Source: Actinomycetota bacterium (GTDB lineage: Bacteria; Margulisbacteria; Marinamargulisbacteria; GCA-2716485; GCA-002719695). Taken from it: a stretch of 64,000 bases of DNA. Position numbers and translations under genes: made by a program. The notes beneath the pieces were generated by a model. That model did no database searches. It saw nothing but the letters and a program-made list of their open reading frames with translations, and was not told the origin of the DNA. The DNA lies in NCBI GenBank assembly GCA_002697535.1, contig NZWE01000023.1:265-64264 (forward strand). Reading direction: 5' to 3'. Below, one piece after another: positions 1 through 64,000 of the stretch. The first letter of the stretch is position 1. Each line of letters opens with the position of its first letter.

Positions 1-109
1 TTTACTTTCTTGAAAAATCTGTTTTAGTTGTTCTGGCTTGTTTCCAGTGGTAAACTGATTAAACTTACTTATTTTAAGTTTGTCTTAAAATGTTTTTAGA
101 GGAGATTGT

Positions 110-1393
110 ATGAAGTTTGATGTTAAAACAGATGCTTATTTAGATGAATTAAAGCAAACAGATCAAGAAACATATCATATTTGTTTAGAAGAATTACGGC
201 GGCAACAAAATACTATTGAATTAATTGCTTCAGAAAATTTTACGTCTTTAGCTGTTATGCAAGCACAAGGGACTTGGTTAACTAATAAATATGCAGAAGG
301 GTTACCTTCTAAACGTTATTATGGGGGCTGTGAACATGTTGATAAAGTAGAACAATTAGCAATTGATCGTGCCAAACAACTTTTTTCAGCTGATCATGCT
401 AATGTTCAACCTCATTCTGGGGCTCAAGCTAATATGGCTGTTTTTTTTGCTTTGTTGCAACCAGGTGATACCATTATGGGAATGAGTTTAGCTCATGGAG
501 GGCATTTGTCTCATGGCTGTCCCGTTAATATTTCTGGTAAACATTACAATGTTGTTGAATACGGGGTTGATAAAGAAAAAGAACGTATTAATTATGATGA
601 ACTTGAAGAGTTAGCAAGGCTTCATAACCCTAAGTTAATCATAGCAGGTGCATCAGCTTATTCTCGTATCATTGATTTTGAAAGAATCGGTGAAATTGCT
701 AAGAGTGTAGGTGCTTATTTTCTTGTTGATATGGCTCATATTGCTGGGTTAGTTGCGGCTGGTTTACATCCTAGTCCTATAGAATATGCAGATGTTGTCA
801 CAACAACAACTCATAAAACACTTCGAGGTCCTCGTGGAGGATTGATTTTATGTAAAGAAGAACACGCTAAAATGATTGATAAAGCTGTTTTCCCAGGTAT
901 TCAAGGTGGTCCCTTAATGCATGTTATTGCAGCAAAAGCGGTTGCTTTTAAAGAAGCTTTAGAGGCTGACTTTAAACAGTATCAAGAACAAATTGTTGCT
1001 AATACTAAAGTAATTTCACAAACTTTGATTGAAAAGGGATTTCGTATCGTTTCTGGTGGGACTAATAACCATTTGGTTTTGGTTGACTTGCAACTTAAGT
1101 CTTTAACAGGAAAAAAAGCAGAAGAAATATTAGAGTCTGTTGGAATTACTTTAAATAAAAATGCTATTCCTTATGACCCAGAAAGTCCTTTTGTTACATC
1201 GGGTATTCGTATTGGTAGTGCGTCTGTAACTTCTCGTGGTATGAAAGAAACAGAAATGTGTCGTATTGCTCATATGATTTCGGATATTTTATCGGACCCT
1301 CAAGATAAAACAGTTTATAATAATATAAAACGTGATGTTCAGGCACTAACGGCTGAATTTCCCCTTTATCCAACCTTGGATCATTTGGTCTGA
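110..1393 (+). CDS. glyA: serine hydroxymethyltransferase
   Basis: 427-aa ORF that is SHMT-like along its full length, including the PLP-lysine motif '[16 protein letters not shown]'. A GGAG RBS lies just upstream of the ATG. Confidence 0.97.
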
Positions 1394-2229
1394 TGATTGG
1401 TTATTTAGGGCCTGTTGGAACGTTTACTCAGGCAGCGCTTCTTTCTTTTATCAAGTCTTATTCTGTTTCTGATGAACTTCAACCTTTTCCTAGTATTTAT
1501 GCTTTATTTGAAGCTTTAGCAGCTAAAACAATTTCAAAAGTATTTATTCCTATAGAAAATTCTCGTGGGGGTGAGGTGTTTGCTGCCTTTTCTGGTTTAA
1601 ATCATTTGGATGCTTCTTATTTTATTTCTAATGAGATTGTTTTTCCTATTAAACAGTCACTTATGGTATCTCGATCTTGTGATTTGAGTGATATTAAAAC
1701 GGTGTATGCCCATGAACAATCAACACGTCAGTGTAGTTTGTTTTTACATGAACATTTATCTCATGTTGAATTTGTTTTTGTAGCATCTAATGGTCTTGCA
1801 GCTGAGATGGTTCAACAATCTTCAGATTGTGTTGCATGTCTTGGGTATGAGGGGGCTGCTGATTTGTTTGATTTAGTTGTTTTACAGTCTAATGTTAATG
1901 ATGATGATTCCAATCAAACTCGTTTTGTTTTAATTTCTTCTGATCAACATCCTGTTTCAGGATCGGATAAAACTAGTTTTGTTTTTTCAACTCATAAAGA
2001 TAAGCCTGGTAGCTTGTGTTCTATTTTATCCCTTTTATCTGCGGAATCAATTAATTTGACACGTATATCATCTAAACCTATATCAAATGATTTAGGAGAG
2101 TATTTATTTTTTATTGATTGTGATGGACATATATTAGATGTGAAATTGCAATTATGTTTAAAAAAAATTGAAGATGAATGTTTATATTATAAGTTTTTAG
2201 GATCTTATCCAAAAGGAAAAATGATATGA
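1393..2229 (+). CDS. pheA: prephenate dehydratase (PDT domain plus C-terminal ACT domain)
   Basis: 278 aa with the 'NQTRFVLIS' (TRF) motif and an ACT-like C-terminus ('LTRISSKPI'). The start overlaps the glyA stop (TGATG). Confidence 0.85.
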   Translation: MIGYLGPVGTFTQAALLSFIKSYSVSDELQPFPSIYALFEALAAKTISKVFIPIENSRGGEVFAAFSGLNHLDASYFISNEIVFPIKQSLMVSRSCDLSDIKTVYAHEQSTRQCSLFLHEHLSHVEFVFVASNGLAAEMVQQSSDCVACLGYEGAADLFDLVVLQSNVNDDDSNQTRFVLISSDQHPVSGSDKTSFVFSTHKDKPGSLCSILSLLSAESINLTRISSKPISNDLGEYLFFIDCDGHILDVKLQLCLKKIEDECLYYKFLGSYPKGKMI

Positions 2230-3473
2230 TTGATGCCAAGATAATTCGTGATAATTCAACGGATCTTAGACAGGCTTTGGTTCATAGAGGTAGCGATAGT
2301 ACCTTACTAGATGAATTTTTGGTTGCTGATAAAAAATGGCGAGAAGCTTTGCAGATGATTGATGCATTAAAAATGAAACGTAATCAATTAACCCCTAAAG
2401 GAAAACCAACTCCTGATCAATTGTTATCATTGAAGGAATTAGCAGATTCTATTAAAAAAGAACAAGAAGCTGTTAGCGCTTTAGAGGAAACTGCTTCTAT
2501 ATTGGCACGTCAATTGCCTAATATTCCTCTTTCAGATGTTCCAGTTGGTTCTTCTGAAGATGATAATGTTGTTATCGATACGATTGGTGATGTTCCCTCG
2601 TTTTCATTTCAAACTCAGTCTCATGATGAGTTGGGTATTAGTCGTGGTATTTTGAATTTTGATCAGGCTTCTACCTTAACAGGATCTCGTTTTGTTGTTG
2701 GCCATGATAAGGGAGCTCAATTAGAACGAGCGCTTATTAATTTTATGTTGGATGTTCATACTACAAATCATGGGTATAAAGAGGTTCAAGTTCCCGTTGT
2801 TGTTAATTCACAGTCTTTGTTTGGGACAGGACAACTTCCTAAATTTGGATCAGATTTATTTAAGTTAGAAGATACAGATTATTGGCTTTCTCCAACAGCA
2901 GAGGTTCAGTTAACAAACTTGTTTCATGATCATATTTTTCAAGCTGATCAGTTACCTATTTGTGTGACTGCAGCGACAGCTTGTTTTCGTAAAGAAGCGG
3001 GTTCTTATGGAAAAGATGTGCGTGGTATTATTCGACAACATCAGTTTAATAAGGTTGAATTAGTTCATATAGTACATCCAGAAGAGTCTCATCAAGAATT
3101 GCTTAAATTACGTCAACATGCGGAATCTATTTTAAAATTATTAAAGTTACCTTACCGAGTTGTTGAATTATGTACAGCTGATTTAGGGTTTAGTTCTGCT
3201 AAAACTTTTGACCTTGAAGTATGGTTTCCTTCTCAAAATGTATATCGTGAAATATCATCTTGTTCTAATTTTCTTGATTTTCAATCACGTCGGTCTATGA
3301 TAAGATATAAGCAGGAAAATGGGGCAAAAGTGAATTATGTTCATACATTGAATGGATCAGGTTTAGCAGTAGGTAGAACTCTAGCTGCTATTTTAGAAAA
3401 CTATCAGCAGGAAGATGGATCGATTATTGTTCCTGATGTTTTAAAAAATTATGTAAGGTTTGATAGCTTATGA
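2226..3473 (+). CDS. serS: seryl-tRNA synthetase
   Basis: 415 aa with an N-terminal coiled-coil arm and class II motifs ('FRKEAGSYGKD', 'GSGLAVGRTLAAILENYQ'). ATGA overlap with pheA. Confidence 0.97.
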   Translation: MIDAKIIRDNSTDLRQALVHRGSDSTLLDEFLVADKKWREALQMIDALKMKRNQLTPKGKPTPDQLLSLKELADSIKKEQEAVSALEETASILARQLPNIPLSDVPVGSSEDDNVVIDTIGDVPSFSFQTQSHDELGISRGILNFDQASTLTGSRFVVGHDKGAQLERALINFMLDVHTTNHGYKEVQVPVVVNSQSLFGTGQLPKFGSDLFKLEDTDYWLSPTAEVQLTNLFHDHIFQADQLPICVTAATACFRKEAGSYGKDVRGIIRQHQFNKVELVHIVHPEESHQELLKLRQHAESILKLLKLPYRVVELCTADLGFSSAKTFDLEVWFPSQNVYREISSCSNFLDFQSRRSMIRYKQENGAKVNYVHTLNGSGLAVGRTLAAILENYQQEDGSIIVPDVLKNYVRFDSL

Positions 3474-3745
3474 TTAAAAATGATAATTATATTAAATTTT
3501 TTAAAGCATTGGCTAATGAAGAACGTATTGAAATTATTAAATTATTGAAAAAAAATGGTGAAATGTTTGCTCAGGATATTGAAAAACATTTTTATTTAGA
3601 GCAATCAACGACATCTCATCACCTTAATATGTTAAAAAAAGCAGGTATAACAAAATCTAGAAAAGATGGTAGAAAAGTGTTCTATTCTATTGATATTAAT
3701 TCTATTAAATTAATATTAGATTCTTTTGATACGATTGTTTTTTAA
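3470..3745 (+). CDS. ArsR/SmtB-family winged-helix transcriptional regulator (no cysteines)
   Basis: 91 aa. 'FKALANEERIEIIKLL' and 'STTSHHLNMLKKAGI' match the ArsR HTH pattern. The protein contains no Cys. ATGA overlap with the serS stop. Confidence 0.8.
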   Translation: MIKNDNYIKFFKALANEERIEIIKLLKKNGEMFAQDIEKHFYLEQSTTSHHLNMLKKAGITKSRKDGRKVFYSIDINSIKLILDSFDTIVF

Positions 3746-3785
3746 GATACATGTTTGGATGCTTTTTTGTCGTTATTATGAGTAG

Positions 3786-4091
3786 ATGATGAACAAAGAA
3801 GAGTTAGATTTAGATAATGATTTAGATGACTTATTTGAGCCAACTCAAATTGAAAAAAACATTCAGTTTGAGACGCTGTATAAGTGTATGATGCCTCATT
3901 TAAAAAATAATTATTCTGAACTTGTTGCTGCACATTTATTATTGATTCTTAAATTAGAGGGTGTGATTGGAGAGTCTATTACGGATAAGGATATGGAAAT
4001 GATTGAAGATATGAAACAGAAAATTTTTGATGATAGTGATTTATCTAAAGAAGTTTTAAGGGTTATTAACTCTGTTAAGGGAAAAAAGTAA
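3786..4091 (+). CDS. hypothetical acidic protein
   Basis: 101-aa ORF rich in D/E with no recognisable motif. It sits co-directionally after the ArsR gene. Confidence 0.5.
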   Translation: MMNKEELDLDNDLDDLFEPTQIEKNIQFETLYKCMMPHLKNNYSELVAAHLLLILKLEGVIGESITDKDMEMIEDMKQKIFDDSDLSKEVLRVINSVKGKK

Positions 4092-4237
4092 TGTTAGAAC
4101 GTAGTTTTGAGTTTTTACAGTACCCTGAATCAAATGAAGTATTTGATTCTGCTTGTGATCTTTTGAGGACCATGAACCCACATCTATTAGATCAATTTGA
4201 AATGGTTTTTAATGAAATTGATTCAAGATGGAAATAA
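4091..4237 (+). CDS. hypothetical small protein (48 aa, below the ORF-track cutoff)
   Basis: I read this directly from the sequence. ATG at 4091 overlaps the preceding TAA (TAATG), and the frame stays open to TAA at 4235-4237. Translation: MLERSFEFLQYPESNEVFDSACDLLRTMNPHLLDQFEMVFNEIDSRWK. Confidence 0.3.
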   Translation: MLERSFEFLQYPESNEVFDSACDLLRTMNPHLLDQFEMVFNEIDSRWK

Positions 4238-4247
4238 TACGTTTAGG

Positions 4248-5072
4248 TTAGAGATATTTTTTTGCTAGTAAATTTGTGAATGCATGATTTAGTTGATGTC
4301 CTGATTTTATTCCTGTTATATGTCCCAGGATAGGTCTGTTTAATACCCAACAATCTCCAATTAAATCTAATAATTTATGCCTAGCACATTCATTTTTGAA
4401 TCGTGGTTCGTTAATGTAATCATTGTCTCCAATTACCAGGGCGTTATCCAAACTACCTCCTTTGGCTAAGCCTTGTTTAATGAGATATTGAACTTCTTTT
4501 TCAAATCCATAGGTTCTAGCTGCTGCAATTTCGGTTATATAATTTTTTGTCGATAGTTCAATGGTGTGTGATTGAGATTGAATCACTGGATGGTTATATG
4601 ATAGATAGTAACTATATAATGTTGATTCCGCGGGCGTTGCTATAATACACGCGCTATCTTCCCATATTGTAAGTGGTTCTTTGATGATAATTGGTAATAA
4701 TGATTTTGATGGAATTGGTTTTAGGGCTGTACTTTGCAATATGTTACAAAATTCTTTGGCGCTACCATCTAAAATAGGTATTTCATCGCCATCTATTTCT
4801 ATATTAAGGCTGGTAATTCCAAAGGCTGCACAAGCGGATAAAAAATGTTCGGTTGTTGTTATATTAGCGGTTTCGTTTTTAAATTGTGTTGCTCGATTAT
4901 GAGTTTGTGCTAAGTTTTCAATAGTAAGCTCCAATGTAGGTGTTTTTTCTTTTATATTGCTAATGCTAATGATGCCTTTATCGCTTGGATGACAGGTCAT
5001 GGTTATTATCTCACCAGAATGAATCCCAATCCCTTTTATTGTAATAGATGTAGCGAGTGTTTGATGTATCAT
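4248..5072 (-). CDS. lpxC: UDP-3-O-acyl-N-acetylglucosamine deacetylase
   Basis: Carries LpxC motifs 'TIKGIGIHSG', 'TTEHFLSA', 'HKLLDLIGD' and 'GHQLNH'. I moved the start to the Met of 'MIHQTLATS' (ATG at 5072), which forms an ATGA overlap with the aroK stop. The track ORF extends to 5150. Confidence 0.92.
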   Translation of the reverse strand: MIHQTLATSITIKGIGIHSGEIITMTCHPSDKGIISISNIKEKTPTLELTIENLAQTHNRATQFKNETANITTTEHFLSACAAFGITSLNIEIDGDEIPILDGSAKEFCNILQSTALKPIPSKSLLPIIIKEPLTIWEDSACIIATPAESTLYSYYLSYNHPVIQSQSHTIELSTKNYITEIAAARTYGFEKEVQYLIKQGLAKGGSLDNALVIGDNDYINEPRFKNECARHKLLDLIGDCWVLNRPILGHITGIKSGHQLNHAFTNLLAKKYL

Positions 5073-5575
5073 AGTATTTCTTTTTCTATGATTGATAAAA
5101 TGCTTGGTATTGAAAATTTTTTGGGATATGTAATAGTGATGTCGCTCCATTTGTCATATAAGAGAAGGCGTTCATTGTATACATCTTCTAGGGTTTTATT
5201 TCCATTCATTACAATACCGCGTTGATCAAAATCTTTGATTCGATTTTTTATATTTGCTAAAGAATCGTTAAGATAAATAATGGTGCAATGATTTTTTAAA
5301 TGGGTCATTGCTTTATCACAGTAAATTAGACTGCCTCCTGTCGCAATAATGATTTTTTCTGGAAAGGATAATTCTAATACTACGGTTTCTTCTAATTCTA
5401 AAAATGATTTTTCAGTTTTTGTTTTTAAATAATTTTTTATTGATATTGGAATTTTAGATTCAATTAAAGTGTCAGTATCTAAAAAAGGAAGCTGATATTT
5501 TTTTGCCAATAGATTTCCAAAACTTGATTTTCCAATACCAGACATTCCAACAAAGCAAATTCGTTTATGTTTCAT
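5069..5575 (-). CDS. aroK: shikimate kinase
   Basis: Walker A 'GMSGIGKSS' followed by 'LPFLDTD'; size and layout are typical of AroK. The start is probably 'MKHKRICFVG' (5575). The longest ORF starts at 5614. Confidence 0.85.
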   Translation of the reverse strand: MKHKRICFVGMSGIGKSSFGNLLAKKYQLPFLDTDTLIESKIPISIKNYLKTKTEKSFLELEETVVLELSFPEKIIIATGGSLIYCDKAMTHLKNHCTIIYLNDSLANIKNRIKDFDQRGIVMNGNKTLEDVYNERLLLYDKWSDITITYPKKFSIPSILSIIEKEIL

Positions 5576-5672
5576 GGTATTACTATAATTACTTTTAGAG
5601 TTTAGGTCTATCATTAGAATTCTTTAGGTGCTTGGTGTATACTATTTTTTTTACATTTAGGAGTGAATAGTT

Positions 5673-6050
5673 ATGGATATTATAGATACTGAGTTAGCTG
5701 CAAAACCATTGGGACATTACTCTCAAGCCATTGTTCATAATGGATTAGTTTATGTTTCAGGACAATTACCGATTGATCCTAATGATGAATCACGGTTTTT
5801 AGAAACCGTTGAAGATCAAACGTTGCAAACATTAAAAAATGTTCAGGCTGTTTTAGCCGCAGCTAACAGTGATAAATCACTTGTTCTAAAGGCAACGGTT
5901 TATATTTCGGATATTTCAATTTGGGCACAGGTTAATCAAGTATATACTTCCTTTTTTGGAGATCATCTTCCTGCTCGATCTGCTGTTCCAACTAAAAATC
6001 TTCCTAAGGGATATTTGGTTGAGATTGATGTTATTGCTGCTCAGAAATAA
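5673..6050 (+). CDS. ridA: RidA/YjgF-family reactive-intermediate deaminase
   Basis: 125 aa with 'GHYSQAIVHNGLVYVSGQLPIDP' and 'ARSAVPTKNLPKGYLVEIDVIA', typical of YjgF/RidA. Confidence 0.9.
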   Translation: MDIIDTELAAKPLGHYSQAIVHNGLVYVSGQLPIDPNDESRFLETVEDQTLQTLKNVQAVLAAANSDKSLVLKATVYISDISIWAQVNQVYTSFFGDHLPARSAVPTKNLPKGYLVEIDVIAAQK

Positions 6051-6489
6051 CGTTTAGTTTAAATTTTTTGTTCTTTTTGATCATATGTTTTTTGATTGTT
6101 CCTGCATTTAGTTCAATCACATAATTTGCTTTTTGCGAACATGTAATTGGAGTTGTATCAAAGGGAATAGCATCTTCTTTTGTACAAATAACTTTGAATT
6201 TTTCATTTAACCATATCATGTCTAATGAAATATAAGTGTTTTTCATCCACATACTGATATATTGTTTTTTTTCCCAGGAAAAAATCATTCCTTGATTATC
6301 TTTTAAACTTCTTTTGTACATTAATCCTTTTGTTCGTTTTTTAACTGTATTAGCATGTTCCAGATTGAAACATATTGTTTTTTTGTAGCAAGCCTTGATA
6401 TATGAGGCTTCAAGTAAATGGGGCTTAGATGCTATTACATAGGTTGGATATATAATTATTGTTATGAGTACCCAACTTAAATAATTCAA
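6031..6489 (-). CDS. DUF192-like exported protein
   Basis: 152 aa with an N-terminal hydrophobic segment. 'GLMYKRSLKDNQGMIF..MWMKNTYISLDMIWL' resembles the DUF192 (COG1430) pattern. Its 3' end overlaps the ridA 3' end by 20 nt (convergent). Confidence 0.6.
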   Translation of the reverse strand: MNYLSWVLITIIIYPTYVIASKPHLLEASYIKACYKKTICFNLEHANTVKKRTKGLMYKRSLKDNQGMIFSWEKKQYISMWMKNTYISLDMIWLNEKFKVICTKEDAIPFDTTPITCSQKANYVIELNAGTIKKHMIKKNKKFKLNVISEQQ

Positions 6490-6753
6490 TTATGCTTTTG
6501 ATTTATTTAGCTTTTTTGATAACGATGATTTTTTTCTAGCAGCTGAGTTTTTGTGGATAATACCTTTACTTGCGGTTTTATCGATTTGTTTTAAAGCGTT
6601 TCGTACTATTGTTACGGTTTCTTTATCATTGCTTTCAATGGCTGATTCTGCATTTTTGATGCGTGTTTTCATTAATGATTTGAAATGAGTGTTTCTTAAA
6701 TTATTTCTTTTATTTGTTAAAATATCTTTCTTTGCTGCTTTTTTATTTGCCAT
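6490..6753 (-). CDS. rpsT: 30S ribosomal protein S20
   Basis: 87-aa, highly basic protein. 'MANKKAAKKDI..KRN..N' is the typical bS20 N-terminus. Confidence 0.9.
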   Translation of the reverse strand: MANKKAAKKDILTNKRNNLRNTHFKSLMKTRIKNAESAIESNDKETVTIVRNALKQIDKTASKGIIHKNSAARKKSSLSKKLNKSKA

Positions 6754-6770
6754 TATTTGACCTCTTTAGA

Positions 6771-6799
6771 TTGACTTTTGCTATATAATTTTTTAAACT
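6771..6799 (+). promoter_or_regulatory. candidate sigma70-type promoter for accD-accA
   Basis: TTGACT (6771-6776), a 17-nt spacer, then TAAACT (6794-6799), 34 nt upstream of the accD ATG. Confidence 0.3.
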
Positions 6800-6832
6800 A
6801 GCTAAAAGGATTTTACAGATATAGTTTTGCGT

Positions 6833-7699
6833 ATGTCAATATTAGATTGGTTTGAAAAGAAGAAAAAGAACGTTAAGTCTACTGATAAACTTAACATTCC
6901 TGGTAATCTTTGGCTTAAATGTCCAAAGTGTGCTGAAGTGTCGTTTCGGAAAGATTTAGAAAATAATATGATGGTTTGCTTGTCATGTAAGCATCATTTT
7001 CGTATTTCTCCAAAACAACGGATTGATTATACATTTGATTCAGATTCGTTTACTGAATATGATGTTGATCTTGAACCTACTGATTTTTTAGATTTTGTTG
7101 ATACAGAACCTTATTTAAAACGAATTCAAAAGACTAAGAAGAAAACAGATAAGCATGAAGCTATTGTTACGGGTACCGCAAAACTTAATGGGATGCAGGT
7201 TAATGTTGGTATTATGGATTTCGCTTATATGGGAGGTTCTATGGGAGCTGTTGTTGGTGAAAAATTAACTCGGTTAATTGAGAAATCAGTTGTAGATAAA
7301 TTACCTCTTATTGTGTTTACGATGTCGGGTGGGGCACGCATGCAAGAAGGTATTGTTAGTTTGATGCAAATGGCTAAAACATCAGCTGCTTTGGCTCGAT
7401 TAAATCAAGAACGAGTTCTTTATGTTTCAGTATTATGTGATCCTACTACGGGCGGAACATCAGCTAGTTTTGCTATGTTAGGTGATGTTCAAATTGCTGA
7501 GCCTGGGGCTCTTATTTCGTTTGCCGGGCCACGTGTTATTGAACAAACTATTAAACAAAAGTTGCCAGCAGGATTTCAAAGGGCTGAGTTTTTACTAGAA
7601 CATGGTATGGTGGATATGGTGGTTGAACGAAAGAAAATGAGGGATATGCTAATTAATATTGTGTCTATTTTAGATTTTAATGAGGATAGTTATGGCTAA
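6833..7699 (+). CDS. accD: acetyl-CoA carboxylase carboxyltransferase beta subunit
   Basis: N-terminal C4 zinc ribbon 'CPKCAEV..CLSCKHH' followed by a carboxyltransferase domain ('GGSMGAVVGEK', 'SGGARMQEG'). I chose ATG at 6833; the track uses TTG at 6827. Confidence 0.95.
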   Translation: MSILDWFEKKKKNVKSTDKLNIPGNLWLKCPKCAEVSFRKDLENNMMVCLSCKHHFRISPKQRIDYTFDSDSFTEYDVDLEPTDFLDFVDTEPYLKRIQKTKKKTDKHEAIVTGTAKLNGMQVNVGIMDFAYMGGSMGAVVGEKLTRLIEKSVVDKLPLIVFTMSGGARMQEGIVSLMQMAKTSAALARLNQERVLYVSVLCDPTTGGTSASFAMLGDVQIAEPGALISFAGPRVIEQTIKQKLPAGFQRAEFLLEHGMVDMVVERKKMRDMLINIVSILDFNEDSYG

Positions 7700-8648
7700 A
7701 TTATTAGATTTTGAAGAACCTATAAAAGAGTTATATGATCAAATTGATCAATTAAAATTGTTGTCAAAAGATGGCAAGCTTGATTTGGATGCTGAAATTA
7801 ATAAAATTGAACAACGTGCTGAATCATTAAAAAAAGAGATTTTTTCTGATTTAACACCTCATCAAATTGTACAAATTGCAAGACATCCTAATCGTCCTGA
7901 TACAACGAGTTTAGCACGTCTTATTTGTGATAGATTTACACAGTTATCTGGAGATCGTTTGTATCGAGATGATCCTTCTATTATTGGTGGGATTGGCTTA
8001 ATTGGTGGTCAGCGAATTATGTTAATTGGACATCAAAAAGGTCATGATACAAAAGAAAATATTTATCGTAATTTTGGAATGCCTCATCCTGAAGGGTATC
8101 GAAAAGCGTTACGTTTAATGAGATTAGCTGAAAAATTTGGTGTTCCTATTATTACTTTTATTGATACACCAGGTGCTTATCCTGGTTTAGAAGCTGAAGA
8201 ACGCGGTCAGGCTGAAGCTATCGCGAGAAATTTACGTGAAATGGTAGGTATCAAAGTTCCTATTGTTAGTATTGTCATTGGGGAAGGAGGATCCGGAGGG
8301 GCGTTAGCTATTGGGGTTTCGGATTGTATTTTTATGATGCAATATTCGGTGTATTCCGTTATTTCTCCAGAAGGATGTGCTTCGATTTTATTTCGTGATG
8401 CTAAAAAATCTGAAGATGCATCTAAAAGTTTAAAGTTAACGGCACCTGATGTTGTTAGATTAGGTGTAGCTGATCAAATTATTGAAGAACCTTTAGGTGG
8501 TTCTCATAATAATTGGGAAGATACAGCTTCTATCATGAAAAAGAATTTGTTAGAAACCATTAACCAATTAGTTAAAAAAGATCAGGAAACCTTGATTCAA
8601 GATCGTTATGCTAAGTTTCGTAAAATTGGAAGTTTTATAACTAGCTAG
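7692..8648 (+). CDS. accA: acetyl-CoA carboxylase carboxyltransferase alpha subunit
   Basis: Motifs 'LDFEEPI', 'RHPNRP', 'FIDTPGAYPG' and 'GEGGSGGALA'. The start is probably 'MAKLLDFEEP' (7692). The longest ORF starts at 7680. Confidence 0.95.
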   Translation: MAKLLDFEEPIKELYDQIDQLKLLSKDGKLDLDAEINKIEQRAESLKKEIFSDLTPHQIVQIARHPNRPDTTSLARLICDRFTQLSGDRLYRDDPSIIGGIGLIGGQRIMLIGHQKGHDTKENIYRNFGMPHPEGYRKALRLMRLAEKFGVPIITFIDTPGAYPGLEAEERGQAEAIARNLREMVGIKVPIVSIVIGEGGSGGALAIGVSDCIFMMQYSVYSVISPEGCASILFRDAKKSEDASKSLKLTAPDVVRLGVADQIIEEPLGGSHNNWEDTASIMKKNLLETINQLVKKDQETLIQDRYAKFRKIGSFITS

Positions 8649-9540
8649 GGGGTTGTTTATATAATTTAGCTAGTATCGGACTTGCTATACATAAGGATGA
8701 ATAGGTTCCACTTAAAATACCAATGGCTAAAATAATACAAAACTCTTGAATCGTTTTTCCACCAAATAGAATTAAGGCTGATATTACCATTAAGGTTGTA
8801 ATTGATGTGTTTAAGGTTCGTTGAAGTGTTTGATTAAGCGATGTGTTTGTTAGTTCATTAATATTACCTGAAACATAATTTTCTGTTTTTTCTCTAATTC
8901 GATCAAAAATAACGATGGTATCATTGATGGAATAACCTAAGATGGTTAATAGTGCTGCTATAAAGGCAATATTTATTTCTAAATTTAAAATAGATGTAAA
9001 GCTAAATATAATTAGACCATCATGTAATAAGGCTAATATTGCGGCTAAACCAAAGCTCAGTTGAAATCGAAGTGTAATATATAATAGCAAGGCGCCTGTT
9101 ACAAATATGATAATTAAGAAGGCTTGCTTTTGGAGAGATTTTCCAATACTTGGTCCAATAAAATCTATTTCTAATACTTCTATTGGGCCTACATTTTTTC
9201 GAATATTATTTAAAATTTCTGTTGTTTTGTTTTTTTCAATTGCAATGGTTTTAATATACACTTCATTATTATTTGAAAATTGTATTTGACTATTTTCTAA
9301 CTTATATTGAGCTAATGCATTACGAATGGATGTTAGGGTGCTAATTGAGTAGTTTTCAGTATTAGCATTGGCTAATTTTAAATGGAAGGTATTCCCTCCT
9401 ATAAAATCAATTCCAAAATTTAAAATAGGTTTTGCTTGAAAGAACCGTACTGTCATTAACGATATCCCAATGATAATGATTGTAATACTTATCATTAGCC
9501 AAAAATTCTTTTTTTCTACAAATTTAAATGATGTATTCAT
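8641..9540 (-). CDS. secF: protein translocase subunit SecF
   Basis: 299-aa polytopic protein. 'GIDFIGG' and 'GYSINDTIVIFDRIRE' are typical of SecF. ATGA overlap with secD. Confidence 0.92.
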   Translation of the reverse strand: MNTSFKFVEKKNFWLMISITIIIIGISLMTVRFFQAKPILNFGIDFIGGNTFHLKLANANTENYSISTLTSIRNALAQYKLENSQIQFSNNNEVYIKTIAIEKNKTTEILNNIRKNVGPIEVLEIDFIGPSIGKSLQKQAFLIIIFVTGALLLYITLRFQLSFGLAAILALLHDGLIIFSFTSILNLEINIAFIAALLTILGYSINDTIVIFDRIREKTENYVSGNINELTNTSLNQTLQRTLNTSITTLMVISALILFGGKTIQEFCIILAIGILSGTYSSLCIASPILAKLYKQPPS

Positions 9541-10844
9541 GATTTTCCTTTTTTAAATTGACTTAATGGGGATATGCTAAGTAACAATGCTTGTGTGATT
9601 GTAATGGCGGAAAACATACTAATGATAATTCCGATACTTAAGGTTATAGCAAATCCTTTTATGGTACCTGTTCCTAACCAGAATAGTACGATAGCAGCTA
9701 TTAATGTTGTGATGTTAGCATCTAGTATTGTGACATAGGCATGTTTAAATCCATTTAAAATACTTGCTTTTAAAGACGTGTTTTTTTTGATTTCTTCTTT
9801 AATTCGTTCAAAAATAATTACGTTTGCATCAACAGCCATTCCCATTGTTAAGATAAATCCAGCTATACCTGGCAGAGTTAAGGTTGCATCAATTAATTTG
9901 AATAAGGCAAATGATAAAATAATATAGCTTATTAAACTTATTGATGCTAATAATCCAGGGCCTTTGTACATAAAAACCATGTATATACCTACTAATATGA
10001 TACCTGCAATAAAGGCCAGTTTACTTTTTTCAATAGAATCTTTTCCTAAAGTTGGTCCTATTTGTTTTTCTGAGATTATTTCTACTGGAATTGGAAGAGC
10101 TCCTGCATTTAATTTGATAATTAGATTGCTTACTTCAGTTGGGGTAAAATCTCCTGATATTTGTGCTTTTCCACCTGAAATTGCTTGGTTTACATTAGGG
10201 GCAGAAATAATACGTTTATCAAGTAGTATGGCTAATGGCTTATTAATGCTTTTTGCGGTTGCTTGGTAAAATTTAGTCCCTCCTTCAGGTGTGAACTCTA
10301 GATTTACAATCGGTTTTCCAAATTGATCTGTTCCCGGACTTGCTTTACTTAAATCGCCCCCTGTTAATGCAATCTCTTTTAGTATAATGGGGCGTTTAAT
10401 GGATTGTTTCGATGTATTGTTATCTTCCATGTATGATAATTCACCTTTTTCTCCAATTAAAATTCTCTGTTTTTCTTCTGGTAGATTTTCTATTCCAGGG
10501 GGTGCCCATTCTGCAATAACAAATTCTAATAATGCAGTATCCCCAATCATAGCTTTTGCTTCATCTGGATTTTTTATTCCTGGTAATTCAATTGATATTT
10601 GGTCTTTTCCTTTTATTCTAATACTTGGTTCAGTTAGACCTAATGAGTCTATTCGGTTACGAATTACTTCTATGCTACCTAAAACACTGTCTCTGGTTAA
10701 TGGTTGGTTATTAGTGGGCTTTGCTTGTAAAATGAGGTGCATTCCGCCTTGTAGATCAAGTCCTAGATTAATTGGTTTTTTGATAATGGTGATAATACCT
10801 AGTATTATTAGAAAACAGGAAAAAAGTAGTTTTATTTTGTTCAT
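9537..10844 (-). CDS. secD: protein translocase subunit SecD
   Basis: 435 aa with 'LGLDLQGGMHL', 'GPTLG' and 'GMAVDANVIIFERIKEE', typical of SecD. Confidence 0.92.
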   Translation of the reverse strand: MNKIKLLFSCFLIILGIITIIKKPINLGLDLQGGMHLILQAKPTNNQPLTRDSVLGSIEVIRNRIDSLGLTEPSIRIKGKDQISIELPGIKNPDEAKAMIGDTALLEFVIAEWAPPGIENLPEEKQRILIGEKGELSYMEDNNTSKQSIKRPIILKEIALTGGDLSKASPGTDQFGKPIVNLEFTPEGGTKFYQATAKSINKPLAILLDKRIISAPNVNQAISGGKAQISGDFTPTEVSNLIIKLNAGALPIPVEIISEKQIGPTLGKDSIEKSKLAFIAGIILVGIYMVFMYKGPGLLASISLISYIILSFALFKLIDATLTLPGIAGFILTMGMAVDANVIIFERIKEEIKKNTSLKASILNGFKHAYVTILDANITTLIAAIVLFWLGTGTIKGFAITLSIGIIISMFSAITITQALLLSISPLSQFKKGKS

Positions 10845-10886
10845 GAGACTTATATTATAATCCTAGATTGCAATTACAACAAATGT

Positions 10887-12392
10887 CTATTCGTTTTTAT
10901 CTCTCATATGTGGAAATAGTAACACATCTCGTATAGAGTGTGAGTTTGTTAGTAACATTACAATTCGATCAATGCCTATTCCTAGTCCACCTGTTGGAGG
11001 TAACCCTTGTTTTAATGCTTGGATATAATCTAAATCCATTACTTGAGAATCTTCCATTCCCTTTTCTTTTGCTTTTAATTGATCTTGAAATCGGTCAAAT
11101 TGATCTTCTGGGTCATTTAACTCAGAAAAAGCGTTAGCAATTTCCATGCCGTTGATAATAAGTTCAAATCGTTCTACTAAATTATCGTTTTCACGGTGTT
11201 TTTTTGCTAATGGGGATGTTTCCCATGGATGATCTATGATAAATGTTGGTTGTATTAAGGTTGGTTCAATAAGGCTATCATAAAGTTCCATGATCAGATG
11301 TCCTTTTGTTGCTTCATTTGAGACATTTAGATTAAGCTCTTTTGCTTTATTTCTTAATTCGTTTATATTATTACAGTCAATGTTACATTTATTTTGAATT
11401 TCTTCTACTAATTTGATTCGTTTAAAGGGAGGTGTAAAATCTATTTCGGTATCTTTGTATACTATTTTATAGCTATTATGGATATTAAATACTAATGCTG
11501 ACAATAATTCTTCTGTTAGATTCATCATATCGTGATAATCTGTATAGGCTTCATATAATTCTAGTAATGTATATTCTGGGTTATGTTTGTATGAGATACC
11601 TTCATTTCGAAATACTCTTCCAATTTCAAATACTTTTTCAAAACCGCCAACAATAAGACGTTTAAGATGAAGTTCTAATGCAATTCTAAGGTAAAGATTT
11701 TGTTCTAGTTCGTTATGGAATGTATTAAATGGTTTTGCGTTAGCTCCTCCATAAATATTATGTAAAACAGGTGTTTCAACTTCCATGAATTCTTTTTTTT
11801 CTAAATAATTTCGAATAAATGAAATTGATTTTGATCGTATTTTAAAGGTTTCTTTGATATGAGGATTTGAAATTAAGTCAATATACCGGTGGCGATAACG
11901 AAGCTCTATATTTTGAAGACCGTGATACTTTTCTGGTAATGGTAGTAATGATTTTGTTAATAACTCTATATTTGTTACTTTGATTGTTAATTCTCCACGT
12001 TTCGTTTTAAATGGATTTCCAACAATACCAATGATATCGCCTACATCATAACTTAATATGTCATTAAATGTTTCTTCTCCTAATTTATTAGAGTTTGCAT
12101 ATAGTTGGATAATTCCAAATTCATCTTGTAAATTACCAAAGAATGCTTTTCCATGATTTCGTTTTGCCATGAGTCGTCCTGCTAATGTTACAGTTGTTTC
12201 GTTTGATTCACCTGTTTCTAAAGTATTGAAATTTTCATGAATGTCGGTTGTTTTATGTGTTTTTGAAAACGTATATTTAAAGGGATGTTTTGTTTGGTTT
12301 TTTAACTTAGTTAATTTTTCTAGTCGTATGGTTTCTTCAGTTTTATTTTCGTTTGATGATTGTTGGTTTTCTGTTATATCAGTTGGTTTCAT
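10887..12392 (-). CDS. lysS: lysyl-tRNA synthetase (class II)
   Basis: 501 aa with an OB-fold N-terminal domain and class II motifs ('FRNEGIS', 'GLGIGIDRIVMLLT'). Confidence 0.96.
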   Translation of the reverse strand: MKPTDITENQQSSNENKTEETIRLEKLTKLKNQTKHPFKYTFSKTHKTTDIHENFNTLETGESNETTVTLAGRLMAKRNHGKAFFGNLQDEFGIIQLYANSNKLGEETFNDILSYDVGDIIGIVGNPFKTKRGELTIKVTNIELLTKSLLPLPEKYHGLQNIELRYRHRYIDLISNPHIKETFKIRSKSISFIRNYLEKKEFMEVETPVLHNIYGGANAKPFNTFHNELEQNLYLRIALELHLKRLIVGGFEKVFEIGRVFRNEGISYKHNPEYTLLELYEAYTDYHDMMNLTEELLSALVFNIHNSYKIVYKDTEIDFTPPFKRIKLVEEIQNKCNIDCNNINELRNKAKELNLNVSNEATKGHLIMELYDSLIEPTLIQPTFIIDHPWETSPLAKKHRENDNLVERFELIINGMEIANAFSELNDPEDQFDRFQDQLKAKEKGMEDSQVMDLDYIQALKQGLPPTGGLGIGIDRIVMLLTNSHSIRDVLLFPHMRDKNE

Positions 12393-12482
12393 ATTGCTAC
12401 CTCTTTAACATTACTATTTTTTGTATGTAATGTTATTTAAGTATTTATGAAAATTTTGTTATCGTCAATTATAACCTGGGGT

Positions 12483-13691
12483 TTACATCATCATGTCAAA
12501 AATAGGTAAGTAGATAGAGATGGCTATAAATAGTACCATTCCGCCTAATACCATTGTGATAATAGGGTCTAGTTTTGCTGATAATTTTTTCATGTTGTGG
12601 GTTAATTCTTTATCCATAAAAGTTGTAATTCTGGCTAAAGATTCCCCTAAATTACCTGCTTTTTCTCCCATTGAAATAGTATAAGATACCATAACAGGTA
12701 CTATAGATTGGTTATCTACTAAGGCACCTGATAAAGGTAATCCTCTTGCTACATCTTTTCTCATTTCTGTTATGATTTGTTTTAATCTTAGGTTTTCAGT
12801 TGCTTCTTCAAGTACAACTAATGCTTGGGTAATTGGTACGTCATTATTGACTAAAATTTCGAAACAACCTAAAAATTTTAGTAGTTTTACTTGTTTATAG
12901 ATAGGCCCTGATAATGGTAAAAAAAATAATGATTTATGAAGTAGAAATTTTCCTTGCTCGGATCGATTGATGGCCATTATTGCTATTGTTAATATGGCAA
13001 GAACGGTTAATATCATAGGGTAGTATTCAATTAATATCTCTGAAGATCCAAATAAAATTTTTGTTGGCAGAGGGAGTTCTTTTCCTGAGGATTTGAATAT
13101 TTTTTTAAATGTAGGAGCTACAAATATTAAAATTAACGATAACATGGCTATTCCTATTGTGCTAACAATAATGGGATAGGTCATAATGCCAGTAACTTGT
13201 TTTTTTAAGTTATCAGTTTTTTCTAAAAAATTGGCTACATAGTCTAGGACATCGGGTAGTTTTCCTGATGCTTCTCCTGCTTTGAGAGCCATTGGAAGGA
13301 AATTAGGAAAAATTTTGCTGTGTTTTCCAAATGAATCTGAAATAGATGAGCCACTTTCAATGTCGATGATGATGGTTTCTAATGCTTCCGTTAAGAGTCT
13401 GTTTTTTAATTGTTTTGATAATAGTTGTAATGTTTCTTTGATTTTTAGTCCAGTTCTAATACAACCTGCAAATAACTGTGCAAAAGCTACTAATTCGTCA
13501 GATTCTACAGTTGTTGGTTTTGTTAGTTCATCTAATAACTTGTAACCCTCTGTTTTTAGCGAGATTGCATCAATATTTTTTTTCTTTAAAAAATTTTCAG
13601 CTTCTTTGTAATTAGATGCTTTTAATTTTTTTGTTAAAATTTTATTATTTGGGCCTTTGTAAACATATACAAATGTTTTCACGTTTCTCAA
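12483..13691 (-). CDS. GspF/PilC-family inner-membrane platform protein (type IV pilus / type II secretion)
   Basis: 402 aa with the duplicated GspF-type cytoplasmic domains plus 3 TM segments ('AGEASGKLPDVL', 'GEKAGNLGESL'). Confidence 0.85.
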   Translation of the reverse strand: MRNVKTFVYVYKGPNNKILTKKLKASNYKEAENFLKKKNIDAISLKTEGYKLLDELTKPTTVESDELVAFAQLFAGCIRTGLKIKETLQLLSKQLKNRLLTEALETIIIDIESGSSISDSFGKHSKIFPNFLPMALKAGEASGKLPDVLDYVANFLEKTDNLKKQVTGIMTYPIIVSTIGIAMLSLILIFVAPTFKKIFKSSGKELPLPTKILFGSSEILIEYYPMILTVLAILTIAIMAINRSEQGKFLLHKSLFFLPLSGPIYKQVKLLKFLGCFEILVNNDVPITQALVVLEEATENLRLKQIITEMRKDVARGLPLSGALVDNQSIVPVMVSYTISMGEKAGNLGESLARITTFMDKELTHNMKKLSAKLDPIITMVLGGMVLFIAISIYLPIFDMMM

Positions 13692-13741
13692 TCCTTATTT
13701 TTTTTGTTTGCTGGTTTGTATATTCCGTTTTTTAGCTGTTA

Positions 13742-15454
13742 TTAAACATCAACAACACGAACGAGTTCTTCAATTGTTGTTAGACCTTGAATTAATTTGT
13801 CGATACCATCTTCAAGCATTAATTTCATTCCATTTCTTCTTCCAGCATCTCGGATTTTTTCTGAACTTGCTTTTTGGATAATTAATTCTCGTGATTCTTC
13901 ACTTAAGGTTAAAATTTCAAAAATTCCTAAACGGCCTTTATAGCCTGATTCGTTGCAATATTTACATCCTGCTCCACGATGTAATTTTGGTGAATCATAC
14001 TCATTTTTTAATTTTTCTATTAATGCTTTTTCTTTGATGGATTCATAATCATCATAAGATGCTTCTTTTTTGCAATTTGGACAAATTCCACGGACTAATC
14101 GTTGTCCTATAACACCTATAAAGGCACTGTTAATTAAAAAAGGTTGAACCCCCATGTTTATAAGCCGAGTTACACTTCCTGCTGCACTTCTTGTATGTAA
14201 GGTTGAAAAAACTAAGTGACCTGTTAAGGCTGCTTGAATTGCAATGCCGGCTGTTTCAATATCTCTGATTTCTCCAATCATAATAACATCTGGGTCTTGT
14301 CGAACAACGGCAGATAGACCAGAAACAAAATCAACTCCAATTTTTGGGTTAACAGGAATTTGGTTAATTCCATCTAAGTTAAATTCTACGGGATCTTCAA
14401 TTGTAATGATATTTTTTTCAGGAGTGTTAATTTGTGATAAACATGAATATAAGGTGGAGGTTTTTCCAGATCCTGTTGGTCCACATACTAAAACGATGCC
14501 TGATGTTGATTGAATTAATCCTTGTAACAAATTGAAATTTATTTCATTTAGTCCTATTTTTTCCATTGTTACGAAGGCATCTGATTTTTCTAAAATTCTT
14601 AAAACCATTTTTTCACCGGAAATGGTTCTTACGGTAGAGACTCTAAAGTCAACTTCTTTATTTTTTAAAATAAAAGTTAATCGTCCATCTTGTGGTTTTC
14701 TTGTTTCTGTAATATCTAATTCAGCTAAAATTTTTAAACGAGATATGATAGGCGATGCTAACTTTCCTGGAGGTGCCATAATTTCTTTTAAAAGTCCGTC
14801 AACACGAAATCTAATTTTCACAATAGTTTCTTCGGGTTCTATATGAATATCAGAGGCTTTTTCTGCAATTGATTGGGTTAAAATGGTATCTACTAATTTT
14901 GCAATAGGTGCTTCTTGTGCTAAGTCTGTTGTTTCATCATCTCCACCTAAACCTTTGTCATCGACTAGTTCTAGACCCATTTCAAATAAGTTAGATACAC
15001 TGGACCCATCTGCTTCTAGCTTTTGATCTTGGTAAGAATAGGCGTAGTTAATTAATTCTAAAATAGTATTTTTTGGAGAAAAAATAATGGAAATGGTGCA
15101 CTTTGAAATAAATTCAAGTTCTTCAATTAATTCGGTGCTACATGGATTTGAGCTTGCTATGGTTAATGCTTCTCCTAATTGAAATAAGGGTATAATATGG
15201 TCTTTTCTAGCCATTGTTTCGGGTATTATCTGTGTTATTTTTAGATCTATTGTATTGTTATCAATAATATCAAAAGGGATATTTAATTTTTGTGCTAGCA
15301 ATAGTAAAATTTCTTGTTCTTCAATCTTTTCTTTTTCGATTAATGTTTCATATAATCCTTTTTCAATGAGTTCATTATTAGTTATTAATTCAGTGATTTC
15401 AGATTCTGCTATAGATTTGTTTGATGTTAGTATTTCTGATAATGATAGACTCAT
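13742..15454 (-). CDS. GspE/PilB-family secretion/pilus-extension ATPase
   Basis: 570 aa. It has a T2SSE_N-like N-terminal domain, Walker A 'GPTGSGKTS', Asp box and Walker B 'IMIGEIRD', a His box 'TGHLVFSTLHT', and tetracysteine 'CPNCK...CKYC'. Confidence 0.92.
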   Translation of the reverse strand: MSLSLSEILTSNKSIAESEITELITNNELIEKGLYETLIEKEKIEEQEILLLLAQKLNIPFDIIDNNTIDLKITQIIPETMARKDHIIPLFQLGEALTIASSNPCSTELIEELEFISKCTISIIFSPKNTILELINYAYSYQDQKLEADGSSVSNLFEMGLELVDDKGLGGDDETTDLAQEAPIAKLVDTILTQSIAEKASDIHIEPEETIVKIRFRVDGLLKEIMAPPGKLASPIISRLKILAELDITETRKPQDGRLTFILKNKEVDFRVSTVRTISGEKMVLRILEKSDAFVTMEKIGLNEINFNLLQGLIQSTSGIVLVCGPTGSGKTSTLYSCLSQINTPEKNIITIEDPVEFNLDGINQIPVNPKIGVDFVSGLSAVVRQDPDVIMIGEIRDIETAGIAIQAALTGHLVFSTLHTRSAAGSVTRLINMGVQPFLINSAFIGVIGQRLVRGICPNCKKEASYDDYESIKEKALIEKLKNEYDSPKLHRGAGCKYCNESGYKGRLGIFEILTLSEESRELIIQKASSEKIRDAGRRNGMKLMLEDGIDKLIQGLTTIEELVRVVDV

Positions 15455-15837
15455 TATTCTGATAGATAGGTTATAGCACTTTCATCTTCTTCAAAAATTT
15501 TTATTTTAGATGATATTTTTGTTATATCTAATACCCTTCTAACATCTTTTTTTGGATTTAAAAGGACTATTTTTCCATTTCTTTGTTCTGCTTTTTTAAA
15601 GCTTTCAAATATGGCCCATAAACCAGATGAATCAATGTAACTTATTTGTGATAAGGTTAGTATTATTTTTGATACACCTTCGTCTAATAATGAATTTATT
15701 TGTTCTAAAAATGGTATTTGGTTTTCAATGTCAAGTTCTATGGTACCTGTTAATTCGTTTGTATCTTCATCTTTTTCATTGCCAAAATTAATTTTGGTAA
15801 TGTCGGTGTTTGATATTTTTTTAATTTCTATTTCCAT
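15454..15837 (-). CDS. STAS-domain protein (RsbV/SpoIIAA-like anti-sigma-factor antagonist)
   Basis: 127 aa. 'ISYIDSSGLWAI' contains the canonical phosphorylatable DSSG serine. The stop overlaps the PilB-like start (TAATG). Confidence 0.85.
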   Translation of the reverse strand: MEIEIKKISNTDITKINFGNEKDEDTNELTGTIELDIENQIPFLEQINSLLDEGVSKIILTLSQISYIDSSGLWAIFESFKKAEQRNGKIVLLNPKKDVRRVLDITKISSKIKIFEEDESAITYLSE

Positions 15838-15852
15838 TTAATATTATTATAC

Positions 15853-18800
15853 TTACTGAGCGTTATATTTAACAAGTTTTAGTTTGTTTTCGGTTTGTGT
15901 AGAGGAGAAGTTTATTTCATCCATTAGTGTATAGATTAAAAATAGACCTAATCCGGAGCCTTCTAGTTTTTCAAGATTATTACTTATTTTTTTTTCGATA
16001 GAGTCACTTTTTAATGGGATTCCGTTGTCTTTAATAATAATTTCTAATTTGTCTTCATATATAGCAAAATTAAAATAAATATATTTACTTGGATCGCCAA
16101 GATAGGCATGTTCGATAATATTAGCTTGGGCTTCATTAACAGCTAGTTGTAAATCTAATTTTATTTGATGGTTCATGTTGTGGGATTTGCATATCGATTC
16201 AATTTCTTTTCTAATTTTTTTGATTTCTGAGATTATACTTAATGTTTTGATGCTTTTTTTAAAAAGAAGTTGGTTTTTATATTGTAATTTTTGATTAATT
16301 TTACAGGCAATGACAGTTATATCATCTTTTTTAATCGTTTGATTTTCAGATCCAGTTAGGTAGTTTTTAATTTTATTTAATAATATTTGAGGTGGGAATT
16401 TTTGATTTTTTTGAACAAAACTTTTGACACCATTTAACCCAATGGATGTGTTGTTTGCTATTTTTGTTTCTAAAATTCCATCAGTAAATAAAAATAATAA
16501 GTCATTATCTTCGATTTTTATTTCTTTTTCTATAAATGTTTCATTTTCGTAACCAGCAAGAGGAAATCCTTTTGTATCTAATTTAATGAATTTATTTTTT
16601 CTTAGAATATAGCCTGGTTCATGACCTGCATTTGAAAAGGTGAAGGTGTTTTTTTTAGAATCTAGTATGCCATAAAAGAGGGGAATGAATTTATTAATTA
16701 CAGGATCTGCGTAAATTGTTTTATTGAGTTGGTTGATGGTTTCTTTTGGGGATTTTTCTGCGTTAATGTTTCTATTAATAATACTTTTTAATACGGCCAT
16801 ATATAATCCTGCAGGAATACCTTTTCCGACGATATCAGCGATAATGATACCTGTACGATTTTTGTCTAGCTCTATAAAATCGTAGAAATCTCCTCCAATT
16901 TTTTGTGCAGGGATATTTAATGCTCCAAATAATAATTTTGATTTTGTAGGTAAATTTTTTGGAAGTAAGTTGTTGTGTATATCAGATGCTACCTTTAATT
17001 CTTGGTCAATTTTTTCTTTTTCTAATTTTTCTTTATAAAGCATTGAGTTTTGTATTGTTGTTGCTATGAGGGTTGTGATGGTTACTAAGGTATCAATATC
17101 TTCTTTTGTGAATGTTTCTGCAGAGGTTCCATATTTTCTAGCAAGATTAATAATGCCAATTAATTCATTGTTAATTAGAATGGGGATGCATAGGTAGAGT
17201 TCAATTAAAATTTTTACATTGGGGTCTAGCTCTGGAGATGAAAAATAGTTATCTATAAGTATTAATTTTTTGGTTTTTTCTACTTTTTCTGAAATGGTTT
17301 TTCGATTTTTGTAACGGAAAGATCGACGTATTTTTTCGGGAAAATTTCTATGTTGTGCTGTTATGAAACGATCTTTTTGTTTGAGTTGAATGGATCCCAT
17401 ATTGCATTTTGTTGATTTTAATAAGAAGTCTATTAAAACATCTAGTAGTTTATCTAGGTTTTGGATGGATTTTATCATTAAATTTACTTCTGATATTGCT
17501 TCTAATCGTTGTGTTTTAATTCGGTCCATTTGTTGTAGTTGTGTAATATCTCTAAATAAAAATATGATGCCAACATATCCATACTCTTTATTTATTACAG
17601 GTGAAATATTAACCATAAAATTTTTGTTGTTATAGTTTGCATTTTCATTAATAACGGGTTGTTTTGTTTTAATGACTTGTTGGTATAGTTTTATTAGTCG
17701 TAAATCTTCTAATAAACCAATTAACTTTTCTTGAGTAATATGTTGATTTTGATTGATGTTCAGTAACGTTGCTGCTTTTGGGTTGATGATGTTTATATTA
17801 TGTTTTTCATCTAAGATGATAACGGGTTCGATAATACTTTCAATTACAGAATATATTTTTGATTTTTCTAATTCACGAATAATTTTTATTTTTCCTAGAG
17901 ATGAAGATACTTGGTTTGATATTGTATGTGCAAATTGGAGTTCGTTTTTTTGAAATGCTGATTTTTTAAATGATAAGAGTGTAATGATTCCAATAATTTC
18001 ATCTCTAAATATTAGTGGAATGGTGGCATGTGAGTTAATTAGTTTTTCTTTGGAAATACTTTTTTTATTTAGTTTGGTAATTTTTATATCTATATTATTG
18101 GGATTAATGGATGTTGAAAAAAAAGAGTCGATAGAATTTAGTGTTGATTTAGTTAAAATTTTTATTGTTGAATGATGAAAATTACTACCTACAGTAACAA
18201 ATAATTCATTTTTATTAAAAATCTTTTTTAAAAAAATTGAACAAGCGTCATAACTAAGAACTTTATTAATACTTATGGATATTTTTTCAATTATTTCAAT
18301 ATAATTTAAGGAATGACTTACTTCATTGGATGTTTCATATAGTGTTGTTAGTTCGATTAAACGTTGGTTTAGGGATTGTTCATCTTTGTGTATTTTTTGT
18401 GTAAGTTTATTTTTATCATCTAGTAATGATTCTATTTTTTTGTGAATATGGTAATTTTCTATAGAATTAATGATTTGATTAATGTAATGATTGGAAAGTT
18501 GAATTTTCTCGTTTATATTTTTATAGGATGTTGTTAATTTTTGTTTTATCTCCCAATTATGGATAAAAATTGTTCCAAAAATTATTTTTTCTTCGTTAAT
18601 AATATTAATAAATAAACCATCATCACATGGGTATTTATATTTTTTTGTATCCTTATTATATTGGGTAAAGTCCGTTAATATAAATTGGGATCGATTTTTT
18701 ATATAAAGAAAAGGTTTTTGTTTATTATTTTTTTGATTGGTTAGCCATCTGCTCATATTATTTGGTAAGGGCCATAGGTTTTTGTTTGATAGTGTTCCAT

Positions 18801-18954
18801 CAATTTTTTTTCTATCGATATCAAATGTATAGATGTTGATGCTGCTTGTAGGAAAAATAAATTGAAAAATACGAAAGACTTCTTCTATGATGGTTTTTTC
18901 AGAAAATAAATTGCTATTAATTTGATTAATGGATTCTTCTATTTTGTTCAACAT
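15853..18954 (-). CDS. multidomain sensor: GAF-PAS-GAF, PP2C (SpoIIE/RsbU-type) phosphatase and C-terminal RsbW/SpoIIAB-type kinase (HATPase) fusion
   Basis: 1033 aa. PP2C motifs are 'GGDFYDFIEL', 'ADIVGKGIPAG' and 'LFTDGILE'. The C-terminus carries the N-box 'VNEAQANIIEHA' and G-boxes 'DNGIP' and 'GSGLGLFLI'. A PAS-like region reads 'IIEPVIILDEKHNINIINPKAATLL...FRDITQ'. Confidence 0.85.
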   Translation of the reverse strand: MLNKIEESINQINSNLFSEKTIIEEVFRIFQFIFPTSSINIYTFDIDRKKIDGTLSNKNLWPLPNNMSRWLTNQKNNKQKPFLYIKNRSQFILTDFTQYNKDTKKYKYPCDDGLFINIINEEKIIFGTIFIHNWEIKQKLTTSYKNINEKIQLSNHYINQIINSIENYHIHKKIESLLDDKNKLTQKIHKDEQSLNQRLIELTTLYETSNEVSHSLNYIEIIEKISISINKVLSYDACSIFLKKIFNKNELFVTVGSNFHHSTIKILTKSTLNSIDSFFSTSINPNNIDIKITKLNKKSISKEKLINSHATIPLIFRDEIIGIITLLSFKKSAFQKNELQFAHTISNQVSSSLGKIKIIRELEKSKIYSVIESIIEPVIILDEKHNINIINPKAATLLNINQNQHITQEKLIGLLEDLRLIKLYQQVIKTKQPVINENANYNNKNFMVNISPVINKEYGYVGIIFLFRDITQLQQMDRIKTQRLEAISEVNLMIKSIQNLDKLLDVLIDFLLKSTKCNMGSIQLKQKDRFITAQHRNFPEKIRRSFRYKNRKTISEKVEKTKKLILIDNYFSSPELDPNVKILIELYLCIPILINNELIGIINLARKYGTSAETFTKEDIDTLVTITTLIATTIQNSMLYKEKLEKEKIDQELKVASDIHNNLLPKNLPTKSKLLFGALNIPAQKIGGDFYDFIELDKNRTGIIIADIVGKGIPAGLYMAVLKSIINRNINAEKSPKETINQLNKTIYADPVINKFIPLFYGILDSKKNTFTFSNAGHEPGYILRKNKFIKLDTKGFPLAGYENETFIEKEIKIEDNDLLFLFTDGILETKIANNTSIGLNGVKSFVQKNQKFPPQILLNKIKNYLTGSENQTIKKDDITVIACKINQKLQYKNQLLFKKSIKTLSIISEIKKIRKEIESICKSHNMNHQIKLDLQLAVNEAQANIIEHAYLGDPSKYIYFNFAIYEDKLEIIIKDNGIPLKSDSIEKKISNNLEKLEGSGLGLFLIYTLMDEINFSSTQTENKLKLVKYNAQ

Positions 18955-18961
18955 TTTTTTG

Positions 18962-19327
18962 TTAATTGTTTATTGCTTGAAATAATTTTTCTATATCAAA
19001 TGGTTTATAAATAATGCCACTAATCAGGGGAGATAATGGTTGTTCTAAAACATAACGGTAATTTTTGCTGATGGCAAGAAGAATGTATGGTTTATTATCT
19101 AATTTTTTGATTATTTGCATGTTTTTTTTTATATATTCATTATCTAAATCATTATCAATAATAATTAAAGAATTTGATTGAATGGTATTGTTTTTTATAG
19201 CGTCTTCTATTTTAGAGGTTTTGATTTTATTATTTTTTAGTGCATACGATATTATATTGAAAATGGATTTGTCTTGTAACATTGGAATGACATTGTTAAT
19301 TGTTTTCATTATTTTTAATTTTATCAT
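18962..19327 (-). CDS. stand-alone CheY-like receiver domain protein (acidic pocket partly degenerate)
   Basis: 121 aa. 'SLIIIDNDL' looks like the phospho-acceptor Asp context, 'LLAISK' like the T/S position, and 'YKPFDIEKL' like the Lys-Pro position. The N-terminal DD pair reads 'QD'. Confidence 0.6.
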   Translation of the reverse strand: MIKLKIMKTINNVIPMLQDKSIFNIISYALKNNKIKTSKIEDAIKNNTIQSNSLIIIDNDLDNEYIKKNMQIIKKLDNKPYILLAISKNYRYVLEQPLSPLISGIIYKPFDIEKLFQAINN

Positions 19328-19358
19328 AATAATTTTGTTTTCTTATTAATTTTATATC

Positions 19359-19389
19359 TTGACTGAATCTTTAGTAAAAGTGTTATACT
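19359..19389 (+). promoter_or_regulatory. candidate promoter for the act/cox respiratory operon
   Basis: TTGACT (19359-19364), a 19-nt spacer, then TATACT (19384-19389). 'tgt' lies immediately upstream of the -10 element (extended -10-like). Confidence 0.25.
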
Positions 19390-19524
19390 TGAATCTTACT
19401 TTTATTACTATGTAAATAGTGCGTGATAAATGTGTAAAAAAACTAAAATTAGTGTATTCATTGTGGGTTGGGGTTTTGATGGATCGTTGATTTTAAGATA
19501 TTTTAAGGTGTTTTTAGATATATT

Positions 19525-20223
19525 ATGAGCGATATGAAAGACGAAAATGTTGAGCTTGATTCAGAATTAGAGACTAAGAATTTTGTTTTTCCTAAGTGGG
19601 TTAACAAAGTTCCTGCAATTATTGCCGTTTCTGTTGTCGGTATTTTAATGTTTGTTGTGCATTTGTTTTGGTATTGGTTTTCTCCTAATCATTTAGAAAT
19701 TGGTTATGAGCCAGAACAACCTATTCCTTATAGTCATCGTTTTCATGCGGGTGAACTAGGTATTGATTGTCGGTATTGTCATTATAATGTTGAAACTCAG
19801 GCTCATGCTAATATACCATCGGCAGAACTTTGTTTGAATTGTCATTCTCAAATTAAGCAAGATAGTCCTTATATTAAAGATGTTAAAGATCATTATGATA
19901 GTAATACTCCGATTGAATGGGTAAATGTTCATATGTTGCCAGAGTATGCTTATTTTGATCATTCTCGCCATGTAAATTCTGGTGTTTCCTGTGTACAATG
20001 TCATGGTAGAGTAGATCAGATGGAAGTTGTTCAACAAGTTGAATCGTTAAGTATGTCGTGGTGTTTGGATTGTCATCGAAATCCAGAGCCAAATATTTGG
20101 CCAAAAGAACATGTTACTAATTTGTCTTGGGAGTCAGATGAAGATCCCTTAGAAATGGGGAAGCGTTTGGTAGAAGAGTATCATCTTAATCCGAAAATTG
20201 AATGTAGTGTGTGTCATAGGTAG
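19525..20223 (+). CDS. actA: alternative complex III subunit ActA (pentahaem cytochrome c)
   Basis: One TM helix and five CxxCH motifs (CRYCH, CLNCH, CVQCH, CLDCH, CSVCH). Confidence 0.9.
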   Translation: MSDMKDENVELDSELETKNFVFPKWVNKVPAIIAVSVVGILMFVVHLFWYWFSPNHLEIGYEPEQPIPYSHRFHAGELGIDCRYCHYNVETQAHANIPSAELCLNCHSQIKQDSPYIKDVKDHYDSNTPIEWVNVHMLPEYAYFDHSRHVNSGVSCVQCHGRVDQMEVVQQVESLSMSWCLDCHRNPEPNIWPKEHVTNLSWESDEDPLEMGKRLVEEYHLNPKIECSVCHR

Positions 20224-20232
20224 GAGAAATTA

Positions 20233-23200
20233 ATGAAAAAGCAATGGCGTAGTATTGAAGATTTAAATAATGATAAAAGAGTTGAGAAGTTTAAGTTTCG
20301 AGAATTCCAGGAAGGTGCATCGGAGTTAAATGAAGGTGTTTCTAGGCGTGATTTTTTAAAATTTCTTGGTTCTACGGCTGCTTTAGCAGGTTTATCAGGT
20401 TGTAATATTAGAAAGCCCTATTATAAAATAAAACCTTATGCTAGAAAGGTTGAGCATTCAGTTCCTGGTATTCCAACTTTTTATGCTACCTCTTTTCAGG
20501 TTAATTCTGCTGTCTATGGTCTTTTGGCGGAAACTCATGAAGGAAGACCTACAAAGATTGAAGGAAATCCAACCTATCCAAATACACAGGGATCCTCGGT
20601 ATTATTTCCTCAGTCTTCTATTATCGATTTATATGACCCTGATCGTCTAAAGTTTCCTTTACATTTAACCAAAACAGGATCTATGGATGATTTTAAAGAT
20701 TGGATGCTTGCTAAAAAGCGTGATTTTAGAAAGAACTCTGGAAAAGGGTTAGGGTTTTTGTTGGGGCATACATTATCTCCTTCTACCTATAAGCTTATTG
20801 ATTCTATCCGTTCTGTGTTGCCACAAGCTCAGTTTTATCGTTATGAAGCAGTAAATGATGATAATCGAGTTTTTGGATTAGAGACTTTAACAGGTCGTTA
20901 TGTTAATACAAAGTTTGACTTATCTCGTGCTAATGTTGTTGTTTCTTTGTCAGATGATTTTTTATCTTATGGTCATCATCAAGTTCAGTATTCAAGAGAT
21001 TTTGCAAATCGTCGTGACCCAGATAATGATTCGGATCTAAATCGTTTATATGTTTTTGAAGAACGGTATACAGTTACAGGTACTAAAGCGGATCATCATT
21101 TCCCTGTTAAACAATCTGATATGGTTCATGTTTTATCTCAATTACTTGTTTTAATTTCTAGAAAAGTTGGTTTTGATTTATCTCGTTTTACTAATATTAA
21201 GTATAAAGAACTTCAGTTGGATTTTGTTGATCATAAAGTTTTATCGGCGGTTGCTAATGATCTTGTTTCAAATCGTGGGCGTTCTTTAGTTACGGCAGGA
21301 TCATCTTTAGATGAATCTATGCATCAATTAGTGTTTTTACTTAATAGTATTTTAGGTAATAATTTTAAAACGGTTTTTTATCAAAAACTTCCTTTTTCTA
21401 ATTATGATTTTAATAAAGTAAGATCTATTGAATCCATTACTAAGTTTATTTCTGATTTAAATAACAAAAAATTAGATACGGTTATGATTTTAGATGGGGA
21501 TCCTGTTTATTCGGTTCCTCAAGAGTTAGGGTTGAAGTTAGCTTTATCTAAGGCTCAAGATCGTATTTATTTATCGTCTCATGATAATCAAACGGCAAAA
21601 TTATGTAATTGGGTTATTCCTAAATTACATTATTTAGAATTTTGGAATGATTTGGAGTCTATTGATGGTGTTGTTTCTATTGCGCAGCCTGTTATTCGTC
21701 GAACTGTTGATGGTTTATCAGAGCATGAATTGTTGAATTTAGTGTATCGTGTTTATCGATCGGATTATGCCATTGTTAAGAAGCATTGGAGTTATTTATC
21801 TTCTAATCAATATGATAAGGCTATTCATGATGGGTTTTTATATACTAAAAATACGGTTGTGTATCCTAGTTTTAATAAAAAAATTACTGTTTCGACAGTT
21901 CAATCTTCGAGTCATGATATTGAAGTAACATTATATCCTGATTATAAAGTATTTGATGGTCGTTTTAGTAATAATGGATGGCTTCAAGAATTATCTGATC
22001 CTCTTCATAAATTAACTTGGGATAATGCGGCGTATATTGCTCCTAAGACTGCTAAAAAGTTGTCATTAGAAACAGGTGATTTTGTTCGTTTGCAGACTGA
22101 TTATGCGTCATTAGATATTCCTGTTTTTATTTCTCCTGGACATGCCTTTGATTCTATTTCTATTCCTATGGGATATGGAAAAGAGATGGGGAATCGTATT
22201 GAGGAAGGGGTTGGGTTTAATGGGTTTCATTTGTTAAATAAAGATGGCGCTATTTCACATGTAACGCTTATTAAACAGAGTGAAAAGCATCAGTTTGCTA
22301 GTACTCAAGATCATGGTTCTATGGAAGGTAGACCTCATGTTCGCTATGCTACTGTATCAGAATATCAAGCTAATCCAGAGTTTGCTCAAGGTCAAGAAGA
22401 AGTCCCTCATGACAAAGCTTTATGGGATAATCATAAATTTGATACGGGTTACCAGTGGGGAATGGTTATTGATTTAAATCGTTGTTTATCATGTAATGCT
22501 TGTACCGCAAGTTGTCAGGCAGAAAATAATATTCCTATTGTTGGAAAAGAAGAAGTTTTGAATGGTAGAGAAATGCATTGGAATAGAACGGATCGTTATT
22601 ACGAAGGAGATTTGGATAATCCAAAAGTTTTAGAACAACCTGTATCATGTTTACATTGTGAAAATGCTCCTTGTGAGCAAGTATGTCCAGTTGCTGCTAC
22701 GGTTCATGATGATGAAGGACTTAATGTCATGGTTTATAATCGTTGTGTTGGTACTCGATATTGTGCTGATAATTGTCCGGTAAAAGTTCGTAAATTTAAC
22801 TTTTTTGATTATCATCAACGTCATCCTCAAGCTGTACCTAAAAAGAAATATCATTTGTTTGATTATATAAAAGAGCCTGATAAGTCGTTAGCGAAGCAGT
22901 TTAACCCTGATGTTACTGTTCGTATGAGGGGTATTATGGAAAAATGTACCTATTGTATTCAACGAATAAAATCAGCAACAAGAAAGGCTTCTAATGAACA
23001 ACGTGTTGTAAAGGATGTTGATTTGAAAACAGCATGTCAGCAAGCTTGCCCGACGGATGGAATTGCTTTTGGAAATATTTTGGATAAAGATAGCAAAGTT
23101 TATAAATGGCGTAAAAAGCAACGTAATTATTCGATATTAGAGCAACTTTTATTAGGTGCGCGGACAACTTATTTAGCAAATGTTTTTAATCCCAATAAAG

Positions 23201-23274
23201 CATTGGTTGCCGAAAATTCAAGTCATGATAAAAGACATCATGTGAAAAAGGAGTCCCATGGCAACAAGCATTGA
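20233..23274 (+). CDS. actB: alternative complex III subunit ActB (molybdopterin-oxidoreductase-like plus 4Fe-4S ferredoxin fusion)
   Basis: 1013 aa with Tat signal '[21 protein letters not shown]'. The C-terminal half carries Cys clusters '[11 protein letters not shown]', '[14 protein letters not shown]' and '[12 protein letters not shown]'. Confidence 0.9.
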
Positions 23275-24640
23275 GAATACGGTACAAGTAAAAAGACCTG
23301 ATTTAGTTGTTCCTGGGGAAACGTTTGAGTCGGTTACAGAAATTGTTAGTAGGCCTATGGAAATGAAATTGCCATCATGGTGGTTAATTGTATTTTGTGT
23401 TGCTGTTTCTGGTGTTTTATTGCTAAAGTCGATGATTGCTTATTTAATATGGGAAGGGATTGGTATTTGGGGACTTAATAACCCTGTTGGTTGGGGTTAT
23501 GCTATCGTAAATTTTGTTTTTTGGGTTGGTATTGGCCATGCAGGTACATTAATTTCAGCTATTTTATTTTTATTTCGTCAAAAATGGCGTACGGCTATTA
23601 ATCGTTTTGCTGAAGCGATGACTATTTTTGCTGTAATATGTGCAGGTATTTTTCCAGGGATTCATATTGGTCGTCAGTGGTTAGCGTATTGGTTGTTTCC
23701 AATACCAAATTCGATGGGCATGTGGCCTAATTTTAAAAGCCCTTTATTATGGGATGTATTTGCAGTTAGTACATATTTTACAGTTTCATTGATGTTTTGG
23801 TATGTGGGGTTAGTGCCTGATTTAGCTACTATGAGGGATAGAGCTAAAAGTAAAGTGAGGCAAATGATTTATGGTGTTTTTTCTTTAGGGTGGCGAGGTT
23901 CTAATCGTCATTGGCAGAATTATGAAAAGGCTTATTTATTATTAGCAGCTTTAGCGACTCCTCTAGTTTTGTCGGTGCATTCTATTGTAAGTTTTGACTT
24001 TGCTGTTTCTCAGTTGCCAGGATGGCATACTACTATATTCCCTCCTTATTTTGTTGCAGGAGCTATTTTTTCTGGATTTGCTATGGTTGTTACTTTAATG
24101 GTTTTAGCTAGGCAGCTTTTTAATTTAAAGTCTTTAGTTACAATTGGACATTTAGAGAGAATGAATAAGATTATTTTATTGACAGGGATGTTGGTAGGAT
24201 ATGCTTATGGAATGGAGTTTTTTATGGCTTGGTATTCTGGGTACCAATATGAAACATTTGCTTTTATCAATCGAGCCTCTGGCCCTTATGCTTGGGCTTA
24301 TTGGATTATGGTTTCTTGTAATGTTATTTCTCCACAGTTGTTTTGGTTTAAGAAATGTAGAACAAGTATTCCAATTATGTTTATTATTAGTATCTTTGTA
24401 AATATTGGTATGTGGTTTGAACGCTTTGTTATTACTGTTACTTCGCTTCATAGAGACTTTTTGCCTTCATCATGGGGTTACTATAGTCCAACATGGGTTG
24501 ATGTTTGTACATTTGTTGGTTCTTTTGGTTTGTTTTTTACTTTGTTTTTATTGTTTCTTAGATTTTTGCCTTCGATTTCAATTTCAGAAATTAAAAATGT
24601 CATGCCTGAAGCAGATCCTCATTATGGAGAGGAGCATTAA
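23258..24640 (+). CDS. actC: alternative complex III subunit ActC (NrfD/PsrC-like quinol-interacting membrane subunit)
   Basis: 460-aa polytopic membrane protein located directly after ActB, with a 17-nt overlap. Confidence 0.85.
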
Positions 24641-24642
24641 TT

Positions 24643-25170
24643 ATGAATGAAATTTTATTAGCTGAATTTTCATCTCCAAAGGCTTTATTAAAAGCAGCAG
24701 AGGTATTATCTGATTGTGGTTATAGTAAATATGACGTTTATTCTCCTTTTCCTATTCATGGGATGGATGATGCTATGAAATTAAAACATTCTAAGCTGGG
24801 GTGGATTGTTTTATGTGGAGGTTCGGTTGGGTTGTTAACTGGGTTTTGTTTACAAACATGGGTTTCGTTACATTATCCACTTATTATTAGTGGTAAACCT
24901 TTTTTTAGTTATCCTGCTTTTGTTCCTGTAACCTTTGAACTAATGGTTTTATTTTCTGCCTTTTCAGCTGTTTTTGGTATGTTTGCTCTTAATAAACTTC
25001 CTCAACATTATAATCCTTTATTTAAAAGTGCTTATTTTAGAAAAGCAACTAGTCATGGGTTTTTTATTGGATTGGATTCTACTGAAAAGGGTTATGATCG
25101 TGAAAAACTTAGAGAGCTGTTGGGTACTATAGGGGTTAACCATATTGAGATAATTGAGGATTCTGAATGA
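24643..25170 (+). CDS. actD: alternative complex III subunit ActD (DUF3341-like)
   Basis: 175 aa with a soluble N-terminus followed by two TM helices. It holds the conserved position in the act operon. Confidence 0.8.
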   Translation: MNEILLAEFSSPKALLKAAEVLSDCGYSKYDVYSPFPIHGMDDAMKLKHSKLGWIVLCGGSVGLLTGFCLQTWVSLHYPLIISGKPFFSYPAFVPVTFELMVLFSAFSAVFGMFALNKLPQHYNPLFKSAYFRKATSHGFFIGLDSTEKGYDREKLRELLGTIGVNHIEIIEDSE

Positions 25171-25784
25171 AACATTTTATAATTTTATTGTTTTTACTAT
25201 CTTGTTTAGTTGGTTGTCGAGGGTGGCGATCTGAAAAACCTCCTGTTCATTTAAATCCTAATATGGATTTTCAGGCAAGTACTAGGTCTCAGGAAGACCC
25301 TCAATTAATGCCAGACCATACAGTTGCTTGGGGGATGGAGTCTGCTATGTCTTATCCTGAAAAGCGAGATGCTGTGATTAAACAGTTTAATAAACCTTTT
25401 TATACAGGTAAAACGAATGATGGGGTATGGGTAAAAACGGTCCCTGTTGATGTTACTAATGCGGTTTTAAAACGAGGTCAAGATCGTTTTGATATTTATT
25501 GTTCGATGTGTCATGGTAACGATGGGTCTGGAAATGGAATTGTTATGGAATATGGTTGGTTTAAACCAAAACCATATTGGGATAATACTATCGTATCGTA
25601 TCGTGATGGTGAATTGTTTGATATCATTACAAATGGTATTAGAACGATGCCTTCTTATTCTCAGCAAATTAATGAGTCAGACCGCTGGGCGATTGTTACT
25701 TATATAAGAGCTTTGCAAGTGTCTAATAAAATGAATTATCGTGATGTTCCGTTAGAATATCAACAAAAACTTAAATCACTGTGA
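25167..25784 (+). CDS. actE: alternative complex III subunit ActE (monohaem lipoprotein cytochrome c)
   Basis: Signal peptide with lipobox 'LVGC' and a single haem motif 'CSMCH'. ATGA overlap with actD. Confidence 0.85.
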   Translation: MKHFIILLFLLSCLVGCRGWRSEKPPVHLNPNMDFQASTRSQEDPQLMPDHTVAWGMESAMSYPEKRDAVIKQFNKPFYTGKTNDGVWVKTVPVDVTNAVLKRGQDRFDIYCSMCHGNDGSGNGIVMEYGWFKPKPYWDNTIVSYRDGELFDIITNGIRTMPSYSQQINESDRWAIVTYIRALQVSNKMNYRDVPLEYQQKLKSL

Positions 25785-25793
25785 GAGGTACGA

Positions 25794-26990
25794 ATGGTTA
25801 AAAAACAATTACTTGGTCATGATATTGATGTTTCAGATAAATTTAGTTCTCTTGTTCGAGGTTTGTTTATAGTAGCGGGTGTATTTTTATTTATTTCATT
25901 TATTTTGTTTTTCTTTGATACGCATTATTTCTTTTTTTCTTATTTAACCTCATATATGTTTTTTTTAACATTAACATTAGGTGCTTTGTTTATTGTGTTG
26001 TTGCAATATGTGACAGCGGCAGGATGGAGTGTTGTTATTCGTCGTGTTCCTGAGGTTTTAATGTGTAATATTCCTTTGATGGGTATTTTGGTTGTTCCTA
26101 TTTTATTTGGTATGCATGATTTATATCATTGGACTCATTTAGAGGCTGTTTTGCATGACCATTTGTTACAAGTTAAAAGGCCTTTTTTAAATACAGCTTT
26201 TTTTATTATTAGAATGATTTTATATTTTGTTGTTTGGTCTTGGATTGTTAAAAAGTTTTTTAAAAAGTCAGTGTTGCAAGATGAAACGGGGGATCATCAG
26301 CTAACTTTAGATTTAGAGCGTTCATCAACTTATAGCATGATTATTTTTGGGTTAACTATTACGTTTTCTTCTATTGATTTAGTGATGTCAATTACGCCTC
26401 ATTGGTATTCTACTATTTTTGGTGTTTATATTTTTGCGGGGGCTACTTTAATTGCTTTTTCAGTGACATCGTTACTTTATATGTTTTTACGAAAGAAAAA
26501 TTATCTTAAGGATATTGTGACTGTTGAACATTATCATGATTTAGGAAAATTAATATATGGTTTTAATATTTTTTGGAGTTATATTGCTTTTTGTCAATTT
26601 TTTCTTATTTGGTATGCGAGTGTTCCTGAGGAAACGGATTTTTATTTGAAACATTTTGAAGGGTCTTGGACTTATGTTACAGCGTTGCTTTGTATTGGCC
26701 ATTTTGGAATTCCTTTTATTTTATTTATTTCACGCTGGTTAAAGCGAAATTTAACTTATCATGCTTGTATGGTTGGTTGGATTTGTTTTATGCATTTTGT
26801 TGATTTGTATTGGATTATTATTCCGAATATAACGCCTGCTGGTTTAGATATACATTTTATTGATATTACTTTGTTTCTTGGAATTGGTGCATTATATTTT
26901 GCAATGTTTTTTAAAAATCTTAATAAGGTTTGTTTGATTCCCAAAAAGGATCCTCGTTTATCTGAGTCCTTAAACTTTGTTAACTTTTAG
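25794..26990 (+). CDS. actF: alternative complex III subunit ActF (polytopic membrane subunit)
   Basis: 398-aa multi-TM protein at the expected position after ActE. Confidence 0.8.
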   Translation: MVKKQLLGHDIDVSDKFSSLVRGLFIVAGVFLFISFILFFFDTHYFFFSYLTSYMFFLTLTLGALFIVLLQYVTAAGWSVVIRRVPEVLMCNIPLMGILVVPILFGMHDLYHWTHLEAVLHDHLLQVKRPFLNTAFFIIRMILYFVVWSWIVKKFFKKSVLQDETGDHQLTLDLERSSTYSMIIFGLTITFSSIDLVMSITPHWYSTIFGVYIFAGATLIAFSVTSLLYMFLRKKNYLKDIVTVEHYHDLGKLIYGFNIFWSYIAFCQFFLIWYASVPEETDFYLKHFEGSWTYVTALLCIGHFGIPFILFISRWLKRNLTYHACMVGWICFMHFVDLYWIIIPNITPAGLDIHFIDITLFLGIGALYFAMFFKNLNKVCLIPKKDPRLSESLNFVNF

Positions 26991-27001
26991 GAGGTTTTTT
27001 A

Positions 27002-27304
27002 ATGTCTGATGTTGAAGTTAAATATTATGAAGATGAGCCGGACGCTGTTAATGTTACTTTAGGGTTTATTATTACAGCTGTGTTTTTGCTTGTTGTTGTT
27101 ATTTTTAGTTATTTTTTGTTTACTTCGATGTTGTCTCATGATAAAAATCAAAAGCGATCTATTGTTAAAACGCCTAAATTAAATGTGTTAAATCAGGAAT
27201 ATGAGTTTCAATTAGATGATTTACGCTGGGTTGATAAACCGCAAGGTCTGGTCAAAGTTCCCATTGATGTTGGTATGCAATATGTTATTAAACGTTATAA
27301 TTAG
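27002..27304 (+). CDS. small single-TM membrane protein (possible accessory ACIII/oxidase subunit)
   Basis: 100 aa with an acidic N-terminus and one TM helix 'VTLGFIITAVFLLVVVIFSYFLF'. It lies between actF and the SCO1 gene. Confidence 0.6.
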   Translation: MSDVEVKYYEDEPDAVNVTLGFIITAVFLLVVVIFSYFLFTSMLSHDKNQKRSIVKTPKLNVLNQEYEFQLDDLRWVDKPQGLVKVPIDVGMQYVIKRYN

Positions 27305-28076
27305 TTTTTTTCTTTTATTATTTTCTTTTTCTATTGTTGCTGTTGAGAAAATTCCAGATGAATTTGTAAATACCAGTATTATTGAGAAATTAGGGGACTC
27401 TGTTTTATTGGATCATGAGTTAACTAATTCTAAAGGTGAATTAGTTAATTTATCTACTTATTTGAATCGAGGTCCTGTTATTTTGAATTTTGCTTATTTT
27501 ACTTGCCCACGTTTATGTCATTTAATTGTAGATGGAATGGTTAAGGGATTAAATTCTTTGTCTGATAAGGATTTAGAAAATGTTCAAGTTTTGTCGATTT
27601 CATTTGATAATCGAGATACATTACAAACAACCCAAGATTTTTCTAAGAAACACAAAAGTTCTTTAAAATCATTTAATTCTAATAATGATCATTGGGAGTT
27701 TTTGTTTGGGTCTGAAGATGTTGTGCGACAATTAGCTGATAGTGTTGGATTTCGTTATTACTTTAATGATAAATCAAATCAATATGCTCATTCATCTGCT
27801 TTAATATTTTTATCGCCTTCAGGTCTTATATCTCGTTATTTATATGGAATTACATTTAGACCTTTTGATTTGACTATGTCCATTACTGAATCTAAGAAGA
27901 ATAACATCATTTCTACTGTAGAATCTCTATTATTGTTTTGTTATAATTATGATCCTAATGAACAGGGATATGTTTTAGAAGCGATCAAGTTAATGAAGCT
28001 AGCAGGTACTGTTACTATTTTTATGATTGTTTTTTTAATTTATAGACTTAATAAACAAAAGGTATTGAAGAAGTAA
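27282..28076 (+). CDS. SCO1/SenC-family copper chaperone
   Basis: TM anchor followed by a thioredoxin-like domain with 'FTCPRLCH' (CxxxC) and a downstream 'YAHSSA' His. The start is uncertain: ATGs lie at 27267 and 27282, and the longest ORF starts at 27216 and overlaps the previous gene. Confidence 0.85.
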   Translation: MLLNVIISFFLLLFSFSIVAVEKIPDEFVNTSIIEKLGDSVLLDHELTNSKGELVNLSTYLNRGPVILNFAYFTCPRLCHLIVDGMVKGLNSLSDKDLENVQVLSISFDNRDTLQTTQDFSKKHKSSLKSFNSNNDHWEFLFGSEDVVRQLADSVGFRYYFNDKSNQYAHSSALIFLSPSGLISRYLYGITFRPFDLTMSITESKKNNIISTVESLLLFCYNYDPNEQGYVLEAIKLMKLAGTVTIFMIVFLIYRLNKQKVLKK

Positions 28077-28080
28077 TACA

Positions 28081-29052
28081 ATGAGTGAACAAGATAATAT
28101 TACTAGTTTAGTTGATTATGGAACTACTTGGTTACCAGGTTCATATTCTACATTATCAGATATTGTTGATGTGCAATTTAATGCTATTTTATGGCTTTCT
28201 GTTTTTGGTACGATAGGAATTACATTAGTAACGTTATATTTTTGTTTGAAATATAAACGGACTGAAAAAAATCAGGTTGCAGAAAAGCAAATTGATCATA
28301 ATCTTACTGTAGAAGTTATTTGGACGGTTATTCCTTTAATTATTGTTATGGTGATTTTTTATTGGGGATTTAGAGACTATTTGCGATTAATGGTTGCTCC
28401 TGAAGATGCTATGGAAATTCGGGTAACTGGGGAGAAATGGAGGTGGTATTTTGAGTATCCAGGTACAGATAAGCGACCTAGTGATGATTTAGTTGTTCCT
28501 GTTGGTCAGGCAGTAAAGTTAGTTATGTCTTCAAAAGATGTTTTACATAGTTTTTTTATTCCTAATTTTCGTGTTAAGCGAGACGTTCAACCAAATCGAT
28601 ATTCGCATCTTTGGTTTGAAGCTACAAAAATTGGGACATTTCAAATTTTTTGTACGGAATACTGTGGAGCGCAACATTCTAATATGCAAGCCAAATTAAT
28701 TGTTATGTCGCGTAACGATTTTGAAGAGTGGAAAGAAACTGGTGAAGATACAGAAACACCATTGCCTATTCTTGGTAAAAGACTTTATAAAAGTAAGGCT
28801 TGTAATGCATGTCATTCTATTGATGGTAGTCGTGTTATTGGGCCAACTTGGAAGAACGCTTATGGTACTATGAGAGAGCTAGAATCTGGAGACTCTGTTT
28901 TAATTGATGATAATTATTTAAGAGAGTCTATTGTATATCCAGCTAATAAAATCGCGAAAGGATATCCTAATGTTATGAATTCATATGCTGGTTTATTATC
29001 AGATCGTGAAATTAATGCTTTAATTGAATATATCAAAACGCTAAAGGAGTAA
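28081..29052 (+). CDS. ctaC: cytochrome c oxidase subunit II with fused C-terminal cytochrome c domain (caa3-type)
   Basis: Two TM helices, CuA site 'HSFFIP...CTEYCGAQHSNM', and a C-terminal haem motif 'CNACH'. Confidence 0.95.
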   Translation: MSEQDNITSLVDYGTTWLPGSYSTLSDIVDVQFNAILWLSVFGTIGITLVTLYFCLKYKRTEKNQVAEKQIDHNLTVEVIWTVIPLIIVMVIFYWGFRDYLRLMVAPEDAMEIRVTGEKWRWYFEYPGTDKRPSDDLVVPVGQAVKLVMSSKDVLHSFFIPNFRVKRDVQPNRYSHLWFEATKIGTFQIFCTEYCGAQHSNMQAKLIVMSRNDFEEWKETGEDTETPLPILGKRLYKSKACNACHSIDGSRVIGPTWKNAYGTMRELESGDSVLIDDNYLRESIVYPANKIAKGYPNVMNSYAGLLSDREINALIEYIKTLKE

Positions 29053-29055
29053 TTC

Positions 29056-30648
29056 ATGTCTTCCGGAACTAATTATATTAATGCTACCAAGGGAATTAAA
29101 TCATGGATTTTTACCGTTGATCATAAGCGTATTGGTATTATGTATTTGGCTTTTGTGTTATTAGCTTTTTTTCTTGGGGGTATGTTTGCTATTTTATTGC
29201 GTTTAGAGTTATTAACCCCGAGTGCTCTTTATCTTACGGCTAAACAATATAATCAAGCCTTTACATTACATGGAGCTATTATGGTTTTTTTATTTATAGT
29301 GCCATCTATTCCTGCTTCTTTAGGTAATTTCTTTTTACCTATTCAGTTAGGTGCTATTGATGTTGCGTTTCCTAAGTTAAATTTAGCTAGTTTGTGGATT
29401 TATGTAATAGGTGCTGTTTTTTGTTTTTATTCTATTATTGGGGGGTCTGTTGATACAGGATGGACGTTTTATACGCCATACTCATCATCAACAGATACAT
29501 CAGTTATTCCTATGATTATGGGTGTTTTTATACTTGGATTTTCGTCTATTTTAACAGGTATTAATTTTATCGTTACAGTTCATAAAATGCGTGCCCCTGG
29601 CTTATCGTGGTTTAAGATGCCTTTATTTATTTGGACATTATATTCCACAGCTATTATTCAGGTTCTTGCAACACCTGTTCTTGCGATTACGGTTTTGTTG
29701 TTAATGTTGGAACGAACGATTGGTATTGGTATTTTTGACCCTGCTTTGGGTGGTGATCCTGTTTTATTTCAACATTTCTTTTGGTTTTATAGTCATCCTG
29801 CTGTTTATATTATGATTTTACCAGCGATGGGTGTTATTTCAGAAGTTGTTGCAACGTTTTGTAAGAAAAAATTATTTGGATATGAGTTAATGGCATATTC
29901 TAGTATGGCGATTGCATTTATTTCATTTTTAGTTTGGGGACATCATTTATATGTTAGTGGACAGTCTCCTTATGCAACCATGTTGTTTTCTTTATTAACA
30001 TTTTTAGTTGGAATTCCGTCAGGTATAAAGGTGTTTAACTGGATTGCTACAATGTATACAGGATCTATTGATTTAAAATCACCGTTTTTATATTTTTTAT
30101 CGTTTATATTTTTATTTACTATTGGTGGATTCACAGGTGTTGTATTAGGATCATTATCGCTTGATATTCATTTGCATGATACTTATTTTGTAGTTGCTCA
30201 TTTTCACTATGTTATGATGGGCGGTACCGTTATGGCATTTTTAGCCGGTTTGCATTATTGGTGGCCTAAGATGTTTGGAAAAATGTATAGTGAAGTAGCG
30301 GCTCGTATTGCTTTTATCTTTGTTTTTGTTGGATTTAATATGGTTTTCTTTATTCAATTTATTATGGGATCAAAAGGAATGCCAAGACGTTATTATAATT
30401 ATTTGCCTGAGTTTCAACCTTATCATGTCGTTTCTACGATTGGAAGTTGGATTTTAGCGGTTGGTTTTTTTATTATTCTTGGTTATTTTATTCATTCCTT
30501 AATGAAGGGTAAGCAAGCGCCTCCAAATCCGTGGGGCAGTTCTGCTATGGAGTGGAAAATTGCTTCTCCTCCAACAACGTTTAATTTTGATGAGAATTTG
30601 CCGTATATTGATCATGGACCTTATGATTATCCAAAGGGTAATTCATGA
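29056..30648 (+). CDS. ctaD: cytochrome c oxidase subunit I
   Basis: 530-aa, 12-TM haem-copper oxidase with '[15 protein letters not shown]' and '[17 protein letters not shown]'. Confidence 0.97.
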
Positions 30649-31283
30649 GTCAGTCTGATAACTCTACGGTAGCACATCATTTTGAGCATGCTCACCAGCA
30701 GTTTTCAGCTGCAAAGCTTGGAATGTGGTTGTTTATTGTGCAAGAGATTCTTTTTTTTAGTGCCTTATTTGTGGCTTATGCTGTGTATCGAGGTTTACAT
30801 CCTGAGATGTTTATTGATGCTCACCATCATTTATCTTGGAAGATGGGTGGTACAAATACTTTGGTACTTATTATAAGTAGTTTTACTATGGCAATGTCAA
30901 TTCGTGCTGCTCAATTAAATCAGAGAATGGCTTCTTTTTGGTATCTTTTCACAACATTGTTATGTGCTTGTATGTTTATGGTCATTAAATTTTTTGAATA
31001 TGCTGAAAAAATTCATCATGGATATTTGCCTTCTTTTTGGTTTTCGGGTGAGGGTGTTTATGAAACGATGCATATATTCTTTGGTATTTATTTTACGATG
31101 ACAGGCTTACATGGTTTACATGTATTGGTTGGGATGGGGCTAATTATTTGGTTAATGATTGAGACGTATAAGGGGCGTTATAATTCAGAATATTTTACCC
31201 CTGTTGAAATGGTAGGTCTTTATTGGCATCTTGTAGATTTGATCTGGATATTTTTATTTCCTTTATTATATTTAATAGGGTAG
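30645..31283 (+). CDS. ctaE: cytochrome c oxidase subunit III
   Basis: 212-aa polytopic protein with '[14 protein letters not shown]' and '[14 protein letters not shown]'. ATGA overlap with ctaD. Confidence 0.93.
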
Positions 31284-31292
31284 GAGATTGTA

Positions 31293-31715
31293 ATGAGTGA
31301 TAAGCATGAGCATTTTGTAATTCCATTAAAATACTATGTATTTACCTTAATTGCTTTATTAATTCTGACAGTTGTTACAGTTGCAGTAGCACAAGTTGAT
31401 TTAGGTTGGTTAAATATTTATATTGCTATGTTTGTTGCAATGATTAAGGCTGCTTTTGTTATTTTCTTTTTTATGGGTGTTCGTTGGGATGAATCCTTTA
31501 ATAAAATTGCTTTATTTGGATGTCTTTTATTTGTATTAATATTTTTTGTTATTGTAATAGCGGATGTTTCGACTCGCGGGGGTGTTTATTCTAGTGAAAG
31601 TGAAATGTTTGATATTCAATCTCCTGTTCGTCCGATTGGAGAGGGTGGTCATCATGGAGATTCATCTCATCATGGTGAATCAGATTCATATAAATCTAGT
31701 TCATCATCCCATTGA
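31293..31715 (+). CDS. cytochrome c oxidase subunit IV-like small membrane protein with His/Ser-rich C-terminal tail
   Basis: 140 aa. The TM segments are typical of bacterial subunit IV (CtaF/CoxD-type, 'VIPLKYYVFTLIALLILT'). The tail reads 'GEGGHHGDSSHHGESDSYKSSSSSH'. Confidence 0.75.
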   Translation: MSDKHEHFVIPLKYYVFTLIALLILTVVTVAVAQVDLGWLNIYIAMFVAMIKAAFVIFFFMGVRWDESFNKIALFGCLLFVLIFFVIVIADVSTRGGVYSSESEMFDIQSPVRPIGEGGHHGDSSHHGESDSYKSSSSSH

Positions 31716-31764
31716 TTGTAAAAACTATTAGAGCTGTTAGCGCTATTTCTGTATAATAGAGTAC

Positions 31765-33831
31765 ATGAAAAAGGATTCTAACTCTAATAATTACTCAGCA
31801 GATTCTTTTATTGAAGATTATCAACGGCAGTTGAAGCAACGGCAGGATTCTAATGTTACTCAATATTCTTCTGCTGTTAATGAAGGATCTGTAGCTGATG
31901 GAGATGTTGCTGCTGACTCTTTTCCAGATTTAACGGCATCTATGTCTCATGTTGAAAATCAACTTATTTCTCAATTTCGAGAATATAAAGATATTAAAAA
32001 GAAATTGGATGATGCTAAGCGACAATTGCATTTATCGAGTCAGATACAGGTTTCTGTTGATAATTTAAAAGAACTGGAACGCGTGTCATCTCAGCGTAAA
32101 AAATCTTTAGATGATATGTATCGTGAAACTAAAGATAAGTACGATCATGATCTAAATCACTTAAAACGAGATGTTGATCGTATGATTTCTGAAAAAGATC
32201 ATGTGATCCAATTGGTTAAAAAAGAACATCATAAGGCTCAATATGATGTTCAGGTTTCTTTTGAACAAGATCAACTTATTCAATCTGAATCTTTTTATTT
32301 TGGGTTTTGTGATCAGGTTTGCCGATATGCTGACTTAGAAGAAGATGCCAAACAACAGTATGATGATTTTATTCTTGATTTAGAAGAAAAAAAAACATCA
32401 TCCAAGAAACGGTATGACTTTGATTGTGATCAGTTATCAGGTGAGTTTAATAGTAAGCGAGATGAATTAGACCGTAAGTTAGTAGATAAAAAAGCTGAGG
32501 TTATGACATCTATTGATTCTATGAATCAATCGTTTCAAGATCAAGTTGATTCAACTCAGCAAGTTTTAGCGGAGCAGTATGAATGTTTAAATTTTGAATT
32601 TGAATCTGTTCATGGTGTCTTTCGTATGCTTATAGCATCTTCTGTACAAGATTTAGAGGAAAAGAAACAACACTCGGTTAGTGCCTTACTTGAATTCTCT
32701 GAACAATTAGATCAAAAGAGGGATATGTGGGAATTAGAAAAAGTAGATGTTTTGGAATCTATTGATAAAGAAAAGTTTCAGTGGGAAGAGGATCGTAAAC
32801 GTATGTTACGTGATTTAGAAAATAAAAAACTTACTTTAACGGGTGAAATTGATGATTTACGTCAACAATTTTTGGATGAAAAAGAATCTTGGAAATCACA
32901 ACAAGAAAAATTGATGGATGAGTATGAAAATAAAAAAGAATCACTTGTACGTGACATTAACGTTTTTGAATCTCGTTCTCATGATTATGATACGCGCTTA
33001 ATTAAGCAATCTGAAAAACTAGAGTCTTATCAATTGTTAATGTTTGAGCGAGAGCAAGAGTTTGAATGTGTTCGTAAGAAAATGGTTGCTATATTAGATA
33101 CTCAGCGAACTAATAAATTAGATGATTTAGAATTAGAATTTTTAGATAAAAAAAATAAGTTTTCAAGTCAATTAAAACAGCTTGAGGATAGGCAGAAGGT
33201 TGATTTTTCGGAACGTTTAGATTCATTTGAACAAGATTTGTCACAACGACGACGTTTATTTGAAGAAGATTTATTAGATCGTCGTCAAAAAATTGTTGAA
33301 GAATGTAAACGAGATCAGAAAATAGAATTTGATCATTTATTAGATTTTGAAAAAGATAAGCATATGAAACAACAAAACGTTTTGTTGGGGCAAATAGATT
33401 CTTTAAAAGAAGATTTGTCTCAGAAAGATACTTTAGTTGATGATCAATTCCAAGATTATCAAGATCAGATTAAGGATTTGCAAGATGAGGTTAGTCGGTT
33501 AACATCGGAATTATCTTCTATTGAAGATTTAACTCGTAAGAAAACTATTGGAAGTTATGAAGATAAATATAAGCAATCCTTAGATTTATATAAGCAGCAA
33601 TCACAAAAAGATATTCAATCATTAAAATCTGCGAATTTGACATTAGATGCTGATTTGAAAAAGAAAGAGTTAGAATTAAGAAATTTTCAATTACAGGTTA
33701 AACGTTTGGAATCTCAGTTAAATAAATATTTAATTGTTAATAAGAATACGACTGATTTGTCTGTTTCATCAAATCCTTTTAATGCTAAACAAAAGGTAGT
33801 ACGTAGTAATAATTTTAAAAGAGGTTTATAG
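31765..33831 (+). CDS. long coiled-coil protein of unknown function
   Basis: 688 aa, extremely rich in D/E/K/Q/L. Only two prolines are present (near each end) and there is no TM segment or signal peptide. Confidence 0.75.
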   Translation: MKKDSNSNNYSADSFIEDYQRQLKQRQDSNVTQYSSAVNEGSVADGDVAADSFPDLTASMSHVENQLISQFREYKDIKKKLDDAKRQLHLSSQIQVSVDNLKELERVSSQRKKSLDDMYRETKDKYDHDLNHLKRDVDRMISEKDHVIQLVKKEHHKAQYDVQVSFEQDQLIQSESFYFGFCDQVCRYADLEEDAKQQYDDFILDLEEKKTSSKKRYDFDCDQLSGEFNSKRDELDRKLVDKKAEVMTSIDSMNQSFQDQVDSTQQVLAEQYECLNFEFESVHGVFRMLIASSVQDLEEKKQHSVSALLEFSEQLDQKRDMWELEKVDVLESIDKEKFQWEEDRKRMLRDLENKKLTLTGEIDDLRQQFLDEKESWKSQQEKLMDEYENKKESLVRDINVFESRSHDYDTRLIKQSEKLESYQLLMFEREQEFECVRKKMVAILDTQRTNKLDDLELEFLDKKNKFSSQLKQLEDRQKVDFSERLDSFEQDLSQRRRLFEEDLLDRRQKIVEECKRDQKIEFDHLLDFEKDKHMKQQNVLLGQIDSLKEDLSQKDTLVDDQFQDYQDQIKDLQDEVSRLTSELSSIEDLTRKKTIGSYEDKYKQSLDLYKQQSQKDIQSLKSANLTLDADLKKKELELRNFQLQVKRLESQLNKYLIVNKNTTDLSVSSNPFNAKQKVVRSNNFKRGL

Positions 33832-33834
33832 GTT

Positions 33835-34692
33835 GTGTGGATAAAAGATTTTTTTGATCTGATAAAAATCAGAATTTTATTTTCTGCTTTATTAACTACA
33901 TTTTTTGGTTATAGTGTTGGTTTAGATTTTTCTTTCTGGAATATATCAGATTTGTTTTGGCTTTTACTTGGTTCTGGTTTTGTTTTTTCAGCTTCGGCTG
34001 CTTTAAATCATGTTTTAGAAAAAGATGTTGATGGACTGATGGAGCGGACACAATTCAGACCTCTTCCTACAGCTCGTTTAACACGTTTTCATGTGATATG
34101 TATGGTTATTGCTTTTATGTTTATTGGAATTTTAATTTTATATATTAAAACTAATTGGTTAGTGTTGCTTAATGGGATATTGGTTTTTGTTTTATATGAT
34201 TTTGTTTATACTCCCTTAAAACGTTTTTCTTCTATGAATACATTTATTGGTGCTTTTCCTGGAGCAATGCCTCTTTTATCGGGTTGGTTTATGGTTCAGG
34301 AGTCTTTTAGTTTTTTTATTTTATTATTATTTTTAATGTTATATTTATGGCAGTTACCTCACTTTTTTTCGATTGCTTGGATTTATAGACGATCTTATGA
34401 ATCAGCTAATTTGAAAATGGTGAGTGGTCATGATGAATCAGGAAGACGTACTCGTTTTTATTTAGTTTTTTCAAGTATTTTTTTTGTTGTAGCTACCTAT
34501 TTACCCTTGTTTTATGGTGATTTAGGTGGTATTTATATTTATGTTGTTACTTTGTTAAATATTTGTTTGATTGGATATGTGTATAAGTTTTGTTTGGATT
34601 TAAATGATATGATCGCACGAAAAATTTTGTTTATCACTATTTTTTATCCACCATTGATTCCTCTTGTTTATGTGATAGGTTTGTTTTTATGA
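33835..34692 (+). CDS. ctaB: protohaem IX farnesyltransferase (haem O synthase)
   Basis: UbiA-family polytopic protein with 'NHVLEKDVDGLMERTQFRPLP'. GTG start at 33835. Confidence 0.9.
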   Translation: MWIKDFFDLIKIRILFSALLTTFFGYSVGLDFSFWNISDLFWLLLGSGFVFSASAALNHVLEKDVDGLMERTQFRPLPTARLTRFHVICMVIAFMFIGILILYIKTNWLVLLNGILVFVLYDFVYTPLKRFSSMNTFIGAFPGAMPLLSGWFMVQESFSFFILLLFLMLYLWQLPHFFSIAWIYRRSYESANLKMVSGHDESGRRTRFYLVFSSIFFVVATYLPLFYGDLGGIYIYVVTLLNICLIGYVYKFCLDLNDMIARKILFITIFYPPLIPLVYVIGLFL

Positions 34693-35639
34693 GTCAATTA
34701 ACTGAAACTAAGGTATTAGAAGAAATTCATTTAGCGGCTACTCAGGGTTTTTGTGCTGGTGTTGCAAGTGCTATTGAAGTTGTTGATCGAGCCTTGCATA
34801 AATATGGGAATCCTTTGTATGTTAGGCATGAAATTGTTCACAATACGGCTGTTATTGAAGATTTTGAAGAGAAAGGTGTCGTTTTTATTGAAGCTTTGTC
34901 TGATGTTCCAGAAGATAATGTGGTTGTTTTTAGTGCTCATGGGACGGCTCCTGAAGAATATGTAAAGGCTAAACAAAGAGGGTTACATATTATTGATGCG
35001 ACTTGTCCTTTGGTTAGTAAGATACATCGTCAAGCTGTCCGGTTTTCGGAGCGAGGTGTTCAAACTATTTTAATTGGTCATAAAGGACATCAAGAGTTAA
35101 TAGGAACATCAGGGTATGTGGATCAAGGTTTATTACATATTATCGAAACGGTTGAAGATGTTGATCTTTTGGAATTAGATGAAACTAAACCAATTGGATT
35201 TTTAACACAAACTACGTTGTCTGTGTCAGATACAGATTCTATTATTTCTAAATTAAAATTGCACTATCCAGATATTATTGGTCCGCCTAAAGCGGATATT
35301 TGTTATGCTACAACCAATCGTCAAAATTCTGTTAGTGACATTGCTGCTTTTTGTGATGTGATTATTGTTTGTGGATCGCCTACGAGTTCTAATAGTAATC
35401 GTTTGAGAGAAATGTCAGAATCATTAGGGGTTGATTCTTATATTATAGATTCGGTAGATGAATTAGATTTTTCATGGCTTGATGATAAGCGTCGATGTGG
35501 CATTACATCGGGAGCATCCGTTCCAAAGAAGATTGTTGATGATGTTGTTGTTGCTTTAAAATCTCGTTTTCAAAATATTAAAATTTTTCAGGATGAAAAT
35601 ATAGAAAAAGGTATCCATTTTCCGTTACCTAATCTTTAA
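34689..35639 (+). CDS. ispH: 4-hydroxy-3-methylbut-2-enyl diphosphate reductase
   Basis: 316 aa with 'GFCAGVASAIEVV', 'HEIVHN', 'DATCPLVSKIH' and 'SSNSNRL'. Confidence 0.95.
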   Translation: MSQLTETKVLEEIHLAATQGFCAGVASAIEVVDRALHKYGNPLYVRHEIVHNTAVIEDFEEKGVVFIEALSDVPEDNVVVFSAHGTAPEEYVKAKQRGLHIIDATCPLVSKIHRQAVRFSERGVQTILIGHKGHQELIGTSGYVDQGLLHIIETVEDVDLLELDETKPIGFLTQTTLSVSDTDSIISKLKLHYPDIIGPPKADICYATTNRQNSVSDIAAFCDVIIVCGSPTSSNSNRLREMSESLGVDSYIIDSVDELDFSWLDDKRRCGITSGASVPKKIVDDVVVALKSRFQNIKIFQDENIEKGIHFPLPNL

Positions 35640-35641
35640 TT

Positions 35642-37243
35642 TTATTTAATTAGTGAATATTCATAATCTTTAGGCTTTTCATAGCCTAGTAAATTGCAAA
35701 TTGTAGAGGCGATATTAGCTAGTCCAGGAGTTTCAATGGTGTTTTTTGTATAGGTAACAGGGTTTTTTGTAATGATGGCACAGGGTACTGGATTTAAAGT
35801 ATGAGCTGTTTTAATGATTTTTTTTCCGTTTTTTATAGTAAACATTTCATCTGCATTGCCGTGATCTGCTAAGACAATGGTTGTTCCTTGTAATTCATTG
35901 ACTAACGAAACAATTTTGCTTGTACATTCGTCAATGGTTTCCATTGTGGATACGGTAGCATCAAAATTACCTGTATGTCCTACCATATCTCCATTAGGAA
36001 AATTAATACGAATAAATTGATAAGATTTTGTTTTTAATTGTTCAATGGTTCTATCTGTAATTTCATATGCTTTCATGTTTGGAGCTTCATCGAAAGGAAT
36101 TAAATCTGATTTGATTTCAATAAATGTTTCTAGTTCTTTGTTAATGTAACCGGATTTATTACCATTCCAGAAATAGGTTACATGGCCATATTTTTGTGTT
36201 TCAGATATAGCTAATGATCGAATGTTTTTGGCACATAAGTAATTGCTTATAGGATTATCTATTTGTGGTGGGGCTACTAAAAATTGAGTTGGTATATTTC
36301 GGTCTCCATCGTATTGCATCATGCCTGCAAAAAAAACATTAGGATGATTACCTCGATCAAATCTTGTAAAGTTTTTGCTTTCAAATGCTTCAGAAATTTC
36401 GATAGCTCTATCACCTCGAAAGTTAGTTATAAATACCGTGTCGTTAGATTTTATTGTTCCAATAGGGCCATTTTTATCTGTAATTACGAATGGAGGAATA
36501 TATTGATCGGTGATGGATGGGTCTTCGTATGCTTGATTAATGGCATCTTCGATTTTATTGACGTGCTGACCAATTCCATGGACATGGGCGTTATAACCAC
36601 GTTCAACAATTCGCCAGTCTGCATTATAACGATCCATGGTTGTTATCATACGACCTCCACCTGAGGCTATTTTAATATCACATTTTAATGGATCAATGTG
36701 TTCACGTAATGTTTTGATATAGGTTAAAGCTGATCGTGCTTCAACATCTCGGCCATCTAGAAGACAGTGCAGTCGTATAGTTTTTATTCCGTCATGTACG
36801 GCTTGCTTTATTAGCTGAATTTGATAATCAATGTGATTATGTACATTTCCATCTGATAGTAATCCTATTAAATGTAAGGTGCTATTATGATTAATACAAT
36901 TTTGAATACCATCTTTATATGTTTTATTTTGAAATAATGCTTTAGATTCCAGAGATTGTTTAACCAGTGATGATCCTTGTTTGAAGATTCGTCCGGCTCC
37001 CAGAGTATTATGGCCAACTTCGCTATTTCCCATGTCATTATCGGTTGGCATACCAACAGCTGTTCCATGTGATTTTAATTCAAAGTATATTGGATTATCT
37101 TTTAATGTATCTAAAAACGGAGTGTTGGCTTTAAAGCATGCATTGCTATCATCGTTTTTTCCAATTCCTACTCCATCTAAAATTAATAAGACTACAGGAC
37201 CGGGGGTTGGAGATATGCTTGGGTGATTCTTGAGTTGTTTCAT
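35642..37243 (-). CDS. gpmI: 2,3-bisphosphoglycerate-independent phosphoglycerate mutase
   Basis: 533 aa with 'LLILDGVGIG', 'MGNSEVGHNTLGAGR' and 'ADHGNADEM'. Confidence 0.95.
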   Translation of the reverse strand: MKQLKNHPSISPTPGPVVLLILDGVGIGKNDDSNACFKANTPFLDTLKDNPIYFELKSHGTAVGMPTDNDMGNSEVGHNTLGAGRIFKQGSSLVKQSLESKALFQNKTYKDGIQNCINHNSTLHLIGLLSDGNVHNHIDYQIQLIKQAVHDGIKTIRLHCLLDGRDVEARSALTYIKTLREHIDPLKCDIKIASGGGRMITTMDRYNADWRIVERGYNAHVHGIGQHVNKIEDAINQAYEDPSITDQYIPPFVITDKNGPIGTIKSNDTVFITNFRGDRAIEISEAFESKNFTRFDRGNHPNVFFAGMMQYDGDRNIPTQFLVAPPQIDNPISNYLCAKNIRSLAISETQKYGHVTYFWNGNKSGYINKELETFIEIKSDLIPFDEAPNMKAYEITDRTIEQLKTKSYQFIRINFPNGDMVGHTGNFDATVSTMETIDECTSKIVSLVNELQGTTIVLADHGNADEMFTIKNGKKIIKTAHTLNPVPCAIITKNPVTYTKNTIETPGLANIASTICNLLGYEKPKDYEYSLIK

Positions 37244-37332
37244 TGGTATGTTATATCATAAAATATTAGTTAAATTTGTAAAAGAAATATATTTGTTATT
37301 AGTCACTAAAATGTTTTGTTTTGAGTTGAATG

Positions 37333-37341
37333 TGGTATAAT
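37333..37341 (+). promoter_or_regulatory. candidate extended -10 promoter element for korAB
   Basis: 'TGgTATAAT' (TATAAT at 37336-37341) lies 29 nt upstream of the korA ATG. No convincing -35 element. Confidence 0.3.
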
Positions 37342-37369
37342 ATTCGAATGGGAAAAAAAGGTGTAAACT

Positions 37370-39184
37370 ATGCAGAAAAAAAGTAATTTTCGATTTGAGT
37401 TATTGATGGATGCAGGAAATGGAGCTCAAAAAGCCGGTGATATTTTAATTAAGGCTTTTGCTAAAAAAGGTGTTTATGTTTTTATTGAACCGATTATTCC
37501 AGCTGAAATTAGTCCACCAAAACGGACTCCTTTTTCTTTGTCTGGCGCTGTTATTCGCTTAAGTGATTCTGATATTACCAATATTGGTTCTTTTAGTGAT
37601 CTTGTTTTGGTTGAGCATGAAATATTGTTAGAAAGACGGTTACAGGATCAAGAATTTACTGAGGGATGTACAATTTTATTAGATTTAGGATCTAAAAAAA
37701 GAGCACAAGATGCTTATGAGGCTGTAGAAAAAAAGGCTGCAGATGCTGGATATAATGTTGTTTCATTTATGATTTCTGAGGAAGCAGAGGCACTTATTAA
37801 ATCTTTGAATGGTAATGGAAAAAATATGTATTATCTTGGGATATTAGCGTGTTTGTTTAATGTTGATAAAGATTTTTTGATATCATTTATTAAACAAACT
37901 TTTAAAAAATTACCTAAAGATAAGTTAGATAGTAATATTCAAATTTTTGAATTTGGTTTTAATGCTCAGGTTATGGATGAAGCGGACTCTCTTTTATTTG
38001 AGGGTATTACTCATAAAAATGAAAAGGTTCTGTTAGATGGTAATACAGCATTAGCTTTGGGGGTTATTGATGCTGGCATAAGATTATATGCTGGATATCC
38101 GATTACGCCTGCTTCTAGTATTATGCATAGCTTGGCTCGTTTGTTACCTGCTTATGGTGGGGTTTTGCATCAAGCTGAGGATGAAATATCAGCGATTGGA
38201 ACTGTGATTGGATCTTATTTTGCGGGTGTCCCTGCGATAACAGCAACATCTGGTCCTGGGTTATCGCTTAAACAAGAATTTATCGGTTTATCAGTGGCTT
38301 CAGAAATACCTTGTATTGTGGTTGATGTTCAACGTGGTGGACCTTCGACAGGATTGCCTACGCGTACTGAACAAACTGATTTGTTTGCAGCTGCTTATGG
38401 AAGTCATGGTGATGGTCCTAAGGTTGTTATTAGTGTTGCTAATGTTGATGATTGTTTTTATGTTCCACATGTTGCTCGTTATATTGCGGAGGTTTGTCGT
38501 TTACCGGTTATTATTTTAAGTGATTATATGATATCGGTTAGTTATCGTGTTGTTGATAAATTAAAACAGTCAAAACTTGATGATGTTCGTAAAATTGATG
38601 ATTTTGTTTTAGATCATTTTTATATGAATCGTTTGTCTGATTCGATAGAAATGGTAAAAGAAAATCAAAATAGCCCAGGTATTCCTGATCAAATGAGACG
38701 CGTGACAGGATTAAATACAGGTTCTTCAGGTGCTATTGAATATTCTGCAGATAGTAATCATCGTGCTCATGAAGTTCGTAGTAAAAAAATTCATGCTGTT
38801 CGGCATGCTTTAAAAATGCCTGAGCGTTTTGGATCTGATTCTGGAGATCTATTGTTAGTAGGATGGGGGAGTTCTCGTGGAGCGATTGAAGAAGCTGTTC
38901 AGTCTTTAGTGAATGATGGGGTTGATGTAGGCGGACTTCATTTTAAAATGGTGTATCCTTTACCTTTAAATCTTACTGATATTTTTCAATCTTATAAACA
39001 TGTTGTTACGGTTGAAATGGCGTATGGAGATTCGTTAAAGGCTACTCCGTTTTCAATGATGCTGCGTTCAGAAACGTTATGTGATGTACAGGGGTTGATT
39101 TGTGAAGCTAAAGGAAGACCAATCAAACCTATTTATTTAATTGAAAAAGCTCAGGCTTTTTTAAAGGAGGTTCAGCATGCCTAA
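37370..39184 (+). CDS. korA: 2-oxoglutarate/2-oxoacid:ferredoxin oxidoreductase alpha subunit
   Basis: 604 aa with a fused gamma-like N-terminal domain and an alpha domain ('GYPITPASSIM', 'TSGPGLSLK'). Confidence 0.88.
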   Translation: MQKKSNFRFELLMDAGNGAQKAGDILIKAFAKKGVYVFIEPIIPAEISPPKRTPFSLSGAVIRLSDSDITNIGSFSDLVLVEHEILLERRLQDQEFTEGCTILLDLGSKKRAQDAYEAVEKKAADAGYNVVSFMISEEAEALIKSLNGNGKNMYYLGILACLFNVDKDFLISFIKQTFKKLPKDKLDSNIQIFEFGFNAQVMDEADSLLFEGITHKNEKVLLDGNTALALGVIDAGIRLYAGYPITPASSIMHSLARLLPAYGGVLHQAEDEISAIGTVIGSYFAGVPAITATSGPGLSLKQEFIGLSVASEIPCIVVDVQRGGPSTGLPTRTEQTDLFAAAYGSHGDGPKVVISVANVDDCFYVPHVARYIAEVCRLPVIILSDYMISVSYRVVDKLKQSKLDDVRKIDDFVLDHFYMNRLSDSIEMVKENQNSPGIPDQMRRVTGLNTGSSGAIEYSADSNHRAHEVRSKKIHAVRHALKMPERFGSDSGDLLLVGWGSSRGAIEEAVQSLVNDGVDVGGLHFKMVYPLPLNLTDIFQSYKHVVTVEMAYGDSLKATPFSMMLRSETLCDVQGLICEAKGRPIKPIYLIEKAQAFLKEVQHA

Positions 39185-40085
39185 TTCTGATGTTGTGAAT
39201 CCGGTTACAATGAAAGACTTAAAGTCTTCAGATCCTCGTTGGTGTACGGGGTGTGGCGATTATACGATTTTAGTGGGTTTACGAAAATTTATGGTTCAAA
39301 ATCAAATTTTTCGTGAAAATACAGTTAATATTTCAGGGATTGGATGTTCAGGACGTATTCCTCATTATATGAATACCTATGGGATTCATTCTATTCATGG
39401 AAGAGCTATTCCTATTGCTTTGGGTATTGCTTTGGCAAAACCAGAATTAAAATTATTTATTCATTCAGGAGATGGTGATAGTTTAAGTATCGGGGGAAAT
39501 CATTTACTTCATGGAATAAAGAAAAATTTTAATTGTGTTTATTTGTTATTTGATAATCAAATTTATGGGTTAACCAAAAGCCAAACATCGCCAACAACGC
39601 GTCAGGGATTACCAACTCCATCTCATCCTTCAGGTGCTATGATTGAGCCTATTAACCCTATTTCGTTTGCTTTAGGTGCTGGTGCTTCATTTGTTGCTAC
39701 TACAGCTGAATGGATGGGAAATCATTTTGTAGAGACATTAGATGCTGCTTTTAAACATCCTGGATTTTCTTTTGTTCATATTGCTCAACGCTGTCCTAAA
39801 TTTAATCCTAGTGCTTGGAACTTTCAAGATTCATCTTGGCTTACGTTTTTAGTTGATGAACAGGCTGGTATTGCGGCTGATAGTAAATCGGCTCCTGATG
39901 CAAAGGTTCAATCATATTCTCCTCATTCTTATGAAAATGCTATGGCTATTTCGAAAGATGTTCCTAATGTTTTTGGACTTGTTTATAAGGCTGAAAAACC
40001 AATGTATGATAAACTGGTTTTAGATGCAACAAAGAATCAAAAGCAAAAAGATTTGGATGATTTATTAAATGACTATATTATCTAA
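39177..40085 (+). CDS. korB: 2-oxoglutarate/2-oxoacid:ferredoxin oxidoreductase beta subunit (TPP-binding)
   Basis: 302 aa with 'WCTGCGDY' and TPP motif 'HSGDGDSLSIGGNH'. 8-nt overlap with korA. Confidence 0.88.
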   Translation: MPNSDVVNPVTMKDLKSSDPRWCTGCGDYTILVGLRKFMVQNQIFRENTVNISGIGCSGRIPHYMNTYGIHSIHGRAIPIALGIALAKPELKLFIHSGDGDSLSIGGNHLLHGIKKNFNCVYLLFDNQIYGLTKSQTSPTTRQGLPTPSHPSGAMIEPINPISFALGAGASFVATTAEWMGNHFVETLDAAFKHPGFSFVHIAQRCPKFNPSAWNFQDSSWLTFLVDEQAGIAADSKSAPDAKVQSYSPHSYENAMAISKDVPNVFGLVYKAEKPMYDKLVLDATKNQKQKDLDDLLNDYII

Positions 40086-41013
40086 GAAGGATACTTCTCA
40101 GGTTCAACAACTTCATGATTTAGTTGGTAATACGCCATTATTAGAAATTAAACATAAGTGTTCAGATACTGTTAAAATTTTTGCAAAATGTGAATGGTAT
40201 AATCCCAGTGGTTCAGTTAAAGATAGAGCTGCTTTTTTTATGTTTAAACATGCTTTTGATTCGGGTGAATTACATAATAAAATTTTAATTGATGCAACAA
40301 GTGGTAATACAGGATTAGCTTATGCTATGTTAGGAGCTTATTATCAAATTCCTATTGAGTTGGTACTTCCTGAAAATGCATCTGTTGAACGAAAGTTACT
40401 GTTAAAGAATTATGGTGCAAAAATACATTATTCTTCTCCTCTAGAAGGGACAGATGGCGCTCAAAAGATGGTTGAAACGTTGGTAGCACAATTTCCTGAT
40501 ATGTATTATTACCCTGATCAGTATAATAATGAGTATAATTGGAAAGCTCATTATGAATCGACAGGACCTGAAATTTGGAATCAAACTAAGGAGAAAGTCA
40601 CTCATTTTGTAGCTGGTCTAGGAACATCGGGTACCTTTGTGGGGACTAGTCGGTTTTTAAAAGAAAAAGGTGTGTTTTGTATGTCCGTTCAGCCGGATAG
40701 TCCTATGCATGGATTAGAAGGTTGGAAGCATATGCCTACAGCTATTGTACCTGGTATTTATGATAGTTCTTTGGCTGATGAAGATGGGTATGTTGGGACA
40801 CATGATGCTTATTGTTATGCACGTGCTGCGTTTTGTCATTTAGGTTTAGCATTATCTCCTAGTTCTGCTGCTAATTTAGTGTTAGCGCATCGACTTTCGC
40901 AGCGTTTAGATACGGGAGTGGTTGTTACTGTTTTTCCTGATAATGCTGCGAAATATTTACAAGATTCATTTTGGAATGATGATGATTATTGTATCGAAAA
41001 CCCATTTTTCTGA
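40069..41013 (+). CDS. cysM: cysteine synthase B-type PLP enzyme (CysM-like)
   Basis: 314 aa with 'GNTPLL', PLP-Lys 'NPSGSVKDR', 'SGNTGLAYA' and 'GLGTSGTFVG'. The start overlaps the korB 3' end by 17 nt. Confidence 0.88.
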   Translation: MTILSKKDTSQVQQLHDLVGNTPLLEIKHKCSDTVKIFAKCEWYNPSGSVKDRAAFFMFKHAFDSGELHNKILIDATSGNTGLAYAMLGAYYQIPIELVLPENASVERKLLLKNYGAKIHYSSPLEGTDGAQKMVETLVAQFPDMYYYPDQYNNEYNWKAHYESTGPEIWNQTKEKVTHFVAGLGTSGTFVGTSRFLKEKGVFCMSVQPDSPMHGLEGWKHMPTAIVPGIYDSSLADEDGYVGTHDAYCYARAAFCHLGLALSPSSAANLVLAHRLSQRLDTGVVVTVFPDNAAKYLQDSFWNDDDYCIENPFF

Positions 41014-41404
41014 AATAAAGCTTCAAAGTATTGCAGCTTATCCTTATGAGTGTTGTGGTGCTATGTTAGGAAAGGTTTTAGATAATGGATCTAAGGAAGT
41101 TTTATCTTGTTTTGATATTGTGAATCAGTCAGATGAAGATAAACGTCGACGATTTAAAATTACAGCTGATGATTATCGTTTTTTAGAAGCTAAAGCGGAT
41201 GAATTGGGTATGACGTTGTTAGGGTTTTATCATTCTCATCCAGATCACCCTGCTATTCCGTCAGAAACGGATTTAGAATATGCTTGGCCTTTTTTTTCTT
41301 ATATTATTCAAGCGGTTTATGATGGAGAACCAACTGACTTTAAGTCTTTTGAGTTGTCATTAGATACTCATGTTTTTGTTGATGAAACATTAGTTATTCG
41401 ATGA
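40976..41404 (+). CDS. mec: JAMM/MPN+ metalloprotease (Mec+-like)
   Basis: Contains the 'YECCG' glutamate and a complete JAMM motif 'HSHPDHPAIPSETD' (H-x-H-x7-S-x2-D; nt 41231-41272). The start is one of three consecutive ATGs at 40976-40984. The track ORF (from 40922) adds a non-homologous extension overlapping cysM. Confidence 0.85.
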   Translation: MMMIIVSKTHFSEIKLQSIAAYPYECCGAMLGKVLDNGSKEVLSCFDIVNQSDEDKRRRFKITADDYRFLEAKADELGMTLLGFYHSHPDHPAIPSETDLEYAWPFFSYIIQAVYDGEPTDFKSFELSLDTHVFVDETLVIR

Positions 41405-42021
41405 TTTTTAAAAAGAAAAAGCCTGTTCTTTTTTCTCCAAAAGCTGATGTTTCTGTTTCTTTAGATACGTATCAATTTTCAGGTAATATTTTTCAAGTAT
41501 TTAAGGATGTTTTTGTTAGATATCAAAAGAAGGAGATTAATTTATTTTTAGTGTATGATCTTGTTCTTTCGGATGAAGAGATTGAAGCTGGTTTTATGGA
41601 AGAATCATCAAGAATATCGTTGTTTTTTTCTTGGGTTTTAAATGTTTTTCGAATGGGATTTAATAGAGGCGATAAAACAGTTGTTATTAAGCCAGTTTTT
41701 TATCGCTGGTGTCGTGACATTCCTTTTTTTAATTATTCTAAAATTGAATCATTACGATCTCTTAATAGGCGTTTTTCATTATTAACACAAGAGTTGACTG
41801 AAATATTATCTCCAATATTTCTTCATAATTCTTATTCTGATCAAGATATTTTTATTATTTGTAAACATTTGGCTGCTCATAAATTATATCGCTGTGATTA
41901 TTTTGTAACTAATAATCAAATTTTGTTAGATCATAGTATGCAATTGGATCGATCTCATCATATTTCTGTTGTTTCTGTTGAAGAATTTTCGTTTTTAAGT
42001 GATGTGATTTTTGAAATATAA
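41401..42021 (+). CDS. hypothetical protein, possibly PIN-like fold
   Basis: 206 aa with an ATGA overlap with the JAMM gene. 'VSLDTYQF' near the N-terminus and 'DIFIICKHLAAHKLYRCDYFVTNNQILL' near the C-terminus resemble the first and last PIN-domain motifs. The final Asp is replaced by Asn. Confidence 0.55.
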   Translation: MIFKKKKPVLFSPKADVSVSLDTYQFSGNIFQVFKDVFVRYQKKEINLFLVYDLVLSDEEIEAGFMEESSRISLFFSWVLNVFRMGFNRGDKTVVIKPVFYRWCRDIPFFNYSKIESLRSLNRRFSLLTQELTEILSPIFLHNSYSDQDIFIICKHLAAHKLYRCDYFVTNNQILLDHSMQLDRSHHISVVSVEEFSFLSDVIFEI

Positions 42022-42037
42022 GTTTTAGTTTGTTACT

Positions 42038-42064
42038 TTGATAAAATAATTATTATGATATAAT
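42038..42064 (+). promoter_or_regulatory. candidate internal promoter ahead of the sulfur-carrier gene
   Basis: TTGATA (42038-42043), a 15-nt spacer, then TATAAT (42059-42064) within the 71-nt gap. The spacer is shorter than optimal. Confidence 0.25.
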
Positions 42065-42092
42065 TTTTATTCAATTATTGGAGGCGTGATAA

Positions 42093-42377
42093 ATGGCTAT
42101 TAAAATTTTAATTCCAACTCCCTTAAGACCTTCTGTTAATCAGCAAACTGAATTAATGGTTGATGTTGATGGGGATGTTAATACTATTATTGGAAGTTTG
42201 GTTGAGTCTTACCCTAAACTAAAGGTTTATTTAGTGGATGATAGTGGTACATTAAGAAAGTTTGTTAATTTTTATATTAATGATACTGATATTCGAGATT
42301 TAGATGGAGAAAAAACGGTTTTATCTGATGGAGATTGTATTTCTATTGTTCCTGCGATTGCAGGAGGGGTTGTATGA
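42093..42377 (+). CDS. ThiS/MoaD/CysO-family sulfur-carrier protein with GG-VV C-terminus
   Basis: 94-aa beta-grasp-sized protein ending '...SIVPAIAGGVV'. GGAGG RBS upstream. The stop overlaps the MoeZ-like start (ATGA). Confidence 0.85.
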   Translation: MAIKILIPTPLRPSVNQQTELMVDVDGDVNTIIGSLVESYPKLKVYLVDDSGTLRKFVNFYINDTDIRDLDGEKTVLSDGDCISIVPAIAGGVV

Positions 42378-43486
42378 GTTTATCTCAATCTGAGTTAAGT
42401 CGTTATTCTCGTCATTTGATTTTGCCTGAAGTAGGGAAGTTAGGACAGGAAACGTTGAAAGCTAGTTCTGTTTTGGTTGTTGGTGCGGGTGGATTAGGGT
42501 GTCCTTTATTAACGTATCTTGCGGCAGCTGGTGTTGGTACAATTGGAATTATTGATTTTGATGTTGTTGATGAATCTAATTTGCAACGACAAGTTTTGTA
42601 TGCAACATCTGATATTGGGAAGTCTAAGGTGGATGTTGCCAAGCAAAAATTGTTAGATTTAAATCCACATATTCATGTTAATACATATCAAGAACCGTTA
42701 ACTTCGGATAATGCTATTGAGTTATTTTCTCAATATGATGTTATTGCTGATGGAACGGATAATTTTGCAACACGTTACTTAGTGAATGATGCTTGTGTCT
42801 TAGCTGGAAAACCAAATGTGTATGGATCCATTTTTCGTTTTGAAGGGCAAATAACGGTTTTTAATTATCAGGATGGACCTAATTACCGTTGTTTGTATCA
42901 AGAACCTCCACCACCGGGTCTTGTTCCTTCCTGTGCTGAAGGGGGTGTGTTGGGGGTATTGCCAGGTGTTGTTGCTACATTGCAGGCTAATGAGGTGATT
43001 AAGGTTTTACTTAATATAGGTAATATAGCTTCAGGAAGACTAATTTTATTTGATGCGTTACAATTAAGTTTTAGAGAGGTTTCTATCAAGAAACGAAATG
43101 ACTATGAGATTAAGGAACTCATAGATTATAATCAATTTTGTGGAGTAAATGAAATGACTAATAATGATGTTGATGATATTACGGTTTTTGATTTAAAAGA
43201 AAAATTTGATAAAGAAGATACATTTGAATTAATTGATGTTCGTGAACCTCATGAATATGATATTTGTTCTATTGAATCAGCGGTACTGATTCCTATGGGA
43301 GATTTAGAAGATTCGTTAGAATCACTAGATAAATCCAAATCTTATGTAGTTCATTGTAAAAGTGGCGGTCGTAGTGCTCGAGCTGTTGCTATGATGAAAG
43401 AATATGGATTTCAGAATGTAGTTAATTTAGCAGGTGGTATTTTATCTTGGGCGGATAATATTGATACGGCGTTGAATAAATATTAA
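42374..43486 (+). CDS. moeZ: E1-like adenylyltransferase/sulfurtransferase with C-terminal rhodanese domain (MoeZ/MoeB-type)
   Basis: Motifs 'RYSRHLILPEVG', the nucleotide loop 'VVGAGGLGCPLL', 'SCAEGGVLG', and the rhodanese active site 'HCKSGGRSARA'. I set the start at ATG 42374 ('MSLSQSEL'). The track ORF starts at 42335. Confidence 0.9.
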   Translation: MSLSQSELSRYSRHLILPEVGKLGQETLKASSVLVVGAGGLGCPLLTYLAAAGVGTIGIIDFDVVDESNLQRQVLYATSDIGKSKVDVAKQKLLDLNPHIHVNTYQEPLTSDNAIELFSQYDVIADGTDNFATRYLVNDACVLAGKPNVYGSIFRFEGQITVFNYQDGPNYRCLYQEPPPPGLVPSCAEGGVLGVLPGVVATLQANEVIKVLLNIGNIASGRLILFDALQLSFREVSIKKRNDYEIKELIDYNQFCGVNEMTNNDVDDITVFDLKEKFDKEDTFELIDVREPHEYDICSIESAVLIPMGDLEDSLESLDKSKSYVVHCKSGGRSARAVAMMKEYGFQNVVNLAGGILSWADNIDTALNKY

Positions 43487-43498
43487 AAGGAGTATTTT

Positions 43499-43861
43499 AT
43501 GACTGAGGATAATTTACAAGATAATAATATTAATGATGATAGTATATCGATGATTACTCCTTATGAATTGCGTGATAAACTTAAATCTCAGGATCGTATT
43601 ACATTATTGGATGTGAGAGAACCTGAAGAATTTGAAATTTGTCATATTGATGGATCTATTTTAGTTCCTTTATCAGAATTTGGTGAACATATTACTGACT
43701 TTGATCAACAAAAAGAATATATTCTCATTTGCAAAGAAGGTAAAGTTAGTAATGAAGCTGCTACGATTATGTCAGAAAAAGGTTTTTTGAATTTAAAGGG
43801 GTTAGATGGGGGTATTTTAAATTGGGCAGATTCTATTGAACGAACGATGGAAAAGTATTAA
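43499..43861 (+). CDS. single-domain rhodanese-like sulfurtransferase
   Basis: 120 aa with '[22 protein letters not shown]' and active-site loop 'CKEGKVS'. Confidence 0.8.
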
Positions 43862-43874
43862 AAGGAGTAAAATT

Positions 43875-44798
43875 ATGAAAAAAGCAAAAGTAACTGTTGT
43901 AGGCGCTGGAAATGTTGGAGCGACTGCTGCTCAGCGAATTGTAGAAAAACAATTAGCAGATGTTGTTTTAATTGATATTGTTGAGGGGTTACCTCAGGGA
44001 AAAGCGTTGGATATGATGCAGTCAGCTGCAACAGAAGGGTTTGATACGTCTATTATTGGAACGAATAACTATGATGATACAGCGGGTTCTGATGTTGTTG
44101 TTATTACAGCTGGAATAGCAAGAAAACCAGGTATGAGTCGTGATGATTTATTAAATACAAATGCTAATATTGTTGGATCAGTTACTGAACAAATTGTTGC
44201 TCAATCTCCGGATGCTATTATTATTGTTGTTTCTAACCCTCTTGATGTTATGACACAATTAGCTTGGCAAAAGTCAGGGTTGGATCCTAATAGAGTGTTT
44301 GGAATGGCTGGTGTTCTAGATTCATCTCGATATGCTTGTTTTATTGCAGAAGCGCTTAATTGTTCGATTAAAGATGTACGACCTATGGTTTTAGGTGGTC
44401 ATGGTGATACTATGGTTCCTGTTCCTCAATATTCTACTGTTAATGGTATTGCTATTACAGAATTGTTAGATGCTCAAACCATTGATGCGATTAATGATAG
44501 AACCCGTCATGGTGGTGCTGAAATTGTTAAATATTTAAAAACAGGTTCTGCTTTTTATGCACCTTCTGCATCGTCTGTTGCTATGGTTGAAGCAGTTTTG
44601 CTTGATTCGGGTCGTATTTTACCATGTTGTGCTTTATTACAAGGTCAGTATGGTGTTGATAATTTATATTGTGGCGTTCCAGTTGAATTAGGACGAGAGG
44701 GGGTTCGCCGTGTTATCGAATTAGATCTTAATCAGTCAGAATTATCAGCTTTACAAGAATCTGTTTCAGCTGTTAAAGCGTTAGCGTCTCAAGTTTAA
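43875..44798 (+). CDS. mdh: malate dehydrogenase (LDH-like family)
   Basis: Motifs '[15 protein letters not shown]', '[15 protein letters not shown]' and 'GGHGDTMVP'. An AAGGAG RBS sits before ATG 43875. The track ORF starts at 43836. Confidence 0.95.
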
Positions 44799-44804
44799 TG
44801 AATT

Positions 44805-45350
44805 ATGGTGGTGTGTAGGCTCTTTAAAAAAGGGTTTATTTATATAATTATTGCTTGGCTTCTTTTTTTGCAAGGAGGTTTTCTTGCAAAAGAAGTTGAT
44901 TATAATCTGAAATTTTATGGTTACTCTAGCCATTTTGAGAAAGATTGGTTTTTTCATCCTGGGTTACAGGTGGACCGTGATTTTTATTTAGCAAATTGGT
45001 TTGTTATTAGAAGTGCGGTTTCTGTGTATCGTGACTCAGGACATTTAGCGGCTGGTTTTTTTCATTTAGGGTTTCGTATTAATGCTCGAAAATTTGATAA
45101 TTTTTATGTTAGATTAGGGTTTGGCCCATCATTTATTTGGCGTCAAAATTGGTGGCTTCATAGAGATACTTATGAAGGAAGTTCTTTTTATGGAGAAACC
45201 TATCATTCTGATCGGCTTGAAAAAGCTTTTTTATGGTATGGGGGTGATATAGAAGTTGAATGGAAAATAAAGCCTAATTTGAGTGTTGTTTTTGCAACTG
45301 TTCCTGGATATCCTGTTATTTTTGCTAATAGTATTGGGTTTAGATTTTAG
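44805..45350 (+). CDS. putative small outer-membrane beta-barrel protein
   Basis: 181 aa with an N-terminal hydrophobic signal, alternating aromatic/hydrophilic strands, and a terminal 'IGFRF' (C-terminal Phe). Confidence 0.55.
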   Translation: MVVCRLFKKGFIYIIIAWLLFLQGGFLAKEVDYNLKFYGYSSHFEKDWFFHPGLQVDRDFYLANWFVIRSAVSVYRDSGHLAAGFFHLGFRINARKFDNFYVRLGFGPSFIWRQNWWLHRDTYEGSSFYGETYHSDRLEKAFLWYGGDIEVEWKIKPNLSVVFATVPGYPVIFANSIGFRF

Positions 45351-45353
45351 TTG

Positions 45354-45941
45354 TTAAAAAATTATTGATAGTGAAAACTTTGGTAAATAATATAGTTTGT
45401 TTTTTTCTGGTGTTGTATTAGATTGATGAATTAATTTAGGTAGATAGCTTATTAGTGTTCCAAATTCTAATTGTAGTGATAACGTTTTATAAATAGTGAT
45501 GGAACTTCCTATAAATGATTCTAATCCGAATGCTGTTAATTGTTCATCTCCAGTATCAATGGTTCCTGATTCTTTATATAAAATTATTTGTATTGGTGTT
45601 TTAATTCCATAAAAGTATTGTGATTTTTGTGTTTTTTTAAATTGGGTTGTGTAAGTGGGCGTAATTGCTCGAACTTTATATTCTCGATTACTTGTTGAAT
45701 TATTTGGGATTAAACTATAAAACTCAATATTACATCCTAATAAGCTTGTGTTATTAATTGGGATTTTTATCCCAAATGTGTTTTGAAAATTGCTTTTAAA
45801 TGACGATGATCCAATTTGAGTCGCAATTTGATAATTTTTTCCTGTTAGTAATAAAATTTCTTCGCTTTTTAATTCTTTAAAAATGTTTTTTGCACTTACT
45901 TGTGTACTTAATAACAATAAGAGAATAATTAATAATCTCAC
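45354..45941 (-). CDS. putative small outer-membrane beta-barrel protein
   Basis: 195 aa with signal peptide 'MRLLIILLLLLSTQVSA' and a C-terminal 'FSLSIIF'. Confidence 0.55.
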   Translation of the reverse strand: MRLLIILLLLLSTQVSAKNIFKELKSEEILLLTGKNYQIATQIGSSSFKSNFQNTFGIKIPINNTSLLGCNIEFYSLIPNNSTSNREYKVRAITPTYTTQFKKTQKSQYFYGIKTPIQIILYKESGTIDTGDEQLTAFGLESFIGSSITIYKTLSLQLEFGTLISYLPKLIHQSNTTPEKNKLYYLPKFSLSIIF

Positions 45942-45942
45942 T

Positions 45943-47325
45943 TTAGTTTCCTATCATTTTTTCAGGAACTACCAGCTTATCAAATTCTTCTTCACTTAGT
46001 AAATTTAATTCTTGAGCAGCTTTTTTAAGGGTTGTATTATCGGTATAAGCTTTTTTTGCGATTTTTGCAGCGTTATCATACCCAATATGTGGGTTTAATG
46101 CTGTTACTAACATCAATGAATTTACTAGATTCTTTTTGATATTTGGGATGTTTGCTTCTATTCCAATCACACAGTTATCATTAAAACTGTTCATGCCATC
46201 ACTTAATAATGTTATGGATTGCAGTGCATTGTAAATAATAACGGGATTATAAACATTGAGTTGAAAATTTCCAGAGGCACCTGAAAAGGCTATTGTTGTA
46301 TCATTTCCAATGACTTGTGCCGCTATCATGGTTAATGCTTCACATTGTGTTGGGTTTACTTTTCCTGGCATAATAGACGATCCTGGTTCGTTTGCGGGTA
46401 AGGTTAATTCGCCGATTCCACATCGTGGTCCTGATGCAGACCAGCGGATATCGTTTGCTATTTTATGTAAAGCACAGGCTAATGTTTTTAATGCCCCATG
46501 AAAATTAACGATGGCATCATGGGCTGATAGTGCTTCAAATTTGTTTGGAGCTGGTTTAAATGGTAATTTACTAAAGGTTGCGATATGTTTACATACTGTT
46601 TTATCAAAGTCTTTTGGTGTATTTAATCCTGTTCCTACGGCGGTTCCACCTATTGCTAATTCATAAATGAAATCAATGTTATGCTCTATTCGAGATAATG
46701 CATTTTGTAGTTGTGTTACATAGCCAGAAAATTCTTGGCCTATTGTAATAGGTGTTGCATCCATTAAATGAGTTCTGCCAATTTTGACAATTTCATTAAA
46801 TTGCTTTGTTTTTTCTAATAAGGTTTTTATGAGTTTATTTAATTGAGGAATTAAATTTCGTTGTGTTTCTAAAGCAATTGCTATGTGCATTGCTGTTGGA
46901 AATGTGTCGTTAGATGACTGAGATTTGTTTACATCATCATTAGGATGAACAGGTTTTTTACTTCCAATTTCTCCATTAGCTAATTCAATGGCTCTATTTG
47001 AAATAACTTCATTTGCGTTCATGTTTGTTTGTGTTCCACTACCTGTTTGCCATACGGATAAAGGAAAATGGTTATCTAATTTACCTTCAATGACTTCATC
47101 TGCTGCTTGAGCAATTAGGTTATAGGTTTCTTCTTTCATTGTATTGGATTCAAAATTAGCTTTTGCACATGCTTTTTTTAAAATCCCGAATGATTCGATA
47201 AATGTTCTAGAAAATGTTTCTATTCCAATATCAAAGTTTTTTAATGATCGAGCGGATTGTGCGCCATAGTAAGCTTCTTTTGGCACTTCTATGGATCCCA
47301 TTGTATCATGTTCTATTCGTTTCAT
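45943..47325 (-). CDS. fumC: class II fumarate hydratase
   Basis: 460 aa with the signature '[15 protein letters not shown]'. Confidence 0.97.
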
Positions 47326-47407
47326 AGTTTCCTCCTGATTTCCCTTATATTGTGTTATAGTAAATTTTAGAATTCAAGATTTAATATTTTTTTAGTTATT
47401 GCTCAGC

Positions 47408-47436
47408 TTGTCTTCTTGCTTGAAAAGTAGTATAAT
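47408..47436 (+). promoter_or_regulatory. candidate sigma70-type promoter for sdhCAB
   Basis: TTGTCT (47408-47413), a 17-nt spacer, then TATAAT (47431-47436), 45 nt upstream of the sdhC ATG. Confidence 0.4.
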
Positions 47437-47480
47437 TGTGCTCGTTTTAAATCAAATAAATTTGGGTATAAATTTATATT

Positions 47481-48170
47481 ATGTTTAGTAAATTATCTTT
47501 ATCGTTAGTAGGAATAAAACAGTTAGTTGCTCTTTCAGGTTTAGCTATGGTTGGCTTTTTAATTGCACATCTGCTAGGAAATTTTTTGATTTTTTCGGGT
47601 CCGGTTGCCTTAAATTCTTATGCTCATAAATTACATAGTTTGGGCCCAATATTATGGATTATGAGATTGGGTTTGCTTTTTATGTTTTTAATGCATTTTT
47701 CTTTAGTTATTTATTTGGTTATTGTTAATAAAAAGGCTCGTGAACATAGTTATACTGTTCCTATTCATAAAAAAACACGATCTTTATTTACTCAAACTAT
47801 GCGTTATTCTGGATTATTAATTTTTGTTTATATTTTTGTTCATTTATTTGATTTTACGTTTACGCCTCATACGGCTGACAATTCTGTGATTGATGGTGTT
47901 TATTATGGTTTATATGGGCACGTTTATAATTATTTTATTAACCCTCTTCGTTCTGTTTTTTATATTGTAACTATGTTTGCTATTGGTTTTCATTTAATTC
48001 ATGGCGTTCAGAGTGTTTTACATACGTTTGGTTTTTATCACCAAGTTTATACACCAATTATCCAGAAAATTAGTTGGGGTATGGGGGCTTTTGTTGCATT
48101 TGGTTTTTCTATTATTCCTGTTTATGTTTTTTTGCATCATCATTTAGGTTGGGAAATATATGTCGGCTAA
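47481..48170 (+). CDS. sdhC: succinate dehydrogenase cytochrome b558 subunit (single large anchor, Bacillus type)
   Basis: 229 aa with five predicted TM helices carrying conserved His residues. It lies directly upstream of sdhA. Confidence 0.85.
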
Positions 48171-50085
48171 TAAATCTTTAAACTCAAACATTCCAGAAGG
48201 TGAGTTATCTGATAAGTGGACTCAGCACAAATTTAATATGAAGTTGGTAAATCCTGCGAATAAACGAAAATATAAAGTTATTGTTGTGGGAACGGGTTTA
48301 GCGGGAGCTAGTGCTTCGGCAACGTTATCAGAACTTGGTTATCAAGTTCATACCTTTTGTTTTCATGATACCCCTAGAAGAGCTCACAGTATTGCGGCTC
48401 AAGGTGGTATTAATGCTGCTAAAAATTATCAAAATGATGGTGATAGTGTCTATCGTTTGTTTTATGACACCATCAAAGGTGGTGATTTTCGTGCTAGAGA
48501 AGCGAATGTTCACCGTTTAGCTGAAATTAGTGTTAATATTATTGATCAATGTGTTGCTCAAGGTGTTCCTTTTGCTCGTGAATATGGTGGATTGTTAGAT
48601 AATCGATCGTTTGGGGGGGCTCAAGTATCTCGTACGTTTTATGCTAAAGGTCAAACAGGTCAGCAACTTTTATTAGGTGCTTACTCTGCGTTAATGAAAC
48701 AGGTTAATTCTGGTGGTGTAACGATGTATACAGAACATGAAATGATGGATGTAGTCATTGTAGATGGAAAAGCTAGAGGGATTGTTACAAGAAATTTAAA
48801 AACAGGTGAGATAACAAGTCATTTTGCAGATGCGGTTTTACTTTGTTCAGGTGGTTATGGGAATGTCTTTTATTTGTCGACAAATGCGATGGGGTCTAAT
48901 GTGACTGCTGCTTGGAAAGCTCATAAACGAGGTGCTTATTTTGCTAATCCTTGTTATACACAAATTCATCCTACATGTATTCCTGTTCATGGTGAGTATC
49001 AATCTAAATTAACATTAATGAGTGAATCGTTACGAAACGATGGTAGAGTTTGGGTTCCTAAAAAAGTTGGTGATGATCGTCATCCTAATGATATTCCAGA
49101 AGACGAACGTGATTATTATTTAGAACGTAAATATCCTAGTTTTGGAAATCTTGTTCCTCGAGATTTAGCTTCTAGAAATGCTAAATATGTTTGTGATGAA
49201 GGACGAGGTGTTGGCCCTACCAAATTAGCTGTTTATTTAGATTTTAGAGATTCTATTGAACGTTTGGGAAAAGATGCTATTGAAGCGCGTTATGGGAATT
49301 TATTTGATATGTATCATAGTATTACAGATTCTAATCCTTACGAAGAACCAATGATGATTTATCCTGCGGTTCATTACACTATGGGTGGATTATGGGTGGA
49401 TTATAATTTGATGTCGAATGTTGAAGGTTTATTTGTTCTTGGAGAAGCTAATTTTTCTGATCATGGCGCGAATCGTTTAGGTGCTAGTGCGTTGATGCAG
49501 GGTTTAGCAGATGGTTATTTTGTGATTTCATATACATTAGGAAATTATTTGGCCAATGTTGATTTAGAGCCTGTTACTGTTGAACATGAGTCGTTTTTGA
49601 CTGCTGAAAAAGATGTTATGGAACGTATTAAGACATTGTTGGCGGTTAGAGGTACTAAAACGGTTGATGAATTTCATCGGGAATTAGGTTTGTTAATGTG
49701 GGATAAATGTGGCATGTCTCGTAATGAGGAAGGTTTAAAGGAAGCAATTAAACGTATTCCTGAAATTAGGAAACGTTTTTGGAAAGATGTTATTGTTACG
49801 GGTTCTAATAATGAGTTTAATCAAACGTTAGAAAAGGCGTTACGTGTTGCTGATTTTTTAGAGTTTGCTGAAACAATGTGTCGAGATGCTTTAGAACGAA
49901 AAGAGTCATGTGGTGGTCATTTTCGTGAAGATAGTCAAACTCCTGAAGGGGAGGCTTTACGTGATGATGAATCGTATACAAATGTTTTTGCTTGGGAATT
50001 TAAGGGTATAGATAATATACCAGAGTTGCATATCGAAGAATTAGAGTTTGAAAATGTTCAACCCTCTGTTAGGAGTTATAAATAA
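48160..50085 (+). CDS. sdhA: succinate dehydrogenase flavoprotein subunit
   Basis: 641 aa with FAD fold '[12 protein letters not shown]', '[12 protein letters not shown]' and '[10 protein letters not shown]'. Confidence 0.97.
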
Positions 50086-50086
50086 A

Positions 50087-50842
50087 ATGAAAACAATTTC
50101 TCTAAATTTAATGGTTTGGCGCCAAAATGGACCGGATGAAAAAGGTTTTTTTAAAACGTATTTAGCTGAAAATATAGATACAGATGCTTCTTTTTTAGAA
50201 ATGTTAGATGTTGTTAATGAAGATTTAATTAAAAAAGGTAATGAACCTATTGCATTTGCCCATGATTGTAGAGAAGGTATTTGTGGAACATGTGGTGCTG
50301 TAGTTAATGGAGAAGCGCATGGTCCTCGTGATAAAGTGACGTTATGTCAACTTCATATGCGATCGTTTGCTGATGGTGATACCATTATTCTTGAACCTTT
50401 TAGAGCACGGGCACTTCCTATTATAAAAGATTTGGTTGTTGATCGCTCAGCTTTGGATCGGATTATTCAAGCAGGGGGATATATTTCTGTTCGTACTGGT
50501 AGTGCTCCTGATGCTAATTCTATTCCTATTGCTAAGAAAGATGCTGATCAAGCGTTTGATGCAGCACAATGTATTGGGTGTGCGGCTTGTGTTGCAGCGT
50601 GTCCAAATGCATCTGCTATGTTAATGATGTCTGCTAAGGTTAGTCATCTATCTTCGTTACCTCAGGGTAAACCTGAATCTAAAAAAAGAGTGTTATCTAT
50701 GGTTAAACAAATGGTTAAAGAGGGTTTTGGTGGGTGTTCGAATGAATATCAATGTGAAGTTGCTTGTCCAAAAGGAATTTCTGTTAAATATATTGCGCAA
50801 CTTAATAAAGATTACTTGTTCTCAGCTCTTGGTTCTGAGTAA
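50087..50842 (+). CDS. sdhB: succinate dehydrogenase iron-sulfur subunit
   Basis: Cys clusters '[10 protein letters not shown]', '[12 protein letters not shown]' and 'CEVACP'. An AGGAG RBS sits before ATG 50087. The track ORF starts at 50048, inside sdhA. Confidence 0.95.
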
Positions 50843-50850
50843 CTTGTTAT

Positions 50851-51429
50851 ATGTCTGATATAAAAGACTCTTTACATGTAGCTCGTAATTCTATTGATAC
50901 ACTTTTAGCAGATGAACATACTTTATCTGTTATTGATAATATTATTTCGTTATTTGTTGCTACTTTTCAACATAATCATAAAATTCTTGTTTGTGGAAAT
51001 GGTGGGAGTTGTTGTGATGCGATGCATTTTGCAGAAGAGTTTACCGGTCGATTTAACAAAAATAGACCAGCGCTTCCTGTTTTAGCTTTAGCTGATCCAA
51101 GTCATATTACCTGTGTTGCTAATGATTTTGGTTTTGACGCTATTTTTCAACGTGGTGTTGAAGCATTTGGTAACGAAAATGATGTGTTTTTAGCGTTAAC
51201 TACTAGCGGTAATTCTCAAAATATTGTGAATGCTTTTCAAGAAGCTCAAGCTAAAAAAATGAAAACGGTTATTTTTAACGGTAAAACAGGTGGGACTTTA
51301 AAGGGACTTGCTGATTATGAAGTGTTTATTACTGAAAAAACTTCAGATCGTATTCAGGAAATTCATATGTTAGTTCTTCATGCTATTATCGAACAGGTAG
51401 AATATCGTCTTTTTCCTGATCTAAAATAA
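50851..51429 (+). CDS. gmhA: phosphoheptose isomerase (SIS domain)
   Basis: 192 aa with 'GNGGSCCDAMHFAEEF' and 'TTSGNSQN'. Confidence 0.9.
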   Translation: MSDIKDSLHVARNSIDTLLADEHTLSVIDNIISLFVATFQHNHKILVCGNGGSCCDAMHFAEEFTGRFNKNRPALPVLALADPSHITCVANDFGFDAIFQRGVEAFGNENDVFLALTTSGNSQNIVNAFQEAQAKKMKTVIFNGKTGGTLKGLADYEVFITEKTSDRIQEIHMLVLHAIIEQVEYRLFPDLK

Positions 51430-51856
51430 TATGATATGCTCATGTTTTGGTTTTTTTTAATAATTTCATTGAAATTTTTTGTCTCTAAAATACGATAACT
51501 AGATAAAGCCTTTATATAAAAAGGGTATAATAAACAAGAGACGATTATGGTAACAAACGATAATCTATATGAAAAAAACTATAATTTACTAGAACAGTTT
51601 ATTCCACTGATTGGTGGCGGCGAATTTCGTTGGCATTGCAAACATTTATTTGATTCAATTTAGGGATATAAAATAATCGTTAGCTAGAACTAACATGACA
51701 ACTAACTAATCAATTATTTGTTTTATATCTCAACCAGTAAAAGAGCAAGGCACTCAGTGTTTTTTGCTTTGTCATATTAAAAAATAATAAATATAAATTC
51801 AAAGGGGAAAATTAAATTAACTTATTTTGTAGTTAATAAGATGAAAGGAGATTATT

Positions 51857-52867
51857 ATGATAGGTTTTAGATTTAATACAGTAAAGAATGGTTTAATACC
51901 GGAACTTACGGTTCCGTTATTAGCTGAAGACCAGAGTTCAGCTAGAGCTAAGAGTCCAGCTAGAGTTCAGAGTCCAGCTAGAGTTCAGAGTCCAGCTAAA
52001 GTCCAGAGAAAAACTGGATTTGATGTATACAAGGGTCCAACTGATGTATCTATAGCTTTTCGACATACAGATTTGAAAGGCATGGTTGCAGAAAGTGTCC
52101 AAGGCGTTGAATTTATTGCAGCGAATACAGACTTACAAGCTATCGGCGTATCATTAGCTGATAACAAAATTCGATTAGGTGTCAAACTAGCCAAAGGACT
52201 TGGTGGAATTGCAGTTACTCCTATTGGTAAATGTGTTTATTCTCTCGAACCGGATAAAATTGCTAATGCTAAATACAAGCTGCCAATTTCTCAAAAGGAT
52301 GCTAAAACTATAGTCTTAAGTGTTATAGAACGCTTGTCTAAAAGTACAGGTGAAGATTCTATTTCAGATTATTTTTTTAATGTATTAGATCAAAATTACC
52401 ATGAAGTACATGTTTTTTTGAATTTAATTTTTTTTAATTTAGATTATTTTGTTGGTATTCTTGAGGCTGTTAAAGAGAAAGAAGATGGTAAAACACCGGA
52501 ACAAAAAAATAAAATTATTTTATCCTTTTTGAATGCCATTCAAAAAAAAGAATGTGAAATCCCAAATTTTAATATGTTATCTCGTGTTTCAAAACATATA
52601 AATAGCGAACGACCATTTTTACCCAAGTATGAATGGAAAAGAGTTTTTACAGACACTGAAGAAGTCGTAAACGAAAATTTTCCTGTGGGTGGAAATTTCG
52701 TGAGAGAAAATTATAGTGTAAAATATGCTGTTTATTGCTTAGGGGAAAATGGTAAACAGGTAAGGTTGGTGTTAGGTTTAAATGATGTCCCTGATACTTA
52801 TAACGAGACGCTAAGTAGGACGTTTTTAAGCGATGATTTTGATACTTGTAATAGTTATAATACATAA
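51857..52867 (+). CDS. ORFan: N-terminal hexapeptide repeats, a ~60-residue FtsZ-derived fragment and an unrelated C-terminal region
   Basis: 336-codon open frame with RBS 'aaaggag'. Residues ~76-124, 'MVAESVQGVEFIAANTDLQAIGVSLADNKIRLGVKLAKGLGGIAVTPIG', align to the FtsZ H1-T3 region. The T1 loop and the GGGTGTG signature are absent. Confidence 0.7.
   Translation: MIGFRFNTVKNGLIPELTVPLLAEDQSSARAKSPARVQSPARVQSPAKVQRKTGFDVYKGPTDVSIAFRHTDLKGMVAESVQGVEFIAANTDLQAIGVSLADNKIRLGVKLAKGLGGIAVTPIGKCVYSLEPDKIANAKYKLPISQKDAKTIVLSVIERLSKSTGEDSISDYFFNVLDQNYHEVHVFLNLIFFNLDYFVGILEAVKEKEDGKTPEQKNKIILSFLNAIQKKECEIPNFNMLSRVSKHINSERPFLPKYEWKRVFTDTEEVVNENFPVGGNFVRENYSVKYAVYCLGENGKQVRLVLGLNDVPDTYNETLSRTFLSDDFDTCNSYNT
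51931..52009 (+). repeat. 18-bp in-frame tandem repeat (about 3 full copies plus partial flanking copies)
   Basis: Copies are agagctaagagtccagct (51944-51961), agagttcagagtccagct (51962-51979) and agagttcagagtccagct (51980-51997). Partial copies flank them on both sides. The repeat encodes SSARAK-SPARVQ-SPARVQ-SPAKVQ. Confidence 0.9.
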
Positions 52868-52931
52868 TAGTTTAGATAGGTGAATGTTTTATTTGATTTT
52901 TGTTTGGGTATAAACCTTCTAGAGGTTTCTA

Positions 52932-54305
52932 ATGCTTTTATTTGATCAGTTTTTTAATGATAACGATGTGCAAGATGCTATCGATATTATTTTAAAACGG
53001 TTAGAGTTCTACCAACATAATATTGAGGGCGTTAAACCAGCTAATAAAGATTTTGAAACTGATTTTTCTAATTTAATTAAATTGATAGAGTCTGTTAGAG
53101 GATCTTTGTTTTATCCTTACTTATCATCAGGATTTGGCAAAGGGCCATATGTTGAGTGTGCTGATGGTAGTGTTAAATTAGATTTTATCAGTGGGATAGG
53201 GGTTCATTGGGCTCATTCTGATCCTGCTATTATTAAAGCTTCTTTAAAGGCAGCTGTTCATGATTCTGTTATGCAAGGAAATCTTCAACAACATCGTGGT
53301 TCTGTTGATCTTTATCAACGGTTGCGTGAGATGTCAGGATTAGATCATGTTTTTTTAACATCATCAGGTGTTATGGGTGTAGAAAATGCTTTGAAATTAT
53401 GTTTTCAATATAAATCACCGGCTAAACGTATTTTGTCTTTTTCAAATTGTTTTTGTGGACGTACGTTAGCTGCGGCATCTATTACAGATAAACCTCAGTA
53501 TCGTGAAGGGCTTCCTGTTGTATTACCGGTCGACTATATTCCCTTTTATGATCCAAAAAATCCTAAAGAGAGTATTCAGCAATCGGTTGATATATTGCAC
53601 CGTTATATAAAACGATATCCTAATGATTATGCGTGTATGAAATTTGAATTAATTCAAGGCGAAGGTGGTTTTAATGTAGGATCTAAAGAATTTTTTAAAG
53701 CTTTAATTAGTTGTTTAAAAGAAGCTGACATTCCTGTTTATATTGATGAAACACAAACCTTTGGTCGCACAACAGAGTTATTTGCGTTTCAATTATTTGA
53801 TTTACAAGATGATGTTGATGTCGTTAGTATTGGCAAAATGTCTCAGGTGTGTGCGACGTTATACCGTAAGCATTTAAAACCAAAACCTGGTCTTATTTCG
53901 CAAACTTTTACGAGTTCTACAACAGCCATTGAAGCTGCTAATATTATTTTAACTAAATTAGCGTCTAATGATTATTTTGGTAACGATGGAAAAATAGCTC
54001 AGTTACATACATATTTTATTAATAAATTACAAGATTTAGCTAAAAAATATCCTGCTGATATAAGTGATTTTCGTGGGGTTGGTTCTATGATTGCTTTTAA
54101 ATTGTTTGAGGGTAATTATGAAGAATCCTTACTTTTTATTAAAACATGTTATAAAAATGGTTTAATTTTGTTCATAGCTGGGAATAAACCTACATATATA
54201 CGGTTTTTATTACCAGTAGGTGCTACGAACTGTAATCATATTGATGAGGCGATCGCTATTATTGAGCAATCGTTAGGGATTATTAAGGAGGGAGCTAGTA
54301 TATGA
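52932..54305 (+). CDS. class III PLP aminotransferase (lysine 6-aminotransferase-like) in the AstC position
   Basis: 457 aa with 'GKGPYVECADGSVKLDFISG', 'DETQTFGRT' and 'SIGKMSQVC'. This resembles LAT-type enzymes rather than the ArgD/AstC type. Confidence 0.8.
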   Translation: MLLFDQFFNDNDVQDAIDIILKRLEFYQHNIEGVKPANKDFETDFSNLIKLIESVRGSLFYPYLSSGFGKGPYVECADGSVKLDFISGIGVHWAHSDPAIIKASLKAAVHDSVMQGNLQQHRGSVDLYQRLREMSGLDHVFLTSSGVMGVENALKLCFQYKSPAKRILSFSNCFCGRTLAAASITDKPQYREGLPVVLPVDYIPFYDPKNPKESIQQSVDILHRYIKRYPNDYACMKFELIQGEGGFNVGSKEFFKALISCLKEADIPVYIDETQTFGRTTELFAFQLFDLQDDVDVVSIGKMSQVCATLYRKHLKPKPGLISQTFTSSTTAIEAANIILTKLASNDYFGNDGKIAQLHTYFINKLQDLAKKYPADISDFRGVGSMIAFKLFEGNYEESLLFIKTCYKNGLILFIAGNKPTYIRFLLPVGATNCNHIDEAIAIIEQSLGIIKEGASI

Positions 54306-55468
54306 TGGAAAATCTTATTGTTCGACCGATAGAAGAGAAGGATTTAGATGATGTTTATGAATTATCACTTGAAGCTAAACATGGTTTATCAACATTACCT
54401 AAAGATAAAGATTTATTAGAGGCAAAAATACAAAAATCTGTCAGTTCATTTCATTCTCATATTGGGAAACCAGGAAATGAATTGTATTTATTTGTTTTAG
54501 TTGATTTAACAAAACAGAAAGTTGTTGGTATTTCTGGTATTCTTGCTAATGTCGGACATTGTGATACGTTTTATGCTTATCAGCGAGGGGAATGTTATCA
54601 TAAAGATAGTAAAAATTCTCGTTCTACTCATCAAGTTTTAAATTTATCTCGAGAACCGTTTCAAGCATCTGAATTATGTACATTATACTTACATCCTGAT
54701 TATCGTAATTGTGGAGCGGGTCGATTTTTATCGTTAGTTCGTTTTTTATATATGGCTAGTCATGTTGATCGTTTTTGTTCGACTGTTATTGCTGAATTAA
54801 GAGGGATTTCTGATGAAGATGGTACTTGTCTTTTTTGGGATGTTGTTATGAAACCATTTTTTGAAATGCCTTTTTTTGAAGCGGATGACTTATCACAACA
54901 ATCTCAAAATTTTATTGAAGAATATGTTCCTAAAACACCTATTTATGTTGATATGTTACCACATTCTGTTCAAGCTGTTATTGGACAGGTTCATCCTTTA
55001 ACGGCGCCTGCTGAAACGTTGTTAATTTCAGAAGGTTTTTTAAAAACAGAGTATCTTGATATTTTTGATGCGGGTCCAAAATATGCTGCAAAATTAAATC
55101 AAGTTAAAGCGTATAATCGTATTAAGCCGTGTGAATCTAGTACAGTTAGTAGTGGTTTAGGTAGTAAAAATATGTATATTGTTACAGCAGGACATGGCGA
55201 ACATTTTATGTATGGATGTATTAAGGCTCGTGAACAAGGTGCTCTTAATTCGTTATCTGTTAAAGAAACATTAAGTATGAAAACATTGTTTGATTTTGGT
55301 GATATTTTATCTTATATGAGATTACATCCTAAGGTACGTCGTTCAGGTCAAGTATCAGTTCCTGTTGTTAATAATATGGCTAGTTCTAATTCTCAATCGT
55401 TTAGTAAATTATTTTCAAAATGGCATGACCGTGTCGTTCGTGATGAACATTATACGTTTTATCGTTAA
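54302..55468 (+). CDS. astA: arginine N-succinyltransferase
   Basis: 388 aa. The N-terminus 'IVRPIEEKDLDDVYELSLEAKHGLSTLPKDKDLLEAKI' parallels the E. coli AstA N-terminus. ATGA overlap with the upstream gene. Confidence 0.88.
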   Translation: MMENLIVRPIEEKDLDDVYELSLEAKHGLSTLPKDKDLLEAKIQKSVSSFHSHIGKPGNELYLFVLVDLTKQKVVGISGILANVGHCDTFYAYQRGECYHKDSKNSRSTHQVLNLSREPFQASELCTLYLHPDYRNCGAGRFLSLVRFLYMASHVDRFCSTVIAELRGISDEDGTCLFWDVVMKPFFEMPFFEADDLSQQSQNFIEEYVPKTPIYVDMLPHSVQAVIGQVHPLTAPAETLLISEGFLKTEYLDIFDAGPKYAAKLNQVKAYNRIKPCESSTVSSGLGSKNMYIVTAGHGEHFMYGCIKAREQGALNSLSVKETLSMKTLFDFGDILSYMRLHPKVRRSGQVSVPVVNNMASSNSQSFSKLFSKWHDRVVRDEHYTFYR

Positions 55469-56859
55469 TGACATCATTTGAATCGATTAATCCGGCTACT
55501 GAATCTATTATTCAATCGTTTCGCGTAACATCATGTGATGATATTGATTCTTTTGTTGCTCAATCACAGTTAAGTTTTAATGTTTGGAAAGATGTTTCTG
55601 TTGAGGATCGTATTTCTATTTTAAAGCGCTTTGCTAGTTGTTTAGAAAAAAAATCTAATATTTTTTCTAAAGTGATTTCTCAAGAAAATGGAAAGCCTTA
55701 TTGGGAAGCAAACTTAGAGGTTAAGGCTTCTATTTCAAAGATCGATTTAGTGATTAACGCGTATGAACAACGTGTTCAATCGTATCGTATTGATACGACA
55801 GATTCTGTCTTATTAACCGCTTATAAACCTATTGGGACACTTGCTGTTTTAGGTCCTTTTAATTTTCCATTATTATTACCATTGGGGCATATTATTCCAG
55901 CCTTGTTAGTTGGTAATATTGTTTTGTTTAAGCCGAGTGAATTAACTAGTATGGTAGCTCAACTATGTACGGATTGTTTGTATGAAGCGGGTGTTCCACA
56001 TCGTGTTTTTCAATTAGTGTTGGGGGGTGTTGAACAGGGACAGTACTTAGTGTCTCATCCTCATATTCAAGGAGTTTTATTTACAGGGGGATATCATACT
56101 GCTCAAGCTATTTCAAAAATGGTGTCTTCTACTCCTGAAAAAATGTTAGCCTTAGAATGTGGTGGGAATAATCCTCTCATCGTATCATCATTTAATGATG
56201 CTAATAGGGTTGCAGAGTGTTTGATAAAGTCAGCGTTTTTAACATCGGGTCAACGGTGTACATCCATGAGACGTTTGATTTTAATTCGATCATCTCAAAC
56301 AGATTCTTTATTAGATGTTTTTTTAGAGCAGGTTGCTTCGTTAACAATCGGATCATGTGATGCTGATCCGGAACCTTTTATGGGACCTTTGATTTCAGCA
56401 AATGCTCGGGATAATTATTTGACTTCTATTGATGTGTTACGAGACGTTGGTGGTGTTTCTTTATTTGAGTCTCATCAATCTTTTGATGTAGGATATTTTG
56501 TAACACCTACTGTTTTTGATGTTTCTAATTGTTATCAGAGTATTCCTGATACTGAATGTTTTGGTCCTTTACTTCAAGTTATTTGGGTTGATTCATTAGA
56601 GGAAGCTGTGGCAGTAGCTAATCATACATCGTATGGTTTATCTGCTAGTTTAATTTCAACATCAGCTCAAGAATTTGATTATGTTTATCAGCATGTTCGT
56701 GCTGGTATTATTAATTGGAATAAACCTACGAATGGAGCATCATCACAATTACCGTTTGGAGGGATTGGGCGGAGTGGTAATTTTCGTCCCGCAGGTTATT
56801 TTTCGATTGATAGTTGTGTCTATCCTGTTTCTTCTATTCAAAATAAAGAGTTATTGTGA
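55468..56859 (+). CDS. astD: succinylglutamate-semialdehyde dehydrogenase
   Basis: 463-aa aldehyde dehydrogenase ('FKPSELT', 'LECGGNNP', 'SGQRCTS'). TAATG overlap with astA. Confidence 0.88.
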   Translation: MTSFESINPATESIIQSFRVTSCDDIDSFVAQSQLSFNVWKDVSVEDRISILKRFASCLEKKSNIFSKVISQENGKPYWEANLEVKASISKIDLVINAYEQRVQSYRIDTTDSVLLTAYKPIGTLAVLGPFNFPLLLPLGHIIPALLVGNIVLFKPSELTSMVAQLCTDCLYEAGVPHRVFQLVLGGVEQGQYLVSHPHIQGVLFTGGYHTAQAISKMVSSTPEKMLALECGGNNPLIVSSFNDANRVAECLIKSAFLTSGQRCTSMRRLILIRSSQTDSLLDVFLEQVASLTIGSCDADPEPFMGPLISANARDNYLTSIDVLRDVGGVSLFESHQSFDVGYFVTPTVFDVSNCYQSIPDTECFGPLLQVIWVDSLEEAVAVANHTSYGLSASLISTSAQEFDYVYQHVRAGIINWNKPTNGASSQLPFGGIGRSGNFRPAGYFSIDSCVYPVSSIQNKELL

Positions 56860-58115
56860 ACCCTATTTATACATGTTTTGATACCGTTATTGGTCCTAGT
56901 TATCATTATGGAGGGTTAGCTTTAGGTAATACTCATTCTTTAAGTCATAAACATCAGGTTTCGTATCCTAAAAAAGCAGCCTTGCAAGGATTATCTAAGA
57001 TGAAACTATTATTAGATCATGGTGTGATTCAATATATTTTGCCACCTTATAAACGTGATTATAAATCATTGATACAGGGGTATTATGATTATCAAGGTGA
57101 TTTTGAAGATAATTTAAAACGTTTATATGATGATAATTTGAATTTATTTAGTGCGTTTTTTTCGGCCTCATCAGCTTGGTTAGCTAACGCTTGGACGATG
57201 ACCCCTTCCATTGATTCAGTAGATTGTCGTTATCATGTTAGTCCAGCTAGTTTGCAAGCTTGTTTTCATCGTCAGTTAGATGTGGATCAAACTATTACTA
57301 TTTTAACTAAGATGTTATGTTCTAAATCTTATGTTACATGTCATCATCCTGCTACTTTTTTTGATGAGGGCGCGGCTAATATGATTCGTTTATCAGCTGG
57401 GGGTAAAGGACTTTATCTTTTTGTATCGGGATCTTCTAATACCAAGCGATTTGAATCTCGTCATGATAGTCGTTCTTGGCAATTACTTGTTAATCAGCAT
57501 CAATTGGATCTAGATTATGTTATTTATTTAACACAACATCCGGATGCTATTGATGCTGGTGTATTTCATAATGATGTTATTTCGTTTGGCTTAGATGATT
57601 TATTAGTTGTTCATGAAAATGCTTTTGTTGATCAGGCTAATTATTGTGATACTATTTTAGAAACGTATTCTTCTTGTTTTGGAACTGACTTAACACTGAT
57701 TCAAATTCCTGATTCTATTTTTACTTTGAAAGATGCCGTTAATTCTTATTTTTTTAATTCTCAATTAGTTCGTAAACACAATGATTGTTATCTATTATTA
57801 GTTCCTTCTCGTTGTCAGGGATTGCCTGTTGTTGATTATTTTATATCAGAGGTATCTAATCAATGGGGAAAAGAATTAGATGTTGTGTATTGTGATGTGG
57901 AAGAAAGTATTAAAAATGGTGGGGGACCTGCTTGTTTGAGAAATAGTATTGATGTTTTTGATGATCCTAATATAATTTTTGATGATAGGTATCTGTTTAC
58001 TTTAGAAAAATATGACGATTTTTTCAGGCTTGTTAATCAGTATTATCCAAATTCATTAGAGCTTAATGATTTTTTATCTGTAAGTTTTTTAAATGATCTT
58101 AATACTATCTGTTAG
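56856..58115 (+). CDS. astB: N-succinylarginine dihydrolase
   Basis: 419 aa. 'FDTVIGPSYHYGGLALGNTHS..HKHQVSYPKKAALQGLSKMKLL' parallels the AstB N-terminus. The catalytic-Cys context 'GGGPACLR' is present. GTG start in a GTGA overlap with astD. Confidence 0.9.
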   Translation: MNPIYTCFDTVIGPSYHYGGLALGNTHSLSHKHQVSYPKKAALQGLSKMKLLLDHGVIQYILPPYKRDYKSLIQGYYDYQGDFEDNLKRLYDDNLNLFSAFFSASSAWLANAWTMTPSIDSVDCRYHVSPASLQACFHRQLDVDQTITILTKMLCSKSYVTCHHPATFFDEGAANMIRLSAGGKGLYLFVSGSSNTKRFESRHDSRSWQLLVNQHQLDLDYVIYLTQHPDAIDAGVFHNDVISFGLDDLLVVHENAFVDQANYCDTILETYSSCFGTDLTLIQIPDSIFTLKDAVNSYFFNSQLVRKHNDCYLLLVPSRCQGLPVVDYFISEVSNQWGKELDVVYCDVEESIKNGGGPACLRNSIDVFDDPNIIFDDRYLFTLEKYDDFFRLVNQYYPNSLELNDFLSVSFLNDLNTIC

Positions 58116-58254
58116 ATTAAGAATGGTTTTTAGGATAACTTTTTTATATTTATAACCTATAAATAATTTATTAGTTTAGTATTTTTTTCTGTAAGTTTTA
58201 TCTTATAGTGTTAGATTTAATTATAGTTTATTCTTTTATTAAAAGGGGTTTTTA

Positions 58255-64000: not shown

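Follow-up and report, generated by a model that had tools for sequence, protein, structure and literature searches.

What does a partner switch control when its genes immediately precede those for the motor and the platform of a type IV pilus-like machine? The question is raised by a locus of an uncultured marine, Marinamargulisbacteria-like bacterium, which was analyzed within a DNA stretch of 64 kb, here called the window, and in related genomes.

Organization of the locus

The block consists of five head-to-tail open reading frames on the minus strand, encoding a receiver, a GAF-PAS-GAF-PP2C-RsbW kinase protein, a STAS protein, PilB, and PilC, in this order (Table 1). From the coordinates, the gaps between them are 7, 15, −1, and 50 nt. 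When the sequence was re-read, the reading frames, coordinates, and gaps given in the initial annotation were all recovered, together with the DSSG serine of the STAS protein and the TAATG overlap at the STAS-pilB boundary. The junction reads ...GAATAATGAGT, and the TAA of the STAS gene and the ATG of pilB have one A in common. The block is preceded by an ACIII operon and followed on the same strand by lysS, secD, and secF, and no terminator-like site was found on the minus strand between positions 19327 and 8641.

The 60 open reading frames of the window cover 95.5% of its length, and neighbouring genes in this genome usually overlap or lie no more than 10 nt apart. A domain scan of these 60 frames revealed no pilus gene besides pilB and pilC. 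The scan also bore out, for the whole 64 kb, the earlier remark that the module is not accompanied by a sigma factor gene, as none of the frames contains a sigma-factor domain; the annotated related loci likewise contain no sigma factor.

Table 1. Positions in the window of the module genes, their domains, and the genes that follow.
Feature	Position	Strand	Assignment
Single-domain receiver-like protein, 121 aa	18962..19327	-	Pfam Response_reg, sub-threshold
Sensor phosphatase/kinase, 1033 aa	15853-18954	-	Pfam GAF, PAS, GAF_2, SpoIIE/PP2C, HATPase_c_2
Sensor half, residues 1-680	16915..18954	-	GAF 219-352, PAS 369-470, GAF_2 499-635 (Pfam)
PP2C (SpoIIE/RsbU-type) serine phosphatase domain, residues 698-886	16297..16863	-	Pfam SpoIIE, E 6e-35, 121 bits
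RsbW/SpoIIAB-type serine kinase (anti-sigma-like) domain, residues 911-1029	15868..16224	-	HATPase_c_2, E 3e-20
Single-domain STAS protein, 127 aa	15454..15837	-	Pfam STAS, E 3.5e-18
Predicted phospho-acceptor Ser70 codon of STAS	15628-15630	-	Within D69-S70-S71-G72
PilB/GspE-type assembly ATPase, 570 aa	13742..15454	-	Pfam T2SSE, E 1e-132, 442 bits; MshEN
PilC/GspF platform protein, 402 aa	12483..13691	-	Pfam T2SSF, two copies, E 4e-47
lysS, secD, secF	8641..12392	-	Pfam; same strand after pilC; context, outside the module

Composition of the switch and of the pilus proteins

In the 1033-aa protein, the N-terminal ~200 residues precede the first GAF domain without an assigned domain, and the order GAF, PAS, GAF is common to its orthologues. 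The metal-binding aspartate motifs of the PP2C domain can be read in the sequence as GGDFYD, ADIVGKG, FTDGI, and DDIT, and the nearest solved structures are those of P. aeruginosa RssB, Rv1364c, and SpoIIE. The kinase domain finds its best matches in RsbW and SpoIIAB, and alignment to the RsbW chain 6m36_A places its N-box (NEAQANIIEHAY) and G2 box (GSGLGLFLI). Its score against Pfam HATPase_c_2 is 72.9 bits (gathering cut-off 27.4), while the 72 bits obtained against the NCBIfam RsbW model lie below the equivalog cut-off of 145, as expected for a fused domain.

The STAS protein scores 62 bits against the NCBIfam anti-sigma factor antagonist model TIGR00377 (cut-off 53) and aligns to the structures of SpoIIAA and RsbV, its DSSG motif falling in the region of SpoIIAA Ser58. 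The parts of a partner switch were thus all found, namely a STAS protein with the DSSG serine, an RsbW-type kinase, and a PP2C phosphatase with its aspartate motifs.

PilB, the best solved match of which is PilB from Geobacter, contains the Walker A motif (GPTGSGKT at 325), the Asp box (EDPVE at 353), the Walker B motif (RQDPDVIMIGEIRD at 385), the His box (TGHLVFSTLHT at 411), and the two CxxC motifs of a tetracysteine zinc motif (CPNC at 458 and CKYC at 497). It scores under the equivalog cut-offs of both the PilB model TIGR02538 (579 bits, cut-off 676) and the GspE model TIGR02533 (553 bits, cut-off 630). The context favours a pilus rather than a type II identity of the ATPase, because orthologues of 49-50% identity are located in pilin/PilM/PilO clusters and a pilin gene follows pilC in one related locus (L081). 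The c-di-GMP-binding motif of MshEN domains comprises 24 residues, RLGxx(L/V/I)(L/V/I)xxG(L/V/I)(L/V/I)xxxxLxxxLxxQ. An MshEN domain is recognized in the window PilB (Pfam, 49.6 bits); the motif is absent from it and from all 14 orthologues checked. PilC is below the cut-offs of the NCBIfam models for both GspF (251 bits) and PilC (216 bits). Reading of the intergenic sequence indicates that pilC possibly starts at the GTG at 13682 instead of the TTG at 13691.

Conservation of the STAS-pilB link

Conservation across related genomes had been named in the initial annotation as a check on the STAS-pilB adjacency, and the adjacency is indeed conserved: the five-gene block occurs in 27 loci besides the window, with STAS immediately upstream of PilB. 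The STAS side contributed 24 of these, and the PilB side three further distinct ones from four look-ups, one of which landed on a contig already counted. The adjacency is kept down to a PilB identity of 49% and spans at least five upstream and four downstream contexts. Instead of the ACIII operon of the window, the upstream flank contains LptFG in L081, L139, and L142, an aminotransferase on the P0083 contig, ZnuABC in L140, and a secretin in L143. Downstream are found lysS, a TfoX_N gene (L140), an MscS gene (L143), or an unknown gene (L139 and L142). Conservation of the block at such PilB divergence and between differing flanks supports a functional tie of the module to the pilus or secretion machine. 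As far as can be judged from sequence, the relatives show that the link between the switch and the pilus genes is old and usually kept, and the best explanation is that the module was genomically joined to pilB-pilC in an ancestor of Marinamargulisbacteria-like bacteria.

The adjacency could nevertheless be historical only, if a general-purpose module with its target elsewhere came to lie beside pilBC a single time and the genomes, being small and compact, rearranged too little to separate them. We regard this as not very likely, since the STAS-pilB junction outlasts its surroundings. In L139, L140, L142, and L143 both flanks are rearranged and the junction is kept, and among 13 assessable loci the pilC-lysS link is broken in four whereas STAS-pilB is intact in all. 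Also against a purely historical adjacency, the secretin of L143 is situated two genes upstream of the receiver, with the module between secretin and pilBC, and no PilB orthologue of at least 52% identity was encountered away from the module in any of the four PilB-side look-ups. Among 80 loci from species-representative genomes, only two encode a PilB of at least 52% identity, neither of them away from the module.

Loss of pilBC from the block

Other observations speak against the tie to the pilus machine, and several of them for a historical adjacency. According to the tree, pilBC has been deleted at least twice with receiver, sensor, and STAS retained, once in the main lysS-type clade (86% bootstrap) and once in L114, sister to the window clade (97%). 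Outgroup and more distant loci carry the module alone. Through a large part of the phylogenetic range of the STAS-pilB link, lysS-secDF is syntenic with the module as well, namely in 9 of the 13 assessable pilB-adjacent and all 17 pilBC-less loci; in the latter they directly follow STAS. There STAS overlaps or abuts lysS, with distances of 0, −1, or −4 at 8 of 17 junctions, which is as tight as STAS-pilB. The translational coupling that had been read from the TAATG overlap could not be upheld, since with equally tight STAS-lysS junctions in a compact genome the overlap is no sign of specific coupling. Further away, Riflemargulis-like relatives lack the module, and their pilB-pilC belongs to a classical pilin/PilM/PilO cluster; in other phyla, neither STAS nor PP2C adjoins pilB at any of the 78 PilB loci inspected.

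The STAS protein did not change with the loss. D69-S70-S71-G72 is invariant in 20 orthologues (49-89% identical to the window STAS), in the pilB-adjacent and pilBC-less groups alike, and 32 positions are invariant in this set. Comparison of the two groups revealed no column conserved solely in the pilB-adjacent one and no position relaxed or switched in the pilBC-less one, where all invariants are unchanged. Judged from this alignment, STAS is under strong constraint. Because the module stayed, with an unchanged STAS, where pilBC was lost, PilB is neither its sole nor a necessary partner, and there must be at least one further target.

Comparison with known systems

HmpU/V/W of Nostoc punctiforme, together with type IV pilus genes, are required for the motility of hormogonia (Riley et al. 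2018, via PMC6495340 and PMC8256260). In these accounts, HmpV is the proposed output when unphosphorylated, its effector is undefined, and no sigma target is identified (PMC6495340, PMC8256260). As described, the Hmp proteins resemble the module in comprising a PP2C phosphatase, an RsbW-like kinase, and a single-domain STAS. They are three separate proteins, whereas the module has both enzymes in one chain, C-terminal to the GAF-PAS-GAF sensors, and includes a gene for a receiver. No mention of hmp genes adjoining pilB-pilC was encountered in these accounts (PMC6495340, PMC8256260).

SypE from Vibrio fischeri is like the 1033-aa protein in combining an RsbW-like kinase and a PP2C phosphatase in one polypeptide, both acting on a single-domain STAS protein, and SypE/SypA has an output other than a sigma factor (PMC10120452, PMC8256260). 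The domain order differs, being kinase-REC-PP2C with a central receiver in SypE and GAF-PAS-GAF-PP2C-kinase here, and SypA acts on polysaccharide and biofilm formation, as opposed to the pilus/secretion ATPase locus of the window. In P. aeruginosa HsbR (PA3346), a PP2C domain is followed by a HATPase_c_2 kinase as in the 1033-aa protein, both acting on the STAS protein HsbA (PA3347), which has the non-sigma partners FlgM and the cyclase HsbD and governs the choice between motility and biofilm (PMC5085249, PMC6482189). HsbR obtains its receiver input via a phosphorelay, and a receiver input is likewise predicted for the module in most relatives. However, HsbR has a fused receiver, lacks GAF/PAS sensors, and is encoded at a locus unlinked to pilB-pilC, while the module has GAF-PAS-GAF and is pilBC-linked. 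A receiver in the same polypeptide as kinase and PP2C, as in SypE and HsbR, was found neither in the window nor in any orthologue, all of which have a separate receiver gene.

Rv1364c from M. tuberculosis, recovered by sequence search as a solved relative (3ke6, E 9e-9), resembles the 1033-aa protein in uniting a PAS sensor, PP2C, and an RsbW-like kinase in a single chain. It differs in having STAS fused at the C-terminus instead of encoded by a separate gene, in being sigma F-linked, and in having no pilus context. A partner switch tied to a secretion machine is found in Bordetella, where BtrU/BtrV/BtrW control type III secretion after transcription and not via classical sigma release (PMC8256260); these are three separate proteins at a type III secretion locus, with no PilB/GspE-type ATPase.

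Output of the switch

Sigma release is the default mechanism of the RsbV/RsbW-type family, and the resemblance of the kinase domain to RsbW and SpoIIAB, that of STAS to SpoIIAA and RsbV, and persistence of the module without pilBC would all suit a canonical switch, in which the RsbW-like domain sequesters a sigma factor encoded elsewhere and unphosphorylated STAS frees it for a regulon possibly including pilus genes, with pilBC as passengers or regulon members and not protein targets. We consider this unlikely, given that no sigma factor accompanies the module in the window or in annotated relatives and that STAS itself is the output in the fused systems SypE and HsbR and in cyanobacterial HmpUVW.

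Our preferred reading, plausible if short of probable, is that the partner switch is of a non-canonical kind: STAS would be its output and would act on the pilus machine as well as on one or more further targets. The GAF and PAS domains of the cytoplasmic 1033-aa protein would sense ligands or cell state, the RsbW-type kinase would phosphorylate Ser70 of STAS, and the PP2C domain of the same chain would remove the phosphate, as suggested by their domains and motifs. By analogy with HmpV, SypA, and RbaV, it would be STAS, most likely without its phosphate, that serves as output instead of a nearby sigma factor. One of its targets may be the pilus or secretion machine whose PilB and PilC are encoded with it, reached directly or through an adaptor, and at least one other would lie beyond it. 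The more specific proposal that STAS, through its phosphorylation state, directly gates the hexameric ATPase of PilB/GspE type or the docking of this ATPase on PilC is plausible but seems unlikely to us; if true, it would be an undescribed post-translational control route for type IV pilus/type II secretion motors. Cyanobacteria, the phylum of Nostoc, are sister to Margulisbacteria, and PilB/PilC, if gated in this way, would supply the kind of effector that has long been sought for STAS outputs of the HmpV type in the cyanobacterial lineage.

Degeneration of the receiver

In most relatives, the small receiver protein would feed a two-component signal into the module. Positional orthologues in other clades are canonical, with all five key residues present and scores of up to 86 bits (L143). 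The window protein, which the initial annotation had called CheY-like, is homologous to these receivers; however, it reaches only 17.1 bits against Pfam Response_reg (gathering cut-off 30.2), and when aligned with its orthologues and with CheY it has the equivalents of D57 and K109 and is missing those of D12/D13 and T87. With the loss of key acidic residues it probably no longer takes phosphate in this lineage. It matches the module receivers of relatives with 24-34 bits, as compared to 134-179 bits among the relatives themselves, and is probably a receiver homologue that has become a degenerate pseudo-receiver in the window lineage.

Composition of the five-gene block

The five minus-strand ORFs were recovered at exactly the positions that the initial annotation had given them, and so were the intergenic gaps of 7, 15, -1 and 50 nt, the TAATG junction in which one A is common to the STAS stop and the pilB start, and the DSSG serine of the STAS protein (D69-S70-S71-G72). 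Domains and coordinates are summarized in the table. In the sensor protein, the PP2C aspartate motifs GGDFYD, ADIVGKG, FTDGI and DDIT are legible, and the kinase domain aligns with RsbW over the N-box and the G2 box. The STAS protein can be aligned to the structures of SpoIIAA and RsbV, while PilB contains Walker A, Asp box, Walker B and His box motifs together with two CxxC pairs. As judged from these motifs, the catalytic signatures of the module and of PilB are intact; the sensor protein is bifunctional in its motifs, and the STAS protein is of the canonical substrate type. As claimed previously, a sigma factor is absent, none being found among the 60 ORFs that make up 95.5% of the window, and the same scan identified no further pilus genes. 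On the same strand, pilC is followed by lysS, secD and secF. The TTG called as the start of pilC is directly abutted by AGGA; the actual start may be a GTG three codons into the gene, whose spacing is normal.

Features of the window and of related loci
Locus	Feature	Position	Strand	Remarks
Window	Receiver gene	18962-19327	-	
Window	Sensor protein, 1033 aa		-	GAF, PAS, GAF, SpoIIE-type PP2C (E 6e-35), HATPase_c_2 (E 3e-20); Pfam
Window	STAS protein, 127 aa		-	STAS (E 3.5e-18); Pfam
Window	PilB, 570 aa		-	MshEN + T2SSE (E 1e-132); Pfam
Window	PilC, 402 aa		-	T2SSF repeats x2; Pfam
Window	pilC start, TTG as called	13691	-	within 13680-13700
Window	pilC start, GTG	13682	-	
Window	ACIII operon to oxidase subunits	19525-31715	+	divergent from module, upstream
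Window	ORF without Pfam match	25794-26990	+	
Window	ORF without Pfam match	31765-33831	+	
Window	ThiS/CysO-like carrier and PLP enzyme cluster	40069-43861	+	
Window	ORF without Pfam match	51857-52867	+	
Window	Arginine succinyltransferase pathway genes	52932-58115	+	
Window	ORF without Pfam match	58255-60351	+	
L101	STAS-lysS spacer	2593-2674		pilBC-less
L103	STAS-lysS spacer	8387-8470		pilBC-less
L133	PP2C protein and tandem STAS genes	3257-5874		
L136	PP2C protein and tandem STAS genes	5789-8378		
L138	Receivers and helicase upstream of pilus cluster	3836-7398		Riflemargulis-like
L141	Receivers and helicase upstream of pilus cluster	3323-7754		Riflemargulis-like
L140	TfoX_N-domain gene	10927-11256		directly 3' of pilC

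The gene described as a CheY-like receiver is indeed a receiver homologue with D57 and K109 retained, but it is degenerate in this lineage, scoring 17 bits against a Pfam gathering cut-off of 30 and having lost the equivalents of D12/D13 and T87. Since the acidic pocket and T87 are gone while the positional orthologues in relatives are canonical receivers, the alignment suggests that the phosphorelay input has been lost or replaced in the window's clade. Strong divergence of the receiver is limited to this clade (the window and the related loci L085-L090 and L098).

Gene order in relatives

The STAS protein has 213 homologues in the database, including some from Marinamargulisbacteria single-cell genomes; the 120 matches listed are each at least 50% identical to it. 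From a metagenome scan by STAS alignment and from contig look-ups, 57 loci were obtained, which were annotated by searching them with the proteins of the window. In the loci surveyed, STAS and the sensor kinase/phosphatase always co-occur. Immediately downstream of STAS, pilB-pilC was found in 24 loci, usually with lysS-secDF next, whereas STAS runs directly into lysS-secDF, with pilBC absent, in 17 loci representing 14 distinct STAS sequences (pilBC-less loci). Neither arrangement was present in nine loci, where STAS is at most 46% identical, and the contig ends in eight, which could not be assessed. The most distant STAS relatives, in loci L133 and L136, have a different module layout, in which two STAS genes in tandem come after the gene of a shorter PP2C protein (~590-600 aa) that has no kinase domain.

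Approached from PilB, the closest loci in species-representative genomes are those of a marine MAG (84%) and of Candidatus Marinamargulisbacteria SCGC AAA071-K20 (59%); the next match in these genomes is at 46-47% and belongs to other phyla. PilB orthologues form ~66 clusters at 49% identity or more, with a sharp fall to at most 47% below, as against at least 120 clusters of STAS orthologues. Six loci at the low-identity edge (L138-L143) were looked up, and no orphan PilB orthologue was observed among them. The module lies upstream of pilB in four: L139 and L142 (PilB 49% and 52%), with LptFG 5' and unknown genes 3'; L140 (56%), with ZnuABC 5' and a TfoX_N gene 3'; and L143 (55%), with a convergent MscS gene 3' and a small secretin (119 bits) two genes upstream. 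It is missing upstream of pilB in L138 and L141 (50% and 49%), where the order is pilB-pilC-pilins-...-PilM/PilO; the L138 contig is assigned to Candidatus Margulisiibacteriota. Of 13 loci in which it could be assessed, the pilC-lysS junction is disrupted in 4. As the flanks of L139, L140, L142 and L143 are rearranged with module and pilB kept together, the STAS-pilB junction outlasts that of pilC and lysS. The adjacency, which the initial annotation had named as a check on its proposal, is thus kept even in distant members of the clade and where the flanks have been reshuffled.

In L138 and L141, the classical pilus cluster is closely preceded by a SNF2-family helicase gene in opposite orientation and by single-domain receiver genes, of which there are one to three in tandem. 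Descent of the module receiver from these receivers was rejected, since the similarity is generic (32-70 bits) and the genes are therefore considered non-orthologous.

A neighbour-joining tree of the sensor protein (1031 aligned columns, 200 bootstraps) has the pilB-adjacent L139 and L142 diverging first in the ingroup (100%). The main clade without pilBC is nested and forms a monophyletic group (86%). L114, which is also pilBC-less, groups as sister of the window clade (97%); support along the rest of the backbone is weak. The most economical reading of the tree is that a single event at the base of the clade brought module and pilBC together, and that pilBC was later cleanly deleted at least twice, which would have left STAS abutting lysS.

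Gene spacing and transcription signals

The STAS/pilB overlap had been taken as a sign of translational coupling and thereby of a functional link. We have abandoned this argument, since genes commonly overlap in this genome, and do so equally at STAS-lysS junctions. The coding density of the window is 95.5% and most intergenic gaps are 10 nt or less. Overlaps of 1 or 4 nt occur at the STAS-pilB junction in 15 of 24 loci, spacings of 0, -1 or -4 at the STAS-lysS junction in 8 of 17 pilBC-less loci, and the TAATG and ATGA forms are seen at the latter too. Module and pilB-pilC are co-directional and terminator-free, no minus-strand terminator being detected from 19327 to 8641. The promoter scan of the window returned 65 promoter-like sites, with 66 expected by chance, and an Rfam scan of the whole window gave zero matches. 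In two pilBC-less loci, L101 and L103, the STAS-lysS spacer is ~80 nt long and contains a conserved, hairpin-like ...ACCGGTTGAT...CCGGATTTTT... element followed by a T-run, which may represent a terminator that persisted where pilBC was deleted.

PilB as a possible target of STAS

A general association of STAS with PilB across bacteria was not found: in 78 PilB loci of other phyla, profile HMMs of STAS, PP2C and the kinase detected no module gene next to pilB, and the closest case was a single STAS gene ~5 kb from pilB on the opposite strand (L063). Control of PilB by c-di-GMP through MshEN is also unlikely, as the binding motif is absent from the window PilB and its orthologues (14 checked); PilB is thus probably not regulated by c-di-GMP, which leaves room for a different input. 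Within the clade, pilus or secretion genes occur around the block, namely a pilin in L081, the secretin in L143 and TfoX_N in L140. Together with the deep adjacency, the rearranged flanks and the lack of a nearby sigma factor, these neighbours favour a functional tie over coincidence, and, judging by gene order, there is a fair chance that the module is functionally linked to the pilus machine.

The invariant positions of STAS are all common to the pilB-adjacent and pilBC-less groups, and no column conserved only where pilB is adjacent, sought as the signature of a PilB-binding surface, was identified. Since STAS is equally constrained with or without adjacent pilBC, PilB is not the sole partner shaping it, and unless pilB has been relocated elsewhere in the pilBC-less genomes, the module must have a further role. 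On such a relocation, the lack of an orphan orthologue in the six look-ups and the lower number of PilB than of STAS clusters give weak, indirect hints. The initial annotation had proposed that the phosphorylation state of STAS may directly gate the PilB/GspE-type ATPase. The conserved adjacency, the pilus and secretion neighbours and the missing sigma factor speak for this proposal, but the overlap argument has fallen and the constraint on STAS is independent of pilBC; direct gating of PilB by STAS would seem unlikely. We tentatively put forward, as a possibility somewhat short of probable, a partner switch in which the phosphorylation of Ser70 would depend on the GAF/PAS inputs and, in relatives, on the receiver as well. 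The output would then be STAS instead of a local sigma factor, as with HmpV, SypA and RbaV, with the pilus or secretion machine as one target and a second target besides.

Family scores do not decide between a pilus and a type II secretion system; the genomic context speaks for a pilus, with DNA uptake as one possible function, as hinted by the TfoX_N gene in L140. This gene is small and its product is kin to competence regulators.

Comparison with known systems

Partner switches with non-sigma outputs include SypA, HsbA, BtrV, RbaV and HmpV; for most of these, we know of no identified protein on which STAS acts. PilB-type motors are controlled by c-di-GMP, PilZ/FimX-type adaptors and polar activators, and to our knowledge by no serine-phosphorylated STAS protein. 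The host lineage is uncultured and sister to Cyanobacteria; Nostoc is genetically tractable. Our literature search found no report of a STAS protein acting on PilB, and pili go unmentioned in a 2021 review of single-domain STAS proteins. Functionally, HmpU/V/W of Nostoc are closest to the module, in that hormogonium motility depends on them as well as on type IV pilus genes; the effector of the STAS output HmpV was not defined (PMC6495340; PMC8256260). Architecturally, the closest systems are SypE/SypA, HsbR/HsbA and Rv1364c, in which kinase and phosphatase are fused as in the window protein. The module differs from these in having GAF-PAS-GAF sensing instead of a fused receiver, a receiver encoded by a separate gene, and an operon-like linkage with pilB-pilC throughout the lineage. 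This link, known from gene order in uncultured organisms, provides a specific candidate, amenable to testing, for the effector not yet named in partner switches whose output is STAS, and any model must account for the natural pilBC deletions in which the module is retained.

Other genes in the window

The alternative complex III (ACIII) operon encodes multihaem ActA, ActB, NrfD-like ActC, ActD and a cytochrome c; next come the genes of SCO1 and of cytochrome c oxidase subunits II, I, III and IV. ACIII and the A-type oxidase match the respiratory chain published for Marinamargulisbacteria (PMC6349859). Four ORFs of 336-698 aa have no Pfam match at E <=1e-4; from its position, the ORF at 25794-26990 could encode the ActF subunit of ACIII. 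A further cluster contains a CysM-like PLP-dependent enzyme, a JAB/Mec+ protease, a ThiS/CysO-like carrier, a ThiF-rhodanese E1-like enzyme and a rhodanese, and resembles a protein-thiocarboxylate route to cysteine. The arginine succinyltransferase pathway is represented by consecutive genes for an aminotransferase, AstA, an aldehyde dehydrogenase and AstB.
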